In this document: positions 1 through 64,000 of the stretch, piece by piece
How the letters are laid out: each line of letters starts with the position of its first letter
Position numbering within the stretch: position 1 is the first letter of the stretch
Assembly (NCBI GenBank): GCA_013374835.1
Contig: CP055307.1
Location: forward strand, 146,622 to 210,621
Reading direction: 5' to 3'
Source: Candidatus Woesebacteria bacterium
Lineage (GTDB): Bacteria; Patescibacteriota; Microgenomatia; UBA8517
DNA length: 64,000 nt
Position numbers and translations under genes: made by a program
Notes under the pieces: model-generated
Database searches by the model: none
Seen by the model: the letters and a program-made list of their open reading frames with translations, nothing else
Told to the model about the DNA's origin: nothing

Positions 1-966
1 ATTTTTTTTCCGGTAGCAGTTAACGATCTCAGTTCTGAATCCGGTTTTTTAGGTATACCGCTTATGTACGACGGATTAGGCTTGTTTATTAATGAAGAAA
101 TATTCTCAACTTATGCAAGACCGACACCCGAAACCTGGGATGAATTAAGAGATACTGCCGTAGCATTAACTATAAAAAACGAAAATGGATTTATAACACA
201 GGCTGGAGTGGCTCTGGGAAATGCAAAAAATGTCGATCACTGGCAGGAAATCCTAGCGTTAATGATGCTTCAAAATGGAGCAGATTTGAATAAACCGGTT
301 GATCAAAGAACTCAAGGAGCAATCGACTGGTTTGTTTCTATCTCAAGAGATTACAAAATTTGGGACGATACGCTCCCGCCCTCTACTGTTTATTTTGCCA
401 GCGGTAAACTTGCAATGTATTTTGGTCCGTCTTGGCGTGCCATTGAAATTATCAACCAAAATCCAAATCTCAAATTTAGAGTTGTCCCTGTTCCACAGCT
501 TCCCAAAAGCGATCCGTCCGAAAAAGACACGACTTATGCGACATATTGGATAGAATCCGTGTGGAATGAAAGTAAAAATCAAGATGAGGCTTGGAAATTC
601 ATAAAATACCTATCCGAAAAAGAAACTTTACAAAAATTCTACCAGAGTGCAACACAAAGCTCTGCCGCAAGAAGGTTTGGCGAACCATACCCAAGGCGTG
701 ATATGTATGAATCACTTCTAAACGATCCTGTTTTGGGTGGAATAATCAAACTAGCCCCAGACGCAAAGAGCTGGTACTTAGCCTCACGAACATTCGACGG
801 CAAAACTGGGATAAATTCTCGATTAAGCGGATACTTCGAAGATGCAATAAACAAAGCTCTTTCATTACGATTAACAGACAAAGATATGCAAACTTTGTCA
901 ACAGGTGTACAAACGGTACTTTCAGATTATCAATTAATAGCCCCGCCCGTTATCCCAGCAAATTAA
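1..966 (+). CDS. Extracellular solute-binding protein of an ABC transporter (family 1, sugar-type). It is 5'-truncated by the window edge.
   Basis: The frame is open from nt 1 and the ORF track picks it up at 64..966. Length and composition fit the C-terminal two-thirds of a periplasmic substrate-binding protein (for example FASGKLAMYFGPSW). Confidence 0.6.
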   Translation: MFFPVAVNDLSSESGFLGIPLMYDGLGLFINEEIFSTYARPTPETWDELRDTAVALTIKNENGFITQAGVALGNAKNVDHWQEILALMMLQNGADLNKPVDQRTQGAIDWFVSISRDYKIWDDTLPPSTVYFASGKLAMYFGPSWRAIEIINQNPNLKFRVVPVPQLPKSDPSEKDTTYATYWIESVWNESKNQDEAWKFIKYLSEKETLQKFYQSATQSSAARRFGEPYPRRDMYESLLNDPVLGGIIKLAPDAKSWYLASRTFDGKTGINSRLSGYFEDAINKALSLRLTDKDMQTLSTGVQTVLSDYQLIAPPVIPAN

Positions 967-970
967 AAAA

Positions 971-1780
971 ATGCTGTCTCAAAAAAAGCTTTTCTCGCTT
1001 CTTTATCACGATATCTTTGATTATCCGCTAACTAGCGAAGAACTCAACAAGTGGCTCGCCGGAAGTATTATTTCCAAAAAAGATATCGATATAGATTTCT
1101 CGGACGGCTATTACTTTCTTAAAGGACGAAAAAAACTTGTTAAAAAAAGGCTCAAAAGAGCAAGGTATTCGAAAAAAAAATTTTCAATTGCTCAAAAAAA
1201 AGCTTTATTAATAGCAAAAATACCGACAGTAAAATTTGTCGGTATTACTGGATCTCTTGCTATGGATAATTGTAAAATAGATTCCGACATAGATTTTATA
1301 CTTATAACAAAATCACACACGCTTTGGATAACAAGACTGTTTGTTTATCTGCTGCTTCTAATTACGCGCACAAAAGTAAGACACCCAAAAGATAGTATTG
1401 AAAACAATAAGCTTTGTTTAAATATTTGGATGGACGAATTAAATCTAAAAATAAATAAAAAAAATATATATACGGCCCACGAGTTAGCTCAAATTAAGCC
1501 ACTTGTTGACAAAGACAATGTCTTCTCTGAGCTTATTTATGCCAATAGTTGGATATTAAAATATTGGCCAAATGCAGTTAATTTAAGCAAAACTTTTTCT
1601 GGTAAATCCGAATTAAACAAAAAAAATACCTGTTTCTTAATTAAATTTTTAAATAAACTATTTTTTAAAGCCCAACTCTTTTATATGAAACCAAAGCATA
1701 CAAACGAAAAAACTACTCTTTTTCAAGCATTTTTTCATCCGAACGACCTGTCAATAAAAGTGCTTAAAAGACTTAGCTAA
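971..1780 (+). CDS. Nucleotidyltransferase-fold protein (Pol-beta / MNT-like motif G[S]x10DxD: GITGSLAMDNCKIDSDIDFILI).
   Basis: NTase signature GS...DID followed by a helical C-terminal region. There is no obvious partner gene. Confidence 0.45.
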   Translation: MLSQKKLFSLLYHDIFDYPLTSEELNKWLAGSIISKKDIDIDFSDGYYFLKGRKKLVKKRLKRARYSKKKFSIAQKKALLIAKIPTVKFVGITGSLAMDNCKIDSDIDFILITKSHTLWITRLFVYLLLLITRTKVRHPKDSIENNKLCLNIWMDELNLKINKKNIYTAHELAQIKPLVDKDNVFSELIYANSWILKYWPNAVNLSKTFSGKSELNKKNTCFLIKFLNKLFFKAQLFYMKPKHTNEKTTLFQAFFHPNDLSIKVLKRLS

Positions 1781-1795
1781 AAAAGGAAGTAACTC

Positions 1796-1824
1796 TTGAC
1801 AACACAGACACCCTTTTTTAAAAT
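1796..1824 (+). promoter_or_regulatory. sigma70-like promoter P1 of groES-groEL (TTGACA, 17 nt spacer, TAAAAT).
   Basis: TTGACA at 1796-1801 and TAAAAT at 1819-1824, both read directly from the sequence. Confidence 0.5.
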
Positions 1825-1832
1825 AGCCTTCG

Positions 1833-1859
1833 TAAGCACTATCAAACAAAGAGTGCTAA
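1833..1859 (+). promoter_or_regulatory. CIRCE operator (HrcA-binding inverted repeat) upstream of groES.
   Basis: TAAGCACTA-N9-GAGTGCTAA versus the consensus TTAGCACTC-N9-GAGTGCTAA. The right half is a perfect match, the left half matches 7 of 9, and the spacer is 9 nt. Confidence 0.8.
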
Positions 1860-1866
1860 AAAAACA

Positions 1867-1894
1867 CTTGACAAGTGTTTTTTTATTAATATAA
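1867..1894 (+). promoter_or_regulatory. sigma70-like promoter P2 of groES-groEL (TTGACA, 16 nt spacer, TATAAT).
   Basis: TTGACA at 1867-1872 and TATAAT at 1889-1894, about 14 nt before the groES ATG. Confidence 0.5.
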
Positions 1895-1907
1895 TTCAAA
1901 AATAGTT

Positions 1908-2234
1908 ATGGCAAAGAAAAGAGAAATAAAAAAAGTTAATCTTAATCTTCAACCAACCGCAGGGTATCTTATAATTGAGCCCTTTGAAGCAGAAACCAAA
2001 ACAAGCTCGGGTATATATCTTCCTGATTCTGCAGAAGGTGAAAAACCCCAAAAGGGTAGAGTGTTGGCAATTGGTCCTGATGAAATAACAGACTCCGGGG
2101 TTAAAAAAACATCACCGGCAAAAATAAACGACATTGTTATTTATAAAAAATGGGGTGGAACGGAAGTTAAAATAAACTCAAAAGAATATCTTTTTGCAAA
2201 ATTCGAAGACATTCTGGCAATAGAAAAAAATTAA
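1908..2234 (+). CDS. groES: Co-chaperonin GroES.
   Basis: 108 aa with a typical GroES sequence ([21 protein letters not shown]...), immediately upstream of groEL. Confidence 0.95.
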
Positions 2235-2236
2235 TT

Positions 2237-3865
2237 ATGGCAAAACAACTAAAATTTGGCGACGAAGCAAGAACATCCCTAATGAAGGGAATAGACATAG
2301 TGGCAAAGGCAGTAGTAACAACTCTTGGACCAAAAGGAAGAAACGTAGCTTTGGATAAAAAATGGGGTGCTCCAAACATTGTTCACGACGGCGTCTCTGT
2401 GGCTAAAGAGATAGACCTTGAAGATCCTTTTCAAAATATGGGAGCGCAAATAGTTAAAGAAGCGGCAAGTAAAACCAACGACGCAGCAGGCGATGGAACA
2501 ACAACTTCAACTCTTCTTGCACAGGCAATGTCACGGTCTGGGATGAAAAATATCGCCGCAGGAGCAAATCCAATGATAGTTAAAAAAGGCATGGAAAAAG
2601 CAATATCCGAAACGGTTAAGGAATTAAAAATGATGGCTAAACCCATTAAGAATAAAGAAGAAATCGAACAAGTTGCAACGGTGTCTGCAGGAGACGAGAA
2701 AATCGGTAAAAAAATTGCTGAAGCTCTCGAGAAAGTAGGTAGGGACGGTGTTGTTACCGTAGAAGAAGGCAGAGGATTAAGTATAGAAATAGAATATAAG
2801 GAAGGAATGGAATTTGATAGGGGCTACGCGAGTGCATACTTTGTAACAAACCCTGAAAAAATGGAGGCGGAAATAGAGAATCCCTACATTTTAGTTACCG
2901 ATAAAAAAATTTCTTCGATTCAAGAATTATTGCCGTTTCTTGAAAAATTTGTAAAAGTAAGTAAGGATTTGGTAATTATAGCCGACGAGATAGAAGGTGA
3001 AGCCCTGGCTACGTTAGTAGTAAACAAGCTACGCGGTACATTCAATGTTTTAGCTATTAAAGCACCGGGATTTGGTGATAGAAGAAAAGAAATGTTGGAA
3101 GATATCGCCGTTTTAACAGGAGCAGTTGTGATATCCGAAGATACCGGAAGAACATTTGAGTCAATAGAGGTAACTGATCTTGGGCAAGCCGATAAAGTCT
3201 GGGCAGATAAAGATAACTCAAGAATTATTGGGGGTAAAGGGGCTTCGGAAAACATCAAAGCAAGGATAGCTCTTATTAAAAGACAAATTGAAGAAACAGA
3301 CAGCGATTTTGACAAAGAAAAACTTGAAGAAAGGCTGGCAAAATTAACAGGTGGAGTAGCACAAATTAACGTAGGAGCTGCTACAGAAGTGGAGCTCAAC
3401 GAGAGAAAAGAACGGGTTAAAGACGCTGTTGGAGCTACAAAAGCCGCAATCGAAGAGGGAATTGTGCCCGGCGGAGGAATTGCGTTTTTAAGAGCAAGAA
3501 AAGCACTTTCGAACTTAACAAGTAATATTAAAGATGAGCAAACAGGTATTGAAATAGTTAAAAACGCTCTTGAGGAGCCGCTTCGTTGGTTGGTTAAAAA
3601 CGCAGGAGAAGATGACGGTTACGTACTTAAAAAGGTTGAAGAAAATAAAAACGTTGATTATGGCTACAATGTACTCACCGGGGAGTTTGGTTCAATGATT
3701 GACTTTGGTCTTCTAGATCCTCTTAAAGTTGCCCGCTCAGCGCTCCAAAACGCTGGCTCGGTAGCCATGATGGTTTTAACCACAGAGGCACTTGTTACAG
3801 ATATTCCGGAAGAAAAAAAGGAAAGTTCATCTTCCCCCGGAATGCCAGACATGGGTGGCATGTAA
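2237..3865 (+). CDS. groEL: Chaperonin GroEL (60 kDa).
   Basis: 542 aa containing [16 protein letters not shown] and a C-terminal MPDMGGM repeat. Confidence 0.97.
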
Positions 3866-3890
3866 CTTCTCTTTGATATAAAATAGGTTA

Positions 3891-4490
3891 ATGCCCGATA
3901 AACAAAAGCGTAAAAAAAGAATTAGGCCAATTATCGAAGAAGAAATTTTAATAAAAGAGCCTACTCCCGAGCCTTTACAGCAACAATACCCAGAAAAAAC
4001 AAATCTCAAACTAATTTTTTTTCTTACGGTTATAACAGCACTTGTTGTCGGTTTTGTTTCAGGTGGTGTTTATGTTTATTTTTCCGGAATTTCTGCTGTG
4101 CAGGATTCTGAAAAATCAACACCCATACCGTCTCCGACAATTACCCCCGAACCAAGCGCTACTCCCAAGCAAACTCCGGAATCCGAAGAAATTGACCTTT
4201 CTCAATATAAAATAAGCGTGCTTAATGGAAGCGGAAAAATTGGCGAGGCATCCAAAGTAAGTTCTCTTCTGGAAGAAAATGGTTTTAAAGTCGAAAATAT
4301 TGGTAACGCAAGTAGGTACGACTTTGAAAACACTGTTTTACAAACAAAAAAGCAGACCCCGCAAAGCGTTGTTGTATTGCTCAAAAAGGCACTTAGCTCA
4401 ATTTACTTAGTTGAAATAGACTCTAAAAACCTTCCCGAGAGTAGCGAATTTGATTTTATAATTACTGTTGGCTCAAAACTTGCGCAATAA
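3891..4490 (+). CDS. Membrane-anchored LytR_C-domain protein (C-terminal domain of the LytR/CpsA/Psr cell-envelope family).
   Basis: N-terminal TM helix, a Pro/Thr-rich linker and a C-terminus with ISVLNGSGKIGEASKVSSLLEENGFKV, typical of LytR_C. Confidence 0.6.
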   Translation: MPDKQKRKKRIRPIIEEEILIKEPTPEPLQQQYPEKTNLKLIFFLTVITALVVGFVSGGVYVYFSGISAVQDSEKSTPIPSPTITPEPSATPKQTPESEEIDLSQYKISVLNGSGKIGEASKVSSLLEENGFKVENIGNASRYDFENTVLQTKKQTPQSVVVLLKKALSSIYLVEIDSKNLPESSEFDFIITVGSKLAQ

Positions 4491-4492
4491 AA

Positions 4493-5176
4493 CTATTTTT
4501 CGATTTCAGGCAAAACAGTTAAAGGATTAATGTTTTTCCCATCTTTTCTTAACTCGAAATGTAAATGGTCGCCAAAAGCCCTTCCTGTTGCGCCAATTTC
4601 ACCAATCTTTGTACCCATTTCTACCCGTTGGTCTCTTTCAACCTCAATTCTAGATAAATGAGCATAAAGGCTTACCAAGCCGTTTCCGTGAGAAATTAAC
4701 ACGGCATTTCCGTAAGCAAATCTTGAATATTGAATCTCAAGCACCTCGCCCCTCATTATCGAAAATATGGGGTCTCCGGTTTTTCCGTCGAAGTCAATAG
4801 CTTGGTGAAAAAAGTGATACCCTTGGCTTATTACAACACTCTCTACGGGAAAAATTAAACCTCTTTGTGTCTCAAAATTTATCTTATCTTCAACAGTAAC
4901 AATGCTGTTTTGAGTTTCAGCCACAGCAATGCCGGATGCTGGAAAAACAGAGCTTGCCATTGCAAACAATGCAAGATTGGTCCCCAAAATACTCCTCGTT
5001 CTTTTGTGCTCAAAGATATGCCTGAAAAACCGGCTTATTTTATTCCCACGTCGAACTCTCCGAATCTTGGAAAAAGATGGAATAATTGGTTCGGTCAAAC
5101 TCTCCCCCCTACGCCGTTTCACTAAACATAGATCCAGGCGATATCTCGGGGACAGGTTAATGGATAGCTTATTCAT
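4493..5176 (-). CDS. M23 family metallopeptidase (LytM/lysostaphin-like peptidoglycan endopeptidase).
   Basis: HxxxD and HxH motifs are present (FHQAIDFDG...GDHLHFELR). Confidence 0.85.
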   Translation of the reverse strand: MNKLSINLSPRYRLDLCLVKRRRGESLTEPIIPSFSKIRRVRRGNKISRFFRHIFEHKRTRSILGTNLALFAMASSVFPASGIAVAETQNSIVTVEDKINFETQRGLIFPVESVVISQGYHFFHQAIDFDGKTGDPIFSIMRGEVLEIQYSRFAYGNAVLISHGNGLVSLYAHLSRIEVERDQRVEMGTKIGEIGATGRAFGDHLHFELRKDGKNINPLTVLPEIEK

Positions 5177-5220
5177 AGTTCCTTGGCATTTAAGTTAAAA
5201 ACTTATTCCAAGGTTTTATA

Positions 5221-5252
5221 AACAAAAAAATCTCGCTTAATTTAAGCGAGAG
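5221..5252 (-). terminator. Rho-independent terminator acting on the minus strand.
   Basis: A 10-bp perfect stem, TCTCGCTTAA/TTAAGCGAGA, at 5231-5251 with a T-run on the minus strand at 5221-5230. It lies just outside the IS left end. Confidence 0.55.
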
Positions 5253-5282
5253 AACATATTATATCCTAATTGTCAAAAACTT

Positions 5283-6245
5283 TCAATTTTTTGTACAGGA
5301 TCGTAACATATTCGACATACCTCCTTCCTGGATGAGATAGTCTGTTGGTGTCATATTACCTAGGGATTCATGTACTCTCTGGCAGTTGTAGTATATCAGG
5401 TACTTTGCAAGACGTTGATTGTAAGCTTTCTGGTTGTAGATAAGGTGGAGGTTGGGGTCAATAAAATCTTCCTGGATGGTCCTGTTGAAGCGCTCTACCA
5501 CCCCCTGGATCTTGGACATTCTGGGGTATATAAAAATGTGTTTGATGTTTTGTTTTTCTAGGTAAACCCTGAATTGTTTGAGAAACTCTTTACCATTGTC
5601 AGTCTGGACTGTGTGGATTTTGTAGGGAATAAGTGTTTGGAATTTCTTGAAGAAGTCCACAGTGTTAACTGAATTTAAGTGTTTGTAGGTCAGGGAAAGG
5701 GCAGACTTTCCCTTCACATCAATTGCCTGGTACATATACCACCTAATGCCATCAATGATTTTCTCCACAGTATCAGCTTGGATGTATCCCAGAGTTTCTG
5801 GTTTGGGTGCATATTTAATTCTGTTCTTCTTGCTCTTAGTCTTGTTTTGAGCCCATTTAGAGGCTGGATTGTGGTATACTCTGCCTGTTTTGTAATAAAA
5901 TAGATTGTTTCTTGAGATAATCCTCCCAATGGTAGCCTCTGATACTGTTAGGAGATTATTTTCTCTGCAGTATGCATCAAGTAAGGGTTTAAGCTTCTTC
6001 TTGCTCATTCTGGGGACAAACTCTCTTTGGGATTTAATATAATCAACAATTTTAGGATCCACTACTGACCTTCTTACCCCCCTTGGAGCTGTGGAGTCTG
6101 GAACTAACCCCTGGATACTCTTTCTCTCTAGTACTCTTTTCTTCCAGGTGAAGATAAGCTTGCGATCTACTCCAAAGGCCTCTTTTGTGGCAACCTCTCC
6201 ATGTTTGGCATAATACTTAATTATTCTTAGTCTTTCCTGGGCCAC
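5283..6245 (-). CDS. IS481-family DDE transposase (integrase core / rve domain).
   Basis: 320 aa with an N-terminal HTH. The DDE core shows YIQADTV...QTDNGKEF...VERFNRTI..., the pattern of retroviral-integrase-like IS481/IS3 transposases. The stop codon lies 9 nt beyond IRL. Confidence 0.85.
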   Translation of the reverse strand: MAQERLRIIKYYAKHGEVATKEAFGVDRKLIFTWKKRVLERKSIQGLVPDSTAPRGVRRSVVDPKIVDYIKSQREFVPRMSKKKLKPLLDAYCRENNLLTVSEATIGRIISRNNLFYYKTGRVYHNPASKWAQNKTKSKKNRIKYAPKPETLGYIQADTVEKIIDGIRWYMYQAIDVKGKSALSLTYKHLNSVNTVDFFKKFQTLIPYKIHTVQTDNGKEFLKQFRVYLEKQNIKHIFIYPRMSKIQGVVERFNRTIQEDFIDPNLHLIYNQKAYNQRLAKYLIYYNCQRVHESLGNMTPTDYLIQEGGMSNMLRSCTKN

Positions 6246-6395
6246 CTCACTTTGATCAAATCTTCTCAGTGGGAAATCAAGTTCATCACCTCCTTGGAAT
6301 TCTTGATTTTACCCATTACAAACTCAGATTTCATGCTTACCCCAGTGGATCTTGCCATGCTTACTCAATGTCGAATATGTATCTGATCCTGTGCA
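5292..6395 (-). mobile_element. IS481-family insertion sequence, about 1.1 kb, with imperfect terminal inverted repeats and one DDE transposase.
   Basis: IRL 5292-5318 is TGTACAGGATCGTAACATATTCGACAT. IRR 6368-6395 has reverse complement TGCACAGGATCAGATACATATTCGACAT. Both begin with TG, as is typical of IS481. Flanking T-runs could be the target-site duplication. GC is elevated relative to the surroundings. Confidence 0.8.
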
Positions 6396-6431
6396 TTTTT
6401 TGCTAATATTAATTAAGGGGGTGATTAAATT

Positions 6432-6608
6432 ATGAAAAAAAAGGACTGGAGACTTTTGTCGCAAGTTTTAATTGGGGCATCACTAATAGCAGTAATTCTA
6501 TCGGCAATGGGCTTTATGGGTTCTGATATATGGCTTGCATCAACACAATGGTTGCTTGTCGCGGCCGTCATGGCTTTATTTGGTATCTATAGCCGTCTAA
6601 ATTCATAA
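6432..6608 (+). CDS. Small hypothetical membrane protein (58 aa, two TM helices). It is not in the ORF track because it is shorter than 60 aa.
   Basis: ATG at 6432 sits behind a very strong SD (AAGGGGGTGAT). The hydrophobic sequence reads MKKKDWRLLSQVLIGASLIAVILSAMGF... Confidence 0.4.
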   Translation: MKKKDWRLLSQVLIGASLIAVILSAMGFMGSDIWLASTQWLLVAAVMALFGIYSRLNS

Positions 6609-6631
6609 ACTGCGGAATATATTCGTTAAAT

Positions 6632-6754
6632 ATGCGGAAAAAAAATTATTCAGTTCAAAAATGTCCTGTTTGTGGGTTTGAAATTGGCTCGGTGGCCGGC
6701 TCAAAAGACGCAATTTGCACCAATTGCGGTTTCAAAGACTCCTGTTGTGATTAA
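6632..6754 (+). CDS. Putative 40-aa zinc-ribbon protein (CPVCG...CTNCG).
   Basis: MRKKNYSVQKCPVCGFEIGSVAGSKDAICTNCGFKDSCCD carries two CxxC pairs. It is short, so confidence is low. Confidence 0.3.
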   Translation: MRKKNYSVQKCPVCGFEIGSVAGSKDAICTNCGFKDSCCD

Positions 6755-6789
6755 CATGCTTTCAGTAAAGAACTTTGCTAAAATAATTT

Positions 6790-7503
6790 ATGATTAAAAA
6801 GTTTTTTTCCATTGTTTTCTTGTTCCTGTTTTTTTTCAGCAGCTTCACTGCGTCGGTTGATGCATCTATCATTAAGGTTACAAAGAATGGAAAAATTATA
6901 TGGGGGATTTTATCCTACGAATCCGATAATCAGATAAAGATTAAAAACATAGCAAGTGTTTCAGATAAAAACGAAGCGAATGAAATTTATCTTAAAAACG
7001 AAGGCGATAAATTAATGCTTGAAGTAAACTCCGAAGGTTCCATCAAAAAAGCCGATGTCACCAAATTTGAGGGGAATATACTTGAAATCGAAACTCACAA
7101 AAATCCACAAAATATAATAATTTATGAAAAAGACGGAAGGTTTGTAATCAATCAGCAAAACTATCTGGCAACAACATCTCTTTCAATCATTCTTAATCCT
7201 CAAGATCAAACGCTTTCTATTGGCACAAGCCGGGGCACAAGTAAAATAATTGTTCTTCCTCAAGAAGCGGTTTCAGGATTAATAAGAGCTAATATTATGA
7301 CAGATGCCAATAATTCGATTTTTTTGGATGAGAATGAAACTGGAATGCTAGTCTATAAAATAGATGGCAAAAAAACAATCGAAATTTTTAATCTTTTGGA
7401 AATTAACATTCCTGTTTTCGCCGAAGTATCGCCAACCGACGGAAAATTGGTCAACAAAATTGAACCAAAATGGTTTTCGGTTTTGGGATTTCTTTTTTCG
7501 TAA
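6790..7503 (+). CDS. Secreted hypothetical protein with a signal peptide and a C-terminal hydrophobic tail.
   Basis: N-terminal MIKKFFSIVFLFLFFFSSFTASVDA. I recognise no domain. Confidence 0.5.
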   Translation: MIKKFFSIVFLFLFFFSSFTASVDASIIKVTKNGKIIWGILSYESDNQIKIKNIASVSDKNEANEIYLKNEGDKLMLEVNSEGSIKKADVTKFEGNILEIETHKNPQNIIIYEKDGRFVINQQNYLATTSLSIILNPQDQTLSIGTSRGTSKIIVLPQEAVSGLIRANIMTDANNSIFLDENETGMLVYKIDGKKTIEIFNLLEINIPVFAEVSPTDGKLVNKIEPKWFSVLGFLFS

Positions 7504-7532
7504 GTAATTAATTTTTAAAGGAGGTGATTTTT

Positions 7533-7796
7533 ATGAACATAACAGTTTATACAACAACAACCTGTCCATATTGTAGAATGCTTAAAGAGTATTTTAATCA
7601 AAATTCGATTCCGTTTACTGAAAAACTTGTCGATCAAGATGATCAGGCAAGACAGCAAATGATGCTGGATTCAGGAGGATTTCTTGGGGTTCCGTTTACC
7701 ACAATAGAAAAAGAAGGTCTCCCCAAAGAAACCGTAGTTGGATTTGACAAAGCTAGATTAGATACTATCCTTGGTATTAATAATGATATTCATTAA
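7533..7796 (+). CDS. Glutaredoxin-like protein (NrdH/Grx, CPYC active site).
   Basis: MNITVYTTTTCPYCRMLKEYF... The ATG at 7533 is preceded by the SD AAAGGAGGTGA. The ORF track began at an upstream GTG. Confidence 0.8.
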   Translation: MNITVYTTTTCPYCRMLKEYFNQNSIPFTEKLVDQDDQARQQMMLDSGGFLGVPFTTIEKEGLPKETVVGFDKARLDTILGINNDIH

Positions 7797-8442
7797 TTTC
7801 AAAACTTACAGTCAAGGTACGGGCAAAAACGCCATGGGACTTGCCAAAATTATTAAGCAGGTTTCCGAAGAAACAGAATTTAAACTTATTCCAGTAGTGC
7901 AGGCTGTTGATATAAAAAGCATTGTTCAAGAAACAAAACTCGAGGTGTGGGCGCAACACTCCGACCCCGTTGAGTTTGGGCCCCATACGGGGAAAATTCT
8001 TCCCCAAGGTTTAAACGAGGCAGGCGCCTTAGGAACATTTCTCAATCATTCAGAAAACAAATTCGATAGTTTCCACGATCTCAAAAAAGCAAATGCACTA
8101 TGCCAAAAAAACGGCCTAAAAACACTTATTTTCGCATCAGATCTAAACGAAGCTAAAAGCATCATTTCTTTACGCCCAGATTATTTCGCATACGAGCCGC
8201 CAGAATTAATTGGAAGCAAAGATCTCTCCGTTGCCACCCAAAACCCCGATATTATTAAACAAGCGGCCATTCTTTCCCAAAAAACCAAAACCCCTTTAAT
8301 TGTAGGAGCCGGAATCCATAATAAGCTGGATATTCAAGTAAGTCTTAAACTTGGCGCTGACGGTTTTGCAGTTTCATCTGATATTCTAAAAGCAACAAGT
8401 CCAAAAAAAGAATTATTAGAGTTACTGGAGGGTTATAAATGA
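7783..8442 (+). CDS. tpiA: Triosephosphate isomerase, archaeal-type short form.
   Basis: INFKTY...GTGK, LNHSEN and AYEPPELIG are all very similar to archaeal TIMs of about 220-230 aa. The start could instead be 7771. Confidence 0.8.
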   Translation: MIFINFKTYSQGTGKNAMGLAKIIKQVSEETEFKLIPVVQAVDIKSIVQETKLEVWAQHSDPVEFGPHTGKILPQGLNEAGALGTFLNHSENKFDSFHDLKKANALCQKNGLKTLIFASDLNEAKSIISLRPDYFAYEPPELIGSKDLSVATQNPDIIKQAAILSQKTKTPLIVGAGIHNKLDIQVSLKLGADGFAVSSDILKATSPKKELLELLEGYK

Positions 8443-8894
8443 AAATATATATAGCGTCAGATCACGGAGGTTATTACCTCAAAGAAGAGCTTAAAAACTA
8501 TTTATCTTCAAAAGGTTATTCTGTCACTGACATGGGAAATTCAAAATTTGATAAAAACGACGACTATACAGATTTTATTTTTCCTCTTTCTGAAAAAGTT
8601 GCAAAAGACAAAGGTTCTATGGGAATTGTTTTAGGAAGATCCGGGAATGGCGAGGCAATCGCAGCCAATAAAGTTAAGGGAATAAGGGCAGCACTTTGTC
8701 TAAGCGAACGTCATGCCAAAAAAGCTCGCGACAATAATGATGCAAACACTCTTTGTCTGGGTGCAGACTTTATTTCTTCTACTACGGCCAAAAAAATTGT
8801 TGACACCTTTTTAAAAACACGATTTTCAAGAGCAAAAAGGCACAACAGAAGAGTTTCCAAAATAAAAAAATATGAATCTACCCACTTTAAATAG
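8439..8894 (+). CDS. rpiB: Ribose-5-phosphate isomerase B (RpiB/LacAB family).
   Basis: MKIYIASDHGGYYLKEELKNYL...GIVLGRSGNGEAIAANK. Confidence 0.85.
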   Translation: MKIYIASDHGGYYLKEELKNYLSSKGYSVTDMGNSKFDKNDDYTDFIFPLSEKVAKDKGSMGIVLGRSGNGEAIAANKVKGIRAALCLSERHAKKARDNNDANTLCLGADFISSTTAKKIVDTFLKTRFSRAKRHNRRVSKIKKYESTHFK

Positions 8895-9921
8895 TCTTAA
8901 TTTTGAGGCTAAAAAAGTTATTCTAAGACTCGATCTGGATATTAAGTTAAACAGCCGGGAATTGGAAAAAATACCGCGCCTTCAAAATTCTCTTCCTACA
9001 ATTTCTGCAATATTTTCAAAAGCAGAAAAAATTCTTCTAATAGGTCACGCTGGAAGGCCTGAGGGCAAGTTTGTCTCGGAATTAAGTTTAAAACCATTAA
9101 TTTCTTTTTTTAAAATGAACATGGGTGGCGCTAAATTTATAGAATTCACACCTGAGTCGCAAAATCTCGAGTCTGCAAAAAATGAGTTTTTAAGTTCAAA
9201 AAATAAGCTTTATTTATTGGAAAACCTTAGATTTTGGATAGATGAGGAAAAAAATAGTCTGGAATTTGCTAAACAGCTTGCTGATTTTGGCAACGTCTAT
9301 GTAAATGATTCTTTCGCCTCAAGTCACAGGAGCCATGCTTCGACCAGTACACTTCCGAAGTTAATTAAAAATAAAGGCGGCCTGTGCGCCATCGGAATTA
9401 GATTTGAAGAAGAACTTGTCAATCTTGATAAAGTAATCACAAATCCCAAAAGGCCCGTAATTTCAATAATAAGTGGAGTAAAAAAAGATAAACTCAAATA
9501 CCTCGAAGGAATCAAAAAAATCTCCGACAAAGTGCTTATTGCGGGCAGGTTGCCGGAATATTTTGAGCAACAGCCAGATGACAAGTTAATTGTTGGAAAA
9601 CTCATCCCCGATAAAGAAGATCTTACAGTTCATTCTGTAGAACTTTTCGAAAATGAAATTAGCAACGCAGGAACAATTATTGTATCGGGTCCTATGGGTA
9701 AGTTCGAAGACAATGGTCACAGATTGGCAACAGAAAGAATTCTTAATTCTATAGCCAAAAACATAACGGCATTCAAGTTAGCGGGCGGGGGAGATACTCA
9801 ATGTGCTCTGGATATGTTTGGTTTAAGCGACAAATTTAATTGGATCAGTAGTGGTGGAGGTGCTATGCTTACATATCTTTCAACAGGTACTTTACCGGCC
9901 ATTGAAGCGTTGATAAACTAA
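8872..9921 (+). CDS. pgk: Phosphoglycerate kinase.
   Basis: LLENLRFWIDEEKN, VYVNDSFASSHRSHAS and GGGAML are PGK signatures. Confidence 0.9.
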   Translation: MNLPTLNSLNFEAKKVILRLDLDIKLNSRELEKIPRLQNSLPTISAIFSKAEKILLIGHAGRPEGKFVSELSLKPLISFFKMNMGGAKFIEFTPESQNLESAKNEFLSSKNKLYLLENLRFWIDEEKNSLEFAKQLADFGNVYVNDSFASSHRSHASTSTLPKLIKNKGGLCAIGIRFEEELVNLDKVITNPKRPVISIISGVKKDKLKYLEGIKKISDKVLIAGRLPEYFEQQPDDKLIVGKLIPDKEDLTVHSVELFENEISNAGTIIVSGPMGKFEDNGHRLATERILNSIAKNITAFKLAGGGDTQCALDMFGLSDKFNWISSGGGAMLTYLSTGTLPAIEALIN

Positions 9922-9925
9922 GACA

Positions 9926-11038
9926 ATGGTTAAAGTAGGAATAAATGGTTTTGGAAGAATTGGAAGAATTTCTTTAAGAATTGCCCTTACAAAGGAGAAA
10001 GAAAACGTTTCGGTTTGTGCAATAAATACTTCAGGATCAATGGAGGTTGAGGGTTGGGCACATTTATTAAGCTACGACACAATGTATCGTCAATTTGAAA
10101 AAGAAGTTGTTGCTGAAAAGACAAAAAACGTCAAAGAAGCAACAGACGAAGATCCTCTAATCGGCTATATTAAAATTAAAGATGAAGACATTAAAATACC
10201 CATCCTTGCACAAAGAGATCCTTCAAAAATTCCCTGGAAAAACTACGGGGTAGATGTGGTTATCGAATCAACCGGTATTTTTCGTACCGAAGAAGACGCC
10301 AAAAAACACGCTCTCGGAGGAGCCAAAAGGGTGGTAATTTCAGCACCAAGTAAAGGCGGTAATGTCGGAACCTATGTGTTAGGCGTAAACGAATATAAAG
10401 GCAACGCAGTTGTTTTAAATAACGCAAGCTGCACAACAAACTGTGTCGCCCCAGTAGCGGCTGTAATGCATGCTAAATTTGGTATAGAAAAAGCAGTAAT
10501 GACAACAATCCACAGCTACACTGACGATCAAAATCTTCAAGATAATTCAAATAAAGATCTCCGCCGCGCACGCGCAGCCGCAGAAAACATAATCCCAACA
10601 TCAACAGGGGCGGCAATCGCAACAACCGAAACAATACCAGAGCTTAAAGGGCTTTTCGATGGCGCCGCGCTTCGAGTTCCTACGGCAACAGGTTCAATTA
10701 CCGATTTTACCCTTCTTCTTAAAAAAAATACAACCAAAGAAGAAGTAAATAAAACTTTTATAGATGCATCTCAAAACCCCCTTTATAAAAACATTTTGGG
10801 AGTAACAGAGAAACCGCTTGTTTCCTCAGACATTATAGGAAGAAGCGAGTCAGCTATCGTAGATTTATCTCTAACACAAGTAGTAGCGGGCAATCTGGTT
10901 AAAATTTTTGCTTGGTATGATAACGAGTGGGGCTACGCAACAAGGCTAATAGAACAAGTAATTCGTGTCGGAAATACGCTCGAATCCCAAGTCGCACCCA
11001 CAGATCCGATCACTCTTTCTTTCCAGAAAAATAGCTAA
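9926..11038 (+). CDS. gap: Glyceraldehyde-3-phosphate dehydrogenase.
   Basis: MVKVGINGFGRIGR plus the active-site ASCTTNCVAPV. Confidence 0.95.
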   Translation: MVKVGINGFGRIGRISLRIALTKEKENVSVCAINTSGSMEVEGWAHLLSYDTMYRQFEKEVVAEKTKNVKEATDEDPLIGYIKIKDEDIKIPILAQRDPSKIPWKNYGVDVVIESTGIFRTEEDAKKHALGGAKRVVISAPSKGGNVGTYVLGVNEYKGNAVVLNNASCTTNCVAPVAAVMHAKFGIEKAVMTTIHSYTDDQNLQDNSNKDLRRARAAAENIIPTSTGAAIATTETIPELKGLFDGAALRVPTATGSITDFTLLLKKNTTKEEVNKTFIDASQNPLYKNILGVTEKPLVSSDIIGRSESAIVDLSLTQVVAGNLVKIFAWYDNEWGYATRLIEQVIRVGNTLESQVAPTDPITLSFQKNS

Positions 11039-11048
11039 TTCAGTGTCA

Positions 11049-11690
11049 ATGGAAATCATCCCAGCAGTTTTGACCTCAGACCCAAGCGAACTTAAGCACT
11101 TAATAAAGTTAGCGGAAGGCAATGTTAAAAAAGTGCAAATAGACATAATCGACGGGGTTTTTGAAAAAAACAAAACCGTTAATCCCGAAAGCCTCAAATA
11201 TTTAGAAACAAGCATTTTGTTTGATATCCAGTTGATGGTAAAAGAACCGATTTCTTGGATAGAAAGATGTGTCCTGGCAAATACGGACAGAATAATTGGC
11301 CACATTGAATTAATGTCAGACCAGCTTGAATTTGCAGAAAAAGTCCAGAGCCTAGGCCTAAAAATAGGTTTGGGTTTGGACCTAGATACCCCGATAGAAA
11401 AAATATATCCTCGTTTAATTAATGATATAGACGTAATTTTGCTTATGTCAACAAAAGCGGGTTTTGGTGGACAGAAGTTTCAAAAAAAAGTGTTTGAAAA
11501 AATTAAAAAACTAAACAAAATTCGAGAAAACGACCAATCACCATTCAAAATTTGCGTCGATGGGGGAATAACAAAAGACCAAGTCCCCAGGCTTCAAGAG
11601 CTAAAAGTAGACGAAATTGCAGTAGGAAGGCGTCTACTCAACGAAAATATTACCGATGAACTTAAAAACTTCCAAAAGCTTATTTCTTAA
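11049..11690 (+). CDS. rpe: Ribulose-phosphate 3-epimerase-like (Rpe family).
   Basis: TIM-barrel epimerase pattern (MEIIPAVLTSD...IDIIDG...LMSTKAGFGGQKF...VDGGI). The start is the internal ATG at 11049, after the end of gap. Confidence 0.7.
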   Translation: MEIIPAVLTSDPSELKHLIKLAEGNVKKVQIDIIDGVFEKNKTVNPESLKYLETSILFDIQLMVKEPISWIERCVLANTDRIIGHIELMSDQLEFAEKVQSLGLKIGLGLDLDTPIEKIYPRLINDIDVILLMSTKAGFGGQKFQKKVFEKIKKLNKIRENDQSPFKICVDGGITKDQVPRLQELKVDEIAVGRRLLNENITDELKNFQKLIS

Positions 11691-11711
11691 TGCTAAGTGT
11701 ATAATTTATTT

Positions 11712-12377
11712 ATGATCGAAGACCCAAAAAAAATTCCCGGCAAAAAATCCGTAAAGCTTACAAGGGGAATAATTAAAAATATCGCATTTTTTGGAGACGC
11801 AAATGTATCTAAAACGGATTCGGTATATAAAGACGCTTTTGATATAGCAAAAATTCTTGCTTCCAAAGGTTTCACGATCGTAAATGGCGGCGGCCCTGGG
11901 GTAATGGACGCATCAACGCAAGGAGCCAAGGCAGCGGGCGGAGAAACAATTTCTGTTACTTTCTATCCAAAAGATGCGCCGGGTTTTGAAGGAAAATACT
12001 TAGGCAACATAACAGATAAAGAGGTAGTTACAAGCAATTACATTGAAAGAATGTTTAAACTCATAGAACACGCCGACATGTTTATAGTTTTTAAAGGCGG
12101 AAGCGGTACTGTTAGTGAATTTGGAACGGCTTGGGTATTGGCAAATATTTATTATGGGCACCATAAGCCATTTATTCTATACGGAGAATTTTGGATTGAG
12201 ATAATAGATGTACTGAGAAAAAATCTAAATATAGATAAACAAGAAATGTCTGTTTTTGAAATAGCGGTTAAAAAAGAAGACGTTTGTGCTATTATCGAAA
12301 AATTTGAAAACAAGCTTCAAAAAATGCACTCAAAAAAATACACAGAGGGAAAACGCTACATCAACAATGGCAAATAA
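11712..12377 (+). CDS. LOG-family protein (TIGR00730; cytokinin riboside 5'-monophosphate phosphoribohydrolase-like Rossmann protein).
   Basis: GGGPGVM and GGSGTVSE motifs (PGGxGTxxE). Confidence 0.75.
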   Translation: MIEDPKKIPGKKSVKLTRGIIKNIAFFGDANVSKTDSVYKDAFDIAKILASKGFTIVNGGGPGVMDASTQGAKAAGGETISVTFYPKDAPGFEGKYLGNITDKEVVTSNYIERMFKLIEHADMFIVFKGGSGTVSEFGTAWVLANIYYGHHKPFILYGEFWIEIIDVLRKNLNIDKQEMSVFEIAVKKEDVCAIIEKFENKLQKMHSKKYTEGKRYINNGK

Positions 12378-13197
12378 TAAAAAGCCCGACTTAGAAAAAA
12401 TATCTCGGAAAATTAGGATTGATATAATTAAAATGATCTCCAAAGCAGGCTCGGGTCATCCGGCTGGATCTCTAGGTATGGTGGAGGTTTTTGTCACACT
12501 ATACTTTGATATTCTTAATCACGATCCTAAAAATCCCGATTGGCCAATGCGCGATAGGCTAATTTTATCAAACGGGCATATATGTCCGGTTCTTTACGCT
12601 TGCTTGGCGCATAGCGGGTATTTCTCTCCCAAACAGCTCTCTTCACTTAGAAAATTCGGATCGCCTCTGCAGGGTCATCCCGAAAGAACCAAGCTTTCAG
12701 GAGTAGAAATAACATCGGGTCCTCTGGGTAGTGGTCTTGCCCAAGCAGCAGGCATAGCCTTGGCTGCTAAGATGGACGGAATGCGTTTTCGTGTTTTTGC
12801 CATCACAAGCGACGGTGAACACAACGAAGGCAGTCATTGGGAAGCAATAATGTTTGCATCTAAATATCGCCTTACAAATCTTACCCAAATTATCGACAGA
12901 AATAAAATCCAGCTTAGCGGCAACACAGAAGATATTATGCCAATAGAGCCTTTTGTCGAAAAATACAAAAGTTTCAATTGGCACGTAATTGAGATTAATG
13001 GCCATGATTTTGATGAGATTAAAGATGCAATTTCACAAGCACGGAATGAATATCAAGCTCCGACAGCAATCATTGCGAACACCATCCCTGGGAAAGGCGT
13101 AAGTTTTATGGAAAATCGTTACGAATGGCACGGAAAAGCGCCTAATAAAATCGAAACTAAAAAAGCGCTAAAAGAATTGGTCTCGCATGATAAATAA
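12367..13197 (+). CDS. tkt: Transketolase, N-terminal subunit (split tkt, thiamine-diphosphate-binding half).
   Basis: GSGHPAGSLGMVEV, DRLILSNGH and GPLGSGLAQAAGIALA. Confidence 0.9.
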   Translation: MANNKKPDLEKISRKIRIDIIKMISKAGSGHPAGSLGMVEVFVTLYFDILNHDPKNPDWPMRDRLILSNGHICPVLYACLAHSGYFSPKQLSSLRKFGSPLQGHPERTKLSGVEITSGPLGSGLAQAAGIALAAKMDGMRFRVFAITSDGEHNEGSHWEAIMFASKYRLTNLTQIIDRNKIQLSGNTEDIMPIEPFVEKYKSFNWHVIEINGHDFDEIKDAISQARNEYQAPTAIIANTIPGKGVSFMENRYEWHGKAPNKIETKKALKELVSHDK

Positions 13198-14161
13198 AAC
13201 AATTAAATTATCAAAAAAATTAAATTCCTGCCGTGATGCTTTTGGCAAAGCTTTAATTGAAGCAGGGGAGAAAGATCAAAACGTCGTTGTCCTTACAGCA
13301 GATTTGGAAGAATCCACCCGTGTCCACTATTTTAAAAATCGTTTTCCTGAACGCTTTTTTGATGTTGGTGTTTCTGAACAGGCACTTGCAGCCATAGCAT
13401 CAGGATTGGCAAATTACGGAAAAACTCCGGTTATAACTAGTTTTGCAACCTTTTCCCCGGGAAGAAATTGGGAGCAGATAAGAACAACAATTTGTATTAA
13501 TAAAGTGCCTGTAAAAATAGTCTCAACACACGCAGGTATAAATGTAGGCGAAGACGGAGCAACCCACCAAGCGCTTGAAGATATAGCTCTTATGAGGGTA
13601 CTTCCCAATATGGTTGTTATATCCCCGTCAGATGCAGAGGAAACCCGAAAAGCAATCTGTGCGGCACTAAAGACCAAAACGCCAGTTTATATCCGTCTCC
13701 CAAGATACGAAACCAAAATGTATACCACCCCAAGGACTCCATTTGAAATAGGTAAGGCGGTTTGCTTGTGGCAAGGCAAGGATCCCAAAGTAGCAATCAT
13801 GGCAGCGGGTCCCAGTGCAGTCAAGGCTCTTAAAGCTGCTCAAACTCTTTCAAAAAACGGCATCGAAAGTCTAGTTTTAAATAATCACACAATTAAGCCG
13901 ATCGATCAAGAAGCAATAGTAAATGCGGCAAAACTTACAGGCTGCGTTGTCACAATCGAAGACCATCAAATTAAAGGAGGCTTTGGCTCGGCAGTTGCTG
14001 AAACACTGTCAGAATTATTCCCTGTACCAATAGAATTTATCGGAATCAACGACAGTTTTGGTGAATCCGGAAAACCAAAAGAGCTTCTCACAAAATTCGG
14101 CCTTACGGCTGAAAACATAGTTGAAAAAGCTCTAAAAGCAATAAAAAGAAAAATGATTTAA
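13187..14161 (+). CDS. tkt: Transketolase, C-terminal subunit (pyrimidine-binding and C-terminal domains).
   Basis: FFDVGVSEQA, EDGATHQALEDIALMRVLPNM. It overlaps the N-terminal subunit by 11 nt. Confidence 0.9.
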   Translation: MINKTIKLSKKLNSCRDAFGKALIEAGEKDQNVVVLTADLEESTRVHYFKNRFPERFFDVGVSEQALAAIASGLANYGKTPVITSFATFSPGRNWEQIRTTICINKVPVKIVSTHAGINVGEDGATHQALEDIALMRVLPNMVVISPSDAEETRKAICAALKTKTPVYIRLPRYETKMYTTPRTPFEIGKAVCLWQGKDPKVAIMAAGPSAVKALKAAQTLSKNGIESLVLNNHTIKPIDQEAIVNAAKLTGCVVTIEDHQIKGGFGSAVAETLSELFPVPIEFIGINDSFGESGKPKELLTKFGLTAENIVEKALKAIKRKMI

Positions 14162-14162
14162 C

Positions 14163-15053
14163 CTACATCTGCCCCTCAAGATTTTGTTCTACCGGCATTT
14201 GTTCCCCCCGAACCTCATCCGGCTCAGAAGTATAGGCTTCTTTACATTCAATAAAATCAGGCGTTTCTGTAAAACCGCACTCGCCATTAGCCTGTCTTTC
14301 GCAGACCGTCGAATTATAGCAAACATAATAATTTTTATATTCGCAACTGGAAGAAAGTTGAGCGCCCTTTTCTATACAAAGTTCACCATTGCACCCTGAA
14401 ACAACACAGTCGCTGTTATTAGCTAAAGTGTTTTTCCCGGAGTCAACAAATCTAATTGTTGAAATTATATCTTCAATTTGAGCCAAATTTTGGCTCTCTG
14501 TATTGGTATAGTAGAAAATCTCGGCGTAAATTTCTTGATCTCCCGGCTTTTTAATTAAATATTTTATAAAAGAAATGTCGTATTCGCTTCCCTCAAGTTT
14601 TATTCCGTTATACCCTGCAATCTCGACTGAAGAAACACTCATGCTTTCGTCCAAATAAACAGGCCTGGTGCTTTGAAGAAATATTGAAATTCTTGCCTCA
14701 TCATTCCCACTGCTTGATAAGCTTTTAACTAAATCAAATGAATAAGATCCATTATCTCCATTTCCGTCGGGAACGACCTCAACCCACTCGCTCGGATGCT
14801 CGATTATAAATCCAAAATAATCATTGCTATATTTAATCCATCCTGAAGTGTCAACATCTTTTTCACCCGTAGACCTTAAAGAAGTATCTGAATAAAGCCC
14901 CGTTAGATAGTTGTAAATCAAATAACCGGTAGCTCCCAAAAAAAGAGCGGTCACAAAACCGAAAAGAATAATTGCAGCATAAACAACCAAGCTTCGTTTC
15001 TTACTCTCTTTCTCCCTCTGTTTTGATACAAACACCCCATTTTCTTTGGTCAT
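14163..15053 (-). CDS. Membrane-anchored hypothetical protein with a C-terminal Cys-rich module (about 9 Cys in the last 60 residues).
   Basis: N-terminal TM helix. The extracytoplasmic domain ends CVVSGCNGELCIEKG...SCEYKNYYVCYNSTVCERQANGECGFTETPDFIEC. I recognise no family. Confidence 0.5.
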   Translation of the reverse strand: MTKENGVFVSKQREKESKKRSLVVYAAIILFGFVTALFLGATGYLIYNYLTGLYSDTSLRSTGEKDVDTSGWIKYSNDYFGFIIEHPSEWVEVVPDGNGDNGSYSFDLVKSLSSSGNDEARISIFLQSTRPVYLDESMSVSSVEIAGYNGIKLEGSEYDISFIKYLIKKPGDQEIYAEIFYYTNTESQNLAQIEDIISTIRFVDSGKNTLANNSDCVVSGCNGELCIEKGAQLSSSCEYKNYYVCYNSTVCERQANGECGFTETPDFIECKEAYTSEPDEVRGEQMPVEQNLEGQM

Positions 15054-15132
15054 AAATTAATTATTACATTTTTTTTGAAAACCCACAACCTTGACTGTTT
15101 TTAAACTTGTAAGTAAGATAAAAATTAACGAA

Positions 15133-15603
15133 ATGAAGTATCTACTGCCCGTTTTTTTAATAATTACTCTCTTTTTTCCCGCCTTATCCAAAGCCAGTGG
15201 TTTTTATTTGGAAGCAATAGGCGACCTAGCTGTTGAAGGAGGTGGCCATGCTCATTACTGGTATACAGGATCAAATGTCACCTTAAGAGGTATTGCCCCG
15301 GCTAATTCAAGTGTAACTGTTGAAATAGACGGTACTGCCGAGTCCGTAACCGCTTCTTCCTCCGGCAGCTGGTCTTATACAACAAGCCTTGCCGAAGGTG
15401 ATCATGGCGTTGTGCTTTCTGCGCCCTCGGTAGAACCCTATTCGTTTACTCTTACAATAGGCGATATGCCTGAAGAAGTTGGTGCAATATCCAAGCCGGA
15501 TAGTCCACCTGCTGGCAACATAACACCAACACTTTTGGGCTTGATTATTGGTACAGGACTTATTTTTACCCCTCTTTTGGTTGGCAAAGTCTTTATAAAA
15601 TAA
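15133..15603 (+). CDS. Secreted hypothetical protein with a signal peptide and a C-terminal TM anchor.
   Basis: MKYLLPVFLIITLFFPALSKASG signal, a Thr/Ser-rich beta-like middle, and C-terminal PPAGNITPTLLGLIIGTGLIFTPLLVGKVFIK. Confidence 0.5.
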   Translation: MKYLLPVFLIITLFFPALSKASGFYLEAIGDLAVEGGGHAHYWYTGSNVTLRGIAPANSSVTVEIDGTAESVTASSSGSWSYTTSLAEGDHGVVLSAPSVEPYSFTLTIGDMPEEVGAISKPDSPPAGNITPTLLGLIIGTGLIFTPLLVGKVFIK

Positions 15604-15606
15604 TCT

Positions 15607-16620
15607 ATGTCTCAAAAAACGCTTTCGGAAATAGCCGACAAACTGGTTCTTCCTCCAAAGGGTATTTTGGCGGCAGACGAATCGGAAGGCACAATTAAAA
15701 AACGCTTCGACGATATCGGTATAGAATCAAATATTGAAAATAGGTGTAACTACAGAGAAATGCTTTTTACCACCCCTGAAATTGAAAAATACATAAGCGG
15801 GGTTATACTTTTTGACGAAACAGTCTGGCAAAAGATAAACAAAGTAGTTTTAATCCCAAGCTATCTATCTCAACGAGGAATACTGCCGGGAATAAAAGTA
15901 GACGAAGGCAAAGAGCCTTTTTCAGATTCTCCCAATGAGTTTGTCACAAAAGGATTGGATGGTTTGTCCGACAGACTGCCAAAATATGTAAAGGCCGGGT
16001 GTGTTTTTACAAAATGGCGTGCCGTCGCCACAATAGGAGACAGTATTCCGACCGACGAAGCTATCCAAATAAACGCTGAAAAGTTAGCCGAATTCGCATT
16101 AATATCTCAATCGCACAAATTAGTGCCCATTGTCGAGCCCGAAGTTCTTATGGATGGAAATCATTCAATAGAAAAATGCGAAGAAGTAAGCATAAAATTT
16201 TTATCTAGTGTTTTTTCAAATCTCAAAAAAAAGAAAGTTAATCTTAAAGGAATTCTTTTGAAAACAAATATGATTGTCCAAGGAAAAGATCTGGGGGATG
16301 CGGACGCAAACTTGGTGGCAATTAAAACGCTAAGCGTACTTAAAAAATGCGTACCGGAAGAAATTCCCGGAATTGTTTTTCTTTCAGGCGGATTAAGCCC
16401 AGAAACTGCAACTCTTTATCTTAACGAGATTAACAAAAACAAAAATCTGCCCTGGCGGCTTAGCTTTTCTTTCGGCCGGGCTCTTCAAAAACCGGCACTT
16501 TTTGCCTGGTCGGGAGATTCCAAGAATGTTATTTTAGCACAAAACAGATTTAAAAAACGGGCTATGTTAAACTCTCTTGCAACACAAGGGTTGTACCGGA
16601 CGGAAATGGAAAAAGAATAA
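15607..16620 (+). CDS. Fructose-bisphosphate aldolase, class I.
   Basis: GILAADES, GIKVDEG, EPEVL and LLKTNMI are class I FBA motifs (Schiff-base Lys region). Confidence 0.9.
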   Translation: MSQKTLSEIADKLVLPPKGILAADESEGTIKKRFDDIGIESNIENRCNYREMLFTTPEIEKYISGVILFDETVWQKINKVVLIPSYLSQRGILPGIKVDEGKEPFSDSPNEFVTKGLDGLSDRLPKYVKAGCVFTKWRAVATIGDSIPTDEAIQINAEKLAEFALISQSHKLVPIVEPEVLMDGNHSIEKCEEVSIKFLSSVFSNLKKKKVNLKGILLKTNMIVQGKDLGDADANLVAIKTLSVLKKCVPEEIPGIVFLSGGLSPETATLYLNEINKNKNLPWRLSFSFGRALQKPALFAWSGDSKNVILAQNRFKKRAMLNSLATQGLYRTEMEKE

Positions 16621-16622
16621 AA

Positions 16623-17612
16623 ATGGAGAACAATCTAAACCTTTTGTCAATAGGAGACGCTTCTTTGGATGTTTTTATTACACCAACGGAAACGGAAACC
16701 TACTGCAAAATCGACGATAAAGAATGTTTTATTTGTTTTAGCTATGGCGATAAAATTCCCGCCAAAGATTTGGAATTTAGTATAGGCGGAAATGCGGCAA
16801 ATAACGCAGTGGGAGCAAGAAGGCTGGGCATTAATTCCTCGGCTGTTATCACGCTCGGAAGCGACAATATAGGAAATCAAATAATCGAAAAACTCAAAAA
16901 AGAAAACGTAGATACGCGCTTTGTATTTCAAAAAGAAGGAATCCAATCAAATTATTCAACAATCATAAATTACCTAGGCGAACGCACAATCTTTACTTTT
17001 AAAGATGATTTTGACTACTCCTTGCCGGAACTACCCCACGTCCCCTGGGTTTATTTAACCTCAATGGGAGATTCCTTCCGTCCGGCATATGCTCAAATTG
17101 CAAGTTTTATTAGGGAAAATCCCGATATCAAGTTGGCATTTAACCCAGGGTCAAGGCAGCTTAGAGCAGTTAAGGATTTGGATGAAATTTTGTCGCTCAG
17201 TCACATTATATATATAAATAGAAAAGAGGCGGAAATAATTACAAATTTCGAAGATTCTCACGGCCGGGAAAAAGATTTGCTTAAATCCGTTGTAGAAAAA
17301 GGCCCCAAAACAGCCATTATTACAGATGGCGGAAATGGTTCTTTTGCTTTTGATGGATCGACTTTCTTTAGAGCACAAGCTATGCCGATAGATGCATATG
17401 AAAGAACTGGAGCAGGGGACAGCTTTGGAGCGGGTTGTCTAGCAGCATTGATTAAAGGAAAACCGCTAAGCGATGCGCTTTTGTGGGGTACGCTTAATTC
17501 TGCATCTGTCATTGGTTTCGTCGGTTCTCAAAAAGGTCTCTTAAGAGAAAACGAAATGCCCAAGTGGATAGAAAGAGCAAAATCGTGTAATCTTAAAGTT
17601 GAGCAATTTTAA
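16623..17612 (+). CDS. PfkB-family carbohydrate kinase (ribokinase-like). It may be the 6-phosphofructokinase of this pathway.
   Basis: GAGDSFGAGCLAALIKG is the PfkB C-terminal signature, and the gene sits immediately after fba. Confidence 0.75.
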   Translation: MENNLNLLSIGDASLDVFITPTETETYCKIDDKECFICFSYGDKIPAKDLEFSIGGNAANNAVGARRLGINSSAVITLGSDNIGNQIIEKLKKENVDTRFVFQKEGIQSNYSTIINYLGERTIFTFKDDFDYSLPELPHVPWVYLTSMGDSFRPAYAQIASFIRENPDIKLAFNPGSRQLRAVKDLDEILSLSHIIYINRKEAEIITNFEDSHGREKDLLKSVVEKGPKTAIITDGGNGSFAFDGSTFFRAQAMPIDAYERTGAGDSFGAGCLAALIKGKPLSDALLWGTLNSASVIGFVGSQKGLLRENEMPKWIERAKSCNLKVEQF

Positions 17613-17624
17613 GCTCTTTAACTT

Positions 17625-18611
17625 ATGAAAATTTTTGTATCTAGAAAAATACCGGGAAATTCGCTTGATCCTCTTTTAAATTCCGAACACGAGGTTTTGG
17701 TATCGGAGTTTGACCGTCCGCTTAGTGCTGAGGAATTTTTAGAAAGAGCAAAAGGATCAGACGCAATAATTACGCTGCTTACAGACAAGATTGATAAAGA
17801 TGTAATCGACGTAATCGGTCCGCAGTTAAAAATAATAAGCAACTACGCAGTCGGGTTTGACAATATAAACATAGACGATGCGACAGAAAAGGGTGTGGTT
17901 GTAACAAACACTCCATCAGACGAAGTAAACGAAGCTGTAGCAGAGCATACATGGGCGCTTATTCTTTCATTGGCACGAAGAATTGTCGAAGCTGATGAAT
18001 CAACAAGAAGAGGCTCCTACAAAGGTTGGGAACCCGGAATTTTTTTGGGATCAAGTCTGGTTGGAAAAACTCTTGGTATAATAGGCCTTGGAAGAATAGG
18101 TCTAATGGTAGCCCGACGAGCAAAAGGCTTTAATATGCGTGTTCTTTATAACAAACGAAGCCGGGATGAAAAAGCCGAAAGCGAATACGCCGTTGAATTT
18201 AAAGATTTGGACTCTCTTTTGGCAGAATCAGACGTTGTAAGCCTTCATGTTCCTTTAACGGATGAAACCCGCCACATGATGAACAAAAGCACGTTTTATA
18301 AAATGAAAAAAGGCGCAATTCTTGTAAATACGGCACGCGGACCAATCGTTAATGAAAGAGAATTAGTAGAAGCAATAAGGCAAGGCCAAATTGGAGCAGC
18401 AGGGCTTGATGTTTTTGACAACGAGCCAAACATCAACCCAGAGCTGATAGCCATGGAAAACGTAATACTAACGCCGCATATTGCATCAGCTACCTGGGAA
18501 GCCAGAAACAAAATGGGGGCTCAAGCGGTACAGGCAGTTTTTGACTTATTTGAAGGCAAAAAGCCCGAAAATTTAGTAAACGAAGCTGTTTGGGAAAAAC
18601 GCCGCACCTAA
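17625..18611 (+). CDS. D-isomer-specific 2-hydroxyacid dehydrogenase (glycerate/hydroxypyruvate reductase or PGDH-like).
   Basis: NAD-binding GIIGLGRIGLMVARRA; catalytic region ARGPIVNE...TPHIASAT. Confidence 0.85.
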   Translation: MKIFVSRKIPGNSLDPLLNSEHEVLVSEFDRPLSAEEFLERAKGSDAIITLLTDKIDKDVIDVIGPQLKIISNYAVGFDNINIDDATEKGVVVTNTPSDEVNEAVAEHTWALILSLARRIVEADESTRRGSYKGWEPGIFLGSSLVGKTLGIIGLGRIGLMVARRAKGFNMRVLYNKRSRDEKAESEYAVEFKDLDSLLAESDVVSLHVPLTDETRHMMNKSTFYKMKKGAILVNTARGPIVNERELVEAIRQGQIGAAGLDVFDNEPNINPELIAMENVILTPHIASATWEARNKMGAQAVQAVFDLFEGKKPENLVNEAVWEKRRT

Positions 18612-18639
18612 AATTAATTTACTTCTTAGAATAGCTTTT

Positions 18640-19653
18640 ATGAAAATAATCAGAAAAGAAGAAGACGTATCCAATAAAGAAAGCACTTTTTCAAAAAAGA
18701 AAAAGCAAAAAAAGAACCCTTGGGGGAAAAAAGAAAGATTTGTTATTATCGGAATACTTTTTCTAACAGCGTTTTCATCGGCTATTTTGGCAATATCGGC
18801 AAGAAGCTGGAAACTACCCGGATTTCCAAAACTCAAAGCACCGTCTTTTGAATTTGAAAAAACCTACGTTTATGAAAAAGATATAATCAAAAAATCAGAT
18901 GAAAATATCGAAAAAATTAAAGAAATCTTTAAAAAAGAAACAAACAAACTCTCTGGAGTATATGCCTTTGAGGTGGTACTTCTTGATACAAACGTTGTTT
19001 TTGGTGTAAACGAACAAACAAAACTCCAAGCAGCCTCGTTAATTAAGTTACCCGTTATGGCTCTTTTATATGAAAAAGCGCAAACCGGTAGTCTAGATTT
19101 AGATTATACTTACACGCTTAAAAATTCAGATAAAAAAGCTGGATCCGGAAGTCTATATTCTAAGCCAGAAGGAACAAAAATAACATATAGGAATTTAGCT
19201 CAATTAATGGGTAAAGAATCCGATAACACAGCATTTGCTATAGCGGTAGATATTCTTGGCGAAGAAGAAATAGAAAGCTTTATAAAAAGAGTTGGCATGT
19301 ACGAGACTAGTTTAAGCGAAAATACCACAACCCCCTATGATATCGGCATTTTTTTTAAAAAGCTCTGGAGCGGGGATATCCTCAATCATCAATATAAGGA
19401 AGAATTATTAAATTCTCTAACAGATACAATCTACGAAGACTATTTGCCAAAAGGTATTCCTGAAGAAATTGATGTTTCCCACAAATACGGCCGAGAACTT
19501 CATGTGTTAAACGATGCTGGAATCGTCAGAAGTGAGCCCCCATTTGTTTTAGTTTTAATGAGCGAAGGAATCGTTGAATCCGAAGCTGAAAAAATCTTCC
19601 CAATATTATCAAGAAAGCTTTATCAAGAAATTACATCCCTTTATAAAATTTGA
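18640..19653 (+). CDS. Membrane-anchored class A beta-lactamase-like serine hydrolase (PBP-related).
   Basis: SxxK (ASLIKLP), SDN (KESDNTA) and a KTG-like HKYG motif behind an N-terminal TM helix. It is adjacent to two PBP1A genes. Confidence 0.65.
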   Translation: MKIIRKEEDVSNKESTFSKKKKQKKNPWGKKERFVIIGILFLTAFSSAILAISARSWKLPGFPKLKAPSFEFEKTYVYEKDIIKKSDENIEKIKEIFKKETNKLSGVYAFEVVLLDTNVVFGVNEQTKLQAASLIKLPVMALLYEKAQTGSLDLDYTYTLKNSDKKAGSGSLYSKPEGTKITYRNLAQLMGKESDNTAFAIAVDILGEEEIESFIKRVGMYETSLSENTTTPYDIGIFFKKLWSGDILNHQYKEELLNSLTDTIYEDYLPKGIPEEIDVSHKYGRELHVLNDAGIVRSEPPFVLVLMSEGIVESEAEKIFPILSRKLYQEITSLYKI

Positions 19654-21827
19654 GGTCCATTTTCACCTTCTTTTTTTTCAATAAAAGAGTTTGGGCTGCA
19701 GTGTTTGGTTGGTTTGTTCTCTTGCAAAAACCATTCTGAAATAGTAGGACATCCGGTACACGGCAAAGTCCCTAGAGTTTTGCATATCTCAAGCCGCACA
19801 AGTCCGTTTGGCACCCTCCATTCCACACTTTCCCTGCCAGAGAGTAGATGAATCATAATCTTATTCCATATCGGCGAAGCGCCTGTTACGCCTGAAGCAA
19901 TACTGCTCATTGGAGAGTTGTCGTTATTTCCAACCCAGGTAGCCACAAGGTAGTCTTGATTAAATCCGACAGTAAGATTATCTCTCAAATTATTACTGGT
20001 TCCGGTTTTTACAGCCACTTCGGGATGATTTGGTATTACAAGCATGCTGTTTATCCCAAAAGCAGGAGCTCTTGCAGAGTTATCTCGTAAAATATCAATA
20101 AGCATAAATGCAACTCTTTCGTCAAGCACTCTAATAAAACCGCATTTCTCCTCCGAGCCCTCCTTTGCGCTAACTTCTGCAAGAAATTGTTTGCAACCCT
20201 TAGAATATATGATTTTCCCCTCGGCATCGTATATTTTCTCTATGGAGCTTAAACTTGGACGCATTCCATAATTTGCAACCGTTGCGTAAGCAGTCGCAAG
20301 TTCGATAATTCGCACATCACCACCACCCAAAGTTAAAGATAATCCATAGTCCGATGCATCCTTCCAAGTTGAAATTCCCATTTTTTTTCCCAGCTCCACC
20401 ATTTTATCAACGCCGTATGAAGCAAGCGTTCTTACGGCAGGTACATTTCTTGACTCAGCAAAAGCACTTCTTAAACTAATATTCCCCCTAAATTTTCCGT
20501 CATAATTTTTAGGGGAATAAGGTTCAGTCCCTGCAACACGGAAAGTTATTGGTGAATCCTTTAGCAAAGAAGCGGGAGTATATCCATTTTCAAGAGCATA
20601 GGCATAATTTATAAGTTTTATCGAACTGCCTGGTTGCCTAAGCCTCAAAAGTACGTTTACGTTTCCATCCATTTCTGTATCAAAGTAATCCTTAGATCCG
20701 ACCATCGCCAAAATGTCACCATTTTTGGGATTAAGAACAATAGCAGCCCCATTTGATACATTTAAGTGTCGTATCGACTCTACTTCATTTTTTACTATTT
20801 CCTCCACCCTTTTTTGGAGCTTATAGTCAAGCGTTGTTACGATTTTAAGTCCGCCCTTAAGAACCATCGATTCGCCATATTTGTTAACCAGTTGATCTTT
20901 TACATACATAACAAAATGAGGTGCTTTTATCTCGGTTTTGTTTTTTGAAAATACAAGTTTTTCCTTTTTAGCCTTTTCTGCCTCCTCAAAAGTAATAAAT
21001 TCGTTCGAAACCATAAGATCAATCACTTCGTTTTGCCTTTGAATCGAAAGCTCGGGATTATTTCCAAAAGGGGAAAGCAGCGTTGGGCTTTTGGGCAATC
21101 CTGCCAAAAGCGCTGCCTCTGAAAGCGTAAGCTCGGAAACGTCCTTATCAAAATAAACTCTTGACGCTTCTTTAATCCCGTAAATACTACCTCCGTATGG
21201 AACCTCGTTTAGATACATTTCCAAAATTTCATCTTTTGAATATTTTCTCTCGACATCTATTGCAAGCAAAATCTCTCGCGCCTTTCTTTTTAAGGTTTTC
21301 TCTGGTGTAAGCAAGGCGTTCTTTACAAGCTGCTGTGTAATAGTCGAGCCGCCAGTAACTTTTCCTTCGTCTAAAAAAATACCCAAAGCACGGGTTATGC
21401 CCTTTATAGAAAAACCATGGTGTGAATAAAAATTAGCGTCCTCAGCAGCAAGAGTTGCAAGTTTTACGTTAAGCGGTATTTCAGTTAGCTTTACCCTGCT
21501 TCTGTTTTTGTCTTTATATATTTGATATAAAAGCACGCCGTTTCTATCGTAAATTTTGGTCGAGAGTTCAACATCCCTTTGTATAAGATCCTCGGCCCTA
21601 GGAAGATTGTGAAACAAAAAAGCCCACAGACCAAAAAAAACAAATACCAAAGTAAAATACAAAAAAGTTATCAAAAAAAGCAGTCTTTGAATGCCGCAAG
21701 ACAAGATTGTCCTCGGTAAAATAAAAAATGCCGAAAAAATTTTTCGCAACAGTAACAAAGCCAAATAAATTGTTTTATAAACAGGTTTTCCAATAAAGAC
21801 GAGGATGTATGCTGGTTTTGAAACCAT
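19641..21827 (-). CDS. Class A penicillin-binding protein (PBP1A family; GT51 transglycosylase + transpeptidase).
   Basis: GT51 region ATLAAEDANFYSHHGF; transpeptidase motifs SSIKLINYAYALE (SxxK), SRN and KTGT. Confidence 0.92.
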   Translation of the reverse strand: MVSKPAYILVFIGKPVYKTIYLALLLLRKIFSAFFILPRTILSCGIQRLLFLITFLYFTLVFVFFGLWAFLFHNLPRAEDLIQRDVELSTKIYDRNGVLLYQIYKDKNRSRVKLTEIPLNVKLATLAAEDANFYSHHGFSIKGITRALGIFLDEGKVTGGSTITQQLVKNALLTPEKTLKRKAREILLAIDVERKYSKDEILEMYLNEVPYGGSIYGIKEASRVYFDKDVSELTLSEAALLAGLPKSPTLLSPFGNNPELSIQRQNEVIDLMVSNEFITFEEAEKAKKEKLVFSKNKTEIKAPHFVMYVKDQLVNKYGESMVLKGGLKIVTTLDYKLQKRVEEIVKNEVESIRHLNVSNGAAIVLNPKNGDILAMVGSKDYFDTEMDGNVNVLLRLRQPGSSIKLINYAYALENGYTPASLLKDSPITFRVAGTEPYSPKNYDGKFRGNISLRSAFAESRNVPAVRTLASYGVDKMVELGKKMGISTWKDASDYGLSLTLGGGDVRIIELATAYATVANYGMRPSLSSIEKIYDAEGKIIYSKGCKQFLAEVSAKEGSEEKCGFIRVLDERVAFMLIDILRDNSARAPAFGINSMLVIPNHPEVAVKTGTSNNLRDNLTVGFNQDYLVATWVGNNDNSPMSSIASGVTGASPIWNKIMIHLLSGRESVEWRVPNGLVRLEICKTLGTLPCTGCPTISEWFLQENKPTKHCSPNSFIEKKEGENGPQIL

Positions 21828-21918
21828 ACCCTATATTATATCAATCACAACAGCCATTTTGGAGTAGGAATTTAAACGAATTGAACACAAAAATATGTCT
21901 ATAGTTGTAGAATAAGAA

Positions 21919-24171
21919 CTACTTTAGCGGGTAACTAACATTTACGCGATTCATCGGAAAAGGACACGTCAGACATATCATTGTGCCAAGAGGATCATAT
22001 ATTACCAAATGATTTTGCATTTCAATATTTTCAGTCGGAGTATCGGAAGAAGCAAGCGTTTGATTTATTCTATCTATTTGAACATCCTGCCTAGTAGCTA
22101 GATTTTTCTTTGGCAAATTATCTTTAAGAAAATATTCAAATCTTTTTGGACAATCAGCAGATTCGTTTTCGGGTAATCCGCCACTATCGGCACACACGCT
22201 AAGCCCGACAACTTCATCCGGCTTTGTCGGCCAGCCGTGTCCTTTATCCGAAGAATTATAAAATCCTTCTTCTGCTTTATCCAATACCTTTTTCATTATT
22301 CTGTTCCAAATAGGAGAGGCTCCGGATACGCCCGAAACAGCACCGCTCATAGATGTATAGTCGTTGTTTCCCACCCAAGTTAAAACCAAAGCATGTGATG
22401 TGTATCCGACAGTCCAGTTATCTCGAAGATCGTTAGTTGTTCCCGTTTTTACCGAAACCTCGGGATGGCCGCTTACATTAAGATACGAAGAGGCTCCAAA
22501 AGCAGAGGAACGCGCATTGTTGTCGTGAAGGATATGAGAAATTATAAATGCAACACCAGAATTAAGAACCCGTACGCCCTCGGCCTCATCTCTATCATAT
22601 TCAAAAAGTACTTTTCCCTTCCAATCCTCAACTTTAAGGATAGAAACAAGATCTTGTTTTATGCCTTGGTTGGCGAGCACTCCGAACGCAACTGCCATGT
22701 CATAAGGCATCACCTCTCCTCCGCCTAAGGTTAGAGACAGCCCATAATTTTCTGGATCTTTAAAAGTGGTTATGCCCATCTGTGTCGCAAAATCAATAAA
22801 ATTCTCTAAACCGTTAAGCGCAAGCACTCTGACGGCAGGAATGTTATAGGAATTTCCAAGTGCGAATCTTGCTTGTATAGCACCGTGAAATTGCCAGTCA
22901 TAATTTGAAGGACAATAAGGTTTCTGTCCTGCCACTAAAAAACAAGTTGGAACATCTGCAAGTGGTGTGCTGGCAGTTATCTTACCGTCTCTTATGGCCA
23001 GTGCATAATTTAAGGGTTTTATAGAACTTCCGGGTTGTCTTTTTGCGAAAATAATATTTACCTTACCGTCTTCATCCTCTGCGTTATAATTTTTTGAGCC
23101 GACCATAGCAAGTATTTCACCACTTTTAGGTCTTGTTACCAATGCGGCTCCATTACCGACATTTTGATTTTTGAGTTTTTCAACCTCATCGAGCACGATC
23201 TCCTGTGCATACTCTTGTAGCTCAAGATCAAGAGTGGTTGTTACACGAAGCCCCCCTTTCTCAACAACGTTGTCACCATATTCTTTTGCAAGTAATTCTT
23301 TAACCCAAAGCGCAAAATGTGCTGCCTTTAGATCTTTCGCTTCAGCATACTTAAGCTCCTCACTAAGAGCTTGTTCCGCTTCTTCCTCAGTAATATATTT
23401 ATCTTCAACCATCCTTTTTAAAACAAGAGCTTGTCGCTCTTTTGCATATTCGGGATGGGCTCCAAAAGGAGAGTAAAGAGTTGGGGCCGCAGTTAGTCCT
23501 GCTAAAAGTGAAGACTCAGCCAAGGTCAAATCCTCTGCATTTTTGCCGAAATAAAGCTCGGATGCCGACCCGATGCCGTAAGCTGTTGATCCATAAGGGA
23601 CCTGGTTTAAATACATCTCCAATATTTTATCTTTCGGATATCTAAGCTCAACAAGTACGGCCAAAACAAACTCACGGACCTTTCGCTTAATTGTTCTCTC
23701 TGGCGTTAGAAGAGAATTTTTTACAAGCTGCTGCGTAAGAGTGGACCCGCCCTCAAGCTTTTTCCTGAAAATAGTTTTGTATAAAGCTCTGCTCATCCCG
23801 CTAATCGAAAACCCGGGGTGTTTATAAAAATCTTTGTCCTCAATGGCTATCGTGGCTTTTTTAACATGATCGGGAATTCTCTCAAGAGGTATTGGATTTC
23901 TTCTTTGATCGGTATATATTTCATAAATTAATTTCCCTTTTCTGTCATAAAGCTTAGTGGAAATGGCTTGGTCCTTAGAAATATCACCAGTGAAGGGTAT
24001 ACCCCAAAAAAACCACAAACTGAGAATTAAAAAAACAAAAGTTGCCCCTGCAATAACTTTTTTCTTTTTTGAAAGGCTAATTTTTAACAAACGTTTTTTT
24101 TTCTCAAACTGTTGGCCTTGACGCTTTTTGCGCTTCGAATCGGATTTTGTCATGAAGAAATTATACCTCAA
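21919..24171 (-). CDS. Class A penicillin-binding protein (PBP1A family), a paralogue of the previous gene.
   Basis: ATIAIEDKDFYKHPGF, GSSIKPLNY and KTGTTND. The start may be the internal Met at about 24153. Confidence 0.92.
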   Translation of the reverse strand: MRYNFFMTKSDSKRKKRQGQQFEKKKRLLKISLSKKKKVIAGATFVFLILSLWFFWGIPFTGDISKDQAISTKLYDRKGKLIYEIYTDQRRNPIPLERIPDHVKKATIAIEDKDFYKHPGFSISGMSRALYKTIFRKKLEGGSTLTQQLVKNSLLTPERTIKRKVREFVLAVLVELRYPKDKILEMYLNQVPYGSTAYGIGSASELYFGKNAEDLTLAESSLLAGLTAAPTLYSPFGAHPEYAKERQALVLKRMVEDKYITEEEAEQALSEELKYAEAKDLKAAHFALWVKELLAKEYGDNVVEKGGLRVTTTLDLELQEYAQEIVLDEVEKLKNQNVGNGAALVTRPKSGEILAMVGSKNYNAEDEDGKVNIIFAKRQPGSSIKPLNYALAIRDGKITASTPLADVPTCFLVAGQKPYCPSNYDWQFHGAIQARFALGNSYNIPAVRVLALNGLENFIDFATQMGITTFKDPENYGLSLTLGGGEVMPYDMAVAFGVLANQGIKQDLVSILKVEDWKGKVLFEYDRDEAEGVRVLNSGVAFIISHILHDNNARSSAFGASSYLNVSGHPEVSVKTGTTNDLRDNWTVGYTSHALVLTWVGNNDYTSMSGAVSGVSGASPIWNRIMKKVLDKAEEGFYNSSDKGHGWPTKPDEVVGLSVCADSGGLPENESADCPKRFEYFLKDNLPKKNLATRQDVQIDRINQTLASSDTPTENIEMQNHLVIYDPLGTMICLTCPFPMNRVNVSYPLK

Positions 24172-24192
24172 GCTGGTCTATTCGTGTAATAA

Positions 24193-24711
24193 TTGTTAAT
24201 ATATAATTTAAGTTCAATGAATACACTAACTTCAAAACCGTGGTGGAATTATTTGCAAAACGATATTAAAGACTTGCTTGGTGAATCCTTTCTCCTTCTT
24301 GAAAAATCCAAAACGTGGAGAAAAAAGTTTCATGACTATTCGTTTGTAGTATTTCCCGCATCCAAAGCCTATGAGGGATTTTTGAAAATATTACTTCTGG
24401 ACATGGGTCTTATTACGAAAAAAGATTATTTCGGCAAGCATTTTCGCATAGGAAAATCTCTTAATCCGAGTCTAGATGTTAAGTATCGAGATGAAAGCTG
24501 GGTATACGACAATCTTGCTAATTTTTGTAAAAGCGAAAAATTGCCCCAAAAATTATGGAAAACATGGAAAACGGCAAGGAATTTAGTCTTTCACTGGTTT
24601 CCGAACGAAGTAAATGCAATTACACTGCCCGAGGCCGAAGACAGAATAAGGCTCATAATAGAATCAATCGATTTAGTCTATACGGAATGTGGTGTAAAAT
24701 TAATTAGATGA
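24193..24711 (+). CDS. Hypothetical protein with a HepT-like HEPN signature (R-N-x3-H-x-F).
   Basis: TARNLVFHWFPNE matches Rx4-6H / RNxxxHxY-like. The predicted protein is about 170 aa, alpha-helical and small. It overlaps the next gene by 4 nt. Confidence 0.35.
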   Translation: MLIYNLSSMNTLTSKPWWNYLQNDIKDLLGESFLLLEKSKTWRKKFHDYSFVVFPASKAYEGFLKILLLDMGLITKKDYFGKHFRIGKSLNPSLDVKYRDESWVYDNLANFCKSEKLPQKLWKTWKTARNLVFHWFPNEVNAITLPEAEDRIRLIIESIDLVYTECGVKLIR

Positions 24712-25349
24712 AGCTTGACAAATTCAAACACACAATAGCCCTTTATGCATTTCTGCTTGTCGCTTGGGGTTTTTATAGGCTTCTTTTCCAATTCCCCGAA
24801 GAAATTGAAATTCTAATAATTAAACCGCTTGTTTGGCTCGTACCCACATTCTACTTAGTTAAAAAAGAAAAAGAAAAGATTCAAAGCTTAGGTGTTACTA
24901 CCAAAAATTTATTTCCAACGCTTTATTTTGCAATTTTCTTGGGTGCAGTGTTTTTAATTGAAGGCTTGTTTGTTAACTATCTTAAACACGGAAGTTTGTC
25001 TTTTGGAGCAAACATAGGCAGCATTCCTATTCTTGAGGCTGTCTTTCTATCCTTCGCGACAGCTCTCTCGGAAGAAATTACATTTAGGGGCTTTATATTT
25101 ACACGCATTTGGCAGAATCTTAAATCCGAGTGGACCGCAAATATTCTCACCAGTGTAGGATGGACGCTAATACATCTTCCGATAGCTGTACTTGATTGGA
25201 AACTTGCATTATCAGAACTTCTTATATACTCTTTATTGGTAATGTCTTTTTCTTTAGGGGCTTCCTTTATTTTTGCACGCACAAGAAACGTTTTCGCTTC
25301 GGTTTTTCTCCATGTTTTATGGCAGTGGCCGATTATACTATTTAGATAA
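24708..25349 (+). CDS. CPBP-family intramembrane glutamic endopeptidase (CAAX protease / Abi domain, PF02517).
   Basis: Multi-TM protein with an EExxFRG motif (LSEEITFRGFIF) and downstream conserved His residues (LIHLP, FLHVLWQ). Confidence 0.75.
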   Translation: MKLDKFKHTIALYAFLLVAWGFYRLLFQFPEEIEILIIKPLVWLVPTFYLVKKEKEKIQSLGVTTKNLFPTLYFAIFLGAVFLIEGLFVNYLKHGSLSFGANIGSIPILEAVFLSFATALSEEITFRGFIFTRIWQNLKSEWTANILTSVGWTLIHLPIAVLDWKLALSELLIYSLLVMSFSLGASFIFARTRNVFASVFLHVLWQWPIILFR

Positions 25350-25392
25350 TTTGACTATTTGTATCACTATGATCTATTATGATTAGGCTTTT

Positions 25393-26016
25393 ATGCTTCG
25401 GCGTTTAACAATATTATCACCAGTAGTGGTTTTTGCAACGATTATTCTTTTGGCATCTATATTTCGTTCGGCATCGGTTAAATATTCGTTTCATTTACCT
25501 CCTTCAAGCGAGACCATAATTACGGTAAATACTCCAAAAATTGATTATTCTCTTCCCTCGGTTGGAGCAGTTGGTCCAAAGCATCCACTTTGGCCTCTTG
25601 AGGTGGGTCGGGACAAAATTTGGCTTTTTATAAATAGAGATTATCTCAGAAAGGCTGAAATTGCGCTTCTGCTTGCTGATAAAAGGCTTTCTTATGCTGA
25701 TCATTTAATGGGTGAAGGTAACGTTGAATTTAGCATGTCCGTAGCGAGAAAATCGGAGATGTACCTTGAAGAATCCTGCAAATATTTGGAGAAGGCGGAA
25801 GAACACGGAGCAAATGTGCTCGATTTTACAGAAAAATTGTCGCTTGCATCACTTAAACATCGCGAAGTTTTGGAAACAATGCTTACTCATGCTCCAGAAG
25901 ACGCAAAACCCATTCTTATACAAATCCTTAATATTTCAAAAGGAGTTTACGAAAAGACAACTCATCTTCTTAATAAATACCAAAGAAGTCTTTATACAAA
26001 CCCCTTTAAAAGTTGA
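25393..26016 (+). CDS. Membrane-anchored hypothetical protein.
   Basis: N-terminal TM helix and a helical C-terminal region. I recognise no motif. Confidence 0.45.
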   Translation: MLRRLTILSPVVVFATIILLASIFRSASVKYSFHLPPSSETIITVNTPKIDYSLPSVGAVGPKHPLWPLEVGRDKIWLFINRDYLRKAEIALLLADKRLSYADHLMGEGNVEFSMSVARKSEMYLEESCKYLEKAEEHGANVLDFTEKLSLASLKHREVLETMLTHAPEDAKPILIQILNISKGVYEKTTHLLNKYQRSLYTNPFKS

Positions 26017-26077
26017 GTAATTACTGAATTTTTCTTAATTCTGACATTTTTTGACATATTTATTAATAGTTGACATC

Positions 26078-26142
26078 ACACATTTAGTGTTAGAATATTG
26101 TGAATATCACTGGAAATAGTGTTTTTCTATTTCACAAGTGAA
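26078..26142 (+). promoter_or_regulatory. Cluster of CAC/GTG palindromes upstream of nrdR-nrdJ, candidate NrdR boxes and promoter.
   Basis: ACACATTTAGTGT (26078-26090), GTGAATATCAC (26100-26110), CACTGGAAATAGTG (26108-26121) and TTCACAAGTGAA (26131-26142). The 2nd and 4th palindrome centres are about 31.5 bp apart, as in tandem NrdR boxes. A possible promoter is TTGACA at 26070 and TAGAAT at 26091. Confidence 0.45.
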
Positions 26143-26146
26143 ATAT

Positions 26147-26593
26147 ATGAAATGCCCTTTTTGCAATGCAGACGAAACCCACGTACTGGAATCAAGAGCA
26201 ATAGAAGATGGGCGGGTTATAAGAAGAAGGCGGAAATGCATTAAGTGCAAAAAGCGCTTTACAACATACGAAAGCATAAAAAAAAGCGTCCTTTGGGTTG
26301 TCAAAAAGAGTGGTAACAGAGAGCCTTTCGATAAAGAAAAAATTAAAAGAGGTATTTTAAGAGCAATTGAAAAAAGACCTGTATCTCTTGATCTCGTAAA
26401 CGATATCGTAGATCAGGTAGAAAGAGAAATGCTCAAAAAAGAAAAAGAAGAAGTCCCATCCCGCTGGATAGGGAACGAAGTTTTAAAAAGGTTGATAAAA
26501 ATCGACAGAGTAGCCTGGCTTAGATTTGCAAGCGTATATTTGGAGTTTGAGGAACTCAAAGATTTTGAAAACGCAATAATCAAAAAAAAGTAA
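26147..26593 (+). CDS. nrdR: Transcriptional repressor NrdR (zinc ribbon + ATP-cone).
   Basis: MKCPFCNADETHVLESR...CIKCKKRFTTYE followed by an ATP-cone. The ORF track started at an upstream GTG. Confidence 0.93.
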   Translation: MKCPFCNADETHVLESRAIEDGRVIRRRRKCIKCKKRFTTYESIKKSVLWVVKKSGNREPFDKEKIKRGILRAIEKRPVSLDLVNDIVDQVEREMLKKEKEEVPSRWIGNEVLKRLIKIDRVAWLRFASVYLEFEELKDFENAIIKKK

Positions 26594-26594
26594 T

Positions 26595-29045
26595 ATGGTA
26601 ACAAAAAAGAAGCAGCTTAATTTAGAGAGCCTAACATTTCCTTCATATGAGGAAATCAAAACTATAACAGAAAAAAGAGTAGGCAAGATGCCGAAGTTGC
26701 CAAAGGCTCTTCCAAAAGGAGATTGGTCCGAGCAGGCACTAAAAGTGCTGGAAGAAAGATATCTGCAAAGAAATATTAATAACGAAGTGAACGAAACCCC
26801 TGAAGAAATGATCTGGAGAGTTTCCTGGGAAATAGCTTCCGCGGAAGCGATCTGGGGTAAAAAAAGGTCAGAAGTTAGAAACAAAGCAATAGAATTCTAC
26901 AAGCTTCTTATAAGCCGCGAGTTTCTTCCGAATTCGCCAACCCTTATGAACGCCGGTACCGGAAACATGCTTCAATTTTCAGCGTGTTTTGTTCTTCCCG
27001 TAGACGATTCAATGGAGGGAATTTTTGACGCACTCAAATTCCAAGCATTAATACACAAAAGCGGGGGCGGAACCGGCTTTTCCTTCAGCCGCTTAAGACC
27101 TAAAGGATCCTTAGTTAAAAGTAGCAAAGGTACGGCATCGGGTCCAGTTTCGTTTATGAGGGTGTTCGACGCGGCAACGAATGAAGTAAAGCAGGGGGGG
27201 AAAAGAAGGGGGGCAAACATGGGTATCTTAAGAGTTGATCATCCGGACATTTTAGAATTTATCCACTGTAAAGAAGAGGGCGGAATTACAAACTTTAATA
27301 TATCAGTTGCAATTACGGACAAATTTATGGAAGCTTATGAAAAAGACGAAAACTACGACCTTTTAGATCCGAGAACACAAAAAAAGATAGGATCTCTTTC
27401 GGCGCGAAAAGTATTTACACAGATTGCTGAAGCTGCATGGAGAACGGGCGATCCGGGATTAATCTTTATAGATAGGATAAACATGTCCAAAGCAAATCCC
27501 GTACCATCACTTGGTCCTATCGAATCAACTAATCCATGTGGTGAACAGCCTTTATACCCCTTTGACTCCTGCAATCTTGGGAGTATTTTTTTAAGCTATT
27601 TTGTAAAAGAAGATAATAGTGGAGCAAAATCGGTAGATTGGGATAAATTAAAAAAAGTAACAAGACAAGCTGTGAATTTTTTGGACAACGTAATCGAGCT
27701 AAATCCTTATCCACTTGAGGAAATTAGAAGAATTTCCCTTGCAATAAGAAGAATAGGTCTTGGTGTAGGCGGATGGGCTGATATGTTAATCGATTTGGGC
27801 ATACCCTACGATTCTGAGCAAGCTCTCAGACTGGGAGAGAAAATTATGAAAACAATTAGCGAAGAAGCAGTAGCGGCTTCCGAGGATTTGGCTAAAAAAC
27901 GAGGCCCTTTTCCTCTTTGGCCGATTAGTATCTATAAAAACGATAAACCAAGAAGAAATTCAACAGTTACAACAATTGCTCCAACAGGCACAATTTCTAT
28001 AATTGCAGGCACATCAAGTGGTATAGAGCCGATTTTTGCAATAGCATTCCAGCATATTGTAAAAGATAAACATTTAGAAAGAACGCTAAATTTCATAAAT
28101 CCAAAATTCGAAGAAATAGCACGAAAACAGGGGTTTTGGTCCGAAGAAATAGAAAAAAAAGTATCAGAACACGGCACAATTAGAAGTATTGAAGAAATAC
28201 CCGAAGAAGTAAGAAACATATTTGGTACCGCCCACGAAATCCACCACGATTGGCATATAAAAATGCAGTCAGCCTTCCAAAAATATACGGAAAATGCAGT
28301 AAGTAAAACTATAAACCTAAGAAACGAAGTAACTCCTGAAGATGTAAAACAATCTTATGTTCTAGCTTGGAAAACGGGCTGCAGCGGAATCACTGTTTTC
28401 AGAGACGGCTGTAAAAACGCTCAAGTATTAAATCTCGGCATCAAAGAAGAAAAAGAGGGAGAAAAAGGCAATGGAATTATAAAACCAACAGAAGAACGCC
28501 CATTCAAAGTATCAGGTGCCACATACAAACTCAAAACTCCGGTAGGCACGGCCTTTATTACCATAAATGAGGACGACAAAGGCGAACCGATCGAAATATT
28601 TATAAACGTAGGCAAGGCCGGCAGTGATATTACAGCAGTCGCAGAAGCGCTCGGGCGCACGGTTTCAACAGCGCTTAGATTTAAAGGTGTGCTTAGCCCA
28701 AGACAAAGGGCGATAGAAATAGCTAGTCAGCTTTCTGGGATCGGAGGAAGAAGGTCTGTCGGCTTCGGTCCCAACAAAATTCGCTCTCTTCCAGATGCTG
28801 TTGCTGTTGCTCTTTCAAACCATCTTGGTTTTAAGATAAATGGAACTTATCACGAACAGGTAACAGACTCCGAAAAGCTCTATTTGAACAACAAAGAAGG
28901 TCAAGCATATAATTTTACTCAAACACAAGCTGCTTTGGAAATTGTATCGATTAAAGCGGATATTTGCCCTGTTTGTGGAGCAAACGCTTTAGTTTATGAA
29001 GAAGGGTGTGAAAAATGTCACGTCTGTGGTTATTCGGAATGTTAA
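26595..29045 (+). CDS. nrdJ: Class II (adenosylcobalamin-dependent) ribonucleotide reductase.
   Basis: 816 aa with LMNAGTGNMLQFSACFVLPVDDSMEGIF, NPCGEQPL and a C-terminal Cys zinc finger (CPVCG...CEKCHVCG). Confidence 0.9.
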   Translation: MVTKKKQLNLESLTFPSYEEIKTITEKRVGKMPKLPKALPKGDWSEQALKVLEERYLQRNINNEVNETPEEMIWRVSWEIASAEAIWGKKRSEVRNKAIEFYKLLISREFLPNSPTLMNAGTGNMLQFSACFVLPVDDSMEGIFDALKFQALIHKSGGGTGFSFSRLRPKGSLVKSSKGTASGPVSFMRVFDAATNEVKQGGKRRGANMGILRVDHPDILEFIHCKEEGGITNFNISVAITDKFMEAYEKDENYDLLDPRTQKKIGSLSARKVFTQIAEAAWRTGDPGLIFIDRINMSKANPVPSLGPIESTNPCGEQPLYPFDSCNLGSIFLSYFVKEDNSGAKSVDWDKLKKVTRQAVNFLDNVIELNPYPLEEIRRISLAIRRIGLGVGGWADMLIDLGIPYDSEQALRLGEKIMKTISEEAVAASEDLAKKRGPFPLWPISIYKNDKPRRNSTVTTIAPTGTISIIAGTSSGIEPIFAIAFQHIVKDKHLERTLNFINPKFEEIARKQGFWSEEIEKKVSEHGTIRSIEEIPEEVRNIFGTAHEIHHDWHIKMQSAFQKYTENAVSKTINLRNEVTPEDVKQSYVLAWKTGCSGITVFRDGCKNAQVLNLGIKEEKEGEKGNGIIKPTEERPFKVSGATYKLKTPVGTAFITINEDDKGEPIEIFINVGKAGSDITAVAEALGRTVSTALRFKGVLSPRQRAIEIASQLSGIGGRRSVGFGPNKIRSLPDAVAVALSNHLGFKINGTYHEQVTDSEKLYLNNKEGQAYNFTQTQAALEIVSIKADICPVCGANALVYEEGCEKCHVCGYSEC

Positions 29046-29049
29046 TTAT

Positions 29050-29589
29050 ATGTCTATCTACACCAAAAAGGGGGACAAAGGAACAACATCGCTTTTTAAC
29101 CCCGCACTTTACAAAGAAAAAAGAATTCCAAAAAGTGCCCAAAGAATAAGAGTAATAGGCGAAATAGATGAACTAAATAGCTTTCTTGGTATTATTTCAT
29201 CCAAAATTAGAAATAAAGATACTAAAAAATTTATTATCAAAATTCAAAAAAATTTATTTACCATAAACGCTGTTATTGCAGGTGCCAAATTGTCTTTCAA
29301 AAACGAAGAAACAAAGTTTTTGGAAAAAAAGATTGACAAAATCGAAAAATTGCTTCCGCCGCTCAAAAATTTCATAATACCGGGCGGAGACACTCTGGCC
29401 AGCGAAGTTATGTACGCTCGCACAATAGCAAGAAGGGCAGAAAGAGAGCTTGTTGCTTTGAGCAAAAAGGAAAAAGTCAAACCAAGCCTGCTCAAATACA
29501 TTAACAGACTTTCTGACGCTCTCTTTATGGTCTCAAGAAACATAAATTTTGCAAAAGGCAAAAAAGAGACTCCTTGGAAGCCTCGCTAA
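29050..29589 (+). CDS. PduO-type ATP:cob(I)alamin adenosyltransferase.
   Basis: MSIYTKKGDKGTTSL matches the PduO consensus YTRTGDKGTTSL. About 180 aa. It makes functional sense next to the B12-dependent RNR. Confidence 0.85.
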   Translation: MSIYTKKGDKGTTSLFNPALYKEKRIPKSAQRIRVIGEIDELNSFLGIISSKIRNKDTKKFIIKIQKNLFTINAVIAGAKLSFKNEETKFLEKKIDKIEKLLPPLKNFIIPGGDTLASEVMYARTIARRAERELVALSKKEKVKPSLLKYINRLSDALFMVSRNINFAKGKKETPWKPR

Positions 29590-29608
29590 AGGTGTTAAAA
29601 TAAGCTAT

Positions 29609-29944
29609 ATGGTTGTACCCCCCGAGAAGGAATCGGTTCTAAAAGAATTTGAAATACCCGACGAGCCTGAAATTGGCGAAGGCGCAAGAGAAGCGGGTGT
29701 TTCTGTGCGTCCAGTGTATCCCAGGGTGCCTCCACCTCTTACGCCAAGTAGCGGAGCAACGACCCTTCAAAGAAGAGAAAAAAATGTTCGAAGCGTTGAA
29801 TTTGCTTATCCACAAAATGTATATGAAGATATGTCAAAAGGTTCAGCGTCTGATTCTAAGACCTGGTACGGTGTATTTAATTTAAGAAGAATCAAAAAAG
29901 CACTATTAAAAGGTTTAAGAGTAATTTTAAAAGCAGAAAAATGA
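29609..29944 (+). CDS. Hypothetical Pro-rich small protein in a locally GC-rich segment. The coding status is uncertain.
   Basis: About 50% GC versus about 36% in the flanks, with two overlapping ORFs in different frames (29549..29944 and 29649..29885). Confidence 0.3.
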   Translation: MVVPPEKESVLKEFEIPDEPEIGEGAREAGVSVRPVYPRVPPPLTPSSGATTLQRREKNVRSVEFAYPQNVYEDMSKGSASDSKTWYGVFNLRRIKKALLKGLRVILKAEK

Positions 29945-32283
29945 ATACTTCCACACTCACCCAAAGCATTACAGTTTTTTTCATCTTTTTGTTTTTGTTG
30001 ACATTTTTTTTCATTTTATTTGGCTTTATTGCTTGGTCAATAGCTCTTTATTATCGGCAAAAAGAAAGAGAAAAAAAGTCTCTTGAAGCAGTTCTTCTTC
30101 AGGTTGCCACTCCTAGAGGAAATGAAATAAAGCCGGACGCAATGGAGCAGTTAATAGGGGCTCTCCATTCTATAAAAAAAAGTGGTTGGAAAACACGAAT
30201 CTATGGCCAACCATGTATATCTTTTGAAATAGTAGCCAAACGGGAGGACATTAGATTTTATGTTTGGACGTTTAAAAACCAAAAAGATCTTTTAGAAAAA
30301 CAAATCCACGGCGCTTATCCCGATGCACAAATAACAGAAGTTCCCGAATACAATATATTTTCAGAAAACGGAAAGGTGGCATATAAAGCACTTCAATTAA
30401 AAAAAGATAATTTTTATCCGATAAAGACATTTAAAGAACTGCCCACAGATCCGCTCGCATCAATCACTTCTTCTCTGGCAAAAATGGGGGAAAATGAAGC
30501 CGCATCAATTCAAATCCTTATTTCTCCCGTCGATTCGTCCTGGCAAACCCAAGGCAAAAATTACATTTCACAAACAAAAAAACAGGAATCCGATCCAGAA
30601 AAAGCAAAATATTCTGTGCCAGTCAAAACCCTAGAGGCTGTAGAGAATAAAATCTCAAAGCCCGGCTTTGAGGTTTCAATTAGGCTGGTAGTGGTTTCGG
30701 AAACAGAGGATTCCGCTAAGGCGCACCTAGGAAATGTAGTAAGCGCTTTTTCACAATTCGATGGAGACTTAAACGGCTTTGGTTCAAGAAAAATAAGAAA
30801 CAAAGGGGCATTTATCGAAGATTTTATTTACAGATATCACCCCCTTTTCCATTTTGGCAAAAATAGAATATCAATCCTAAACGCGGAAGAAATCGCCACA
30901 ATTTTTCATTTTCCAAACAAACTTATAACAACACCGCATATCTACTGGCTTAACGCAAAGCGCGCTCCGGCACCAGCAGAAATACCTACACAAGGACTCT
31001 ATCTTGGCATAAGTAGCTATAGAGGCGTAAAACGTGAAGTCTTCATTTCGGATCCGGATAGATTAAGGCACATGTATATAATTGGACGCACAGGTACGGG
31101 TAAATCCGAGTTTCTCAAAAACATGATCAGGCAGGATATAAACGAAGGAAAGGGTTTGTGTTTTATGGATCCTCACGGAGATGCAGTAGAAGACATTCTA
31201 AATTTTATCCCACCAGAACGCGCAGAAGACGTTATTTATTTTCGCCCGTCCGACTCAGAAAGACCAATGGGACTAAATCTTCTGGAAGCTAAAACAGAAG
31301 ACCAGCAGCATTTTGCAGCAACAGCGGTTATTAATATGATGTACAAGCTCTTTGATCCCTACAAAACCGGAATAGTAGGTCCTAGATTTGAACATGGTGT
31401 AAGAAATGCAATGCTTACAGTAATGCAGGGAATGGAAGGGGGAACATTTATAGAAGTAATGAAAGTAATGACAAACTCACGTTTTGTCCAGGAACTTTTG
31501 CCGAGAGTTAAGGATCCAATAGTCAGAAGTTATTGGCAAGACCAAATTGCTCAAACTTCAGATTTTCATAAATCCGAAGTTCTTGACTATACTGTTTCTA
31601 AATTTGGCCGCTTCGTGACAAACAGAATGGTACGCAACATAATCGGTCAATCAAAATCTTCCTTCTCATTTAGAGACATAATGGATAACGGCAAAATCCT
31701 GCTTATCAACCTTTCCAAGGGAGAGCTGGGCGAGGAAAACAGTAGCTTTCTGGGTCTGGTTCTTGTACCAAGAATACTTATGGCCGCTATGAGTCGATCG
31801 GATATTCCTGAAGAAAATAGGCGTGACTTTTATCTTTATGTAGACGAGTTTCAGAATTTTGCAACGCCCGATTTTGCTCAGATTTTATCCGAGGCAAGAA
31901 AATACAAGTTAAGCTTGACTGTTGCAAACCAATTCATAGGTCAAGTTGATGAGGAGGTAAAAAACGCTGTATTTGGAAACGTTGGAACCCTAATTTCATT
32001 TAGAGTTGGGGTTAATGACGCAAACTACTTAACCCACGAATTTAGCCCTGTTTTTGGCGAAGATGATCTCTTAAACATTGAGCGCTATCATGCTTTTGTC
32101 AAAACAATTGTTAACAACGAACCCGTACCTCCTTTTTCAATGGATACAACAATGAATTTGGAAGAAATCGCAAAAAAAAGAAACATCAAAGTAGCCGAAG
32201 TTATCAAAGAAATGAGCAGACTAAAATACGGTAAGGATGTAAGGTTGGTAGAATCGGAAATAAATTCAAGAGCAAAGCTTTAA
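29941..32283 (+). CDS. Membrane-anchored HerA/FtsK-superfamily P-loop ATPase (DUF87 / VirB4-VirD4-TraD-like conjugation-type ATPase).
   Basis: N-terminal hydrophobic hairpin. Walker A GRTGTGKSEF is followed by CFMDPHGD (the DPHGE motif of the HerA/VirB4 family), and Walker B is LYVDEFQNF. The 330-aa N-terminal domain is of unknown type. Confidence 0.65.
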   Translation: MNTSTLTQSITVFFIFLFLLTFFFILFGFIAWSIALYYRQKEREKKSLEAVLLQVATPRGNEIKPDAMEQLIGALHSIKKSGWKTRIYGQPCISFEIVAKREDIRFYVWTFKNQKDLLEKQIHGAYPDAQITEVPEYNIFSENGKVAYKALQLKKDNFYPIKTFKELPTDPLASITSSLAKMGENEAASIQILISPVDSSWQTQGKNYISQTKKQESDPEKAKYSVPVKTLEAVENKISKPGFEVSIRLVVVSETEDSAKAHLGNVVSAFSQFDGDLNGFGSRKIRNKGAFIEDFIYRYHPLFHFGKNRISILNAEEIATIFHFPNKLITTPHIYWLNAKRAPAPAEIPTQGLYLGISSYRGVKREVFISDPDRLRHMYIIGRTGTGKSEFLKNMIRQDINEGKGLCFMDPHGDAVEDILNFIPPERAEDVIYFRPSDSERPMGLNLLEAKTEDQQHFAATAVINMMYKLFDPYKTGIVGPRFEHGVRNAMLTVMQGMEGGTFIEVMKVMTNSRFVQELLPRVKDPIVRSYWQDQIAQTSDFHKSEVLDYTVSKFGRFVTNRMVRNIIGQSKSSFSFRDIMDNGKILLINLSKGELGEENSSFLGLVLVPRILMAAMSRSDIPEENRRDFYLYVDEFQNFATPDFAQILSEARKYKLSLTVANQFIGQVDEEVKNAVFGNVGTLISFRVGVNDANYLTHEFSPVFGEDDLLNIERYHAFVKTIVNNEPVPPFSMDTTMNLEEIAKKRNIKVAEVIKEMSRLKYGKDVRLVESEINSRAKL

Positions 32284-32310
32284 AAATTTTGCTAAAATAC
32301 CCTAAGTTTA

Positions 32311-32383
32311 GGATGCGTAGCTCAGTGGTTAGAGCACCGATCTTATAAGTCGGGGGTCGATGGTTCAAATCCATCCGCATCCA
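32311..32383 (+). tRNA. tRNA-Ile with anticodon UAU (TAT).
   Basis: Manual fold: acceptor GGATGCG/CGCATCC, D-arm GCTC-AGTGGTTA-GAGC, anticodon stem CCGAT/GTCGG with loop CTTATAA (U33, anticodon TAT, A37), T-arm GATGG-TTCAAAT-CCATC, discriminator A. Confidence 0.8.
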
Positions 32384-32429
32384 CCCTATAAGCCTCGGAA
32401 TTGAAAGAACATGCTAGCTTGATTATATA

Positions 32430-32681
32430 ATGGTGATTAAACTCCAAAGATCGTTTCTTGATTTAAACTACAATTATTCAATGCCAAATAGAAAATCGAG
32501 GCCTTTAGGTAGATCGAGAAGTACTTGTTATTTGAGCGTGGTATGCCCAAACAATATCAGAAATATTGTTTGGGATTATCTTGCATCAGGCACTCTCGAC
32601 ACTGATACAAGATTGTCCCTGCATTCAGAAGAAAACTTTGCCGATGCTTTGGAAAAGATGAATATCCTGAAGAATATATAA
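32430..32681 (+). CDS. Doubtful small ORF (83 aa) between tRNA-Ile and the recombinase. It may be non-coding and could contain an att-like region.
   Basis: Odd composition (S/R/N/C-rich) and no recognisable motif. Confidence 0.15.
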   Translation: MVIKLQRSFLDLNYNYSMPNRKSRPLGRSRSTCYLSVVCPNNIRNIVWDYLASGTLDTDTRLSLHSEENFADALEKMNILKNI

Positions 32682-32691
32682 CAAAACCATT

Positions 32692-33555
32692 TTAGAGCTC
32701 CTCAAGCTGCTGCTTTTTTCCGGGTTCTTTAATTTCGGCAAGCTCCAAATAACGCTCTGTAGTAGAAAGTCTCTTATGTCCTACAGCGTGAGATATGGTT
32801 ACCAGGTCGACATTTCTTTTAAGATTCTCAACTATAAAAGTAGTTCTAAGATCATTAACGGAATATTCCGGTATTTCGGCCTTTTGCATATACCTATCAA
32901 TTGCAGCACGTATATTTCGAACAGCTAAAGGCTTCCCGTTTTTGCTGACAAAAAGATATTCGGACTTAGTGTTCGGCCTTATTCTTATATATTCTTCAAT
33001 TGCAACCAAGGCGGCTCTGTTAAGTTGTACCGTCCTTTCGGGTTGTGTGGCGTAGGATTCAATAACTACGCGATCCTTTTTGATATTGTTAAACTTTAGA
33101 TTCGCAACCTCGGAAATTCTCATTCCCGTCTGGAGAATAAGCTCAACAATAGCGGCAATTCTGGGATCCGTTCTAACAACGTCTCTTAGAGCCCTATACT
33201 CAAGTTGAGACAAAAATTTTGGCAAAGAAGTCTTAATTTTAGGGTGGTCAACATCTTGTGAAGGATCGCTCGAAATAATTTTTTTATCCTTAATCCATCT
33301 AAAAAAGGTTTTTATCGCATTAAGCTTTCTGGATACGGTTTTGGGAGTGTATTTTTGATTCAATAGAAAATCGCGAAATCCCTCAAGATCACCTTGCTTA
33401 ATGTGGCTTGGGAGGACCTTGTTGTGTTGTGCAAGAAAGTCAACAAGCTGCTCAAGATCAGATTTATAGGCTAAAATCGTAGAAGGTGAACGGCCTTTTT
33501 CCTTTAAATCATCTATGAATTTTGGCAGAAGAGATTTTAGCGATTCCTCATTCAT
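32692..33555 (-). CDS. Tyrosine site-specific recombinase (XerC/XerD-like or integrase).
   Basis: N-terminal SAM-like domain (TILAYKSDLEQLVDFL); catalytic GMRISE (Arg) and HAVGHKRLSTTERYL (H-x-x-R ... Y). Confidence 0.85.
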   Translation of the reverse strand: MNEESLKSLLPKFIDDLKEKGRSPSTILAYKSDLEQLVDFLAQHNKVLPSHIKQGDLEGFRDFLLNQKYTPKTVSRKLNAIKTFFRWIKDKKIISSDPSQDVDHPKIKTSLPKFLSQLEYRALRDVVRTDPRIAAIVELILQTGMRISEVANLKFNNIKKDRVVIESYATQPERTVQLNRAALVAIEEYIRIRPNTKSEYLFVSKNGKPLAVRNIRAAIDRYMQKAEIPEYSVNDLRTTFIVENLKRNVDLVTISHAVGHKRLSTTERYLELAEIKEPGKKQQLEEL

Positions 33556-33665
33556 TTTAATTCTTATTTTATTTGTCTATCTATAATAACACAAATGTCA
33601 TTTCCGTCAATATTATAAGATACATTTTGGGCCTCAATTTGTGATTCAAACTCGATTAATCTAAG

Positions 33666-34052
33666 ATGTGTTATATGAATTATCTTTTTTCAAAACTCGG
33701 CTCGTTTCGCAAGGTTGTTTTTTTTCTTCTTGCTGTTTTTTTGGCACTATCCCTAGTTAGAAATATTCAAAAGATCCGTAAAGCAAACGAAAAAATCGAT
33801 AACGCAGAAAAAAAACTTGAAGATTTAAACAAAGAAAGTCTGCTGTTGCAAAAAAAGCTTAAAGAAGTGGAAAGCACTAATTTTATAGAAAAAGAAGCCC
33901 GAGATAAGCTCGGATTGGCAAAAGAGGGAGAAATCGTTTTAATTCTTCCTGAAGATGAAGTTCTTAGAAAACTTTCACCCAAGGAGGGAAGTGAAGAAGA
34001 AATTTTGCTCACAGAAGAAAACTGGAAAGAATGGTTTAAACTTTTTTTCTAG
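33666..34052 (+). CDS. ftsB: Septum formation initiator (FtsB/DivIC family).
   Basis: TM helix plus coiled coil with IEKEARDKLGLAKEGEIVLILPED, the classic FtsB/DivIC motif. Confidence 0.75.
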   Translation: MCYMNYLFSKLGSFRKVVFFLLAVFLALSLVRNIQKIRKANEKIDNAEKKLEDLNKESLLLQKKLKEVESTNFIEKEARDKLGLAKEGEIVLILPEDEVLRKLSPKEGSEEEILLTEENWKEWFKLFF

Positions 34053-34063
34053 AACGCATTTAT

Positions 34064-34092
34064 TTGAATCACAAGGGTATAATTGATATAGT
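34064..34092 (+). promoter_or_regulatory. Possible promoter for the tRNA pair (TTGAAT, 17 nt spacer, TATAGT).
   Basis: TTGAAT at 34064-34069 and TATAGT at 34087-34092, 9 nt upstream of the tRNA. Confidence 0.3.
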
Positions 34093-34101
34093 ATCAATAC
34101 G

Positions 34102-34171
34102 TGCGGGGTAGTGTAGGGTTGCACGGAAGGCTCATAATCTTCCAGACCGGGTTCAACTCCCGGCCCCGCAA
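34102..34171 (+). tRNA. tRNA with anticodon CAU (Met elongator, or Ile2 if lysidinylated).
   Basis: Manual fold: acceptor TGCGGGG/CCCCGCA, anticodon stem GAAGG/TCTTC with loop CTCATAA, T-arm CCGGG-TTCAACT-CCCGG. The D-loop and variable loop are short, and pair 1-72 is U-A. Confidence 0.6.
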
Positions 34172-34206
34172 CAAGATAGCGCTAATAGCCAGCAAGTTTA
34201 GTATAG

Positions 34207-34279
34207 GCCAGGGTAGCTCAGTCGGCAGAGCACAGGATTCATAAACCTGCGGTCGTGGGTTCGATCCCCACCCCTGGTA
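34207..34279 (+). tRNA. tRNA with anticodon CAU (Met, fMet or Ile2 cannot be distinguished).
   Basis: Manual fold: acceptor GCCAGGG/CCCTGGT (G1-U72), D-arm GCTC-AGTCGGCA-GAGC, anticodon loop TTCATAA, T-arm GTGGG-TTCGATC-CCCAC, discriminator A followed by CC. Confidence 0.7.
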
Positions 34280-34282
34280 CCG

Positions 34283-35287
34283 ATGAATAAAACGAGAGTA
34301 CTTGCTGGTATGAGATCAAGCGGCAGGCTTCATTTAGGCAACTATTTAGGCGCGGCCAAAGGTATGATTGCACTTCAAAACAAGAATAATAACGAGTGTT
34401 TCTATATGGTTGCTGATCTTCATACTATGACCACACCCTTTGATAAAAAGACCATAAGAGCTCAAAGCATAGACGTGATTCTAGATTACCTTGCAGCAGG
34501 CCTGGATCCGAACAAATCAACTATTTTCATCCAATCGGAAGTCCCTGAGCACATAGAGCTCTCCTTTTATTTTTCAACTGTCGTTTCATTGGCAAAGATG
34601 ACGCACCTACCTACGTTTAAAGAAAAGGTGCGCGAAAATCCGGATTTCGTATCCATAGCGCTTGTTAATTACCCCGTCCTTATGGCAGCGGATATTCTAA
34701 TTTATAAAGCGGAACTAGTGCCTGTCGGTATTGACCAAGAACCCCATCTTGAAGTAGCACGCGACATAGCCAAAAAGATGAATGGGACTTTTGGTACAAA
34801 TTTCCCCGAGCCCAAAAGATTTACCACAAAAGGCGAATATATCCCCAGCCTGACCGGTGAGGGTAAAATGAGCAAATCAATAGAAGGTAGTTATATCCTC
34901 CTGACAGATAATTACGAACAAATTAAAAGTCGTTTGGCAAAAGTGCCTACAGATAGCGGAAGAGGAAACAAGATTCCTGAAAGTGGTGGAGTGGCGGTTC
35001 TTTTTAAAGCTGTCGAAATTTTTGAAGGTAAAGAAAAAGCTGAAGAATATAAAAAAGCATATCTTGGTAAAGGGATTCAATATAAAAATCTTAAAGAAAA
35101 TCTCGCCAAAGCAATCTATTCTGAGCTCAAGCCAATTCAAGAGAAAAGAAAAAAACTGGAAAAAAATACAGATTATGTTGAACAAATTTTAGTTAGCGGT
35201 GCCCAAAAAGCACGTACCGAAGCACAAAAAACCATCTCGGAAGTACGGTCCAAACTGGGTCTAAATCCTTCTGGTGTTTTATCATGA
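34283..35287 (+). CDS. trpS: Tryptophanyl-tRNA synthetase.
   Basis: HLGN (HIGH-type) and KMSKS motifs; class I Trp/Tyr-RS size (334 aa). Confidence 0.9.
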   Translation: MNKTRVLAGMRSSGRLHLGNYLGAAKGMIALQNKNNNECFYMVADLHTMTTPFDKKTIRAQSIDVILDYLAAGLDPNKSTIFIQSEVPEHIELSFYFSTVVSLAKMTHLPTFKEKVRENPDFVSIALVNYPVLMAADILIYKAELVPVGIDQEPHLEVARDIAKKMNGTFGTNFPEPKRFTTKGEYIPSLTGEGKMSKSIEGSYILLTDNYEQIKSRLAKVPTDSGRGNKIPESGGVAVLFKAVEIFEGKEKAEEYKKAYLGKGIQYKNLKENLAKAIYSELKPIQEKRKKLEKNTDYVEQILVSGAQKARTEAQKTISEVRSKLGLNPSGVLS

Positions 35288-35631
35288 TATCAATCAAAGA
35301 TTTTCAAAAACTGGATTTAAGGATCGGAACGGTAATCAAAGCAGAAGTGCCCTCCTGGAGCCATTGGGTAACCAAACTTACGGTTGATTTTGGACAAGAA
35401 GTGGGTAAAAAAACCATCTTTGCAGGAATAATGCATTTTTACAAACCGAAAGATTTGGAAAAAAAGCAGCTACCCTTCCTTATCAACATAGAGCCCAAAA
35501 AAATTGGCCCCGAAGGTGATTTTTCTGAAGGAATGCTCCTTGCGGCAACACACAAACTCAAAACCCCAATGGAAAAGCCGACCCTTCTTGTAGTAGAATC
35601 AAAAGTTCCAAACGGCACCAAAATTAGGTAA
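35284..35631 (+). CDS. tRNA-binding domain protein (EMAP/Myf/CsaA-like, PF01588).
   Basis: DLRIGTVIKAE motif of the OB-fold tRNA-binding domain. It overlaps trpS by 4 nt. Confidence 0.75.
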   Translation: MISIKDFQKLDLRIGTVIKAEVPSWSHWVTKLTVDFGQEVGKKTIFAGIMHFYKPKDLEKKQLPFLINIEPKKIGPEGDFSEGMLLAATHKLKTPMEKPTLLVVESKVPNGTKIR

Positions 35632-35681
35632 ATAAAAGATTGGCAATCCGAGAATCTGAGTGATATAATCCCTCATAGCTT

Positions 35682-37517
35682 ATGAAAAATAAAAAGAAAG
35701 TCGAGCTTAAATTCAAATTCAATCTGGGCAAAATAATAATTGTCGCACTTTTAATTCTTTTTATCGCACCCTTTTTCCTTGCACTGCTTCAAGAAGGGAT
35801 AGACCAGGGTAAAATCGACGTCTCTCAAGGCTTAAGCGATATCAAAAACGGTCTTATTGAAGAAGTCGAAGTCGAAGATGAAAGATTAACTTTCAAATAC
35901 AAAAACGAAGATGTAAAAATAGCCATAAAAGAAAGCGGGATAAGCTTTCCTGAGCTTCTTGAAGCCTATCAGATTGATCCGGCTACGATAAGTTATCGCG
36001 TCGTAGATAACACTCTGATTCGTCTGGTAGGGGAAATTGCAAGCATCCTGCTTCCTTTAATCTTAATGGCTGCCTTTTTTTATTTTTTAATAAAAATGCA
36101 AAGCCGTGGAGCCCAGGATATTTTTTCGTTTGGTCGAAGTAAGGCGAGACTGTTTGCAAAAGGAAAACAATCGGTTAATTTCGCCGATGTAGCAGGAGTT
36201 GATGATGCTAAAAAAGAGCTGGAGGAAGTAGTGGATTTTCTAAAAAATCCTGTTAAATATAGAAAAATAGGCGCAAGAACGCCAAAGGGTGTGATTCTGG
36301 TTGGCCCTGCGGGTGTCGGTAAAACCCTTCTTGCAAAAGCAGTTGCAGGAGAAGCCGGAGTCCCGTTTTTTTCAATGGCTGGATCCGAGTTTATGGAAAT
36401 GCTCGTTGGAGTAGGTGCAAGCCGTGTCCGCGACCTTTTTGCAAACGCAAAGGCAGCAGCCCCGTCAATAATTTTTATAGATGAAATAGATGCAATAGGT
36501 CGCCAGAGAGGAAGGGGAATCATGGGAGGTCACGACGAGCGCGAGCAGACGCTAAACCAAATTCTCGTTGAAATGGATGGATTCACACCCAACGACAATG
36601 TTATCGTTCTAGCAGCCACAAATAGGGGAGATCTTTTAGATCCGGCACTACTAAGACCCGGTAGGTTTGACAGAAGGGTATTGCTAGATATGCCGGATAA
36701 AGAAGGAAGAGTGGCTATTCTTAAAATTCATGCCAAAGGTAAAAAGTTCAAAAAATCTATAGATTGGGAAAAAGTTGCAGACAGAACAGTGGGCTTTTCA
36801 GGAGCCGATCTAGAAAACATGCTTAACGAAGCAGCAATTCTTGCAGCAAGAGAGGACAAAAAAGAAATAGCTCTCGAAGACATAGAGGAAGCGGCAACTA
36901 AAGTAAAGCTCGGTCCTGCCAAAAAGAGACTTCAGTCAGAAGAGGATAGGAAAATTACGGCGTATCACGAGGGAGGACACGCAATTACAGCTCATTTTCT
37001 TGAAAAGACAGATCCGGTCCAAAGAGTATCTATTGTCGCAAGAGGAGCAAGTCTTGGCCACACTTTTATTCCGCCGGCAGCGGACAGGACACACGAGACC
37101 CGTTCTCGACTAAAAGAGCAAATAACCGCAATGCTTGGTGGACGGGCTGCGGAAGAGCTAATTTTTGGTGAAATGACGGCCGGAGCGGCAAACGATATAG
37201 AAAAAGCTACCGAGCTCGCACGCGCCATGGTGATAGAACTCGGCATGAGCTCCCTTGGTCCTATTAATTTTTCGACCCAGCTTGACGAAGAGTCTCAAAA
37301 AAGATTATTTATGGGAGAAAATGTAGTCTCCGAAGATACTCAAAAACAAATAGACAAAGAAATTAGATTACTTATGAACCAAGCATATAAAAAAGCCCTT
37401 GAAATAATTAAGAAAAACAAAAAGACTCTCGACATTATTGCAAAAGAGCTTCTGGAAAAAGAAACCCTATCTCGCGAAGAGTTTGAGCGCATAGTTGGCA
37501 GAAAAAAAAGATTATGA
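35682..37517 (+). CDS. ftsH: ATP-dependent zinc metalloprotease FtsH.
   Basis: AAA module [23 protein letters not shown] and the zinc site HEGGHA. Confidence 0.95.
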
Positions 37518-38440
37518 AAAAGCTCGTGCTTATAGATGGAAATGCGATTATGCATAGAGCATTCCACGCGCTTCCGCCGCTAACTACCCCCAAAAACGAA
37601 CCCATTGGAGCGGTCTATGGCTTTACATCAATGCTTCTGAAGGTAATCGAAGACCTAAACCCCGATTATATTTTCGTTTGTTTTGATAGAAAAGAACCGA
37701 CATTTAGAAAAAAACTTAGCAAAGATTATCAGGCTCATCGCCCCGAAACAGACACAAATTTGATACCTCAATTTACAAAGGTAAAACATCTTCTCAAAGC
37801 TTTAAATATTCCCGTTTACGAAAAAAAAGGGTTCGAAGCAGACGACCTTATCGGCACCATTTCCCACTCCGTTATTAGTCATCGATCATTAGCCATCAGT
37901 CATCAGTTAATCGATGAGGTTATAGTTGTCACCGGCGACCGCGACCTTCTTCAGCTTGTGAACGATAAAGTTAAAGTTTATCTCCCCATAAAGGGATTGT
38001 CACAAGCAAAGCTGATGGATAAAAAAGATGTGTTTAAGATGTTTGGGGTTACCCCCAAACAAGTTGTTGATTATAAAGCCTTGATCGGAGACCAGTCGGA
38101 CAACTACAAAGGAGTAGGTGGCATAGGCCCGAAAATAGCCTCAAATCTACTTCAAAAATACAACTCGCTGGAAAATATTTATGAACATTTAGATGAATTA
38201 CCAAAAGGTATTAAACAAAAGCTTAAAAAAGATAAAAATTCGGCATTGCTTTCCCAAAAACTTGCGCAAATTGTGAATGATGTACCAATCAAAATAAAAA
38301 AATTCCAAAAATGGGATCCATGTTCTTCCGATGTTAAAAAAATCCTAGACGAATTTGGTTTTAAAACGCTTGAGCAAAGAATATCAAAACTGTCAAAAAA
38401 GCAAATCTCAGAAAATCAAAAAAAACTTTTTAATATCTAA
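37514..38440 (+). CDS. Stand-alone 5'-3' exonuclease (Pol I N-terminal / FEN-like nuclease domain + H3TH).
   Basis: LIDGNAIMHRAFHALPP, GFEADDLIGT and TGDRDLLQLV. It is 308 aa with no polymerase domain. Confidence 0.85.
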   Translation: MKKLVLIDGNAIMHRAFHALPPLTTPKNEPIGAVYGFTSMLLKVIEDLNPDYIFVCFDRKEPTFRKKLSKDYQAHRPETDTNLIPQFTKVKHLLKALNIPVYEKKGFEADDLIGTISHSVISHRSLAISHQLIDEVIVVTGDRDLLQLVNDKVKVYLPIKGLSQAKLMDKKDVFKMFGVTPKQVVDYKALIGDQSDNYKGVGGIGPKIASNLLQKYNSLENIYEHLDELPKGIKQKLKKDKNSALLSQKLAQIVNDVPIKIKKFQKWDPCSSDVKKILDEFGFKTLEQRISKLSKKQISENQKKLFNI

Positions 38441-39559
38441 ATGAAAGTTGCTCTTGTCCACGATTATCTTAATGAATTCGGGGGGGCAGAGCGTGTTTTG
38501 CTGGCAATAAGCGAAATTTATCCCAATGCCCCCATCTATACAATTTACGCCAAAAAGGATTCACCGGCCGTTAAGCAAATGGGTAATGTAACCATCAAAG
38601 AGTCTTGGTTTTCTTATCTTCCTTTTGCTCATAAAATTATCTCCCCTCTTCGCTTTTTAATACCTCTTATTTGGTCTTCGTTTAATTTCAAATCCTATGA
38701 TTTGGTTATAACCTCCGCCTCCTGGGCCGTCACCAAGGGCATGCGTGGCGCCAAGAGAGAAATCTGTTATCTTCATTCTCCTCCTCGTTATCTTTATGGT
38801 TACGACACCTCTAGAAATTGGCAGGGCAAATGGTTCAGTGGAGCAATCAAGGCCTACGCTCTTGTCGTTAATCACTTCATGCGTATATACGACTTTAAAC
38901 AGGCGCAAAAAGTTTCTTACTTTATCGCCAATTCACAAAACGTTGCCAAACGAATTGAAAAATTCTACCGCCGTACTGATTACAAAGTAATTTACCCCCC
39001 AGTAGATGTTAGTAAATTTAAACATAAGCCAATTATAAGTCATAAGTCAGATTACTATCTAACTGGAGGTCGCATGACTGCTGCTAAAAATTTTGATTTA
39101 ATTATCAAAGCTTGTAAAAAGATCCGTGTTAATCTTAAAATCTTCGGCACTGGAGTAGAGGAGAAAAATCTTAAGAAGCTTTCAAAAAAACACCCACCCG
39201 CCGATAGTAAGGTTGAATTTTTAGGAAATATTTCGGATTCTGATTTAATTAATTACTATAAAAACGCACGTGCATTTATCGTCGCGCAAAAAGACGAAGA
39301 TTTTGGCATCACCCCCATAGAAGCCGCCGCCGCTTGTTGCCCGACTATTGCTTATCGTGGCGGTGGGTATCTTGAATCCGTAATCGAAAACAAAACGGGT
39401 ATTTTCTTCGATGAACTGACTGTAGACTCCTTAGTTAAAGCAATTGAACGATTAAACAGGACAACAATCAAACCGTCAGTTCTTGTTAGCCATGCCCGAA
39501 AATTTAGTAAAGAAAGATTTCAAAAAGAATTCATTAAATTTATTAATTCAAATGCCTGA
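38441..39559 (+). CDS. GT4-family glycosyltransferase.
   Basis: N-terminal MKVALVHDYLNEFGGAERV and the C-terminal GT4 EX7E region (GITPIEAAAACCPTIAY). Confidence 0.8.
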   Translation: MKVALVHDYLNEFGGAERVLLAISEIYPNAPIYTIYAKKDSPAVKQMGNVTIKESWFSYLPFAHKIISPLRFLIPLIWSSFNFKSYDLVITSASWAVTKGMRGAKREICYLHSPPRYLYGYDTSRNWQGKWFSGAIKAYALVVNHFMRIYDFKQAQKVSYFIANSQNVAKRIEKFYRRTDYKVIYPPVDVSKFKHKPIISHKSDYYLTGGRMTAAKNFDLIIKACKKIRVNLKIFGTGVEEKNLKKLSKKHPPADSKVEFLGNISDSDLINYYKNARAFIVAQKDEDFGITPIEAAAACCPTIAYRGGGYLESVIENKTGIFFDELTVDSLVKAIERLNRTTIKPSVLVSHARKFSKERFQKEFIKFINSNA

Positions 39560-40400
39560 GCTACCTGAAGTAGAAAATATAAGAATTGGCCTTGAAAAAT
39601 ATCTAGAAGGCCATAGTATCAAAAGAATTAAGGTTCTAAATCGCCGCATATTTCAAGGAGATGAAAAAAAATTAATAGATACAAAATTTGAATCAGCCGA
39701 GAGATTTGGAAAAATGATAGCGATTAATTTTAATAACGGCTTTTCACTTCTGACTCACGTCAAACTCACAGGACAGTTTATCTATCGTGGTCCAAACCTT
39801 CCCAAACCGCCGAAACTTTCCAGAAAAGTGGTTGGGGGTCTTGGGGGAAAGCATACTCACGTTATTTTTCATCTAAGCCAAGGCGGTGTGCTGTACTACA
39901 ATGATATAAGAAAATTTGGCTGGATTAAGTTAGTTGAGACTAAAAAGATAAAAAACGAATCAGTTTCAAAATTAGGTCCTGAGCCTTTAAAGGATCTTAC
40001 ACTTAATCTTTTTACTAAAATCATTTCTTCTTCAAAGCGACCTGTAAAAGCGGTTCTTATGGATCAATCAAAAATAAGCGGTGTAGGTAATATCTATGCA
40101 AATGATGCTCTTTGGCTTTCACAAATAGTGCCAACTCGTCCATCTCAAAGTCTTTCAGGAGAAGAGATAAAAACTCTTTACAAGGCAATTAAAAAAGTTT
40201 TAAGAAAAGGATTAAAGCAGGGTGGAGCAAGCGAGCTGGCATTTGTCACACCTGATGGAGCAGAGGGAAAGTACCAAGATCATACCTTGGTTTATGGTCG
40301 GGAAGGCGAGCTTTGCATTAGATGCAAAAAGGCTAAAATAAAAAAAATATTTCTCTCAGGTCGCGGTACATACTTTTGTCCAAATTGTCAACATGATTGA
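39552..40400 (+). CDS. mutM: Formamidopyrimidine-DNA glycosylase (Fpg/MutM).
   Basis: N-terminal MPELPEVE with the catalytic Pro2, and a C-terminal zinc finger CIRCK...CPNCQ. Confidence 0.9.
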   Translation: MPELPEVENIRIGLEKYLEGHSIKRIKVLNRRIFQGDEKKLIDTKFESAERFGKMIAINFNNGFSLLTHVKLTGQFIYRGPNLPKPPKLSRKVVGGLGGKHTHVIFHLSQGGVLYYNDIRKFGWIKLVETKKIKNESVSKLGPEPLKDLTLNLFTKIISSSKRPVKAVLMDQSKISGVGNIYANDALWLSQIVPTRPSQSLSGEEIKTLYKAIKKVLRKGLKQGGASELAFVTPDGAEGKYQDHTLVYGREGELCIRCKKAKIKKIFLSGRGTYFCPNCQHD

Positions 40401-41457
40401 GCAAATAACCCTTACCGATTTTAGGAATTTTAAAAAAAAAGCTTTTAGCTTTTCTCCTCAAATAACTGTATTAATAGGACCAAACGCAGCAGGTAAAACA
40501 AACATTCTCGAGTCAATTTATCTTCTTTCAACTGGGAAATCCTTCAGAGCAAAAGTAGAAGAAGAAATGATAAATTACGAAAAAGAAATTGCACGCGTCA
40601 AAGGTAAAATACTAAAAGACGAAGAAGTTAAAAATATAGAAATAGCGTTAACCAGAGGACAAATCTCTCTTAGCGCTACACGAATCGAAAAAGTAGCGAG
40701 AAAAAGACTGCTAATAGATGGTTCTGGTAAACGTCTTGTCGATTTCGCCGGTCAGTTAAAAGCGGTTTTATTTACTCCTGCCGATCTTGATCTGGTTACC
40801 CAGTCCCCAAGCACAAGGCGCCGTTTTCTTGATTTTGTTATTTCTCAAGTGGACCGAGAATATCGTCGTTCAATCCTTTCATACGAAAAAGGCCTCCGTC
40901 AAAGAAATCGACTTCTCCTAAGAATCCGTGAGCAAGGGATCTCACGCTCCTACCTCCATTTCTGGGACAGACTTCTAATAAAAAACGGAGATTATATAGC
41001 AAAAGCGCGTCAAAATTTTATCGAATTTGTTAATTCAACACCTGATTTTAACGGTCAGGATTTTAGCTTGGAGTACGATAGAAGCGCAATTTCTGAGTCT
41101 CGTCTTAATGAATATAAAGAAGAAGAGGTGGCAGCGGCAACAACCCTTGTAGGTCCACATAGGGACGACTTTTGTATAAAACTCAAAAAAAACGGACAAC
41201 CTAGAGAGCTTGCCAGATTCGGCTCCCGTGGAGAATCAAGAATGGGTGTTCTCTGGCTCAAGCTTGCAGAGCTTGCCTTTATAAAAAAGCAAACAGGAGA
41301 AAAGCCCACTCTTTTGCTTGATGATATATTCTCGGAGCTAGACAGCAAACATAAGGAAATAGTTATAAATTTAGCCCACGCCCAGCAAACAATTATAACA
41401 ACCACAGATCTAAACTTTTCTAAAGAAAAGAGTATTGAAATAGTATTCTTAAAGTAA
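40393..41457 (+). CDS. recF: DNA replication and repair protein RecF.
   Basis: Walker A GPNAAGKTNILESIYLLSTGKSFR; SMC-like signature and LLLDDIFSELD. Confidence 0.9.
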   Translation: MIEQITLTDFRNFKKKAFSFSPQITVLIGPNAAGKTNILESIYLLSTGKSFRAKVEEEMINYEKEIARVKGKILKDEEVKNIEIALTRGQISLSATRIEKVARKRLLIDGSGKRLVDFAGQLKAVLFTPADLDLVTQSPSTRRRFLDFVISQVDREYRRSILSYEKGLRQRNRLLLRIREQGISRSYLHFWDRLLIKNGDYIAKARQNFIEFVNSTPDFNGQDFSLEYDRSAISESRLNEYKEEEVAAATTLVGPHRDDFCIKLKKNGQPRELARFGSRGESRMGVLWLKLAELAFIKKQTGEKPTLLLDDIFSELDSKHKEIVINLAHAQQTIITTTDLNFSKEKSIEIVFLK

Positions 41458-41469
41458 TATACTATAGGT

Positions 41470-41667
41470 ATGAAAGAAAGATCAAATAAAGAGCAGAACC
41501 CTCTGATTCAGCAACCACTTTTTGAGCTGGATGAAGATGGAAATATTATTGTTCCTTGGGCAGTTGAGACGAGTAGGTCACCTTTTTATACTCCCAAGGA
41601 AATTGAAGATCTTTTTGCACCCGATGATAGTTGTGATATTGATTGGGTAACCAAAAAATGGGGATAA
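41470..41667 (+). CDS. Small hypothetical protein (65 aa).
   Basis: ORF only. Confidence 0.3.
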   Translation: MKERSNKEQNPLIQQPLFELDEDGNIIVPWAVETSRSPFYTPKEIEDLFAPDDSCDIDWVTKKWG

Positions 41668-41671
41668 TTTT

Positions 41672-41938
41672 TTAATCTTTTTTTACAAATTTTGTCAAAT
41701 TATAAGTTACTAGTACAGCGAGCGCGGTAACAATAACAGCATAAATAAATAAAGATATGATCCCCGACGATTTGCCGGCAATGGGCTCAATATAAGCTCT
41801 TACAAGCTCTTTTATCAGTTCATTCCAAGAAAGAGCTGCCACAAGTCCAAAAGCGTTTGTAGAAAGCCTGAGCATTTCGTTAAGCATCTCCTGCCTGATA
41901 TTTTTTGCCTTTATATCACCCCTTTTGATCTTTGCCAT
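41672..41938 (-). CDS. Small membrane protein (88 aa, C-terminal TM).
   Basis: Hydrophobic SGIISLFIYAVIVTALAVLVTY. Confidence 0.4.
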   Translation of the reverse strand: MAKIKRGDIKAKNIRQEMLNEMLRLSTNAFGLVAALSWNELIKELVRAYIEPIAGKSSGIISLFIYAVIVTALAVLVTYNLTKFVKKD

Positions 41939-41952
41939 ATATTTATTATAGC

Positions 41953-42336
41953 TTAAATTTTATCGTCTGAACTAAAAACATAGATAGACTCAACGTATAA
42001 AAGATTAAGCCCACTGTCGTATTTGACTTTTACATTCTCAAATTTGCCCTTGTGTTTATTGGCCAGCAGGTTGCAGTATATTAAAAATTCGGCTAAAGCA
42101 TCCGAATCATCGCTTATCCCTCTTATTGATATGTAATATTTAAAAGCCGATTGAACATCGCATCTGTATGCCTCCCAAAAGTTTTTGCGAAAGTTTTCCA
42201 TCCCTTGAATTGTAAGATTAACAAAAGAAAAAGAAATAGCAGGGTATCTAGGCAAACCATCCATGATCTCTCCCAAAAAACGCTCAGAATTAACTTCATG
42301 TGGCGGGTTTGATATTAATAGATCGAACTCTCTCAT
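41953..42336 (-). CDS. Hypothetical protein containing an isolated DLLISNPPH (N-methyltransferase motif IV-like) segment.
   Basis: FDLLISNPPHEV resembles an NPPY/F/H motif but I recognise no other MTase motifs. The start is set at the internal Met to avoid the nnr overlap. Confidence 0.35.
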   Translation of the reverse strand: MREFDLLISNPPHEVNSERFLGEIMDGLPRYPAISFSFVNLTIQGMENFRKNFWEAYRCDVQSAFKYYISIRGISDDSDALAEFLIYCNLLANKHKGKFENVKVKYDSGLNLLYVESIYVFSSDDKI

Positions 42337-42364
42337 TATTAATTTTTCCGATATAATATTATAT

Positions 42365-43243
42365 ATGTCTATGGAAGACTTTGACCCAAACTTGCTTAAA
42401 GAATTATACCACCCCAGCAAAAATTCAAGCGGAGAAGATAACGGTCAGATAGTAATTATAGGGGGGTCAAAGCTCTTCCACGGTGCACCCATTCTTTCTC
42501 TGAAAGCTGCCTCAAGAGTAGTCGATATGGTCTTTTTTGCCTCACCGGAAAAGAGTATAGAAAAAATTGCCGCGCGAATAAAATCCGAATTATCTTCATT
42601 TATTTGGATTCCTTGGGAAGAAGTGGAATTATACATAAAAAAATCAGACGTAGCGCTCATAGGCCCGGGGTTTATGCGCTATTCAGCTGAGAAAAATAAG
42701 TACCATGTCAAAAACGGGAATTGCGACGAAGCCTGCGTTTTAACAAGAGATATTACAAAGAGCCTTCTTTCAAAATTCTCAAACAAACGCTGGGTGATAG
42801 ATGCGGGCTCGCTACAATCAATGGAGGCAGAGTGGATCCCGCCCAACTCAATTATCACCCCAAACCGTAAAGAATTCGAAATGCTCTTTAAAGAAAATTT
42901 GGATTCCGATTATAAAGCATTGGTTACTAAATATTCAAGAAAGCACAATTGTACGATAGTTTTAAAAGGTCCAGAGACAATCGTCGCCTCTTCAGAAAAA
43001 GCCGTTATAGTAAAAGGGGGGAACGCAGGTCTTACAAAAGGAGGCACAGGAGATGTTCAAGCAGGTTTGACAGCAGCTTTTTATGCTAAAAACGACGCTT
43101 TTTTGTCAGCTGCGGCAGCATCCTATCTAGTTAAAAAAGCAGCCGAAAGCTTGTTCAAAAAAGTAGGGTTTCATTATAACGCCGACGACCTCGCCAATAG
43201 GATCCCGAAAGAATATAATAATATTCTTAAAATTACCGCATAA
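42365..43243 (+). CDS. nnr: ADP-dependent NAD(P)H-hydrate dehydratase (YjeF C-terminal / Nnr2 domain).
   Basis: IIGGSKLFHGAPILSLKAASR and GGTGDVQAGL. Confidence 0.85.
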   Translation: MSMEDFDPNLLKELYHPSKNSSGEDNGQIVIIGGSKLFHGAPILSLKAASRVVDMVFFASPEKSIEKIAARIKSELSSFIWIPWEEVELYIKKSDVALIGPGFMRYSAEKNKYHVKNGNCDEACVLTRDITKSLLSKFSNKRWVIDAGSLQSMEAEWIPPNSIITPNRKEFEMLFKENLDSDYKALVTKYSRKHNCTIVLKGPETIVASSEKAVIVKGGNAGLTKGGTGDVQAGLTAAFYAKNDAFLSAAAASYLVKKAAESLFKKVGFHYNADDLANRIPKEYNNILKITA

Positions 43244-43288
43244 TTTGCAGAAATTTGTGATATACTTAATTGTTATTATCCTTTCGGT

Positions 43289-44356
43289 ATGTACGAGCCT
43301 AGATATACTATTACAAATAAAATTCTAAAAGGAATAGGACAAATCGAAGCTGCAAAAGAAATAATTGAAGAAGCACCTTTAGTACCTGATTTTGAAAGAG
43401 AATTTAGGGGAGACGCAATAATTCGCCAGATTTACCATGGCACACACATAGAAGGAAACGATTTAACACTCACCCAAACCAAACAAATCCTCGAAGGAGA
43501 AGAAATCTATGCTAGAGATAGAGATATCCAAGAAGTTATAAATTACAGAAACGTTGTTAAGTTAATAGATATTCTAAGCCAAAAAAGAGGTGGGTACGAT
43601 TTAGATATGCTCCTTGAAATACACAAAGAAACAGTAAACAAAATCGTACCTGAAGAAAAATCCGGGCGTCTTAGAAACACACAGGTAATCATCCGCGAAG
43701 AAGGAACAGGTCGTGTAATTCTAAAACCTCCTCCTCCTCACGAAGTGCCGTATCTGCTTCGTGACTTTTTCGATTGGCTCAATTCGGATCCTGCACGGGA
43801 TATCCATACAATTTTAAGAGCGGGGATAGTCCATTACGTATTAGTAGCTATTCACCCTTTTGTTGAAGGTAACGGGCGCACAGCTCGCGCTTATGCAAAC
43901 CTTGTCATGTTAAAAGAAGGCTACGATATTAAAAAATTTTTTGCAATAGAAGAGCATTTTGATAGGGATCTTGCCGGTTATTATCACTCCTTTTTTGAGG
44001 TGGATAAACAGTCCCCCGATATATCTCAAAGGGAGCTAACCCCTTGGCTTGAATATTTTACCGAAGTCGTTGCCGTTGAGTTGACAAAAATAAAAGACAA
44101 GGTAAAAAGCTTATCAATTGATTCACGGCTTCGTCTTAAAATAGGCGAGCAGGTAGCGCTTTCGGCAAGGCAGGTTAAATTAATAGAATATCTGTCGGAG
44201 CACGGAGCTGCCGTAATGAAAGACCTTTCAAAAGTTTTGCCTATGGTATCGGAAGATACTATATTGCGGGATCTTAAAGATTTACAAGATAAGAATATAA
44301 TTGAAAAAGAAGGGAGCACAAAAGCAAGTAGATATGTAATCAAAACCAAAAGTTAA
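43289..44356 (+). CDS. Fic-family protein (AMPylase-type) with an N-terminal inhibitory IEGN helix and a C-terminal wHTH-like region.
   Basis: Fic motif HPFVEGNGRTAR; N-terminal GTHIEGNDLT resembles the [ST]xxIEGN inhibitory motif. Confidence 0.85.
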   Translation: MYEPRYTITNKILKGIGQIEAAKEIIEEAPLVPDFEREFRGDAIIRQIYHGTHIEGNDLTLTQTKQILEGEEIYARDRDIQEVINYRNVVKLIDILSQKRGGYDLDMLLEIHKETVNKIVPEEKSGRLRNTQVIIREEGTGRVILKPPPPHEVPYLLRDFFDWLNSDPARDIHTILRAGIVHYVLVAIHPFVEGNGRTARAYANLVMLKEGYDIKKFFAIEEHFDRDLAGYYHSFFEVDKQSPDISQRELTPWLEYFTEVVAVELTKIKDKVKSLSIDSRLRLKIGEQVALSARQVKLIEYLSEHGAAVMKDLSKVLPMVSEDTILRDLKDLQDKNIIEKEGSTKASRYVIKTKS

Positions 44357-44365
44357 AATGAAATA

Positions 44366-44566
44366 ATGTTACCAACAGATCCACAATTTTTATATATGGT
44401 ATTAATTCTGCCAAGCCTTTTTGGTCTGACTTTGGTTGGAGAGGGTCTAAATAAAATTGTCCACCACGAGTGGCATGGGTTAATAAGTTTATTTTTTGGA
44501 ATAGCATTTATAGGAGTTGTAATCTTTGCATATTTTTTCTTTTCCTCCTTCGTCTCAAATGTATAA
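44366..44566 (+). CDS. Small two-TM membrane protein.
   Basis: Hydrophobic 66-aa ORF. Confidence 0.35.
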   Translation: MLPTDPQFLYMVLILPSLFGLTLVGEGLNKIVHHEWHGLISLFFGIAFIGVVIFAYFFFSSFVSNV

Positions 44567-44579
44567 AGAAAATTAATCC

Positions 44580-46295
44580 ATGAAATTTTCAAAATTGGCA
44601 ATCTATTTAGAAAATCTTGAAAAAACCGCCTCGAGAATTAAAATAACCAAAATTTTAGCAGAGCTTTTCAAAAATTCGGATAAAGAGGAAATCGACAAAA
44701 TCGTCAATTTAATTTTAGGCCGGCTAGCCCCAAGCTACGAAAATATAGTCTTTAACTTTGCAGATCGTTTAATGCTGCATTCAATATCAAAAGCTTATAA
44801 CCTGGATATCCGCAAAGTGCGCACTCTTTATAAACAAAAAGGCGACTTAGGTGACGTAGTAGAAACACTCGCCTCAAAAGATATAAAAGGAACCATAAAC
44901 GTAGCTCGGGTTTACAAAGAGCTTGTTATAATCGCAAAAGAGCAAGGCGAAGGAAGCCAAGAAAGAAAAATAGAAGAAACTGCTGATTTATTAAAAAAAC
45001 TGGATCCCAAAAGCGCTAAATATACGGCAAGAATAATCTTGGGTAAACTAAGGCTTGGATTTTCGGATAAAACAGTTCTCGACGCACTCTCTTGGATGCT
45101 TAAAAACGACAAATCAATTAAAAAAGATCTCGAAAAACTCTATTACATCACGCCAGATGTAGCGCATCTTGCAAAAAGCATAAAAACTCAAGGTCTCCAA
45201 AAAACGCTTATAAATACAACGGCAAGGGTGGGAATTCCAATTCTCCCCATGCTCGCTCAGCGCCTTAAATCTCCAGAAGAAATGATTGAAAAAATGGGTA
45301 GAGTAGCAGTGGAGCCGAAATTCGACGGCCTTCGCATTCAAATTCATTTTCAAAATAATCCGAGAATAGTCAAAGCCTTTACTCGTAACTTAAACGAGGT
45401 CTCATGGATGTTTCCTGAACTGGAAAAAATAAAGGATTTCGTTAGCACCAAAAGCGCTGTCCTTGATACAGAAGCAATAGGAGTGAGCGAAGACAGGAAA
45501 AAGCTCGCTAATTTCCAGACAACAATGACAAGAAGGAGAAAGCACGAAATAAATAAATTTATGAACAAAGTACCCATCAGATTTTATGTTTTTGATATTT
45601 TGGTTAAAAACGATAAAAGCCTTCTTGATCTGCCTTATATCAAAAGGCGGGAAGCATTAAATGCCGTAGTATCAAAGCAAGGCCTTCTGGTAATTGACGA
45701 TTTTGTTCTAACGTCAAACCCAAATGATATCCGAAAAGAAATGAAAAAAAGTCTGAATCTCGGACTCGAAGGCATAATAGTCAAAAAAGCCGACAGCTTT
45801 TATATACCCGGGCGTACAGGTTGGCGCTGGGTGAAAATGAAAGAAAAAGAAGACTCACGCGCCAAGTTGGCAGATACCGTCGATTGCGTGATTATGGGTT
45901 ATTCACTTGGAAAAGGGAAAAGAGCAAGTTTTGGCATAGGACAATTTTTGGTTGGTATTCAGGATAAAGATCAAATTAAAACAATCACAAAAGTTGGCAC
46001 TGGCATAACAGATGAAAAATTTTATTATCTTAAGAAATTGTTAAAGTCCTTGAAAACAAAAAATAAACCTAAAAGTTATCTACTAAATGATAAAAATCTT
46101 ATGCCGGACTATTGGGTTGAACCGAAAATTTTGGTGGAGATTGCGGCCGATGAGATTACAGTTAGCCCCACCCACTCATCCGGCTTTGCCTTAAGGTTTC
46201 CCCGTATGGTTAAAATAAGAGACGACAAGCCGCTCGAAGAAGCAACAACCATTAAAGAAATAAAAGAGCTTTATAAAATGCAAAACAAAAGATAA
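44580..46295 (+). CDS. lig: ATP-dependent DNA ligase (archaeal/eukaryotic Lig I-like).
   Basis: Adenylation motif I AVEPKFDGLRIQIHF (KxDG); about 570 aa. Confidence 0.85.
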   Translation: MKFSKLAIYLENLEKTASRIKITKILAELFKNSDKEEIDKIVNLILGRLAPSYENIVFNFADRLMLHSISKAYNLDIRKVRTLYKQKGDLGDVVETLASKDIKGTINVARVYKELVIIAKEQGEGSQERKIEETADLLKKLDPKSAKYTARIILGKLRLGFSDKTVLDALSWMLKNDKSIKKDLEKLYYITPDVAHLAKSIKTQGLQKTLINTTARVGIPILPMLAQRLKSPEEMIEKMGRVAVEPKFDGLRIQIHFQNNPRIVKAFTRNLNEVSWMFPELEKIKDFVSTKSAVLDTEAIGVSEDRKKLANFQTTMTRRRKHEINKFMNKVPIRFYVFDILVKNDKSLLDLPYIKRREALNAVVSKQGLLVIDDFVLTSNPNDIRKEMKKSLNLGLEGIIVKKADSFYIPGRTGWRWVKMKEKEDSRAKLADTVDCVIMGYSLGKGKRASFGIGQFLVGIQDKDQIKTITKVGTGITDEKFYYLKKLLKSLKTKNKPKSYLLNDKNLMPDYWVEPKILVEIAADEITVSPTHSSGFALRFPRMVKIRDDKPLEEATTIKEIKELYKMQNKR

Positions 46296-46318
46296 TTTTT
46301 CTTGTATTAATAAAATTA

Positions 46319-48757
46319 ATGAGAAAAGATAAGGCAGGATTAAGTGAAAAAGAAGCAAAAAAAAGACTTCAAATATATGGGTCAAACGTTCTACCCGAAA
46401 AACCCCCGCCTAGTGCAATAATCGTATTTCTTTCACAGCTTAAAAACCCATTGGTTTATATTCTCCTCGCCGCAAGCTTGATCACCTTTTTCTTGAGAGA
46501 ATTGGCCGATACCTTTATCATTCTTGTTGCCGTATTTATAAATACGATTTTGGGCTTTGTGCAAGAAGAAAGAGCAAACAAAGCTCTCTATTCCCTTAAA
46601 AAATTAATAGAGCCTCATGCAAAAGTAATCCGCAGCAAAATGCTAAAAGAGCTACCTGTTGAAATGATTGTTCCCGGCGACTTGGTCATCCTCGAACAAG
46701 GAATGAAAATTCCCGCCGACGGAAGACTGATCAATGCAAACAGATTTTTTGTATCGGAAGCGGTTCTTACAGGCGAGTCTGTCCCTGTTCAAAAATCGGC
46801 AGGTAAAGATGTGTTTATGGGCACAATAGTTACATCAGGTAGAGGAGAAATGATAGTTGAAAAAACAGGCAGAAACACCGAGATTGGCAAAATTGCCCTT
46901 GATATTCAAAAGGAAAAAGAAGATACGCCCCTAAAAAAACAGCTCTCGATTTTCAGCCGTCAACTAACAATTCTGGTTGTTATCCTTATATCCTTCGTTT
47001 TCTTAATAGGGGTCTTAAGGGATAAAGAGATAAGTGAACTCTTTACTACCTCCGTAGCACTTGCAGTTTCTGCAATTCCCGAGGGGCTTCTTGTGGGTCT
47101 GACTGTAGTGCTGGCGATTGGAATGCAAAGAATATTAAAAAAGAAAGGTCTAGTTAGAAATTTGGTTTCTGCCGAAACCTTGGGTGGGGTAACAACCATT
47201 TGTGTGGACAAAACAGGCACTCTTACAAAAGGCAAAATGCAGGTCGTAGAAGTTTATGGAGATGAAGAAGGCTTAAAAAAACAAGCAATTCTAGCCAACG
47301 ATTTAGACGATCCCTTGGTTATAGCAGCCTGGGAATGGGCAGTAAAAAAACAAAAAGCTTCACCGGGCAAACTAAGAAAGTTGTACCCGAGAATTGACAG
47401 CATACCATTTTCATCCAAAAGCAGATTTTTTGCAAGTCTTAACAAAGATCAAAAAACATCAACCCTTTTTGTCAACGGTGCTCCGGAGTATCTGCTCTCC
47501 TGGTCAAAAATAAGCTCTCAAAAAAAAGAAAAAACAGAAGAAAAAATAAAAAAACTTACACAATCAGGCTATCGCGTCATAGGTTTTGCAAGAAGAACAA
47601 ACCTAAACTTTAAAAGCATATCTGAAAACGATGTCAAAAAAGATCTTGAATTTATAGGACTATTGGCCTTTTCGGATCCCGTGCGTCCGCAAGTAGAAAA
47701 AGCGCTCGAAAAGACACAAAAAGCAGGCATAAAAGTGCTAGTCATAACAGGTGATTATCCAGAAACGGCAATGTCAGTAATGAAAAGAATCGGACTTGAT
47801 GTTGATATTCAAACAACAATCACAGGTTCAAAGCTTGCCAATATTTCACCTAGAGAACTACAAAAAAAGTTGAAAAATAACGAAGTAAAACTTTTTGCAA
47901 GAACAACGCCGGATCAAAAATTAAAAATCGTAGAAGCTCTCAAAAATAACGGCGAAGTAGTAGCCGTGATGGGGGACGGGGTGAACGATGCACCTGCACT
48001 TAATGAATCCGATATAGGAATTGTGGTGGGTAACGCCACAGATGTGGCTAAAGAAACAGCAGATTTAGTGCTCCTCGACAGCAATTTTGCAACAATAGTA
48101 GAAGCCATTGAAGAGGGGAGAGGTATCTTCGATAACATAAGAAAAATAATTCTTTATTTAATGAGCGATGCGTTTGAGGAAATAATAGCAGTGATAGCAG
48201 CAATTATTTTTGCTCTCTCTCTTCCTGTAACAGCGGTACAAATACTTTGGATAAATCTGGTTTCAGACGGCTTACCAAACCTCGCTCTTACAATAGATCC
48301 TAAGTCGCCCGGGATAATGAATCGTCCACCAAGGTCTCCGCAAGAAAACGTCGTCTCGGCCTGGATGAGAGAGCTTATAGTAATAGTTTCTTTGGCAGGC
48401 GGACTAGTAGCTTTTTTGCTCTTTTATATAACCATAATAAAAACAAACAATATTGCACTTGCAAGATCTATTGCTTTTGCCACCCTTGGAGTCAATTCGC
48501 TTGTTTATGTATATTCGGTTAGAACCCTTAGAAATCCATTTTGGAAAGAAAATGCCTTTAGTAACAAATGGCTTAATATATCAGTAATAGCAGGGTTAAT
48601 ACTCCAATTTATTCCATTTTCAACGCAATCACTAAGGCACTTTTTCGAACTTGAGCAGCTGTCCCCTCTGCATCTTGCTTTAATTTTCTCAAGCTCTTTA
48701 TTTATGTTTATTATTATAGAATTAGGAAAAATTTACTTTAGGTTCAAAAAAATATGA
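46319..48757 (+). CDS. Cation-translocating P-type ATPase (Ca2+/Mg2+, type II).
   Basis: CVDKTGTLT phosphorylation site, TGDYPETA and GDGVNDAPAL. Confidence 0.9.
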   Translation: MRKDKAGLSEKEAKKRLQIYGSNVLPEKPPPSAIIVFLSQLKNPLVYILLAASLITFFLRELADTFIILVAVFINTILGFVQEERANKALYSLKKLIEPHAKVIRSKMLKELPVEMIVPGDLVILEQGMKIPADGRLINANRFFVSEAVLTGESVPVQKSAGKDVFMGTIVTSGRGEMIVEKTGRNTEIGKIALDIQKEKEDTPLKKQLSIFSRQLTILVVILISFVFLIGVLRDKEISELFTTSVALAVSAIPEGLLVGLTVVLAIGMQRILKKKGLVRNLVSAETLGGVTTICVDKTGTLTKGKMQVVEVYGDEEGLKKQAILANDLDDPLVIAAWEWAVKKQKASPGKLRKLYPRIDSIPFSSKSRFFASLNKDQKTSTLFVNGAPEYLLSWSKISSQKKEKTEEKIKKLTQSGYRVIGFARRTNLNFKSISENDVKKDLEFIGLLAFSDPVRPQVEKALEKTQKAGIKVLVITGDYPETAMSVMKRIGLDVDIQTTITGSKLANISPRELQKKLKNNEVKLFARTTPDQKLKIVEALKNNGEVVAVMGDGVNDAPALNESDIGIVVGNATDVAKETADLVLLDSNFATIVEAIEEGRGIFDNIRKIILYLMSDAFEEIIAVIAAIIFALSLPVTAVQILWINLVSDGLPNLALTIDPKSPGIMNRPPRSPQENVVSAWMRELIVIVSLAGGLVAFLLFYITIIKTNNIALARSIAFATLGVNSLVYVYSVRTLRNPFWKENAFSNKWLNISVIAGLILQFIPFSTQSLRHFFELEQLSPLHLALIFSSSLFMFIIIELGKIYFRFKKI

Positions 48758-49728
48758 TAGCTCTGCGTTTAACAATAATATTTATCTTTTCCTTTTTATT
48801 AATTAAATCATCGGAACTTGTTATAATCTCACTCAAAAAAATTAGCGCCAAAACAAAAACAGGTGTTTTCGCCCTCTCGGCAATCATTATGGCAATAGGG
48901 ACATCTCTTCCCGAGCTTTTTTTGGGAATAACTGCGGCTCTCGACGGCTCACCAAATTTATCTCTTGGAAACGTAATTGGGGCAAATATAGCAAACATAA
49001 CCCTTGTCGCAGGTATCTCTGCTCTAGCCTTTGCAAAAAGCGTTCACATACGCAAAGACTATCTTCACAAAGACGTTGGCATCGCACTAATTGCCGGTAT
49101 AGCACCGATAATTCTAATATTTGATAAATCCCTTAGCAGGGTTGATGGGCTTGTTCTCCTTTCGGTTTACGGCATATACGCAACAAGCATTTTCAAAAAG
49201 CGCTACGTCGAAATAGCTAAAGGTAACGAAGTTAGCGACTATTTTCACAAAATTCTGCGAAGTATTCCCATATTCGACGGCAAAAACACAAAAGAATTAG
49301 GAAGATTATTCTTAGGAATAGCCCTTCTTTTGTTTTCTGGAAATATTATAGTAGAAAATGCAGAATGGATAGCTCATGCCACAAATATACCAATCTTTCT
49401 TGTGGGCTTGATAATACTCTCAATAGGCACAACGCTTCCCGAAATCGCATTTTCCGCCAAATCCCTGCGCGACCACGAGCCCTCAATGTTTCTCGGCAAT
49501 CTTCTGGGCTCAATAATTGCAAATTCAACCTTTGTGATAGGCTTGGTAGCGGTAATCTCACCCATAAAAATACAAGCATTTCAAGACTACACCGTCGCGG
49601 CATGCACATTTTTATTAGTTTTTCTGCTTTTTTGGTTCTTTATTAAAAGCAAGCATCGCCTTGACCGCTGGGAAGCCTTCCTCCTTTTAACTCTTTACAT
49701 AATATTTGTTTTTTTGGAATTCATGTAA
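48754..49728 (+). CDS. Ca2+/Na+ antiporter of the CaCA family (YrbG-like).
   Basis: Two alpha-repeats, GTSLPELF and GTTLPEIAFS. It overlaps the ATPase stop by 4 nt. Confidence 0.8.
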   Translation: MIALRLTIIFIFSFLLIKSSELVIISLKKISAKTKTGVFALSAIIMAIGTSLPELFLGITAALDGSPNLSLGNVIGANIANITLVAGISALAFAKSVHIRKDYLHKDVGIALIAGIAPIILIFDKSLSRVDGLVLLSVYGIYATSIFKKRYVEIAKGNEVSDYFHKILRSIPIFDGKNTKELGRLFLGIALLLFSGNIIVENAEWIAHATNIPIFLVGLIILSIGTTLPEIAFSAKSLRDHEPSMFLGNLLGSIIANSTFVIGLVAVISPIKIQAFQDYTVAACTFLLVFLLFWFFIKSKHRLDRWEAFLLLTLYIIFVFLEFM

Positions 49729-49737
49729 AATAAACTA

Positions 49738-51081
49738 ATGGAGAATAGTTTACCCGGCGAGACAGTGATTCCTCAATCAACTCAAAACCTGGGAAATACT
49801 GAACAAGGTGCGGGTTCCAGCAAAAAAGAAGCCTTAAACAATCTAAAAAAAGCGCTTGAAAATTTAAAAACAAATAATAATGAAGTCGACGCTTATCTAG
49901 AAATATGGAAAGCACAAAGGGGTATAGAAGAGATTTATCAAAGAGAAAGTCTGGGAATAAAAAGTCCTCTTTCTCCAGAAAAAGAAAAAAAAAGGATTGA
50001 AGAGTTTAATAACGAAATAGATTGTCTTAGGCAAGAATATACAAATAACCCCGATAAGTATGAGTCCTTCAAGAAAATTGTAGATGAGCGCTCAAAAAAA
50101 ATGATCGCAAGGCTCGAAAACGACCTTAATAGGATGCCGGAAAAGAATTTTCAACAGGAAGCAAGTATCTTCTTAAGAGAAAATTTTGAGACAGCCTTAA
50201 GGCGTGCACAAGCTATTTCACCAAACCATAGTCTTAAAGAAAATATAAACAATATTGAAATGAGTTTATTAAGGCTTTTTGCAGAAAACAAGCTTGATCG
50301 TTACACAAAGCTTCTTGCCAATATTAACAAAGGTAATAATGTTGATGAAGACGATCTTAGCAATGCCCGCAGTAGTGTAGAGCAATACCTGCAAGAAAAT
50401 AATGAATTTGCAAAAATGTTTATACGTCGCTTAAGAGCTCTAAATAAACTATTTGATGAAGCCGAGAAGGAAAGCCAAGAACAAAGTTCCAAGAGCTATG
50501 GACCCCCCAGATGGTTTTCCGAAGTAAGAGAAAAACCAACCCCTCAGCCTTCATCTCAAACACCTGCTCCAAAGCCTCAAATTCCGGACATCGGCGCGCC
50601 AAAACATAGAGCCGATGAAATAACCGAGGAAGAAGCACGTTTTGATCAAGAAGTAGCAAAAATAATAGAACAAGAAAAAGGCAACGCCAAAGCCATTGCC
50701 AAAAAGCTTCAAAAAGCTTCTGAAAAAGTTGACCGGTTCATGTTTTCAAAAAATTCCCAAAAAAGGCAAAAAGCACTTAATGAGCACCTGGTGCTTCTGG
50801 AAGCTTTTAGAAGTCTAAACTTTACTCACGAAAATTATAATAACACTGATATTTCATCTTTTCTCAAGTTGCACGCTGATCTTCATAAATTTGTCGCAGA
50901 TTTTAACCACCTCAGAATTACCAAAAAAGACGTGCGAAAATTTTTTCCAAGGCTCAAGATATTAAGAAGTAAGCCCAAACCCAGCGAACAAGATAAACTA
51001 ATAAAAATATCCTATTACATTCAAAATAAAAAAGCACGAAAAGATAAAGCGAAAATTGTTAAAAATTTAAAAGAAAAGTGA
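49738..51081 (+). CDS. Large hydrophilic coiled-coil hypothetical protein (447 aa).
   Basis: Charged, K/E/N-rich with heptad-like segments. No TM or signal peptide. Confidence 0.5.
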   Translation: MENSLPGETVIPQSTQNLGNTEQGAGSSKKEALNNLKKALENLKTNNNEVDAYLEIWKAQRGIEEIYQRESLGIKSPLSPEKEKKRIEEFNNEIDCLRQEYTNNPDKYESFKKIVDERSKKMIARLENDLNRMPEKNFQQEASIFLRENFETALRRAQAISPNHSLKENINNIEMSLLRLFAENKLDRYTKLLANINKGNNVDEDDLSNARSSVEQYLQENNEFAKMFIRRLRALNKLFDEAEKESQEQSSKSYGPPRWFSEVREKPTPQPSSQTPAPKPQIPDIGAPKHRADEITEEEARFDQEVAKIIEQEKGNAKAIAKKLQKASEKVDRFMFSKNSQKRQKALNEHLVLLEAFRSLNFTHENYNNTDISSFLKLHADLHKFVADFNHLRITKKDVRKFFPRLKILRSKPKPSEQDKLIKISYYIQNKKARKDKAKIVKNLKEK

Positions 51082-51110
51082 TATTATAAATTAAGGGAGG
51101 TGATTAGTTA

Positions 51111-51437
51111 ATGGCAGCAAAAGAAACTCAAACAGGCTTGAAAAAAGAAACAGCCGCGGCACTATCCTACGTTTTAGGGCCAATTACAGGTGTAATTTTT
51201 TTGATAATGGAAAAAGATCCATTTGTTCGCTTCCATTCAATGCAATCTATAGTTTTTAGCGTTGCAGTTTTGATTATCAATACTCTTTTAACGGTTACCG
51301 TGGTACTTGCTCTTTTACTTCCCGTCCTTTTTCTTTTAGAGTTTGCTCTTTGGTTAATGCTTATCTATAAAGCTTCACAGGGAGTAGAGTGGGAATTGCC
51401 GATTTTAGGTACATATACCAAAAAGTTTCTGAAGTAA
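51111..51437 (+). CDS. DUF4870-like small membrane protein.
   Basis: YVLGPITGVIFLIMEKDPFVRFHSMQS. Strong SD (TAAGGGAGGTGAT). Confidence 0.65.
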   Translation: MAAKETQTGLKKETAAALSYVLGPITGVIFLIMEKDPFVRFHSMQSIVFSVAVLIINTLLTVTVVLALLLPVLFLLEFALWLMLIYKASQGVEWELPILGTYTKKFLK

Positions 51438-51465
51438 ATTGGCAAAAAAGTGCTAAAATTGCTCA

Positions 51466-51933
51466 ATGAAACTTTTAATAGGTCTTGGAAATCCCGGTAA
51501 AAAATATGTACTAAATCGTCACAATGTAGGTTATATGGCAATTGACTGGCTAAAAAGGAATAATCTGTCAAGCAGTTTCATTCTCAAAAAATCAGGAGTT
51601 TTTATGAATTCCTCCGGAACGGCAGTCAAAAAACTAATCAATTATTATTCATTAGACACCAATAATTTATACGTTGTTTACGACGATCTTGATATCCCCC
51701 TCGGAAAATTTAAAATACAAAAAGGAACAGGTCCCAAAAACCATAAAGGTTTAAACTCAATCTATAGCACTCTTAATACCAAAGATTTTTGGCACATAAG
51801 AATAGGGGTGGATAATAGAATTCCCTCCCAAAAAGTACCGGGTGAAGATTATGTTCTTTCGGATTTTACAAACGAAGAAAAACTTTTACTTAATAAAACT
51901 TTTACCAATCTCAGTAAAGAATTGGCCAAATGA
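51466..51933 (+). CDS. pth: Peptidyl-tRNA hydrolase.
   Basis: LLIGLGNPGKKYVLNRHNVG and the D..D region VVYDDLDIPLGKFKI. Confidence 0.88.
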   Translation: MKLLIGLGNPGKKYVLNRHNVGYMAIDWLKRNNLSSSFILKKSGVFMNSSGTAVKKLINYYSLDTNNLYVVYDDLDIPLGKFKIQKGTGPKNHKGLNSIYSTLNTKDFWHIRIGVDNRIPSQKVPGEDYVLSDFTNEEKLLLNKTFTNLSKELAK

Positions 51934-52232
51934 GCGACAAAACTTTTACAAAACTCAAAGACATCCTTAAAGATTATAAAACCGAAGAAGATAAATATAT
52001 ATCCCGTGAGTTTCAAAAATATGGTTATGACTTGGCAGAGGAGCTTGGAGACCTAAAACACAAAGCCCTCTACATAAAGCTCGCCAAAGAAACTCCAAGA
52101 GGGCTTTTAGAGGCAGCAAGAAGCTTTGTCAAAGATGCCGAAAACGCCAAAAACAAAGGAGCACTTTTTATGTGGAAACTTGCTGAATTGAAAAAAAGCG
52201 AGTTTACACATAAAAGGAGCGCAGGTGATTAA
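51930..52232 (+). CDS. Hypothetical helical protein (100 aa).
   Basis: Translationally coupled between pth and the MGMT gene. Confidence 0.45.
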   Translation: MSDKTFTKLKDILKDYKTEEDKYISREFQKYGYDLAEELGDLKHKALYIKLAKETPRGLLEAARSFVKDAENAKNKGALFMWKLAELKKSEFTHKRSAGD

Positions 52233-52536
52233 AAATAATCTTTATCAAAAAGTATATGAAACAGTAAAAAAAATTCCGCCCGGAAAAGTGGTAACCTATG
52301 GTCAAATAGCAAAAATGTTGGGAACACGGGACGCAAGGCGGGTAGGCCACGCTCTTCATGCAAATAAAGATCCGCTTGTTCCCTGTCACAGAGTGGTGGA
52401 TAAAAGCGGTCGTTTAGCGGCAAACTTCGCCTTTGAAGGATCTAAAGAACAAGCAAGAAGACTAATAAAAGAGGGTGTAGCGCTAACTGATGAAATGCAC
52501 GTAGATTTAAATCTTTATTTATGGAAAAAGCTTTAG
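52225..52536 (+). CDS. Stand-alone methylated-DNA-protein-cysteine methyltransferase domain protein (MGMT family).
   Basis: Active-site PCHRVV together with a YGQIA HTH. It is only 103 aa and has no N-terminal domain. Confidence 0.8.
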   Translation: MIKNNLYQKVYETVKKIPPGKVVTYGQIAKMLGTRDARRVGHALHANKDPLVPCHRVVDKSGRLAANFAFEGSKEQARRLIKEGVALTDEMHVDLNLYLWKKL

Positions 52537-52805
52537 CATCCAAAAAATTATTAATTAAAGGCAGAGTTCAGGCTGTCTTCTATCGAGCTTGGCTCAAAAA
52601 AAACGCCGAAAATGCAAAAATCACCGGTTGGGTTAAGAATCTTTCCGACGGCAGCGTAGAGGCAGTTCTCCAAGGAGATAAAGAAAAAGTAGATAATCTT
52701 ATTAAAAAATGCCGTCAAGGCCCGCCTCTGGCAAGAGTTGACGAAATTATTATTAAAAAAGCACGCTTGGACAAATCCTTGAAAAGTTTTAGAGTGAAAA
52801 GTTAA
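52521..52805 (+). CDS. acyP: Acylphosphatase.
   Basis: GRVQAVFYR and GWVKNLSDGSVEAVLQG. Confidence 0.85.
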   Translation: MEKALASKKLLIKGRVQAVFYRAWLKKNAENAKITGWVKNLSDGSVEAVLQGDKEKVDNLIKKCRQGPPLARVDEIIIKKARLDKSLKSFRVKS

Positions 52806-52807
52806 AT

Positions 52808-53101
52808 TTATTTTTTTCCAAAAATTCGAGCAAAAAGTCCAACTCTTTTTGTTTCTGTTGACCCAGCAACTGGTTTTTCGGGCTGATTAGAACTTCCGGG
52901 GACATGACGATAGGTATTTGCAGGTGGTTGATTACTTAAATCAGGCCTGCTTCCCGGCGGTTCTACAACCCCTCGTTCCCTATCAGCCCATTCATTAATT
53001 ATTGTATTGGGAGATCTGGGATTACCAGGTTTTTCGGCTAAATAGCCATTTTCTATAGGAGGAGCTCCTCCAGGGGTAGAGGATTGGGATTCTTCTTCCA
53101 T
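52808..53101 (-). CDS. Doubtful Pro-rich low-complexity ORF (97 aa).
   Basis: Opposite strand to all neighbours, disordered composition, and it fills an otherwise empty 390-bp gap. Confidence 0.25.
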   Translation of the reverse strand: MEEESQSSTPGGAPPIENGYLAEKPGNPRSPNTIINEWADRERGVVEPPGSRPDLSNQPPANTYRHVPGSSNQPEKPVAGSTETKRVGLFARIFGKK

Positions 53102-53194
53102 ATAATTACTTAATCACAATTGCCCAACTATTGTCAACTAATCCTTGAATCTTGCCTCCGAAAAGTTTAAAAATAATTAAGGCGTCTAAAACAC

Positions 53195-53734
53195 ATGTTG
53201 AAAAAAGAAATCACCTTCCACTTGCTTTTTTTATTAATCTTTTTCGCAATCACGACGCTTATTAAGCGTTGGTTCGTAAGCCCCGTGTTTTTACTCTTTT
53301 GGCTCGGGGGAATATTTGGTACATTTCTACCTAATCTGGACCATGCTATCTATGCATTTTTCTTACGCCCGCACGAGCTTACTAGTCAAAGATTTGTAGC
53401 TTTTATCAAAAACCGTAAATTTATCGAAGCTTTAGCGCTCATGCAAACCACAAGAGACGAAAGGCAAAAATTAATTTTTCACTCAAGCCTTTTTCAGATA
53501 TTTTTTGTTATATTTGCATTCTGGGTTATCAGCTCCTCGGGAAGTTTGTTTGGAAGGGGTTTGGTAACGGCATTTTTAATACATCTTTTTGTCGATCAGG
53601 CGCAGGATTTCCAAAAAAGAGGCAATATTAAAAATTGGTTTCAGGGTATAAATCTTAACCTCACAAAAGATCAAGAAGTATTGTATCTTGTGTCTAACCT
53701 TCTCATCATCCTTGTCGTGAGCTTTCTTTTCTAG
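53195..53734 (+). CDS. Polytopic membrane hypothetical protein.
   Basis: 4-5 predicted TM helices. Confidence 0.5.
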   Translation: MLKKEITFHLLFLLIFFAITTLIKRWFVSPVFLLFWLGGIFGTFLPNLDHAIYAFFLRPHELTSQRFVAFIKNRKFIEALALMQTTRDERQKLIFHSSLFQIFFVIFAFWVISSSGSLFGRGLVTAFLIHLFVDQAQDFQKRGNIKNWFQGINLNLTKDQEVLYLVSNLLIILVVSFLF

Positions 53735-53811
53735 CGCAAGTGGTCTATATTAAGTTAAGGTCATAATTTGCATTTGGCCTAAGGTATTAAATGAAATAAA
53801 TTTAGCTCTAT

Positions 53812-55020
53812 ATGAAAGTCTTGATGTTCGGCTGGGAATTTCCGCCCCATAATAGCGGCGGTCTTGGAGTAGCCTGTCAGGGTCTTGCAAAGGCTCTTGG
53901 ACAATACGCTGATTTAATTTTCGTTTTACCCAAAAAGCTAGATATAAAACCAAATGGAAAATTTAAATTAATTAGCGCGGACATAGAAAACATCTCCCTA
54001 AAATTTATTAATAGTACGCTTATTCCTTATATTACATCGGAAAAATACTACGGATTGAATCGAAACAAAAAATTAGTTTACGGACAAACGCTTTTCGAAG
54101 AAGTAGAAAGGTACGCGGAACTAGCCGGAGAAATTGCCAAAAAAGAGAACTTTGATATAATACACGCGCACGATTGGCTAAGCTTTGGTGCAGGAATAAG
54201 TGCCAAAAAGGCAAGCGGCAAGCCCTTTGTTGCTCACATCCATGCAACCGAAATAGACAGAACAGGTGGAAACATAAATAAACAAATCTACGAAAAAGAA
54301 AAAGAAGGCTTGGAATACGCAGACCGCATAATTTCTGTAAGTGAATTTACCAAAAACATTCTTCTTAATCACTACCAAATACACCCTGAAAAGATAGAAG
54401 TTGTACACAACGGTATCGACTTGGCAAATTATAACCTTTCTGTAAATACAGACTTAGGCTTGAAAAAGCTCAAAAGTTTAGGTTTCAAAATAGTCCTTTT
54501 TGTAGGGAGAATAACAATTATGAAAGGACCGGACTATTTCGTCCGCGCAGCGCAAAAAGTATTGAAGTATAACCCCAAAACACTTTTTGTCATGGTCGGA
54601 TCAGGGGATATGGAAGGCCAAATTATTGATCAGGTGGCAGATCTTGGAATTTCGGATAAATTCTTCTTTACGGGCTTTCTAAGAGGCGCTGATTTATCAA
54701 AAGCGTTTAAAGCAGCGGATCTCTTTGTTATGCCTTCAATTTCCGAGCCGTTTGGTCTTACCGCTCTTGAATCGCTTATTCACAAAACCCCAGCAATTGT
54801 TTCAAAGCAATCCGGAGTATCGGAGGTATTAAACCAGGTAATGAAAGTTGATTTTTGGGATACTGATGAAATGGCAGATAAGATTTTATCCGTTCTAAAA
54901 TACAAAAGCCTGCATAAAGAAATGAGCAAAAATGGTGAAAAAGAAGCGAGCTTTTGTTCCTGGGAGAGCGCTGCGCAAAAATGTATTACTATTTATAATA
55001 GATTAGTCATTAATCATTAG
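53812..55020 (+). CDS. Glycogen/starch-synthase-like glycosyltransferase (GT4/GT5, archaeal-type).
   Basis: MKVLMFGWEFPPHNSGGLGVACQGLAKAL, with the C-terminal Glyco_transf_1 region GRITIMKGPDYF...ISEPFGLTALES. Confidence 0.75.
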   Translation: MKVLMFGWEFPPHNSGGLGVACQGLAKALGQYADLIFVLPKKLDIKPNGKFKLISADIENISLKFINSTLIPYITSEKYYGLNRNKKLVYGQTLFEEVERYAELAGEIAKKENFDIIHAHDWLSFGAGISAKKASGKPFVAHIHATEIDRTGGNINKQIYEKEKEGLEYADRIISVSEFTKNILLNHYQIHPEKIEVVHNGIDLANYNLSVNTDLGLKKLKSLGFKIVLFVGRITIMKGPDYFVRAAQKVLKYNPKTLFVMVGSGDMEGQIIDQVADLGISDKFFFTGFLRGADLSKAFKAADLFVMPSISEPFGLTALESLIHKTPAIVSKQSGVSEVLNQVMKVDFWDTDEMADKILSVLKYKSLHKEMSKNGEKEASFCSWESAAQKCITIYNRLVINH

Positions 55021-55038
55021 TCATTAATTATTTAAGCT

Positions 55039-56235
55039 ATGAGCTCAATCTGCATTTATTTCCAAGTCCACCAGCCAAGAAGAATCAAAAGGTTTAGAAT
55101 TTTTGATATCGGTAAAGAGGAGGATTACTTTGAAGACGATTCTGACACAAACCTAAACAATAAAAAAATTATCGAAAAAGTAGCTTCAAAGTGCTATATC
55201 CCCACAAATTATTTGCTCCTTAATCTTTTAAATAAATATCCTGATTTCAAAGTATCCTTTTCCTTTTCTGGCCTTGTACTCGAGCAGCTAAAAGAGTATT
55301 CACCCAAAGCACTAAGTTCCTTTCAGGATTTAGTGGCCACAAAAAAAGTGGAGCTTTTAAGCGAAACATATTATCACTCTCTCTCTTTTTTGTTTTCAGA
55401 AGAGGAATTTAAAAGCCAAGTTGTTCTCCACAAAAATATTATTAAAAAATTTTTTGACGTAACACCCAAGGTTTTTAGAAATACAGAGCTAATTTACAAT
55501 AATGACCTTGCAAAACTCGTAGAAAAGATGGGTTATAAAGGTATCTTGGCGGAGGGTGCGGATAACATTTTAGGCTGGAAAAGCCCGAATTTTATATATA
55601 AGCCAAAGGATGCAGATATCGCGCTTCTTCTTAAAAACTATCGTCTCTCGGACGACATTGCGTTCAGGTTTTCCGAAAAATCTTGGAAAGAATATCCGCT
55701 TACAGCAGAAAAATTTGCGAGTTGGATAAATGCAGTTAATGGTAACGGAGAAGTAATAAATCTTTTTATGGATTACGAAACTTTCGGTGAACATCAATGG
55801 GAAGACACGGGCATTTTTAAATTTCTAGAGAAACTTCCCTCAGAAATTCTAAAACATCCGGACAATGACTTTGTAACGCCTAGCGAAGCGATCAAAAGAT
55901 ACAAACCCAAAGACGAGCTTGATATACAGGAGTTTATATCTTGGGCAGACGTAGAAAGAGATCTCTCCGCCTGGCTTTCAAACTCAATGCAAAAAGACGC
56001 TATCGACAAGCTCTATTCTTTAAGGGAAAAGGTAATGAATTCGAAAAACGAAAGTTTGATCAGAGATTGGAGACTGCTTACGGCTTCCGACCACTTCTAT
56101 TATATGTGCACCAAATGGTTTGCGGACGGAGATGTACATAAATATTTTAACCCCTACGATACTCCGTATGACGCGTTTCGCTATTTTATGAACGTTTTTA
56201 CCGATCTAAAGCTTCGTGTTAATAAAAAACAATGA
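55039..56235 (+). CDS. Glycoside hydrolase family 57 protein.
   Basis: N-terminal IYFQVHQPRRI (the HQP motif) and WADGD. Confidence 0.75.
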   Translation: MSSICIYFQVHQPRRIKRFRIFDIGKEEDYFEDDSDTNLNNKKIIEKVASKCYIPTNYLLLNLLNKYPDFKVSFSFSGLVLEQLKEYSPKALSSFQDLVATKKVELLSETYYHSLSFLFSEEEFKSQVVLHKNIIKKFFDVTPKVFRNTELIYNNDLAKLVEKMGYKGILAEGADNILGWKSPNFIYKPKDADIALLLKNYRLSDDIAFRFSEKSWKEYPLTAEKFASWINAVNGNGEVINLFMDYETFGEHQWEDTGIFKFLEKLPSEILKHPDNDFVTPSEAIKRYKPKDELDIQEFISWADVERDLSAWLSNSMQKDAIDKLYSLREKVMNSKNESLIRDWRLLTASDHFYYMCTKWFADGDVHKYFNPYDTPYDAFRYFMNVFTDLKLRVNKKQ

Positions 56236-58187
56236 GTAGATCACTAGTACTTGGAAACGGCAGCATCCTGGTAGGAATCGATAATTACGCCCGGATAAGG
56301 GATTTCTATTTCGATTATGTTGGACTTGAAAATCACATGGGAGAAAATTCGCTTAATAAGATCGGGGTTTTTGTGGACGAAAAAATAAGCTGGCTTGATT
56401 CCGGAGAATGGGAAATAATTATTGACTACAAGCCGGAAACACTGGCAGGAAGCATTACAGCAATCAACGAATCATTGGAAATAGAGCTTTATTTTCTCGA
56501 TGTTGTTTATAACGAAAAAAATATTTTTCTGCGCGAAATAACTGTTAAAAATCTTGCCAAAAGGGCAAGAAACATTAAAGTTTTTTTAAACCATCAATTC
56601 AGGATGTACGGAATCGAAAAAAAAGACACGGTTTATTTTGATCCCGAAGACGAGGTAATTATCCACTATAAAGGCAGAAGAGTTTCTTTAATTGGTGGAG
56701 TAATGGATGATAAAAATGGTTTTTCCGATTATAGTGTAGGTCTTTCTGGTATAGAGGGCAGGGAAGGAACATGGATGGACGCGGAAGATGGGTCTTTACA
56801 AAAAAACGGAATAGAGCACGGCTCTGTAGATTCAACAATAGCCTTTGAAAAAAACGCGGATTCAAACGCAAGCTTTTCGTTTATAGTCTGGGTAGCTTTT
56901 GCAAAAACCCTCGATAGTGTCAAAAAAATCAATCTATACATTCTTAAAAAAACTCCCGAACACCTTCTTGAATCAACCCAAGACTTCTGGCATGCATGGC
57001 TGAACAAAACAAATTTTGACTTTTGTGACCTTGATAAAGAAATAGTCGATCTTTTTAAAAAATCTCTCCTTATTATGCGCACACACGTTGACAATACAGG
57101 TGCAATAATTGCATCAGGAGACTCAGAACTTCTTCGATACGGTCGGGATAATTATTCATATGTCTGGACTAGAGATGCGGCACAAGTGGCTTTAGCCTTC
57201 GACATGGCTGGTTATCAGGAAGTATCAAGAAAATTTTTTGAATTCGCAAACGAGGTAATAAGCGAGGAGGGTTACTTCTTCCATCGCTATCGCTGCGACA
57301 AATCATTAGGCAGCTCATGGCATCCATGGATTTCGGACGGTCGCCGCCAACTTCCTATCCAAGAAGACGAAACAGCTCTTGTAATCTACGCACTCTGGAA
57401 GCACTATGAGAATACAAAAAATCTTGAATTTATAGAAAGCATTTACAATTCACTTATCAAAAAAGCATCAAATTTTATGCTCGGCTTTAGGAATGAACTT
57501 AAATTACCCTTTCCAAGCTACGATCTCTGGGAAATGAAATACGGAATAAACACCTTCACATCAGCCTCGGTTTATGCTGCCTTAACAGCAGCCTCAGAAT
57601 TTGCAAAACTTCTTGGTAAAGAAAACGATGAAAAGTTATTCCGTCAAGGTGCCGATGAGCTAAAAGGGGCGATTGCTAAATATCTTTATAACGATAATAC
57701 CAGCTACTTTTATAAACTTATAGACATTGTAGAGGGAAATATAATCCACGATGAAACCATTGATTCAAGTAGCCTTCACGGAATATCTTTTTTTGAAGTC
57801 CTTCCAATAAATGACAGCAAATTAGAAGAAGCATACAAGGTTTTTAATTCACACCTAAGTTGTAACAGCGGGGTGGGTGGCATTGCCAGGTTTGAAAACG
57901 ATGAATATTTTAAAGATCCAAACACCCCCTGTCCGGGCAATCCTTGGTTTATAACTACGCTTTGGAAAGCACAATACGAAATCAAAAAAGCACAAAGCAA
58001 TAAAAATCTCAAAGAAGCTAAAGAAATTCTAAAATGGGTTACAAATAAAGCGCTTTTTTCAGGTATTCTTTCCGAACAAATTCATTGGGCAAACGGCAAC
58101 CAGCTTTCAGCTTCTCCTTTAGTTTGGAGCCATGCGGAATTTGTAATAACTATATTAATGTATATAAATAAATATGACAAAACTTAA
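56232..58187 (+). CDS. GH15-family glucoamylase/glucodextranase-like protein (COG3387).
   Basis: YSYVWTRDAAQVALAF and the catalytic (alpha/alpha)6 region. Confidence 0.75.
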   Translation: MSRSLVLGNGSILVGIDNYARIRDFYFDYVGLENHMGENSLNKIGVFVDEKISWLDSGEWEIIIDYKPETLAGSITAINESLEIELYFLDVVYNEKNIFLREITVKNLAKRARNIKVFLNHQFRMYGIEKKDTVYFDPEDEVIIHYKGRRVSLIGGVMDDKNGFSDYSVGLSGIEGREGTWMDAEDGSLQKNGIEHGSVDSTIAFEKNADSNASFSFIVWVAFAKTLDSVKKINLYILKKTPEHLLESTQDFWHAWLNKTNFDFCDLDKEIVDLFKKSLLIMRTHVDNTGAIIASGDSELLRYGRDNYSYVWTRDAAQVALAFDMAGYQEVSRKFFEFANEVISEEGYFFHRYRCDKSLGSSWHPWISDGRRQLPIQEDETALVIYALWKHYENTKNLEFIESIYNSLIKKASNFMLGFRNELKLPFPSYDLWEMKYGINTFTSASVYAALTAASEFAKLLGKENDEKLFRQGADELKGAIAKYLYNDNTSYFYKLIDIVEGNIIHDETIDSSSLHGISFFEVLPINDSKLEEAYKVFNSHLSCNSGVGGIARFENDEYFKDPNTPCPGNPWFITTLWKAQYEIKKAQSNKNLKEAKEILKWVTNKALFSGILSEQIHWANGNQLSASPLVWSHAEFVITILMYINKYDKT

Positions 58188-59013
58188 TTTGCCGTATCTT
58201 CTGATTGATATAGGAGGATCTTATACAAGACTTACGGTGAGCAAAAACAGCATAAGTTTTGTTGAGCCGGAAGTTTTTAAAACGCCCAAAAATTTCAGCA
58301 AAGCCGTTAAAAAAATAAAATTGCATGCCGATAAATGTTTGGGAAATGAAAAACCGGGCATTGTTGTCGTGGGAGTAGCAGGTCCGTTAAACTCGGATAA
58401 AAGCGCTCTTACAAACCCCCCAAATCTTAAGGCCTGGAGCGGTAAACCCCTTCAAAACAAACTTTCAAATATATTTGGTACACAGGTATTTCTAGAAAAC
58501 GATGCAGCAATAGTTGGCCTTGGCGAAGCGTCAAAGGGAGCAGGAGTAAATTACTCAATAGTTTCATATATTACCGTAAGTACAGGAATAAATGGAGCAC
58601 GAATAATTGATAAGAAAATAGACAGAAACGCTCAAGGGTTTGAAATAGGCCACCACATAATAGACGTTGATAAATCTATTCTTAAAAAATCCAAAGGAGA
58701 ACTTGAAGACTTTATCTCAGGCCGGGAAATTAAAAAAAGATTTGATAAAGACCCTTTTGAGATCGAAGATAATACCGTTTGGTCCGAGGTGGCAAAATTT
58801 TTAGCTGTTGGTATCCATAACACGATTCTTTTTTGGTCTCCCGAAGTTGTAGTTCTCGGCGGAAGCTTAATGAAAAAAATTAGCTTAAGTGAAACAAAAA
58901 AGGAATTAGAAAAAGTTATGAAAATACACCCTAAGCTACCCGAAATTAAAAAAGCCCAGCTAGGAAATTTCGGAGGACTCTGGGGTGCGCTTGAATACGC
59001 CAAATCCCTATGA
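58174..59013 (+). CDS. ROK-family sugar kinase (glucokinase-like).
   Basis: N-terminal LLIDIGGSYTRL (ATP-binding DxGGT), then VGVAGPL and NDAAIVGLGE. Confidence 0.75.
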   Translation: MTKLNLPYLLIDIGGSYTRLTVSKNSISFVEPEVFKTPKNFSKAVKKIKLHADKCLGNEKPGIVVVGVAGPLNSDKSALTNPPNLKAWSGKPLQNKLSNIFGTQVFLENDAAIVGLGEASKGAGVNYSIVSYITVSTGINGARIIDKKIDRNAQGFEIGHHIIDVDKSILKKSKGELEDFISGREIKKRFDKDPFEIEDNTVWSEVAKFLAVGIHNTILFWSPEVVVLGGSLMKKISLSETKKELEKVMKIHPKLPEIKKAQLGNFGGLWGALEYAKSL

Positions 59014-59648
59014 TTTTTAAAAACAGGTTAAAGTTTATAAAAATTATCTATTTCATTTTTCTTTTGATACCGGCATTTTTAGTACTTTCTCCCGAGAAAA
59101 AGACGTCTCTATCCTATCAAATGGGGCAATTATCAGGAGCCCTTGCAATTACAATGATTTCAGTCCAGTTTGTACTTTCATCAAGGTTTAGATTTTTAGA
59201 AAAATCCATAGGCTACGATAAATTAATTAGACTCCATTCCCAAAATGCGAGGTTTATACTTCTTTTTGTACTGCTGCATCCGCTTTTCCTTTTTTCGGCA
59301 ATAACCCCTTTCACGCTTGATTATTGGCAAGGCAAGCTTGCCCTAACACTTATTTTAATAGTAGCCATTACAAGCATTTATTCCGATAAGCTTAACTACG
59401 AAAAGTGGAAAGTTATTCATAAATTAACCTATCTTATAGTTTTTTTAGGTTTCTTACATAGCTTTACCGAAGGATCCGATATCGTTTCTCAAAGCCCGTT
59501 TTACTATTGGTGGCTTTTTCTTATGTTCTTAGTCGTAGTCTCCGTCACACACAGATTTAAAAAGCTTTATTTTAATAAAAATATTTATGAAGTAGTTGAT
59601 ATTAGAAAAGAAACAAACTCGGGCGGACTATCAGTCTTAGACCCCTAA
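59010..59648 (+). pseudogene. Ferric-reductase-like bis-heme transmembrane domain (NOX/FRE family). This is the N-terminal part of a frameshifted gene.
   Basis: His pairs are spaced 14 residues (LHSQNARFILLFVLLH) and 13 residues (IHKLTYLIVFLGFLH) apart, as in gp91phox. The ORF ends where the FAD-binding domain should begin. Confidence 0.7.
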
Positions 59649-60250
59649 ATGGCAAATTATTCAATTACAAGCCTGCCCAATTCGCTTTCGTTACTTTTTA
59701 CTCCTATGCTTTGCCGAAAGAAGAGCATCATTTTACAATAACATCCATGCCTAGGGAGGAGACTCTTTCCTTTACCATCAAAGAATCGGGAGATTTTACT
59801 TCAAAGCTCGGACTTCTTAAAAAGGGAGATAAAGCAAAGGTCGACGGTCCCTACGGAGCATTAAGCGAAAGCCTTGGAGAAGATAGCGCGCTTTTTATAG
59901 CGGCAGGGATTGGGATAACTCCAATCAAAAACCTCCTTTCTAAAGGCTCAAAGCTTATCTACGCCGTCAAAAATGAAAAAGAAATAGTCTTTAAGGATTT
60001 TTTGGAAAAAAAAGCTAAAAAAAATGAAATCGATCTTGTTTACGTTTTTTCTCGTAAACTATCCCCAAACAACGAATTCAAAGCCTACAAAGGTCATATA
60101 GATAAAAAAATTCTTGAAAAAGAAATCAACGGTTTTAAAAAGGTGGTTTTGGTAGCTCCTCCTGCGTTAGTTAAAGCTTTAAAAAAAGATTTAATATCTC
60201 TCGGGGTCAAAAAAACAAATATCTTCATAGAAATATTCTCCCTAAAGTAA
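59606..60250 (+). pseudogene. FAD/NAD-binding dehydrogenase domain of the same NOX/FRE-like gene, in a different frame.
   Basis: In frame +2, open from 59606: ...ISLRPLNGKLFNYKPAQFAFVTFYSYALPKEEHHFTITS (the HPFT-type FAD motif), then ALFIAAGIGITP (NAD binding). There is no in-frame ATG before the motif. Confidence 0.7.
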
Positions 60251-60302
60251 GTGCTTGTTGACTTATTCGTATTTTTCTTTGTATAGTGGGAAGCGTCAAC
60301 CT

Positions 60303-60623
60303 ATGGCATTAATAGACATAACGGATCAAGATTTTCAGGAAAAAGTATTAAATTCAGATACTCCAGTATTGATAGATTTCTGGGCTCCATGGTGCGGACC
60401 GTGCAAAATGGCAGCTCCCGCCCTCGAAGAACTTTCCGAGACCTATAAAGATAAAGTCAAATTCTTGAAAATAAATGTTGACGAAAACCAAACAAATGCG
60501 TCAAGCCTTGGCGTCATGTCTATTCCCACAACCATTTTGTTCAATCAAGGAAAAGAGATAGGAAGACAAATTGGCTTTGCAGGCAAGCAAGCATTCGAGG
60601 ATTTACTAAAGAAAATAAATTAA
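60303..60623 (+). CDS. trxA: Thioredoxin.
   Basis: WAPWCGPCK active site. Confidence 0.92.
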   Translation: MALIDITDQDFQEKVLNSDTPVLIDFWAPWCGPCKMAAPALEELSETYKDKVKFLKINVDENQTNASSLGVMSIPTTILFNQGKEIGRQIGFAGKQAFEDLLKKIN

Positions 60624-60657
60624 ATCTGTTAATATAAAATCAAAGGGGGTGATAAAA

Positions 60658-60966
60658 ATGGTATACGACGATACTCAAAATCCAACCTCTCCAGCATCGA
60701 ACATAGGTAGTGGAGTGCCTCAGTCGACAGAACCGGCTGCACAAACCCCACAATACCCATCTCAAGCAAGTCAGACTCAAGTAATGGCAGATGAGCCAAC
60801 GGCGCCGGAAGTGCCTGTTACTGGCTCCGCAACCACACCCGAGCCAACACAGCCAGTTGAGCCGCAGCCAACTGCGAACATGGGTGGTTCAATGCAGGAA
60901 CCCACAATGCCTTCTCAAAGTAGCGATGAAGACACAAACACGGGAGGTACGGGTTCGCAAGCATAA
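60658..60966 (+). CDS. Intrinsically disordered P/T/Q/S-rich acidic small protein.
   Basis: Strong SD (AAGGGGGTGATAAAAATG). The sequence is MVYDDTQNPTSPASNIGSGVPQSTEPAAQTPQYP... Confidence 0.45.
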   Translation: MVYDDTQNPTSPASNIGSGVPQSTEPAAQTPQYPSQASQTQVMADEPTAPEVPVTGSATTPEPTQPVEPQPTANMGGSMQEPTMPSQSSDEDTNTGGTGSQA

Positions 60967-61026
60967 ATGGCAATTTTTGTTTATTAAACGAAGCGGGCAA
61001 GTTTGCTCGCTTCGTAAACTACAATT

Positions 61027-62001
61027 ATGAATGATTTTTTTGCACCAAAACCTAAAGAAAATGAGCCCTGGGACACTGCTATTATAGGTTCAGGCCCTGC
61101 TGGATTAACAGCCGCAATCTATTTAACGCGCGGCGCAGCCTCAACCATTCTTTTTGCCGGAGATCAATGGGGAGGCCAATTAATGCTTACAACTCAAGTT
61201 GACAATTATCCGGGCTTTCCTGAAGGAATTCTGGGGCCGGATCTCATGAGTAAAATACGCTCTCAAGCCGCTCGTTTTGGTACCGAAATAATCGAACAAA
61301 ACGTTACTTCTTTAGAAAAAAAAGACAAAATTTTTATTATCAAAGCCGGCGAAAAGAATTTTTTTTCCAAATCAGTCATAATTACAACAGGCGCTAAAAC
61401 ACGCTGGCTCGAGGTACCGGGCGAAGAGAAACTAAGAGGAAGAGGTGTGAGCTCTTGCGCTCCCTGTGATGCACCTTTTTTTAAAGACAAAAAAGTAGCA
61501 GTAATCGGGGGAGGAGATTCAGCAATGGAGGAAGCCTTGGTTCTTACAAAATACGCATCTGAAGTGACCATAATCCACAGAAGAGAAGAATTCAAAGCTT
61601 CCCAGGCAATGCAAAAAAAAGTAATGAGTAACGAGAAAATCAAAATAGTTTGGAATAGCGAAGTAGTGGAATTTATAGGCGAAACGAATCTGGAAAAAAT
61701 TAAAATAAAAAACACATTAACACAAAAAGAAAAAGAAATTGATTTTGAAGGAGCTTTTGTGGCAATAGGCCATGATCCCGCAAGCGAAATATTCAAGGGA
61801 CTACTTGAGCTCGATGAAAAAGGCTATATCAAAAAATTTGAAAAAAATGGCTTCAAAACCGCAACAAGTCAAAAGGGTATCTTTGTTGCAGGAGACGTGC
61901 ACGACTCTCATTATCGTCAGGCAATAACAGCAGCAGGCTTTGGCTGTATGGCAGCAATGGATGCGCTAAATTATTTAGATAAAGATACTCCGTCTTGGTA
62001 A
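61027..62001 (+). CDS. trxB: Thioredoxin-disulfide reductase.
   Basis: FAD site AIIGSGPAGLTAAIY, the redox-active GVSSCAPCDAPFF, and NADPH site AVIGGGDSAMEEA. Confidence 0.9.
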   Translation: MNDFFAPKPKENEPWDTAIIGSGPAGLTAAIYLTRGAASTILFAGDQWGGQLMLTTQVDNYPGFPEGILGPDLMSKIRSQAARFGTEIIEQNVTSLEKKDKIFIIKAGEKNFFSKSVIITTGAKTRWLEVPGEEKLRGRGVSSCAPCDAPFFKDKKVAVIGGGDSAMEEALVLTKYASEVTIIHRREEFKASQAMQKKVMSNEKIKIVWNSEVVEFIGETNLEKIKIKNTLTQKEKEIDFEGAFVAIGHDPASEIFKGLLELDEKGYIKKFEKNGFKTATSQKGIFVAGDVHDSHYRQAITAAGFGCMAAMDALNYLDKDTPSW

Positions 62002-62007
62002 GAAAAA

Positions 62008-62538
62008 TTAGTTTAAATTTTCAAGAATTTTATAAGAAACTACCGCAGCACTTCCCCAGACGTTAAATGATTTATTAATCCCAAGCATAGGAAGCTCCAC
62101 TATCATATCAGCCATTTGAAGAATCTTACCTGAAATACCCCTTGATTCATGCCCGAGAACAAGGGCAACTGGAAAGTCTAGCTTTAAATTTTTGTAGCTA
62201 ACAGATTTTGGATCTTGCTCAATCGCAATTATTTGGTATTTATTATTTTTAAGCTCGGTTATTACTTCTATCGAACTATCCCGTTTTTCCCAAGGAACCC
62301 AGTTTTCAGTACCTACCGCTGCTTTATGAATTCTTGTAGATGGCGGGTACTCCATCTCGCCACAAAGATACATTTTTCTGGCGGCGATAGCATCCGCAAG
62401 CCTAAATAAACTTCCTATATTATATGTATCAAGTATTTCATCCAGCACAAAAACGATCGGATTTCTCTTGATCTTTTTTATATCTTTCTCGCTTGGCAAA
62501 GAAATTCTAAGCTCTGCTGCATTCTTTTTTTTCATCAC
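62008..62538 (-). CDS. TrmH/SpoU-family RNA 2'-O-methyltransferase.
   Basis: LVLGHESRGIS and ELPMLGINKSFNVWGSAAVVSY (SPOUT knot motifs). Confidence 0.8.
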   Translation of the reverse strand: MMKKKNAAELRISLPSEKDIKKIKRNPIVFVLDEILDTYNIGSLFRLADAIAARKMYLCGEMEYPPSTRIHKAAVGTENWVPWEKRDSSIEVITELKNNKYQIIAIEQDPKSVSYKNLKLDFPVALVLGHESRGISGKILQMADMIVELPMLGINKSFNVWGSAAVVSYKILENLN

Positions 62539-62588
62539 GCTATTATATCAGACTTCAATAATTTTGCGCTCGTGTATAATAATACTTT

Positions 62589-63533
62589 GTGATGCTGGAA
62601 AAGATAATAGAAGTAAAAAAACTTGTCAAAAAATATAAAAAAGCAAACAAACCGGCTGTAGATAGTATAACCTTTGACGTCAAAAAGGGAGAATTTTTTG
62701 CGCTCCTGGGTCCAAACGGGGCAGGAAAAACAACGATAATCTCGATTCTTACAACGATTCTTAATAAATCTGGCGGAGAAGTAAAAATAGTTGGTTTTGA
62801 TATCGATAAAGAGGCCGATAAAATTAGAAAAAATATAGGAATAATTTTCCAAAACCCTAGTCTTGATTTAAATCTTACAGCAGAAGAAAATATTCGTTTT
62901 CATGCCCTTATATACGGTCTTTACCCATTCCGCCCTTCTTTTTCTCTGATGCCCGAAGAATATCGCCGAGAAGTTTTCAAACTCGCAGAAATAATAGGTA
63001 TTAAAAAAGATATTGTAAAACCGGTCAAAACATTTTCGGGCGGCATGAAAAGAAAACTGGAAATTGTAAGAAGCCTGATTCACAAACCCAAAATACTCTT
63101 TCTTGACGAACCAACCTCCGGTCTCGATCCGGTAAGCAGAAGAAATCTTTGGAAATACCTTCAGGATATTAGAAAAAGATATAAAACAACTATTTTTCTC
63201 ACAACGCACTATCTGGAGGAAGCGGAGGATGCGGATAGGATTTTAATTATTGATCGCGGAAAAATTGTAACTCTTGGAACTCCGGCCAAAATAAAAAAAG
63301 AATTGATAGATAGTTCAATCATACTAAATGCGAAAGACAAAGCTGCTTTAAAATCCGAGCTAGATGCTATGAAATTAGATTATGAAGGACACGGACCTTT
63401 CAAAATCAAATTGAATGGGAAAAATCCCCAAAAAATAATCAAATCCATAAGGTCAGATCTTACTTATCTTGATATTAATAACCCAAAGCTTGAAGACGCA
63501 TATCTTAAATTAATAGCAAAAGGAATCAAATGA
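62589..63533 (+). CDS. ABC transporter ATP-binding protein (ABC-2 / DrrA-like exporter).
   Basis: Walker A GPNGAGKTT, signature LSGGMKRKLEI, Walker B LFLDEPTSGLD. Confidence 0.9.
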   Translation: MMLEKIIEVKKLVKKYKKANKPAVDSITFDVKKGEFFALLGPNGAGKTTIISILTTILNKSGGEVKIVGFDIDKEADKIRKNIGIIFQNPSLDLNLTAEENIRFHALIYGLYPFRPSFSLMPEEYRREVFKLAEIIGIKKDIVKPVKTFSGGMKRKLEIVRSLIHKPKILFLDEPTSGLDPVSRRNLWKYLQDIRKRYKTTIFLTTHYLEEAEDADRILIIDRGKIVTLGTPAKIKKELIDSSIILNAKDKAALKSELDAMKLDYEGHGPFKIKLNGKNPQKIIKSIRSDLTYLDINNPKLEDAYLKLIAKGIK

Positions 63534-64000
63534 TTAATCAAATTACAGCTATTCTTACAATCGCACAAAGAGATTTTACAAAGCTTTTGAGGGACCGTGC
63601 CCGTATTTTGGCAACATTTATATTTCCATTTCTTTTTATAGGAATTCTTGGCACAAGCCTTGAGTCAAACCTCCCACCGAATATCGGTTATAGCTTTAAA
63701 GTGTTCGTATTTACGGGTGTTCTTGCCCAAACTCTTTTCCAATCAACCGCTTCAGGAATAATTTCTTTAATAGAGGATAGGGAAAACGACTTTTCTCAGG
63801 AGATCTTTGTTTCTCCAATATCAAGATATTCAATAATTATTGGAAAAATATTGGGCGAAACAGCAGTTTCAATGGCGCAGGGTTTAGGTATAATTGCCTT
63901 TGGCTTACTAATAGGTATACCGCTTTCTTTGGAAAAGCTTACTTTCATGTTCCCAGCGGGGTTAATGGCATGTCTTTTTGGCGGTGCATTCGGGATTTTA
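63530..64000 (+). CDS. ABC-2-type transporter permease. It is 3'-truncated by the window edge.
   Basis: MINQITAILTIAQRDFTKLLRDRARIL... is hydrophobic and overlaps the ATPase stop by 4 nt. The frame is still open at nt 64000. Confidence 0.7.
   Translation, partial: MINQITAILTIAQRDFTKLLRDRARILATFIFPFLFIGILGTSLESNLPPNIGYSFKVFVFTGVLAQTLFQSTASGIISLIEDRENDFSQEIFVSPISRYSIIIGKILGETAVSMAQGLGIIAFGLLIGIPLSLEKLTFMFPAGLMACLFGGAFGIL

Follow-up and report, generated by a model that had tools for sequence, protein, structure and literature searches.

The locus lies in a 64-kb stretch of DNA from a Candidatus Woesebacteria bacterium, referred to here as the window. Its features are as follows.

29609..29944, + strand: small partner gene, 111 aa (ATGA overlap, conservation, dN/dS and public gene calls)
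29941..32283, + strand: membrane-anchored ATPase, 780 aa, of the VirD4/TraD/TrwB type IV coupling protein lineage, with a VirB4-like N-terminal domain (Pfam DUF8128)
29965..30054, + strand: single N-terminal transmembrane helix, about residues 9-38, then RQKEREKK (sole hydrophobic segment; AlphaFold)
30076..30990, + strand: DUF8128 domain, residues 46-350, an alpha/beta fold resembling the VirB4 N-terminal domain
30991..32145, + strand: P-loop motor domain, about residues 351-735
31084-31107, + strand: Walker A GRTGTGKS, residues 382-389
31297-31650, + strand: all-helical insertion, residues 453-570, between Walker A and B, at the site of the TrwB all-alpha domain
31834-31860, + strand: Walker B LYVDEFQNF, residues 632-640
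32146..32283, + strand: conserved C-terminal helical tail, residues 736-780, ...IKEMSRLKYGKDVRLVESEI... (predicted helices; alignments)
32311..32385, + strand: intact tRNA-Ile(UAU), anticodon TAT (ARAGORN; Rfam 75 bits)
32386..32691, no strand: variable spacer, 306 bp, between tRNA and recombinase
32546-32574: unique 12-5-12 palindrome in the spacer
32692..33555, - strand: chromosomal Xer-like tyrosine recombinase, 287 aa (Phage_integrase 100 bits and SAM-like N-domain)

The small upstream gene

Several open reading frames overlap in 29549-29964, as the original prediction had noted, but only 29609..29944 is a real gene; the others are shadow frames. The stop codon of this gene overlaps the start of the ATPase gene (ATGA), public annotation pipelines call it, and it is conserved in loci L001-L003 with 30-38% identity and shared motifs. 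Its dN/dS of 0.30 against L088, with 6, 5 and 13 substitutions at the first, second and third codon positions, indicates purifying selection. The protein evolves fast. Its N-terminal half is acidic and proline-rich (net charge -4) and probably disordered, and the basic C-terminal segment (net charge +8, ...SKTWYGVFNLRRIKKALLKGLRVILKAEK) probably forms a helix. The protein has no match in Pfam, NCBIfam or PADLOC. Of 83 loci, about 65 have a small open reading frame on the same strand directly before the ATPase start. These frames comprise at least four unrelated sequence types, and given that the small partners of different lineages share no detectable homology, a common adaptor function is an assumption.

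The stretch 29590-29940 had been described as about 50% GC in a 36% GC context. The measured content is 40.5%, which 28% of all 351-nt windows equal or exceed, and the mean of the whole window is 38.2%. A content of 52% is confined to 29610-29780, where a 130-nt core (53%) ranks in the top 0.7% of 130-nt windows. GC by codon position in the 111-aa gene is 0.68, 0.51 and 0.37, the last (GC3) being close to the 38% mean of the window. The excess thus resides in the first two codon positions and reflects amino-acid composition (P, E, V, R, G) rather than foreign DNA; the GC bump is the Pro/Glu/Arg-rich N-terminal half of a genuine gene.

Conservation of the locus and the neighbours of the ATPase

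The two genes belong to a block with the order NrdR, B12-dependent ribonucleotide reductase, adenosyltransferase, small open reading frame, 780-aa ATPase, tRNA-Ile(UAU), Xer (- strand), DivIC, TrpRS and FtsH, which is identical in all Woesebacteria genomes examined. The pairing of the ATPase with tRNA-Ile reaches across Microgenomates and Dojkabacteria. The ATPase is found in at least 599 genome loci of Woese-, Levy-, Davies-, Dojka-, WWE3, Sacchari-, Berkel-, Magasanik-, Peregrini- and Gracilibacteria, and among 50% identity clusters 6,110 representatives match it at E<1e-30. The best 120 of its more than 5,699 database matches are Woesebacteria proteins, 70-79% identical, and identity declines from 72% to 38% as taxonomic distance grows. 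Purifying selection is strong on both the ATPase (dN/dS 0.05) and the recombinase (dN/dS 0.10). With high confidence, the genes at 29609-29944 and 29941-32283 are a core pair rather than a mobile element. They form a chromosomal, vertically inherited and translationally coupled operon that is spread across the ultra-small Patescibacteria (CPR). The tRNA-Ile, spacer and Xer recombinase lie beside this operon without belonging to it.

The recombinase was originally taken to be divergently oriented. A tyrosine recombinase is indeed present, but it faces the ATPase and tRNA genes tail-to-tail, in convergent orientation, and is divergent only from divIC. The suggestion that it might be a chromosomal Xer is borne out. 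Its best scores are to XerC (157.6 bits), XerA (155.7 bits) and XerD (155.6 bits), each about half its curated cut-off, and it is kept at the same position in 20 loci with 38-79% identity. As an ATPase neighbour it occurs in Microgenomates and Dojkabacteria only. Like XerC, XerD and XerA, it is the product of a fixed-position chromosomal gene and combines a SAM-like N-domain with a catalytic domain in which Arg-I, Arg-II, His-III and the Tyr nucleophile are kept. Unlike them, it has Asn in place of His-II (NDLR), as do 22 of 22 members of the lineage, and it lacks the lysine of the GKGxKxR hairpin; nor was a dif site identified for it.

The predicted tRNA-Ile(UAU) and the spacer of about 300 bp are both present. 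The tRNA gene is found at this position in L001-L003 and L088 and in the majority of Microgenomates and Dojkabacteria loci. In L087 an insert splits the resident tRNA, and the tRNA-Ile(UAU) detected there is the inserted copy only. In both L087 and L003 the anticodon loop carries an insertion or a partial duplication, and the gene may be a recombination hot spot. The spacer is absent in L001 and L002 and has a non-homologous counterpart in L003. It is homologous to a 119-aa open reading frame of L087-L089, of which the window copy has a 54-nt deletion and frameshifts; it has no Pfam match, and its palindrome is imperfect in relatives. It is the decayed remnant of a small lineage-specific open reading frame and lies outside the ATPase module.

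A tRNA gene beside a tyrosine recombinase is the classic signature of an island, and the locus had been read as a possible remnant integrative or DNA-transfer module. The variable spacer and the altered tRNA genes of L087 and L003 would suit a decayed integrative or conjugative element that has kept its integrase and a leftover transfer ATPase. Such an element is nevertheless very improbable here. The block is syntenic in every close relative examined, with identity that tracks taxonomy, and the recombinase is Xer-like. None of three tRNA segments tested is repeated in the 64-kb window with up to 3 mismatches allowed; the tRNA-Ile is a conserved neighbour, not an attachment site. The GC3 close to the window mean, the strong selection on ATPase and Xer, the lack of a relaxase, VirB4 or other transfer genes in the approximately 58 kb scanned, and the restriction of relatives on viral contigs to the ATPase domain also argue against this reading.

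The ATPase and its relatives

The 780-aa reading frame and its P-loop motifs, including CFMDPHGD at residues 407-414, are as originally predicted. The N-terminal transmembrane hairpin is not, since the protein has one hydrophobic segment and AlphaFold models residues 3-48 as one continuous helix, indicating a single membrane anchor. The remainder is predicted to be cytoplasmic by the positive-inside rule. An alignment of diverse family members shows invariant catalytic residues. The tail, with helices at residues 740-744, 749-763 and 767-779 (AlphaFold), is conserved in alignments A2 and A5. Matches to HTH families all fall short of threshold (RecQ-1-like_HTH, 21 bits where 27 are required), and the tail may be a small HTH-like element for binding nucleic acid or a partner.

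Pfam, NCBIfam, PDB and Foldseek comparisons support the predicted placement of the ATPase in the HerA/FtsK superfamily of P-loop proteins, within the VirB4/VirD4 branch. Its nearest kin are the VirD4-family coupling proteins (TrwB of R388, TraD, DotL/IcmO and Cag-beta), especially the second ATPase of monoderm (FATA-type) conjugation loci. Like these proteins, it has an N-terminal membrane anchor and a P-loop motor with an all-helical insertion between Walker A and B. Pfam TrwB_AAD_bind and TraG-D_C exceed their cut-offs, and the best PDB sequence matches are DotL and TrwB. In contrast, the NCBIfam TraD/VirD4 models match far below their cut-offs (47 versus 366 bits), the ATPase has one membrane helix where two is usual, and TrwB lacks the 300-aa VirB4-like domain found here between anchor and motor. 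The ATPase gene also differs in being chromosomal, vertically inherited, unlinked to relaxase, VirB4 or transfer genes, and paired with a small upstream gene.

The resemblance to VirB4 (TrwK of R388 and VirB4 of Thermoanaerobacter pseudethanolicus) is structural, with an alpha/beta domain at the N-terminus that precedes a motor domain, and Foldseek aligns TrwK collinearly over the whole chain (E 1e-16). In Pfam and NCBIfam, however, VirB4 sequence families give no significant match (best 13.4 and 12.9 bits), with CagE_TrbE_VirB and AAA_10 giving none. The ATPase also brings its own membrane helix, and a separate, true VirB4 adjoins its homologue in plasmid loci. The label "coupling protein" is a judgement, the architecture being equally VirB4-like and VirD4-like.

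The other original proposal, a CPR-specific DNA-uptake ATPase, holds in part. The family is spread throughout the CPR, but Bacillus, actinomycetes and haloarchaea carry full-length homologues on plasmids. In plasmid conjugation loci of monoderms they hold the coupling-protein slot beside a true VirB4 and near a relaxase-like gene. On an Embleya plasmid the homologue (BLASTP 1e-68, residues 83-764) directly follows a true VirB4 (CD1110, 266 bits) and precedes a replication-relaxation gene, and on a Bacillus plasmid another homologue lies within the conjugation region.

FtsK and SpoIIIE are, like the ATPase, membrane-anchored members of the ring translocase superfamily. A substitute for FtsK that acts as a pump for chromosomal DNA at the division septum and switches on the Xer beside it would explain the vicinity of xer and divIC, and the order ATPase, tRNA, Xer (- strand), DivIC is retained in 16-20 loci of Microgenomates and Dojkabacteria. 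The membrane anchor and the small conserved helical tail would also fit. This role is improbable, given that the Xer neighbourhood is lineage-specific: Xer and DivIC do not adjoin the ATPase in the Saccharibacteria, Parcubacteria-like lineages and Gracilibacteria among the loci compared. Moreover, Pfam FtsK_SpoIIIE covers the P-loop only, at 19.9 bits against a cut-off of 24, a profile search detected no Ftsk_gamma domain, the plasmid homologues serve conjugation loci, and the saccharibacterium TM7x has an annotated ftsK gene. Anti-phage defence by a HerA-type or MADS mad8-type ATPase is less probable still. The mad8 match is limited to the generic motor domain, no MADS, Dnd or Sir2 component is adjacent, and a near-universal, vertically inherited gene at a fixed locus is unlike a defence island.

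A possible motor for a type IV system

The best explanation overall, with a probability of roughly 55%, is an operon of a small partner and a type IV coupling-lineage motor that serves a patescibacterial type IV system. That the ATPase itself works with a type IV system is proposed more tentatively, at slightly less than an even chance. No type IV secretion gene, including VirB4, VirB6 and relaxase, was found in the approximately 58 kb of the window scanned, and none recurs beside the ATPase in 80 related loci, so it is homology only that points to the partnership.

Orphan VirD4-type homologues of Patescibacteria were reported in 2025 (Quinonero-Coronel et al. 2025, PMC12102498). Like the ATPase, which may belong to them, they are chromosomal, near-universal in the phylum, seldom located by virB4 and without a relaxase; the portions of that paper considered here do not mention a VirB4-like N-domain or a conserved upstream partner gene. 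They number 5,713 in 2,918 of 3,035 genomes, a count that may include the ATPase family. The virB4 gene occurs in 2,417 genomes, and just 148 of the homologues lie close to it (PMC12102498). The occurrence of coupling-protein homologues in 96% of genomes, versus 80% for VirB4, implies that some act without a type IV system. In Southlakia epibionticum a coupling-protein homologue, not necessarily an orthologue of the ATPase, is non-essential for epibiotic growth, whereas other type IV genes are essential (PMC12102498).

It is conceivable, if unlikely, that the anchored ring and its small partner carry DNA or RNA through the cytoplasmic membrane independently of a VirB4-based machine. A translocase of this kind might resemble Streptomyces TraB or the archaeal Ced ATPases and might serve the uptake of host nucleic acid. 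The abundance of the coupling-protein family in the CPR relative to VirB4, which it almost never adjoins (PMC12102498), the lack of nearby type IV genes and the conserved tail with its sub-threshold HTH matches are consistent with such a role. Host RNA uptake has been reported for a cultivated patescibacterium, with the mechanism unresolved there (10.64898/2026.06.21.733656, 2026 preprint). Weak NCBIfam matches to CedD (22.5 bits) and CedB (17.2 bits), confined to the P-loop region, point the same way but are far below cut-offs of 600-700 bits. One membrane helix cannot form a channel, so another protein such as ComEC or VirB6 would have to supply the pore, and the plasmid homologues are located in VirB4-containing loci.

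In the favoured explanation, the single N-terminal helix anchors the VirB4-type domain and the coupling-lineage P-loop motor, with its intact Walker motifs and all-helical insertion, to the membrane. By analogy with TrwB, DotL and VirB4, the protein would be expected to form a hexameric ring on the cytoplasmic side of the membrane, where ATP would power the recruitment of a polymer substrate or its thrust into a membrane channel. [quoted passage not shown] The small protein encoded upstream is probably an adaptor or regulator of the motor specific to its lineage, a role comparable to that of CagZ for Cag-beta and of the DotL adaptors.

Gene order around the ATPase

The ATPase gene had been proposed to lie in the remnant of an integrative or DNA-transfer module at tRNA-Ile(UAU). 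The features concerned are as follows.

Features of the ATPase locus
29609..29944 (+), partner gene, 111 aa, whose N-terminal half is a GC-rich stretch of 170 nt
29941..32283 (+), ATPase, an ORF of 780 aa
32311..32385 (+), tRNA-Ile(TAT)
32692..33555 (-), tyrosine recombinase, 287 aa

The ORFs and RNAs named in the original prediction, including the 780-aa ORF, are all present where it placed them. The recombinase, described as divergent, is instead convergent with the ATPase gene and the tRNA. These genes are part of a longer block with a fixed order: NrdR, ribonucleotide reductase, cobalamin adenosyltransferase, small ORF, ATPase and tRNA-Ile(UAU), followed by Xer(-), DivIC, tRNA-Met, TrpRS, a tRNA-binding protein and FtsH. 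Three long contigs of Woesebacteria (0.5-0.9 Mb) and the closest relatives were compared and all show this order, with no presence/absence polymorphism of the block in any relative examined. The ATPase is present throughout the Patescibacteria (CPR; 80 species-level genomes), and its identity declines with taxonomic distance, from 72% in Woesebacteria to 55-62% in other Microgenomates, 44-47% in Dojkabacteria and WWE3, and 38-43% in Saccharibacteria, Parcubacteria-like groups, Peregrinibacteria and Gracilibacteria. The tRNA-Ile(UAU) is found 3' of the ATPase gene in most Microgenomates and Dojkabacteria loci, even where no Xer gene is adjacent. Xer and DivIC come next in 16-20 loci, and only in Microgenomates and Dojkabacteria.

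The 3' end, anticodon arm and 5' end of the tRNA have no second copy in the 64 kb at up to 3 mismatches, so the suggested att site is not found. No VirB4, VirB6 or relaxase gene occurs in the approximately 58 kb of the window scanned with Pfam, where the genes are housekeeping genes plus one distant IS transposase, and none recurs beside the ATPase gene in 80 related loci. The block has dN/dS values of 0.05-0.30 and a GC3 near the window mean of 38%, and viral contigs contain only motor-domain relatives of the ATPase. Synteny, the lack of an att repeat and the Xer type of the recombinase together refute the proposed integrative or DNA-transfer remnant. The block is core chromosome rather than an island, the candidate mobile element can be struck off, and the ATPase itself is very unlikely to be a leftover of one. 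The only mobile-element gene in the scanned parts is a DDE transposase (rve_3, rve, HTH_32) at 5283-6245 (-), 24 kb away.

The original prediction allowed that the recombinase could be a chromosomal Xer, and this is supported by its conserved chromosomal position (syntenic in 20 loci) and by Xer models scoring highest. XerC, XerA and XerD match about equally, at 155-158 bits, below all curated Xer cut-offs (220-335 bits). The full Xer catalytic set is R-K-H-R-H/W-Y. Unlike XerC and XerD, the window recombinase lacks this full set: throughout the Microgenomates/Dojkabacteria lineage (window plus 21 homologues) both Arg, His-III and Tyr are retained, His-II is replaced by Asn (NDLR for HxLR) and the hairpin Lys is missing (window ...SYATQPERTVQL versus GKGxKxRxVPL). 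The sole palindrome near the recombinase gene, a perfect 12-5-12 repeat at 32546-32574, has no second copy in the window, and the first four related loci lack it. The terminator scan flagged it only as a weak terminator-like hairpin. Considered as a dif site or terminator, it was rejected as a conserved site because its copies in the closest relatives are imperfect. Promoter and terminator scans gave results at chance level.

Several other genes in the window and its relatives were recorded. The conserved run at 26138-29589 encodes NrdR, a class II-type ribonucleotide reductase with a TSCPD domain and a PduO-type cobalamin adenosyltransferase; it would be a self-contained adenosylcobalamin supply for the reductase. 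The adenosyltransferase ORF (197 aa) and that of the reductase share 50 nt, and a later start chosen by some gene callers shortens the adenosyltransferase to 179 aa. The gene at 24193-24711 (+), kept in position in the related loci L002 and L087, encodes a small protein with matches to the RnlA-toxin DNA-binding and HEPN RNase LS domains (28 and 22 bits). At 19641-24171 (-), two class A penicillin-binding proteins (728 and 750 aa) are encoded in tandem, both combining a transglycosylase with a transpeptidase domain; a beta-lactamase-fold protein adjoins them at 18640-19653 (+). The 447-aa ORF at 49738-51081 (+) and the 179-aa ORF at 53195-53734 (+) have no Pfam match at E<=0.001.

Partner gene, spacer and tRNA-Ile

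The stop of the partner gene overlaps the ATPase start codon (ATGA). Three other Woesebacteria genomes have the gene at the same position, at 30-38% identity, and the Woesebacteria copies share the motifs PE.E, IPEEPEI and WSKGSPSDSKTW.GV..LRKIKKA. Comparison with a close relative gives dN/dS = 0.30, with 6/5/13 substitutions by codon position. The region 29590-29940 had been described as about 50% GC in a 36% GC context. Its measured value is an unremarkable 40.5%, with 52% reached only in 29610-29780, and the window average is 38.2%. Since the GC excess of the partner gene is at codon positions 1 (0.68) and 2 (0.51), with GC3 at 0.37, the bump is a product of a peptide rich in Pro, Glu, Val, Arg and Gly, not of foreign DNA. 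The "anomaly" is thus accounted for as ordinary coding sequence, and the overlapping ORFs reported in two frames are, apart from 29609..29944, shadow frames in a segment poor in stops. Between 28500 and 35000, Rfam (E<=1) detects only three tRNAs and chance matches, indicating that neither the GC-rich stretch nor the spacer is a known structured RNA.

A same-strand ORF, 100-190 aa long, stops no more than a few bases from the ATPase start in approximately 65 of 83 loci. These small ORFs fall into at least four sequence types.

Sequence types of the small ORFs abutting the ATPase start
Type A, Microgenomates and Dojkabacteria, the window included: LP[IL]T..E..G...S.[RK]W[LV]..W..R..K
Type B, Magasanik-, Falkow- and Uhrbacteria-like groups: KGEETA...WLK.IPGVNKFFLEQEAKIKTDKI
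Type C, Saccharibacteria: DLIEKEWV.KAK.IV..TK.DPY...KADY.KKRY
Type D, three loci

No homology between the types was detectable with hhalign (probability <0.3%), no Pfam family was found for the ORFs, and a common origin was dropped on these grounds. A word-indexed protein search retrieved only 2 close relatives. In all type representatives examined, the N-terminal region is of low complexity and the C-terminal region after it is short, conserved and, in our reading, helical. No other neighbour is conserved phylum-wide beside the ATPase gene in 80 related loci. By sequence comparison, the partner thus appears to hold its place before the ATPase gene in most loci, yet to be unrelated between CPR classes. 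Its position suggests a fast-evolving adaptor or regulator.

Other neighbours are group-specific. Among the type B loci L046-L078, a conserved protein of approximately 211 aa and unknown function (…GVFDGQQMVGPDGKQYSMPANYASKSKLVEGD…) follows the ATPase in 15 loci, with DnaX after it in 11 (genes +1 to +3 after the ATPase). Saccharibacteria have a ComM-like gene upstream of the ATPase gene and two genes for membrane proteins downstream.

The Woesebacteria loci L001 and L002 lack the spacer at 32386..32691, their tRNA lying directly against the xer stop, and the equivalent stretch of a third, L003, is not homologous. The closest relatives have a 119-aa ORF of unknown function in this place. In the window, a 54-nt deletion and frameshifts leave only its last approximately 40 codons in frame; the spacer is a decaying accessory ORF.

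A tRNA-Ile with a genuine UAU anticodon is uncommon in bacteria, in which AUA is usually read by a lysidine-modified CAU tRNA. The tRNA-Ile(UAU) adjoining the ATPase gene is conserved across Microgenomates and Dojkabacteria, and in the window two CAU tRNAs come after it (34102-34172 and 34207-34281). In L087, from a close relative, a 131-nt insert interrupts the anticodon loop of the tRNA-Ile(UAU) (7752-7957, corresponding to window 32311-32385) and is bounded by a direct repeat of 7 nt, TTATAAG. Within the insert, a second complete tRNA-Ile(UAU) (ARAGORN 7809-7882; Rfam 78 bits) lies between short inverted repeats. The window and the related loci L088 and L089 do not have the insert. At approximately 8410-8640 in L003, a tRNA-Ile 5' half is followed by ...GAAGCTTGTAAACA..., a junction like that of L087, upstream of an intact tRNA-Ile; a decayed 3' half may lie downstream. 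Because the two junctions are of the same kind, the sequences suggest recurrent insertion or replacement at tRNA-Ile in Woesebacteria.

Identity and relatives of the ATPase

The assignment of the ATPase to the HerA/VirB4/TraD class is upheld. Coupling-protein models of Pfam are passed (TrwB_AAD_bind, 33 bits, cut-off 20.5; TraG-D_C, 28.4, cut-off 22), DUF87 is also above its cut-off, and a profile of 36 homologues has DotL and TrwB as its best relatives of solved structure (PDB). NCBIfam TraD/VirD4 models rank first yet remain far below their cut-offs (for example, SXT_TraD, 47 bits versus 366). The P-loop motifs had been placed correctly: Walker A at residues 382-389, CFMDPHGD at 407-414 and Walker B at 632-640. 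An alignment of 23 sequences, with identity as low as 32%, shows no variation in Walker A, Walker B and several Arg, Lys and Gln residues downstream of them; the ATPase is therefore very probably active, as judged from these residues. The family comprises 23,434 cluster representatives (50% identity) at E<1e-3 and 6,110 at E<1e-30.

In the AlphaFold model (pLDDT 84.7), a long helix at the N-terminus precedes an alpha/beta domain (residues 46-350); the RecA-type motor, which contains an all-helical insertion (residues 453-570), comes next and ends in a small helical tail. The anchor is a single hydrophobic segment of approximately 30 residues modelled as one continuous helix, not the N-terminal transmembrane hairpin originally described. 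Coupling proteins typically have an N-terminal anchor of two helices, and within their nucleotide-binding domain an all-alpha domain, of which the all-helical insertion is a candidate counterpart. The ATPase resembles VirD4, TraD and TrwB in its FtsK/HerA-superfamily P-loop motor with Walker A and B and in matching coupling-protein models, but differs in anchor topology and in having no type IV or relaxase genes alongside, which the plasmid homologues have. It has the N-terminal domain plus C-terminal motor and the fold of VirB4, whereas the VirB4 families CagE_TrbE_VirB, TIGR00929 and CD1110 are unmatched; two VirB4-type models reach only 13.4 and 12.9 bits, compared with 266 bits for a VirB4 from Embleya against CD1110. 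Profile comparison with PrgJ and PcfC of pCF10 matched only the Walker B region, about equally, and so does not discriminate between VirB4 and VirD4. DUF8128, the Pfam domain at residues 46-350, is a VirB4-type N-terminal domain, and the family consequently seems to link the two type IV ATPases structurally. A literature search found no mention of DUF8128, and the passages on type IV secretion returned by a non-exhaustive search mention neither a VirB4-type N-domain nor a partner gene.

It is unlikely that the ATPase acts with Xer in the manner of FtsK. Its C-terminal tail is similar to the RIGYNRAARIIE motif, but an FtsK gamma domain was dropped as a candidate because Pfam gives no Ftsk_gamma match. 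Unlike FtsK and SpoIIIE, the ATPase does not combine an FtsK_SpoIIIE motor with a C-terminal gamma (winged-helix) domain; moreover, its Pfam score falls short of the cut-off, its structure is less similar and only some lineages have the Xer neighbourhood. HerA has a HAS-barrel N-domain and a motor and is usually paired with NurA or a defence effector. The N-domain of the ATPase matches that of VirB4 rather than a barrel, the helicase_HerA model scores 12 bits (cut-off 970), and no NurA or Sir2 gene neighbours the ATPase gene. Participation in a defence system, to which a PADLOC match could point, is very unlikely, since that match is to the generic mad8 motor domain only.

A tblastn search of plasmids with the ATPase returned 631 records, and in 61 of these the match, at 24-30% identity, spans 80% or more of the protein. 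Among the hosts are Bacillus, Streptomyces and its relatives, Staphylococcus, haloarchaea and Sulfolobus. One Embleya plasmid encodes, in this order, PrgI (VirB3-like), XF1762, a true VirB4, the full-length homologue (matched by BLASTP at 1e-68 across residues 83-764), a replication-relaxation protein and an NlpC/P60 hydrolase. The homologue on a Bacillus subtilis plasmid shares its region with TcpD, TcpE and further conjugal-transfer genes. These contexts indicate that the family fills the coupling-protein slot of monoderm-type conjugation systems, in agreement with a 2025 study that derives the patescibacterial type IV system from monoderm conjugation machinery (PMC12102498). The same study reports 5,713 VirD4-type homologues in 2,918 of 3,035 Patescibacteria genomes, only 148 of them near virB4, with relaxases almost absent (PMC12102498). 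The window's ATPase is a new member of this family, already noted as orphan coupling-protein homologues of Patescibacteria. A second architecture (P0198-P0258 and others) has the same motor, approximately 50% identical, at the C-terminus of proteins of approximately 1,440 aa, and C-terminal extensions up to 2,006 aa occur in other relatives. The published counts imply a second coupling-protein-like copy in each CPR genome, which these proteins may represent.

Possible functions of the ATPase and its partner

In the best-supported model, the ATPase would be a membrane-tethered ring that recruits a polymer substrate to a channel or drives it in, with the small partner protein modulating the motor. 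The likeliest channel would be a type IV system encoded elsewhere. Counting against a type IV channel, no type IV genes are linked to the ATPase gene, VirB4 is less widespread than the family, and a Southlakia coupling-protein homologue is reported as non-essential (PMC12102498). An ATPase acting on its own as a nucleic-acid translocase is a serious alternative, which gains some interest from a preprint on host-RNA uptake without a known mechanism (10.64898/2026.06.21.733656).

A bolder version of the type IV model is that the near-universal CPR pair is an inward-pumping motor that imports host nucleic acid into epibionts, an idea we consider improbable, with perhaps one chance in ten of being correct. 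The small adaptor and the membrane-anchored ATPase, joining a VirB4-type N-domain to a coupling-protein-type motor, would dock on the channel or pilus of the type IV system and operate it backwards, much as the archaeal Ced system uses a VirB4-like machine for import. The rapidly diverging partner would then tune the motor to host or substrate.

The ATPase gene is among the most conserved families of unknown function in Patescibacteria. The locus itself is not surprising; the VirB4-type N-domain and a partner gene conserved in position but unrelated in sequence may help experiments on this family.

Follow-up and report, generated by a model that had tools for sequence, protein, structure and literature searches.

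Three tRNA genes are found by ARAGORN in the window, i.e., the whole 64-kb stretch of DNA that was analyzed, namely, a tRNA-Ile with a UAU anticodon and two tRNAs with a CAU anticodon. The tRNA-Ile is called at 32311-32385 on the forward strand with tat at position 34, and Rfam model RF00005 matches 32311-32383 on the same strand along its full length (model positions 1-71 of 71; 75.2 bits against a curated gathering score of 29; E = 1.2e-14 for the whole window). The original prediction had placed a tRNA-Ile(UAU) at 32311-32383 and had proposed ARAGORN as a check; both programs agree with it, and the coordinates are exact. The canonical fold it described is also found, as a full cloverleaf with the acceptor stem GGAUGCG/CGCAUCC (seven Watson-Crick pairs), the D stem GCUC/GAGC with a G18-G19 pair in the D loop, the anticodon stem CCGAU/GUCGG including U31.G39, the variable loop GGGUC, the T arm GAUGG-UUCAAAU-CCAUC, and the discriminator A73. 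The anticodon loop, CUUAUAA as predicted, consists of seven nucleotides (C32, U33, U34, A35, U36, A37, A38) and shows the standard features of an AUA decoder, i.e., U34-A35-U36, a length of 7 nt, U33, and a purine at 37. Read from the sequence, neither a 9-nt loop nor any other register is possible for this tRNA. The gene contains no intron and does not encode CCA; the bases that follow it are CCC.

The identity elements of E. coli IleRS include C4-G69 and C29-G41, where the window tRNA has U4-A69 and G29-C41. Its body also has A73, A37, A38, U12-A23, and the Ile-type A3-U70, the last of which is an indicator of Ile rather than Met according to Silva et al. 2006 (PMC1635315). A BLAST comparison with annotated E. 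coli genomes returned a tRNA-Val as top match, via generic tRNA similarity that is uninformative on isotype or ancestry. The same 73 nt are present in an independent MAG, Ca. Woesebacteria bacterium UBA1430 (DCTW01000007.1, here referred to as L119), so T34 is no sequencing or assembly error.

Upstream of the tRNA lies a gene for a VirD4/TraG-like P-loop ATPase (29941..32283, forward strand; Pfam TrwB_AAD_bind and TraG-D_C), for which the NCBIfam matches to conjugative coupling proteins are weak and sub-threshold. The gap between the end of this gene and the tRNA measures 27 nt and contains no promoter-like site. The same order, VirD4-like gene and then tRNA, also occurs in L016, L047, L094, L101, and L111 (labeled Gottesman-, Shapiro-, and Curtissbacteria, among others). 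Since the VirD4-like gene is a conserved neighbor, transcription of the tRNA probably either continues from this gene or starts inside its 3' end. Downstream of the tRNA, a Xer-like tyrosine recombinase is encoded on the reverse strand (32692..33555; Pfam Phage_integrase plus a SAM-like N domain), which scores about 156 bits with the XerC, XerD, and XerA models, below their cut-offs, and is also present in L119. At 3.3 kb downstream of the tRNA follows ftsH (35682..37517, forward strand; Pfam AAA plus Peptidase_M41). Linkage of ftsH and tRNA-Ile(UAU) recurs across the CPR: the two adjoin in 40 of 216 sequences (215 loci listed plus the window), and in many of these loci fewer than 150 bp separate the end of ftsH from the start of the tRNA.

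Between the recombinase gene and ftsH lie the two CAU tRNAs, both called by ARAGORN and Rfam on the forward strand and classified by the criteria of PMC1635315. The gene at 34102..34171 (70 nt, 55.7 bits) is of the initiator type, with U1-A72, G2-C3/G70-C71, and A29G30G31/U39C40U41; U1-A72 is a documented variant of the initiator C1xA72 mismatch (PMC1635315). Atypical for an initiator are U11-A24 and a short D loop. L119 and L204 keep this tRNA, and its anticodon stem shows compensatory changes there. The gene at 34207..34279 (65 bits) is of the elongator tRNA-Met type, with the acceptor GCCAGGG, C3-G70, A4-U69, and the loop UUCAUAA, and without C4-G69/C5-G68. Its acceptor type, GGC(A/U)GGG, also occurs in CAU tRNAs of the Microgenomates-type loci L004, L094, L083, L096, L107, and L204. 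By these features, both CAU tRNAs of the window are initiator or elongator-Met types and not tRNA-Ile2.

Judged by its genes and relatives, the window is part of the chromosome of Ca. Woesebacteria, in the Microgenomates group of the CPR/Patescibacteria. Its gene content is CPR-like and includes genes for GroES/GroEL, two class A PBPs, NrdR, class II ribonucleotide reductase, a PduO-type adenosyltransferase, and DivIC; further genes encode TrpRS, FtsH, a stand-alone 5'-3' exonuclease, RecF, Fpg, an ATP-dependent DNA ligase, and peptidyl-tRNA hydrolase, and a block of glycolysis and pentose-phosphate genes is present as well. L119 is 92-95% identical to window positions 30380-38096, and the region is collinear. 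The GC content is 36-40% across the window, with no compositional break near the tRNA, and a megablast of positions 30000-36000 against a phage collection gave no match. By all of these measures, the DNA is from a cellular chromosome and neither from a phage nor from an organelle.

Conservation of tRNA-Ile(UAU) across the CPR

The pattern GCTCAGTGGTTAGAGCA-N5-CTTATAA was scanned against one genome per GTDB species, and at least 119 loci in these species-representative genomes match it, nearly all of them Patescibacteria. Labels among the matches listed include Magasanik-, Falkow-, Parcu-, Pacei-, Sacchari-, Woese-, Shapiro-, Gottesman-, Roizman-, Curtiss-, Kerfeld-, Berkel-, and Peribacteria. 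A further 25 listed records carry the label 'uncultured Gammaproteobacteria'; these have a GC content of 32-46%, and in many of them the neighboring proteins are 50-87% identical to those of Magasanikbacteria loci, which indicates that they are mislabeled CPR MAGs. Truly outside the CPR among the listed matches are four PVC-group records (53-59% GC) and one DPANN archaeon. Of the 119 listed genome loci, 113 contain an intact tRNA-Ile(tat) according to ARAGORN, which calls a further 92 in metagenome loci.

The 129 distinct sequences that share the architecture of the window tRNA were compared for covariation. All 21 stem pairs are Watson-Crick or G-U in 94-100% of the sequences, with up to five pair types per stem position, e.g., CG (69), GC (33), AU (16), and UA (9) for pair 5-68, and UA (48), CG (37), GC (24), UG (16), and AU (4) for pair 31-39. 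A73 is present in 129/129. The D arm and the anticodon loop are invariant by design of the search pattern, whereas covariation in the acceptor stem, the anticodon stem, and the T stem (the latter in genome loci) is independent of it. The compensatory changes in the stems together with the invariance of A73 point to an old, functional, and vertically inherited tRNA, and by this evidence the UAU gene is conserved across the CPR under purifying selection for the cloverleaf.

When the conserved CPR tRNA body (D arm, loop, variable loop, and T arm) was searched in 241 million metagenome records, 96 contigs were found with T34 and none with C34; the anticodon is therefore fixed as UAU, and there has been no recent interconversion with a CAU form. 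A CAU twin of the UAU gene is likewise missing from the 21 CAU tRNAs compared (two in the window, 19 in related loci), 20 of which belong to the initiator or elongator-Met class, while the one in L068 was placed in neither. In L127 and L150, where a tRNA-Ile(GAU) adjoins the UAU gene, the two are identical at 47 of 74 positions (64%), hardly above the 39-40 of 74 positions that the initiator tRNA shares with either Ile tRNA. With 47/74 identity to its GAU neighbor, the CPR UAU gene is not a recent G34-to-U derivative. Across the genomes and contigs compared, tRNA-Ile(UAU) is thus a normal and conserved arrangement in the CPR. The original prediction had called a UAU anticodon unusual in bacteria, which holds for classical taxa and fails for the CPR, with its at least 119 species genomes and 96 metagenome contigs.

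AUA codons and the lysidine pathway

An AT-rich genome with heavy AUA usage had also been proposed. AT-richness is only moderate given the 36-40% GC, whereas the heavy usage is borne out by the codon counts that the prediction had called for: in 60 non-overlapping ORFs of the window, ATA makes up 618 of 18,955 codons, i.e., 32.6 per 1000 or 39% of the Ile codons. A usage above 10 per 1000 defines the 'high' AUA class, in which Borrelia burgdorferi reaches 39 per 1000 (PMC12514573), so the window genome belongs to this class and lies near B. burgdorferi. The meaning of the codon was assessed on alignments of window proteins with their counterparts in related loci, namely FtsH (26 sequences), TrpRS, and the VirD4-like protein, in which the codons were tallied per column. 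ATA columns contain 34% ATT/ATC and 3.1% ATG, ATT columns contain 43% ATT/ATC and 2.5% ATG, and ATG columns contain 37% ATG. By this comparison, AUA is isoleucine in the window genome, as it substitutes like AUU/AUC and unlike AUG. Between the window and the 95%-identical L119, ATA is exchanged with GTA (7), ACA (3), ATG (3), and ATY (2), events too few to judge.

No PP-loop protein or TilS is encoded in the 64-kb window, also according to a TilS profile search, and neither a tRNA-Ile(GAU) nor a tRNA-Ile2(CAU) is present in these 64 kb of a genome of approximately 1 Mb. The search was extended with an HMM built from 120 TilS sequences, run with filters off on six-frame segments of 215 related loci (1.44 Mb). 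Only one locus, L210, was matched, and the next best hit had E = 0.48. These 1.44 Mb cluster around one locus, and even if they were random, approximately 1.5-1.8 tilS genes would be expected, with P(0) of about 0.2. The classic position of tilS, upstream of ftsH, is empty of it in the approximately 16 CPR loci that extend over 2 kb in this direction; it is occupied in the Bacillota contigs L216 and L217.

L210 reads as a CPR operon of the form tilS-hpt-ftsH-tRNA-Ile(UAU), a reading that was rejected because the locus is an assembly chimera joined within the conserved part of ftsH. Its TilS is genuine by score (TIGR02432, 166.7 bits with a cut-off of 93.6; TIGR02433, 44.7 bits with a cut-off of 20.2), and the named relatives of this protein are Erysipelotrichaceae. 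Bases 1-3043 (28.9% GC) are 97% identical to L216 and L217, two independently assembled contigs with a Bacillota-like context (PTS, BglG antiterminator, ROK, LDH, GGDEF, MreB), in which FtsH measures 666 aa and ftsH is followed by a GGDEF gene and not by a tRNA. Bases 3044-4350 (1307 bp, 37.4% GC) are collinear with the CPR loci that hold the end of ftsH plus the tRNA. With L210 being a chimera, no CPR sequence examined encodes TilS.

Other components of AUA decoding were also searched for. Neither the window nor any of the loci contains an IleRS gene; large ORFs with a KMSKS motif that adjoin the tRNA were considered as IleRS and rejected, as they are ValRS or LeuRS. MnmE, MnmG, and MnmA genes are absent from the 64-kb window. 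The sole RNA methylase in the window, a SpoU-family protein (62008-62538, reverse strand), scores below all cut-offs, with RlmB and TrmH as best partial matches; it was considered as a TrmL-type wobble methylase and rejected, with 28.6 bits against a cut-off of 190.6.

Alternative explanations and a proposed mechanism

The gene is very likely a functional, vertically inherited tRNA-Ile(UAU) of the Ca. Woesebacteria chromosome that serves as an AUA decoder, and other explanations were weighed against this reading. As CAU and UAU are one base apart, the gene might be an artifact or pseudogene, i.e., a tRNA-Ile2(CAU) or tRNA-Met gene in which C34 was turned into T by a mutation or an error. Such an origin is exceedingly improbable, given the identical sequence in the independent L119 assembly, approximately 205 further UAU genes in other genomes and contigs, the 96-to-0 ratio of T34 to C34 for the tRNA body, and a perfect cloverleaf with a high Rfam score; moreover, A3-U70 points to Ile and not to Met (PMC1635315). 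The cross-genome data thus refute it. A change of the genetic code, in which AUA would be read as another amino acid than Ile (e.g., Met, as in many mitochondria) and the tRNA would be charged to match, hardly deserves more credit. Reassignment of AUA exists in organelles, and some CPR members (SR1, Gracilibacteria) have an altered UGA code; however, the ATA columns resemble those of ATT/ATC and not those of ATG, all three stop codons serve as stops in the 60 window genes, and A73 and A37/A38 match tRNA-Ile, by which a code change is refuted at the level of comparative genomics. The flanking genes with conjugation-like and integrase-like domains raise the question of whether the tRNA was acquired horizontally and carried or targeted by a mobile element, tRNA genes being common integration sites. 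This is very unlikely. No second copy of the 22-nt 3' end of the tRNA was found in the 64 kb with three mismatches allowed, and att-like direct repeats are absent between 20 and 45 kb, so that there is no sign of the recombinase using the tRNA as an att site. The composition is flat across the region, which is collinear with UBA1430 as a whole; the VirD4-like-then-tRNA order is kept in five other Microgenomates-type loci, the tRNA body is of the standard CPR type, and the matches to the conjugative and Xer models stay far short of the curated cut-offs. The lack of repeats and the kept synteny give no sign of recent horizontal acquisition, and the sequence evidence largely refutes a mobile origin.

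A more serious alternative is that the decoder is redundant, i.e., that TilS and a tRNA-Ile2(CAU) are encoded elsewhere in the genome and that the UAU tRNA supplements them in a 'transition state'. Nearly all classical bacteria have tilS, and TIGR02432 is among the GTDB bac120 markers. The window holds 64 kb of the genome, and coexistence of the two systems is documented in Lactobacillus casei/plantarum, Cyanothece 7424, and Ferrimonas (PMC3575796). Against this stand the failure to find TilS in either the window or the 1.44 Mb of CPR loci, the lack of tilS upstream of ftsH in approximately 16 CPR loci that extend over 2 kb there, the initiator or elongator-Met character of the CAU tRNAs adjoining the UAU gene (with the exception of the unplaced L068), and the zero matches to a CAU version of the tRNA body compared with 96 for T34; redundancy would also be unexpected in genomes of about 1 Mb. 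On balance, a redundant decoder seems rather unlikely, though by no means negligible. It is reasonably probable that the window tRNA is the only AUA decoder of its genome, in a lineage without the pair of TilS and tRNA-Ile2(CAU). That the CPR as a whole may decode AUA via an encoded tRNA-Ile(UAU), without the TilS/tRNA-Ile2(CAU) system, is proposed more tentatively, as a generalization that falls somewhat short of an even chance.

For the tRNA as AUA decoder, the following mechanism is proposed. U34 would pair directly with the A of AUA, and with such pairing no conversion of cytidine to lysidine would be needed. A37 is presumably modified to t6A, as in other ANN-reading tRNAs. The IleRS would have to accept UAU; it could be of the IleRS2 type or, as in Mycoplasma mobile, an IleRS1 in which the residue contacting the wobble base is changed. 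Presumably, AUG would seldom be misread because U34 is unmodified or carries a special modification and because tRNA-Met competes for the codon; properties of the ribosome may contribute. Precedents exist for several of these steps. The M. mobile tRNA has an unmodified U34 and t6A at position 37, and the IleRS of this species takes UAU via Arg865; the W905R variant of E. coli IleRS gains UAU acceptance, and AUG binding is prevented by the M. mobile ribosome and not by that of E. coli (PMC3575796). In B. subtilis deleted for tilS, a UAU suppressor tRNA whose U34 is unmodified shows strong binding to AUA and weak binding to AUG, and growth with it is near-normal (PMC3919564). Bifidobacterium and Neorickettsia combine a UAU tRNA with an IleRS2-type enzyme (PMC3575796), and IleRS2 is found in roughly half of bacteria (bioRxiv 10.64898/2026.02.03.703510).

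Significance and comparison with known AUA-decoding systems

For the window alone, the gene is of little import, as it represents the expected CPR AUA decoder and is predictable by standard tRNA finders. In its sequence features, it is a tRNA-Ile(UAU) AUA decoder, and decoding of the M. mobile type is already known. TilS is regarded as an essential and near-universal bacterial enzyme and as a possible antibacterial target, and the origin of lysidine-based AUA decoding is an open evolutionary question. As of 2013, the combination of a TAT gene with the absence of tilS had been reported for nine species from three clades (PMC3575796). What goes beyond the literature searched is the scale, with the gene present in well above one hundred species that span most of the CPR classes. 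Among the open-access papers searched, none was found that connects the CPR/Patescibacteria with lysidine, TilS, or AUA decoding.

If the CPR indeed lack TilS, they would form by far the largest lysidine-free bacterial clade. The conservation of the gene, its distance from tRNA-Ile(GAU), and the absence of C34 would then fit either a retained pre-TilS UAU state or one ancient replacement at the base of the CPR; a UAU state has been proposed by Taniguchi et al. for the pre-TilS ancestor (PMC3575796). In that case, 'universal' marker sets that include TilS would mis-score the completeness of CPR genomes, the CPR would offer a huge natural sample for adaptations of IleRS and the ribosome to UAU, and the timing of the origin of TilS relative to the CPR split would become testable.

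The canonical bacterial tRNA-Ile2(CAU)/TilS system performs the same task, i.e., reading AUA as Ile. The D arm of the window tRNA (GCUCAGUGGUUAGAGCA), A26, and A73 presumably resemble those of E. coli tRNA-Ile2, whereas position 34 is T in the window and in L119 instead of C. The other systems named in the original prediction, i.e., M. mobile, lysidine/TilS, and agmatidine in archaea, are correctly described (e.g., PMC3575796, PMC3919564). Lactobacillus casei/plantarum, Cyanothece PCC 7424, and Ferrimonas balearica carry a UAU gene in a bacterium, as the window does, but in addition to tilS (PMC3575796); the UAU gene alone therefore implies no loss of tilS. In comparison with the L. casei group, neither TilS nor a CAU-type Ile tRNA was found in the CPR sequences examined here (the 64-kb window and 1.44 Mb of related loci). 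Beyond the bacteria, Nanoarchaeum equitans and Korarchaeum have a tRNA-Ile(UAU) without TiaS, i.e., the same decoding solution in another domain (PMC3919564), and the eukaryotic cytosolic tRNA-Ile(UAU) has pseudouridine at 34 and 36 and relies on this modification and on an intron (PMC8007984), unlike the intronless window gene.

Closer to the window tRNA are the bacterial UAU decoders without tilS. Those of Bifidobacterium and Neorickettsia work with a eukaryote/archaeal-type IleRS2 and would provide a plausible model if the CPR use IleRS2; they belong to isolated genera, whereas the CPR are a whole radiation. The M. mobile tRNA-Ile2(UAU) (Taniguchi et al. 2013, PMC3575796) shares with the window the encoded UAU, the 7-nt loop, A37, many AUA codons, and an AT-rich genome, and neither of the two tRNAs would need lysidine. 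For M. mobile, experiments have shown that tilS is absent, that IleRS carries R865, that U34 is unmodified, and that the ribosome discriminates, while the CPR tRNA is known here from its sequence. The two also differ in their history: in M. mobile, the replacement is recent and confined to one lineage, and the gene was reported to resemble tRNA-Ile(GAU) (Silva et al. 2006, PMC1635315), whereas the CPR gene appears to be old and radiation-wide, and is 64% identical to the tRNA-Ile(GAU) that adjoins it.

Linkage of tRNA-Ile(UAU) to ftsH and the records that carry it

Linkage between ftsH and the tRNA-Ile(UAU) gene spans classes of the candidate phyla radiation (CPR) and was found at many of the loci recovered in the searches (e.g., L041, L044, L054, L063, L081, and L104). 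At linked CPR loci, the gap between the end of ftsH and the tRNA start is often under 150 bp, and tRNA-Val(GAC) usually comes next. The window is arranged differently, with tRNA-Ile(UAU) (32311-32383, + strand) lying 3.3 kb upstream of ftsH (35682-37517, + strand). At three other loci, the tRNA adjoins ValRS genes with large insertions, namely, L207 (1219 aa), whose insert includes an RHG…N histidine-phosphatase-like motif (…IIVLRHGQAESN…), L133 (1017 aa), and L175 (970 aa), which carries repetitive inserts of the KHENTKTQKH type.

The 4350-bp public metagenome contig Ga0209121_10020508 from JGI, matched as both L210 and L218, is a chimera: bases 1-3043 hold a Bacillota tilS-hpt-ftsH 5' part, bases 3044-4350 hold a CPR ftsH 3' end plus tRNA-Ile(UAU), and the junction lies within the conserved part of ftsH. 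Taking this contig at face value as evidence of a CPR TilS would be wrong. For records labelled 'MAG TPA_asm: uncultured Gammaproteobacteria' (L008, L009, L015, L017, L029, L030, L074, L076, L100, and others), the organism label looks wrong. These have a GC content of 32-46% and a tRNA-Ile(UAU) of the CPR type, and in many of them the adjoining proteins are 50-87% identical to their counterparts at Magasanikbacteria loci.

Nested, interrupted, and partial tRNA-Ile(UAU) genes

At two loci, some 150 nt are inserted into a tRNA-Ile(UAU) gene immediately behind A38; these are L067 (CAYOFO010000018.1, on the minus strand) and L105 (CAZHNI010000011.1, plus strand, from approximately 3222). Each insert holds a complete second tRNA-Ile(UAU), after which the 3' half of the outer gene (…TATAAGGCAGGGGTCGAT…) continues; one tRNA thus sits inside the anticodon loop of a gene for its own isoacceptor. 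In a Pacearchaeota archaeon (L038), tRNA-Ile(UAU) carries an intron of the ordinary kind, approximately 59 nt long, after position 38. At L099, the intact gene is preceded 25 nt upstream by a partial 5' duplicate, and at the Akkermansia-labelled L046 and the Pirellulales L088 just the 5' half was detected (within 260 nt).

Other genes and CAU tRNAs of the window

Two paralogous class A penicillin-binding proteins, each combining transglycosylase with transpeptidase, are encoded in tandem at 19641-21827 and 21919-24171, both on the minus strand, and share 70% identity over a common 179-nt stretch. Dependence on scavenged cobalamin is suggested by a cluster at 26138-29589 (+) that comprises NrdR, a PduO-type cobalamin adenosyltransferase, and a B12-dependent (class II) ribonucleotide reductase carrying a TSCPD domain. 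An IS-type rve integrase/transposase (5283-6245, -), a weakly matched RnlA/RNase LS-like HEPN toxin-domain protein (24193-24711, +), and a protein that combines a Fic domain with a DeoR HTH (43289-44356, +) are dispersed mobile or toxin-like genes with no relation to the tRNA. Pfam gave no match for ORFs of 131-447 aa at 971-1780, 6790-7503, 14163-15053, 29549-29944, 49738-51081, and 53195-53734.

The initiator-type CAU tRNA (34102-34171, +) is atypical: it is 70 nt long with a very short D loop, has U1-A72 in place of the C1xA72 mismatch and U11-A24 in place of A11-U24, and, of pairs 29-41, 30-40, and 31-39, only one is G-C. L204 and L119 (Ca. Woesebacteria bacterium UBA1430) retain this tRNA, with compensatory changes. 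The spacer separating it from the elongator-Met-type CAU tRNA (34207-34279, +) measures 35 bp in the window (34172-34206) versus approximately 263 bp in UBA1430 (3849-4110 of L119), and this difference is the sole indel in a 7.7-kb alignment of the two that is collinear elsewhere.

Follow-up and report, generated by a model that had tools for sequence, protein, structure and literature searches.

A probable recent pseudogene of an SpNOX-like di-haem reductase, split by a single-base deletion, in a Woesebacteria genome

Why does a ferric reductase gene of a Candidatus Woesebacteria bacterium stop within its FAD-binding domain, with the remainder of its coding sequence continuing in another frame? 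A preliminary description of the window, i.e. the whole stretch of 64,000 nucleotides analyzed here, had proposed that one NOX/FRE-type di-haem flavocytochrome gene is split by a 1-nt indel, and had offered an assembly error, a recent pseudogenisation or a programmed frameshift as the cause. The split was confirmed and the lesion lies inside the predicted interval of 59606-59648. Among the three causes, recent pseudogenisation fits the evidence, while the other two are both unlikely. We consider it probable that a genuine single-base deletion has produced a recent, lineage-specific pseudogene of a dispensable accessory SpNOX-like gene.

The upstream part of the gene, ORF1 (59010..59648, + strand), encodes 212 aa between an ATG start, which overlaps the stop codon of the ROK gene (ATGA), and a TAA stop. 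Based on Pfam and the family alignment, it contains the complete six-helix ferric-reductase (cytochrome b) domain, followed by a linker and the first strand (beta-1) of the FAD domain; the final 8 residues, GGLSVLDP, are an out-of-frame tail preceding the TAA. The match to Pfam Ferric_reduct (PF01794; E 7.8e-13, 49 bits, cut-off 28) bears out the earlier reading of this ORF as a ferric-reductase transmembrane domain. A crude hydropathy scan detected five of the six transmembrane (TM) helices in ORF1, and the model of the 91%-identical intact orthologue displays six, followed by beta-1 at residues 194-202. The two bis-His haem-ligand pairs are indeed 14 and 13 residues apart: His76 (59235-59237) and His90 (59277-59279) form an H-X13-H motif in TM3 (59235..59279, + strand), and His137 (59418-59420) and His150 (59457-59459) an H-X12-H motif in TM5 (59418..59459, + strand). 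All four ligands are invariant across 39 family members (alignment A1), and alignment to family members showed that ORF1 retains Q53, R59, G68, H76, H90, P91, W133, H137 and H150.

The remaining dehydrogenase domain (59624..60250, + strand; assigned by Pfam and tblastn) comprises 208 codons and a TAA in the -1 frame, which corresponds to frame +2 and has no stop codon between 59606 and the TAA at 60248-60250. Residues 206-413 of the repaired protein map to 59624-60247 by tblastn. As previously suggested, the FAD- and NAD-binding domains continue in this frame, where both EEHHFTITS and GIGITP (59906-59923, + strand; repaired residues 300-305, invariant in A1) are present, although the motif described as HPFT actually reads HHFT (HHFTI, 59726-59740, + strand). 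The proposed HMM searches yielded matches to ferric-reductase, FAD and NAD domain families alike, the latter two being FAD_binding_8 (PF08022; E 2.7e-9, above the cut-off) and NAD_binding_1 (PF00175; E 9e-7), which matched the NAD domain best in place of the expected NAD_binding_6. Near the C-terminus, the invariant columns E408 and F410 are retained, F410 being the fourth residue from the end and invariant in the family alignment.

The protein is a bacterial NOX of the SpNOX-like family, in which a six-helix di-haem ferric-reductase domain and a dehydrogenase domain of the FNR type, binding FAD and NAD(P)H, form one fused protein. Among solved structures, sequence comparison ranked the SpNOX entries 8QQ7, 8QT6 and 8QTA highest (E about 1e-24). 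Foldseek matched the structural model of the intact orthologue (pLDDT 92.7) to 8QT6 with E 2e-24 and full-length TM-scores of 0.78/0.81, ahead of DUOX1, NOX5 and NOX2. Criteria for bacterial NOX proteins include a ferric-reductase domain (FRD) with about six helices, the FAD motif H[PSA]F[TS][LIMV], two His-X12-14-His haem motifs on the separate helices TM3 and TM5, and the presence of TM and dehydrogenase domains on one polypeptide (Hajjar 2017, PMC5676040); in SpNOX, F397 is the C-terminal aromatic residue that stacks on FAD (PMC11564096). The six-helix FRD, the two bis-His motifs, GIGITP, the C-terminal aromatic F410 and the SpNOX fold were all found here. The strict FAD pattern was not, as HHFTI carries a His at the second position. 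HH[FW][TS] occurs in 33 of the 39 aligned relatives, which deviate from the strict pattern as well, and HHFT is a subfamily variant rather than a lost FAD site, with its His, Phe and Thr retained and FAD_binding_8 scoring above the cut-off. Both domains lie on one polypeptide in the orthologue (P0001/P0128) but, owing to the 1-nt deletion, not in the window copy. In the sister population, the FAD of the intact enzyme would accept a hydride from NAD(P)H in the cytoplasm, and electrons would then travel one at a time via the inner and the outer haem b to an acceptor beyond the membrane. We infer that electron flow could take this direction, with O2 or a protein partner as possible acceptors.

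An intact gene, which the preliminary description had suggested looking for at orthologous loci, was found in a sister lineage. The syntenic orthologue (P0001/P0128) is one uninterrupted ORF of 415 aa that occurs in many samples (>12 contigs), and the gene order is GH57-GH15-ROK-FRE-trxA-acidic-trxB in both the orthologous locus and the window. The two genes share 94% DNA identity, and the missing T is the only frame-breaking difference between them. The window copy retains all invariant family columns (28/28), and on an outgroup-built profile it scored, once repaired, 456.6 bits vs 458.5 for the intact orthologue. Relative to the orthologue, the N and C parts had dN/dS values of 0.20 and 0.33, respectively, which are pairwise averages over both lineages and date the event imprecisely, and the substitutions matching outgroup states numbered 20 window-specific vs 12 orthologue-specific ones. 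The other aligned homologues are single ORFs in 38 of 38 cases. Judged from these sequence comparisons, the break is most likely recent, the frameshift aside no decay being visible in the window gene.

The frameshift consists of one missing T at 59622..59623 (+ strand; alignment with L001 and L002), in the turn between beta-1 and beta-2 of the FAD-binding barrel, with the secondary structure taken from the model of the intact orthologue. Where the orthologue reads TCGGTGCGC, with the codons TCG GTG CGC (S V R) at the lesion, the window reads TCGG-GCGG. An assembly or sequencing error, with the true genome carrying the T and an intact 413-aa gene, would agree with a single-base indel in a gene that, once repaired, is free of any decay. 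However, the 212-aa broken ORF was found on 4 contigs, and the per-run Logan assemblies L003 (SRR6825875) and L004 (SRR6825879) both include the break, the former being 100% identical to the window across 15 kb and the latter differing by 8 SNPs and zero gaps across 14 kb. The recurrence of the same break in separate assemblies of two runs, one of them with an 8-SNP haplotype, indicates a real mutation rather than an assembly error. Both Logan runs may share a study with the NCBI genome, the broken contigs thus possibly stemming from related read sets, and a minority intact allele may be present in the samples of these runs. The deleted T does not lie within a T homopolymer (GG[T]GC), which also argues against an error. 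The 8.7 kb aligned between window and orthologue contain 4 indels in total, 2 intergenic and 2 in the reductase gene, with no further coding indel. Besides the frameshift, the gene has an in-frame 6-nt deletion in the cytoplasmic TM4-TM5 loop (59391..59392, + strand; DNA alignment, SDKL--NYE vs SDKLKINYE), the two missing residues being present in most family members and absent from a few. No second split gene was found among four further overlapping ORF pairs of the window, which are all complete, unrelated genes. Taken together, an error is a very unlikely explanation.

The deletion would end translation after FAD-domain strand beta-1 and would leave the dehydrogenase part without a usable start codon, which makes the window copy most likely a recent pseudogene; on sequence grounds, its function has most likely been lost. 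Could the two parts instead operate as a functional split system, with ORF1 as an MsrQ/YedZ-like cytochrome reduced by the separate dehydrogenase fragment or by another flavin reductase? ORF1 has the whole TM domain, including the four His ligands, and bacterial ferric-reductase-domain proteins with a separate flavin reductase exist (MsrQ; PMC5676040, PMC11564096). However, the first ATG of the dehydrogenase frame is at 59747 and the sole earlier canonical start (ATG, GTG or TTG) is a TTG at 59711, neither preceded by a Shine-Dalgarno-like sequence, and a start at 59711 would cost the FAD barrel strands beta-2 to beta-3, up to three strands in the orthologue model. Furthermore, the match to NCBIfam MsrQ (NF003831) is sub-threshold with 17.9 bits vs a cut-off of 130, and no MsrP-like or other partner gene is located nearby, so that a split system appears quite improbable.

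A leaky or programmed -1 frameshift has a single candidate site, the speculative C_CCC_TAA at the very end of ORF1 (59642..59648, + strand; read from sequence), the only point at which peptidyl-tRNA-Pro, slipping by -1, could rejoin the dehydrogenase frame. Slipping of tRNA-Pro on the four-C run with the stop codon in the A site would lead back into frame at the Pro codon used by the orthologue. The product would have the same length as the intact protein with 7 residues substituted (GGLSVLD for VRTISLR), it still scores 443 bits on the family profile, 13.6 below the repaired protein, and the downstream frame is perfectly preserved. There is only a slim chance that the gene is alive in this manner, with the C_CCC_UAA slip giving low amounts of a full-length NOX-like enzyme and an abundant stand-alone di-haem domain; if true, a new mutation would have tuned down a formerly constitutive electron exporter of a CPR bacterium. 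Yet no X_XXY_YYZ slippery heptamer occurs in 59606-59648 (frame-0 codons 59604-59648: AGA AAA GAA ACA AAC TCG GGC GGA CTA TCA GTC TTA GAC CCC TAA), no Shine-Dalgarno-like stimulator is visible in the sequence, and the region 59600-59730 shows no stimulatory RNA structure (MFE -19.8 kcal/mol vs a shuffle mean of -20.6, z 0.23). The ACCCCT run is also found in the intact orthologue; it is ancestral and thus did not evolve for recoding, making C_CCC_TAA, itself a matter of speculation, no evolved signal. The break is not conserved, as relatives including the sister lineage (>12 contigs) have the uninterrupted gene, and a recent event explains the preserved downstream frame equally well. Recoding is therefore very improbable, and the pseudogene most likely reflects the inactivation of a dispensable gene, an ordinary event rather than a new system, in a family that is already known.

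Downstream of the reductase gene, trxA (60303-60623), a gene for an acidic P/T/S/Q-rich protein (60658-60966) and trxB (61027-62001) are arranged on the + strand as earlier described. The trio was assigned by Pfam labels on the identical Logan contigs, and homologues of TrxB are named thioredoxin-disulfide reductase. These genes had been regarded as a compact redox module with the reductase, e.g. for Trx-coupled export of reducing power, and they are indeed adjacent and on the same strand in both the window and the sister lineage. This linkage is rarely seen elsewhere: at distant loci, trxB was located within 6 kb in 1 of the best 80 and trxA in 0 of the best 80, and the four contexts of closer homologues are unrelated settings with neither trxA nor trxB in any (0/4). 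Conversely, two relatives keep GT-GH57-GH15-ROK-trxA-acidic-trxB-SpoU without the reductase gene, ROK lying directly before trxA, which speaks for the reductase being an accessory gene. Between the reductase stop and trxA lies a promoter-like site, TTGACT-18-TATAGT (60258..60287, + strand), the best consensus match in 58000-62200 (10/12), although a consensus match does not prove function. L095, where the reductase gene is missing, has these -35 and -10 elements in front of trxA as well. By its sequence, this site suggests that trxA-acidic-trxB may form a separate transcription unit. In addition, the broken state of the reductase gene contrasts with intact and strongly constrained thioredoxin genes (dN/dS 0.06 for trxA). 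A common module is thus extremely unlikely, and the adjacency would reflect a lineage-specific gene order.

The reductase had also been considered rare in bacteria and unexpected in a CPR genome. We found at least 439 homologue matches at E<=1e-5 among 8000 scored candidates, and at least 202 confirmed relatives among 600 candidate stretches of GTDB species genomes. Many phyla are represented among the best 80 loci, 12 of which are from CPR (Saccharibacteria, Peregrini-, Buchanan-, Uhr- and Falkowbacteria), and named Woesebacteria and Patescibacteria proteins are among the homologues. Since the family is widespread and includes many CPR lineages, the claim of rarity does not hold. The assignment of this small genome as CPR-like is correct, the nearest named TrxB matches being from Woesebacteria and Patescibacteria and the source contig measuring 901,682 bp. 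In some other CPR lineages, a membrane-anchored cupredoxin is encoded beside the reductase gene.

Direct homologues with 30-45% identity over the full length are named 'ferredoxin reductase family protein' or 'ferric reductase-like transmembrane domain-containing protein' by NCBI. These proteins, from Patescibacteria, Desulfobacterota and other phyla, share the three Pfam domains and the EEHHFT signature; they differ in being encoded by intact genes in other gene contexts, and none is characterised. MsrQ (YedZ), which forms a two-component NOX-like system with Fre, is likewise a di-haem ferric-reductase-domain membrane protein passing electrons outward, and ORF1 in its truncated form looks like such a protein standing alone, but in the window a mutation split a gene whose sister-lineage counterpart encodes both parts as one fused protein. 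MsrQ itself was rejected as an identity, being a separate family.

The eukaryotic NOX2 (gp91phox), NOX5 and DUOX1 have a common catalytic-core fold and the same His spacing (14 and 13, as noted for gp91phox), but their sequences match far less well (E about 1e-7) and the window protein lacks EF-hands, a peroxidase domain and insertions for p22phox-type partners. The suggested comparison with the Streptococcus and Cylindrospermum proteins clearly favoured SpNOX (E 1e-24), while the dehydrogenase domain of CsNOX5 matched weakly (E 6e-6); no PF08030 match and no extra N-terminal domain of the NOX5-like type, as in Cylindrospermum, was detected in the window protein. SpNOX of Streptococcus pneumoniae (8QQ7, 8QT6; PMC5676040, PMC11031084, PMC11564096) differs in several respects: identity is only about 23%, HHFT stands in place of H[PSA]F[TS], VAPP replaces the usual CGP motif in the window lineage, both the outer loop between TM3 and TM4 and the first helix of the NAD domain are shorter here, and the window copy is frameshifted, with the activity and acceptor of its clade being predictions. 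Nevertheless, both proteins share the same minimal architecture of about 400 aa, free of regulatory domains: each has six TM helices, both haem motifs (H-X13-H and H-X12-H), an FAD domain and a GIGITP-containing NAD(P)H domain, and the fourth residue from the C-terminal end is a conserved aromatic one, F410 here and F397 in SpNOX.

The reductase locus is read as two overlapping frames. The first open reading frame (ORF1) starts at ATG 59010, overlapping the stop codon of the upstream ROK-family gene (ATGA), and ends after 212 aa at TAA 59646-59648. Its product hits Pfam Ferric_reduct PF01794 (E 7.8e-13), and the histidines at positions 76/90 and 137/150 are spaced as H-X13-H and H-X12-H. The -1 (= +2) frame, which stays open between 59606 and a stop codon at 60248-60250, matches the Pfam families FAD_binding_8 (E 2.7e-9) and NAD_binding_1 (E 9e-7) and contains EEHHFTITS and GIGITP. 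Its first ATG lies at 59747, and the sole earlier canonical start is TTG 59711. The ORF map, the Pfam matches and the motifs confirm what the preliminary description had read from the sequence, a ferric-reductase ORF with this histidine spacing and FAD and NAD domains in the +2 frame.

Used as query, the conceptually repaired protein retrieved P0001, a single protein of 415 aa from a sister population that is 91% identical. Its gene is uninterrupted and lies in the same order as in the window (GT-GH57-GH15-ROK-reductase-trxA-acidic protein-trxB), which provides the intact orthologous locus that the preliminary description had proposed to look for. The two genes share 94% nucleotide identity and differ by two indels, an in-frame 6-nt difference at 59391 and one T absent between 59622 and 59623, where the nucleotide alignment reads TCG GTG CGC in the orthologue and TCGG-GCGG in the window. 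The earlier prediction of one gene split by a 1-nt indel within 59606-59648 was thus borne out. P0128, which differs from P0001 by one residue, was found on 12 contigs that stem from several projects, GCA_002329465.1 among them. The broken 212-aa ORF was found on four contigs, including the NCBI contig and two per-run Logan assemblies. A pattern accepting both alleles retrieved one contig from the JGI metagenome contigs, carrying the intact allele. Scanning GTDB genomes for the species of the window yielded, among the matches listed, distant relatives only, which were usable for distribution and context.

We consider it highly improbable that the frameshift is an artefact. Across 15 kb the window and the Logan assembly of SRR6825875 are 100% identical, and the assembly of SRR6825879 shows 8 substitutions and 0 gaps across 14 kb. 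Over 8.7 kb aligned to the orthologue only four indels were found, two 1-nt intergenic ones and the two in the reductase gene, and the lost T lies outside any T homopolymer. A generally poor assembly with other frameshifts was likewise rejected, as the four overlapping same-strand ORF pairs (GAPDH/Rpe, LOG-like/transketolase-N, GT1/Fpg, RNR/cobalamin adenosyltransferase) all consist of complete, unrelated genes. Because the deletion is reproduced in two run assemblies, indels are few, the ORF pairs are intact and no T homopolymer is involved, we conclude that it is a real mutation common to at least two closely related haplotypes.

The 8 substitutions that separate the SRR6825879 assembly from the window lie at 50785, 51285, 51616, 54873, 56122, 59840, 60787 and 62198. 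At all 8 sites the window has G or C and the assembly A or T, and all are nonsynonymous by our frame assignment. They look like very recent AT-biased mutations on which purifying selection has hardly acted, although damage artefacts are also possible.

The repaired protein retains 28 of 28 invariant columns of a 39-member family alignment, including Q53, R59, G68, the four His, Q224, H240, K258, G261, D262, T264, GIGITP, E408 and F410. Against an outgroup-only profile it scores 456.6 bits, compared with 458.5 for the intact orthologue. The dN/dS values relative to the orthologue are 0.20 for the N-terminal and 0.33 for the C-terminal part, and 0.06-0.15 for neighbouring enzymes. At the 34 amino acid differences the commoner outgroup state is that of the window in 20 and that of the orthologue in 12. 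This three-taxon polarisation is limited to amino acids, since P0001 and P0128 represent one lineage and the next homologues are ∼44% identical; within it, no excess of amino acid change was seen on the window lineage. As columns, profile score, dN/dS and polarisation show no decay beyond the frameshift, the event is judged from sequence to be recent. Both coding indels of the 8.7-kb comparison sit in the reductase gene, in keeping with a relaxation of constraint on it in the window lineage. We infer loss of function; the reductase is most likely a recent, lineage-specific pseudogene of a known, widespread family. The two annotated ORFs (212 aa; 167/179 aa) should accordingly be merged and flagged as one pseudogene, and be counted neither as a ferric reductase plus a separate oxidoreductase nor as a thioredoxin-linked module.

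Expression might in principle be rescued by recoding or by separate use of the fragments. No X_XXY_YYZ heptamer was found within the frame overlap 59606-59648, the predicted fold of the RNA around and downstream of the overlap is no more stable than that of shuffled sequences (z 0.23), and the frameshift is not conserved, the gene being uninterrupted in relatives. An Rfam scan of the 64-kb window detected three tRNAs only (32311-32383, 34102-34171 and 34207-34279), with nothing close to the reductase locus. A -1 slip of peptidyl-tRNA-Pro at C_CCC_TAA (59642-59648) would rejoin the dehydrogenase frame at the orthologue's own Pro codon with seven residues replaced, but the product scores 13.6 bits below the repaired protein against the family profile. 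Because the C-run is ancestral, such a slip would be a leak at most and not a programme, and we regard it as very unlikely. Restarting directly after the ORF1 stop was rejected, as ATG 59649 is in the wrong frame and yields a 30-aa ORF; a separately translated dehydrogenase fragment would have to begin at TTG 59711 or ATG 59747, neither of which has a visible Shine-Dalgarno sequence, and would in either case lack barrel strands. ORF1 does keep a complete di-haem domain and could act by itself as an MsrQ-like protein. However, it scores far under the threshold of the MsrQ model and no partner gene lies nearby, making this role improbable.

The reductase had been described as rare in bacteria, unexpected in a CPR-like genome and part of a compact redox module. 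The genome is indeed Patescibacteria-like, and the nearest named TrxB relatives are from Woesebacteria. The family itself proved widespread, with at least 439 proteins at E ≤ 1e-5 among 8000 scored candidates and at least 202 confirmed relatives among the 600 candidate stretches listed from species-representative genomes (GTDB). The best 80 loci cover Verrucomicrobiota, Desulfobacterota, Planctomycetota, Cyanobacteria, Chloroflexota, Actinomycetota, Streptococcus and archaea, and 12 of them are from CPR (Saccharibacteria, Peregrinibacteria, Buchananbacteria, Uhrbacteria, Falkowbacteria and 'Patescibacteria group').

The notion of a redox module did not hold either. In the best 80 loci from GTDB species genomes, trxB lies within 6 kb of the homologue in one and trxA in none, and four closer homologues (37-40% identity) have unrelated gene contexts. 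A conserved thioredoxin linkage was also rejected, since searching these loci by tblastn for the TrxA, TrxB, acidic protein, ROK and SpoU of the window gave one trxB and one ROK match. Two relatives, L094 and L095, whose TrxB is 64-67% identical to that of the window, have the order GT-GH57-GH15-ROK-trxA-small acidic protein-trxB-(DsbA-like)-SpoU, with no reductase gene between ROK and trxA (window 58174-60303; L094 3515-4704; L095 3461-4679). The best promoter-like site of the region, a near-consensus sigma-70-type TTGACT-18-TATAGT at 60258-60287, lies between the reductase stop and trxA, and its elements recur before trxA in the reductase-less L095 (64% TrxB identity). Judging from the rarity of trx neighbours, the reductase-less relatives and this separate promoter-like site, the adjacency is lineage-specific, and the reductase is an accessory gene beside a conserved housekeeping thioredoxin unit.

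In the relatives trxB is followed by a DsbA-like gene that is absent from the window and the sister lineage, both of which carry the inserted reductase gene. This pattern suggests that redox accessory genes were gained, or else differentially lost, around a trx core that stayed fixed. Throughout this CPR clade the gene for the acidic protein separates trxA from trxB (window 60658-60966; intact-orthologue contig L001 11584-11892; L094 4728-4988; L095 4680-4994). The protein is small, devoid of Lys and Arg and rich in Pro, Thr, Ser and Gln, has a net charge of -10 to -12 and gave no Pfam match. Its composition is kept while its sequence is barely alignable, with a dN/dS of 0.84 relative to the sister lineage; its start is given as GTG 60649 in the ORF list, whereas relatives indicate ATG 60658. 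Elsewhere in the window, genes for a class II-type ribonucleotide reductase that has a TSCPD domain and, after it, a cobalamin adenosyltransferase lie at 26595-29589, and those at 9926-14161 encode GAPDH, ribulose-phosphate 3-epimerase, a LOG/SLOG-family protein, a transketolase-N ORF (12286-13197) and a 324-aa ORF (13187-14161). These metabolic genes (RNR, GAPDH, Rpe, transketolase-N) are typical of reduced CPR metabolism, and the thioredoxin unit plausibly serves the ribonucleotide reductase (26595-29045).

The mechanism of the intact enzyme can be proposed from SpNOX (Streptococcus pneumoniae NADPH oxidase) structures and enzymology (PMC11564096, PMC11031084, PMC5676040). The Rossmann domain would bind cytoplasmic NAD(P)H, the C-terminal Phe (F410 here) would be displaced to let hydride pass to FAD, and single electrons would then move from FAD to the inner haem b, the outer haem b and an external acceptor. 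In the window lineage the chain is interrupted in the FAD domain, after beta-1 and before beta-2, so that no electron entry would be expected. SpNOX is promiscuous for its final acceptor, and a physiological acceptor other than O2 could not be excluded by its authors (PMC11564096). In three CPR loci outside the window, from Woesebacteria (L086, 4547-4996), an unclassified contig (L087, 3890-4297) and Peregrinibacteria (L009, ∼5530-5862), a membrane-anchored cupredoxin (Pfam Cupredoxin_1/Copper-bind) is encoded 4-140 nt from the NOX-like gene, on either side. This adjacency suggests the cupredoxin as a candidate extracellular protein electron acceptor in some CPR lineages. No cupredoxin gene was detected in the window by tblastn, and a literature search linking ferric reductase, Patescibacteria and cupredoxin retrieved nothing relevant.

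An SpNOX-like accessory, electron-exporting flavocytochrome is thus most likely being lost in one population of a ∼0.9-Mb Patescibacteria genome and retained in its sister population, a small, clean case of a reduced genome that is still losing genes, which adds little new biology. More useful leads than the pseudogene are the cupredoxin neighbour and a variant FAD motif that motif screens miss. By sequence, the closest solved relatives are SpNOX structures 8QQ7, 8QT6 and 8QTA (E ∼1e-24, residues 23-395), followed by DUOX1, NOX2 and the CsNOX5 dehydrogenase domain. The intact orthologue was modelled with AlphaFold from a 56-sequence alignment (mean pLDDT 92.7, pTM 0.88); the model shows six TM helices, an FNR-like beta-barrel and a Rossmann domain, with the frameshift position in the turn between beta-1 (194-202) and beta-2 (207-214) of the FAD domain. 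Foldseek matched this model to full-length SpNOX (TM 0.78/0.81, E 2e-24), with DUOX1, NOX5 and NOX2 behind. The published criteria for bacterial NOX include the strict FAD motif H[PSA]F[TS][LIMV] (PMC5676040). In contrast, the window has HHFTI (59726-59740), so that the FAD-binding motif of the preliminary description is present, although not as the HPFT named there. The same HHFT-type variant (EEHH[FW]T instead of HPFT) occurs in 33 of 39 aligned relatives, which fail the published filter. On sequence, fold and motif, the reductase gene is assigned to an SpNOX-like sub-clade that the published screen would miss and whose members are named 'ferredoxin reductase family protein' or 'ferric reductase-like transmembrane domain-containing protein' at NCBI; surveys relying on that filter would under-count the family.
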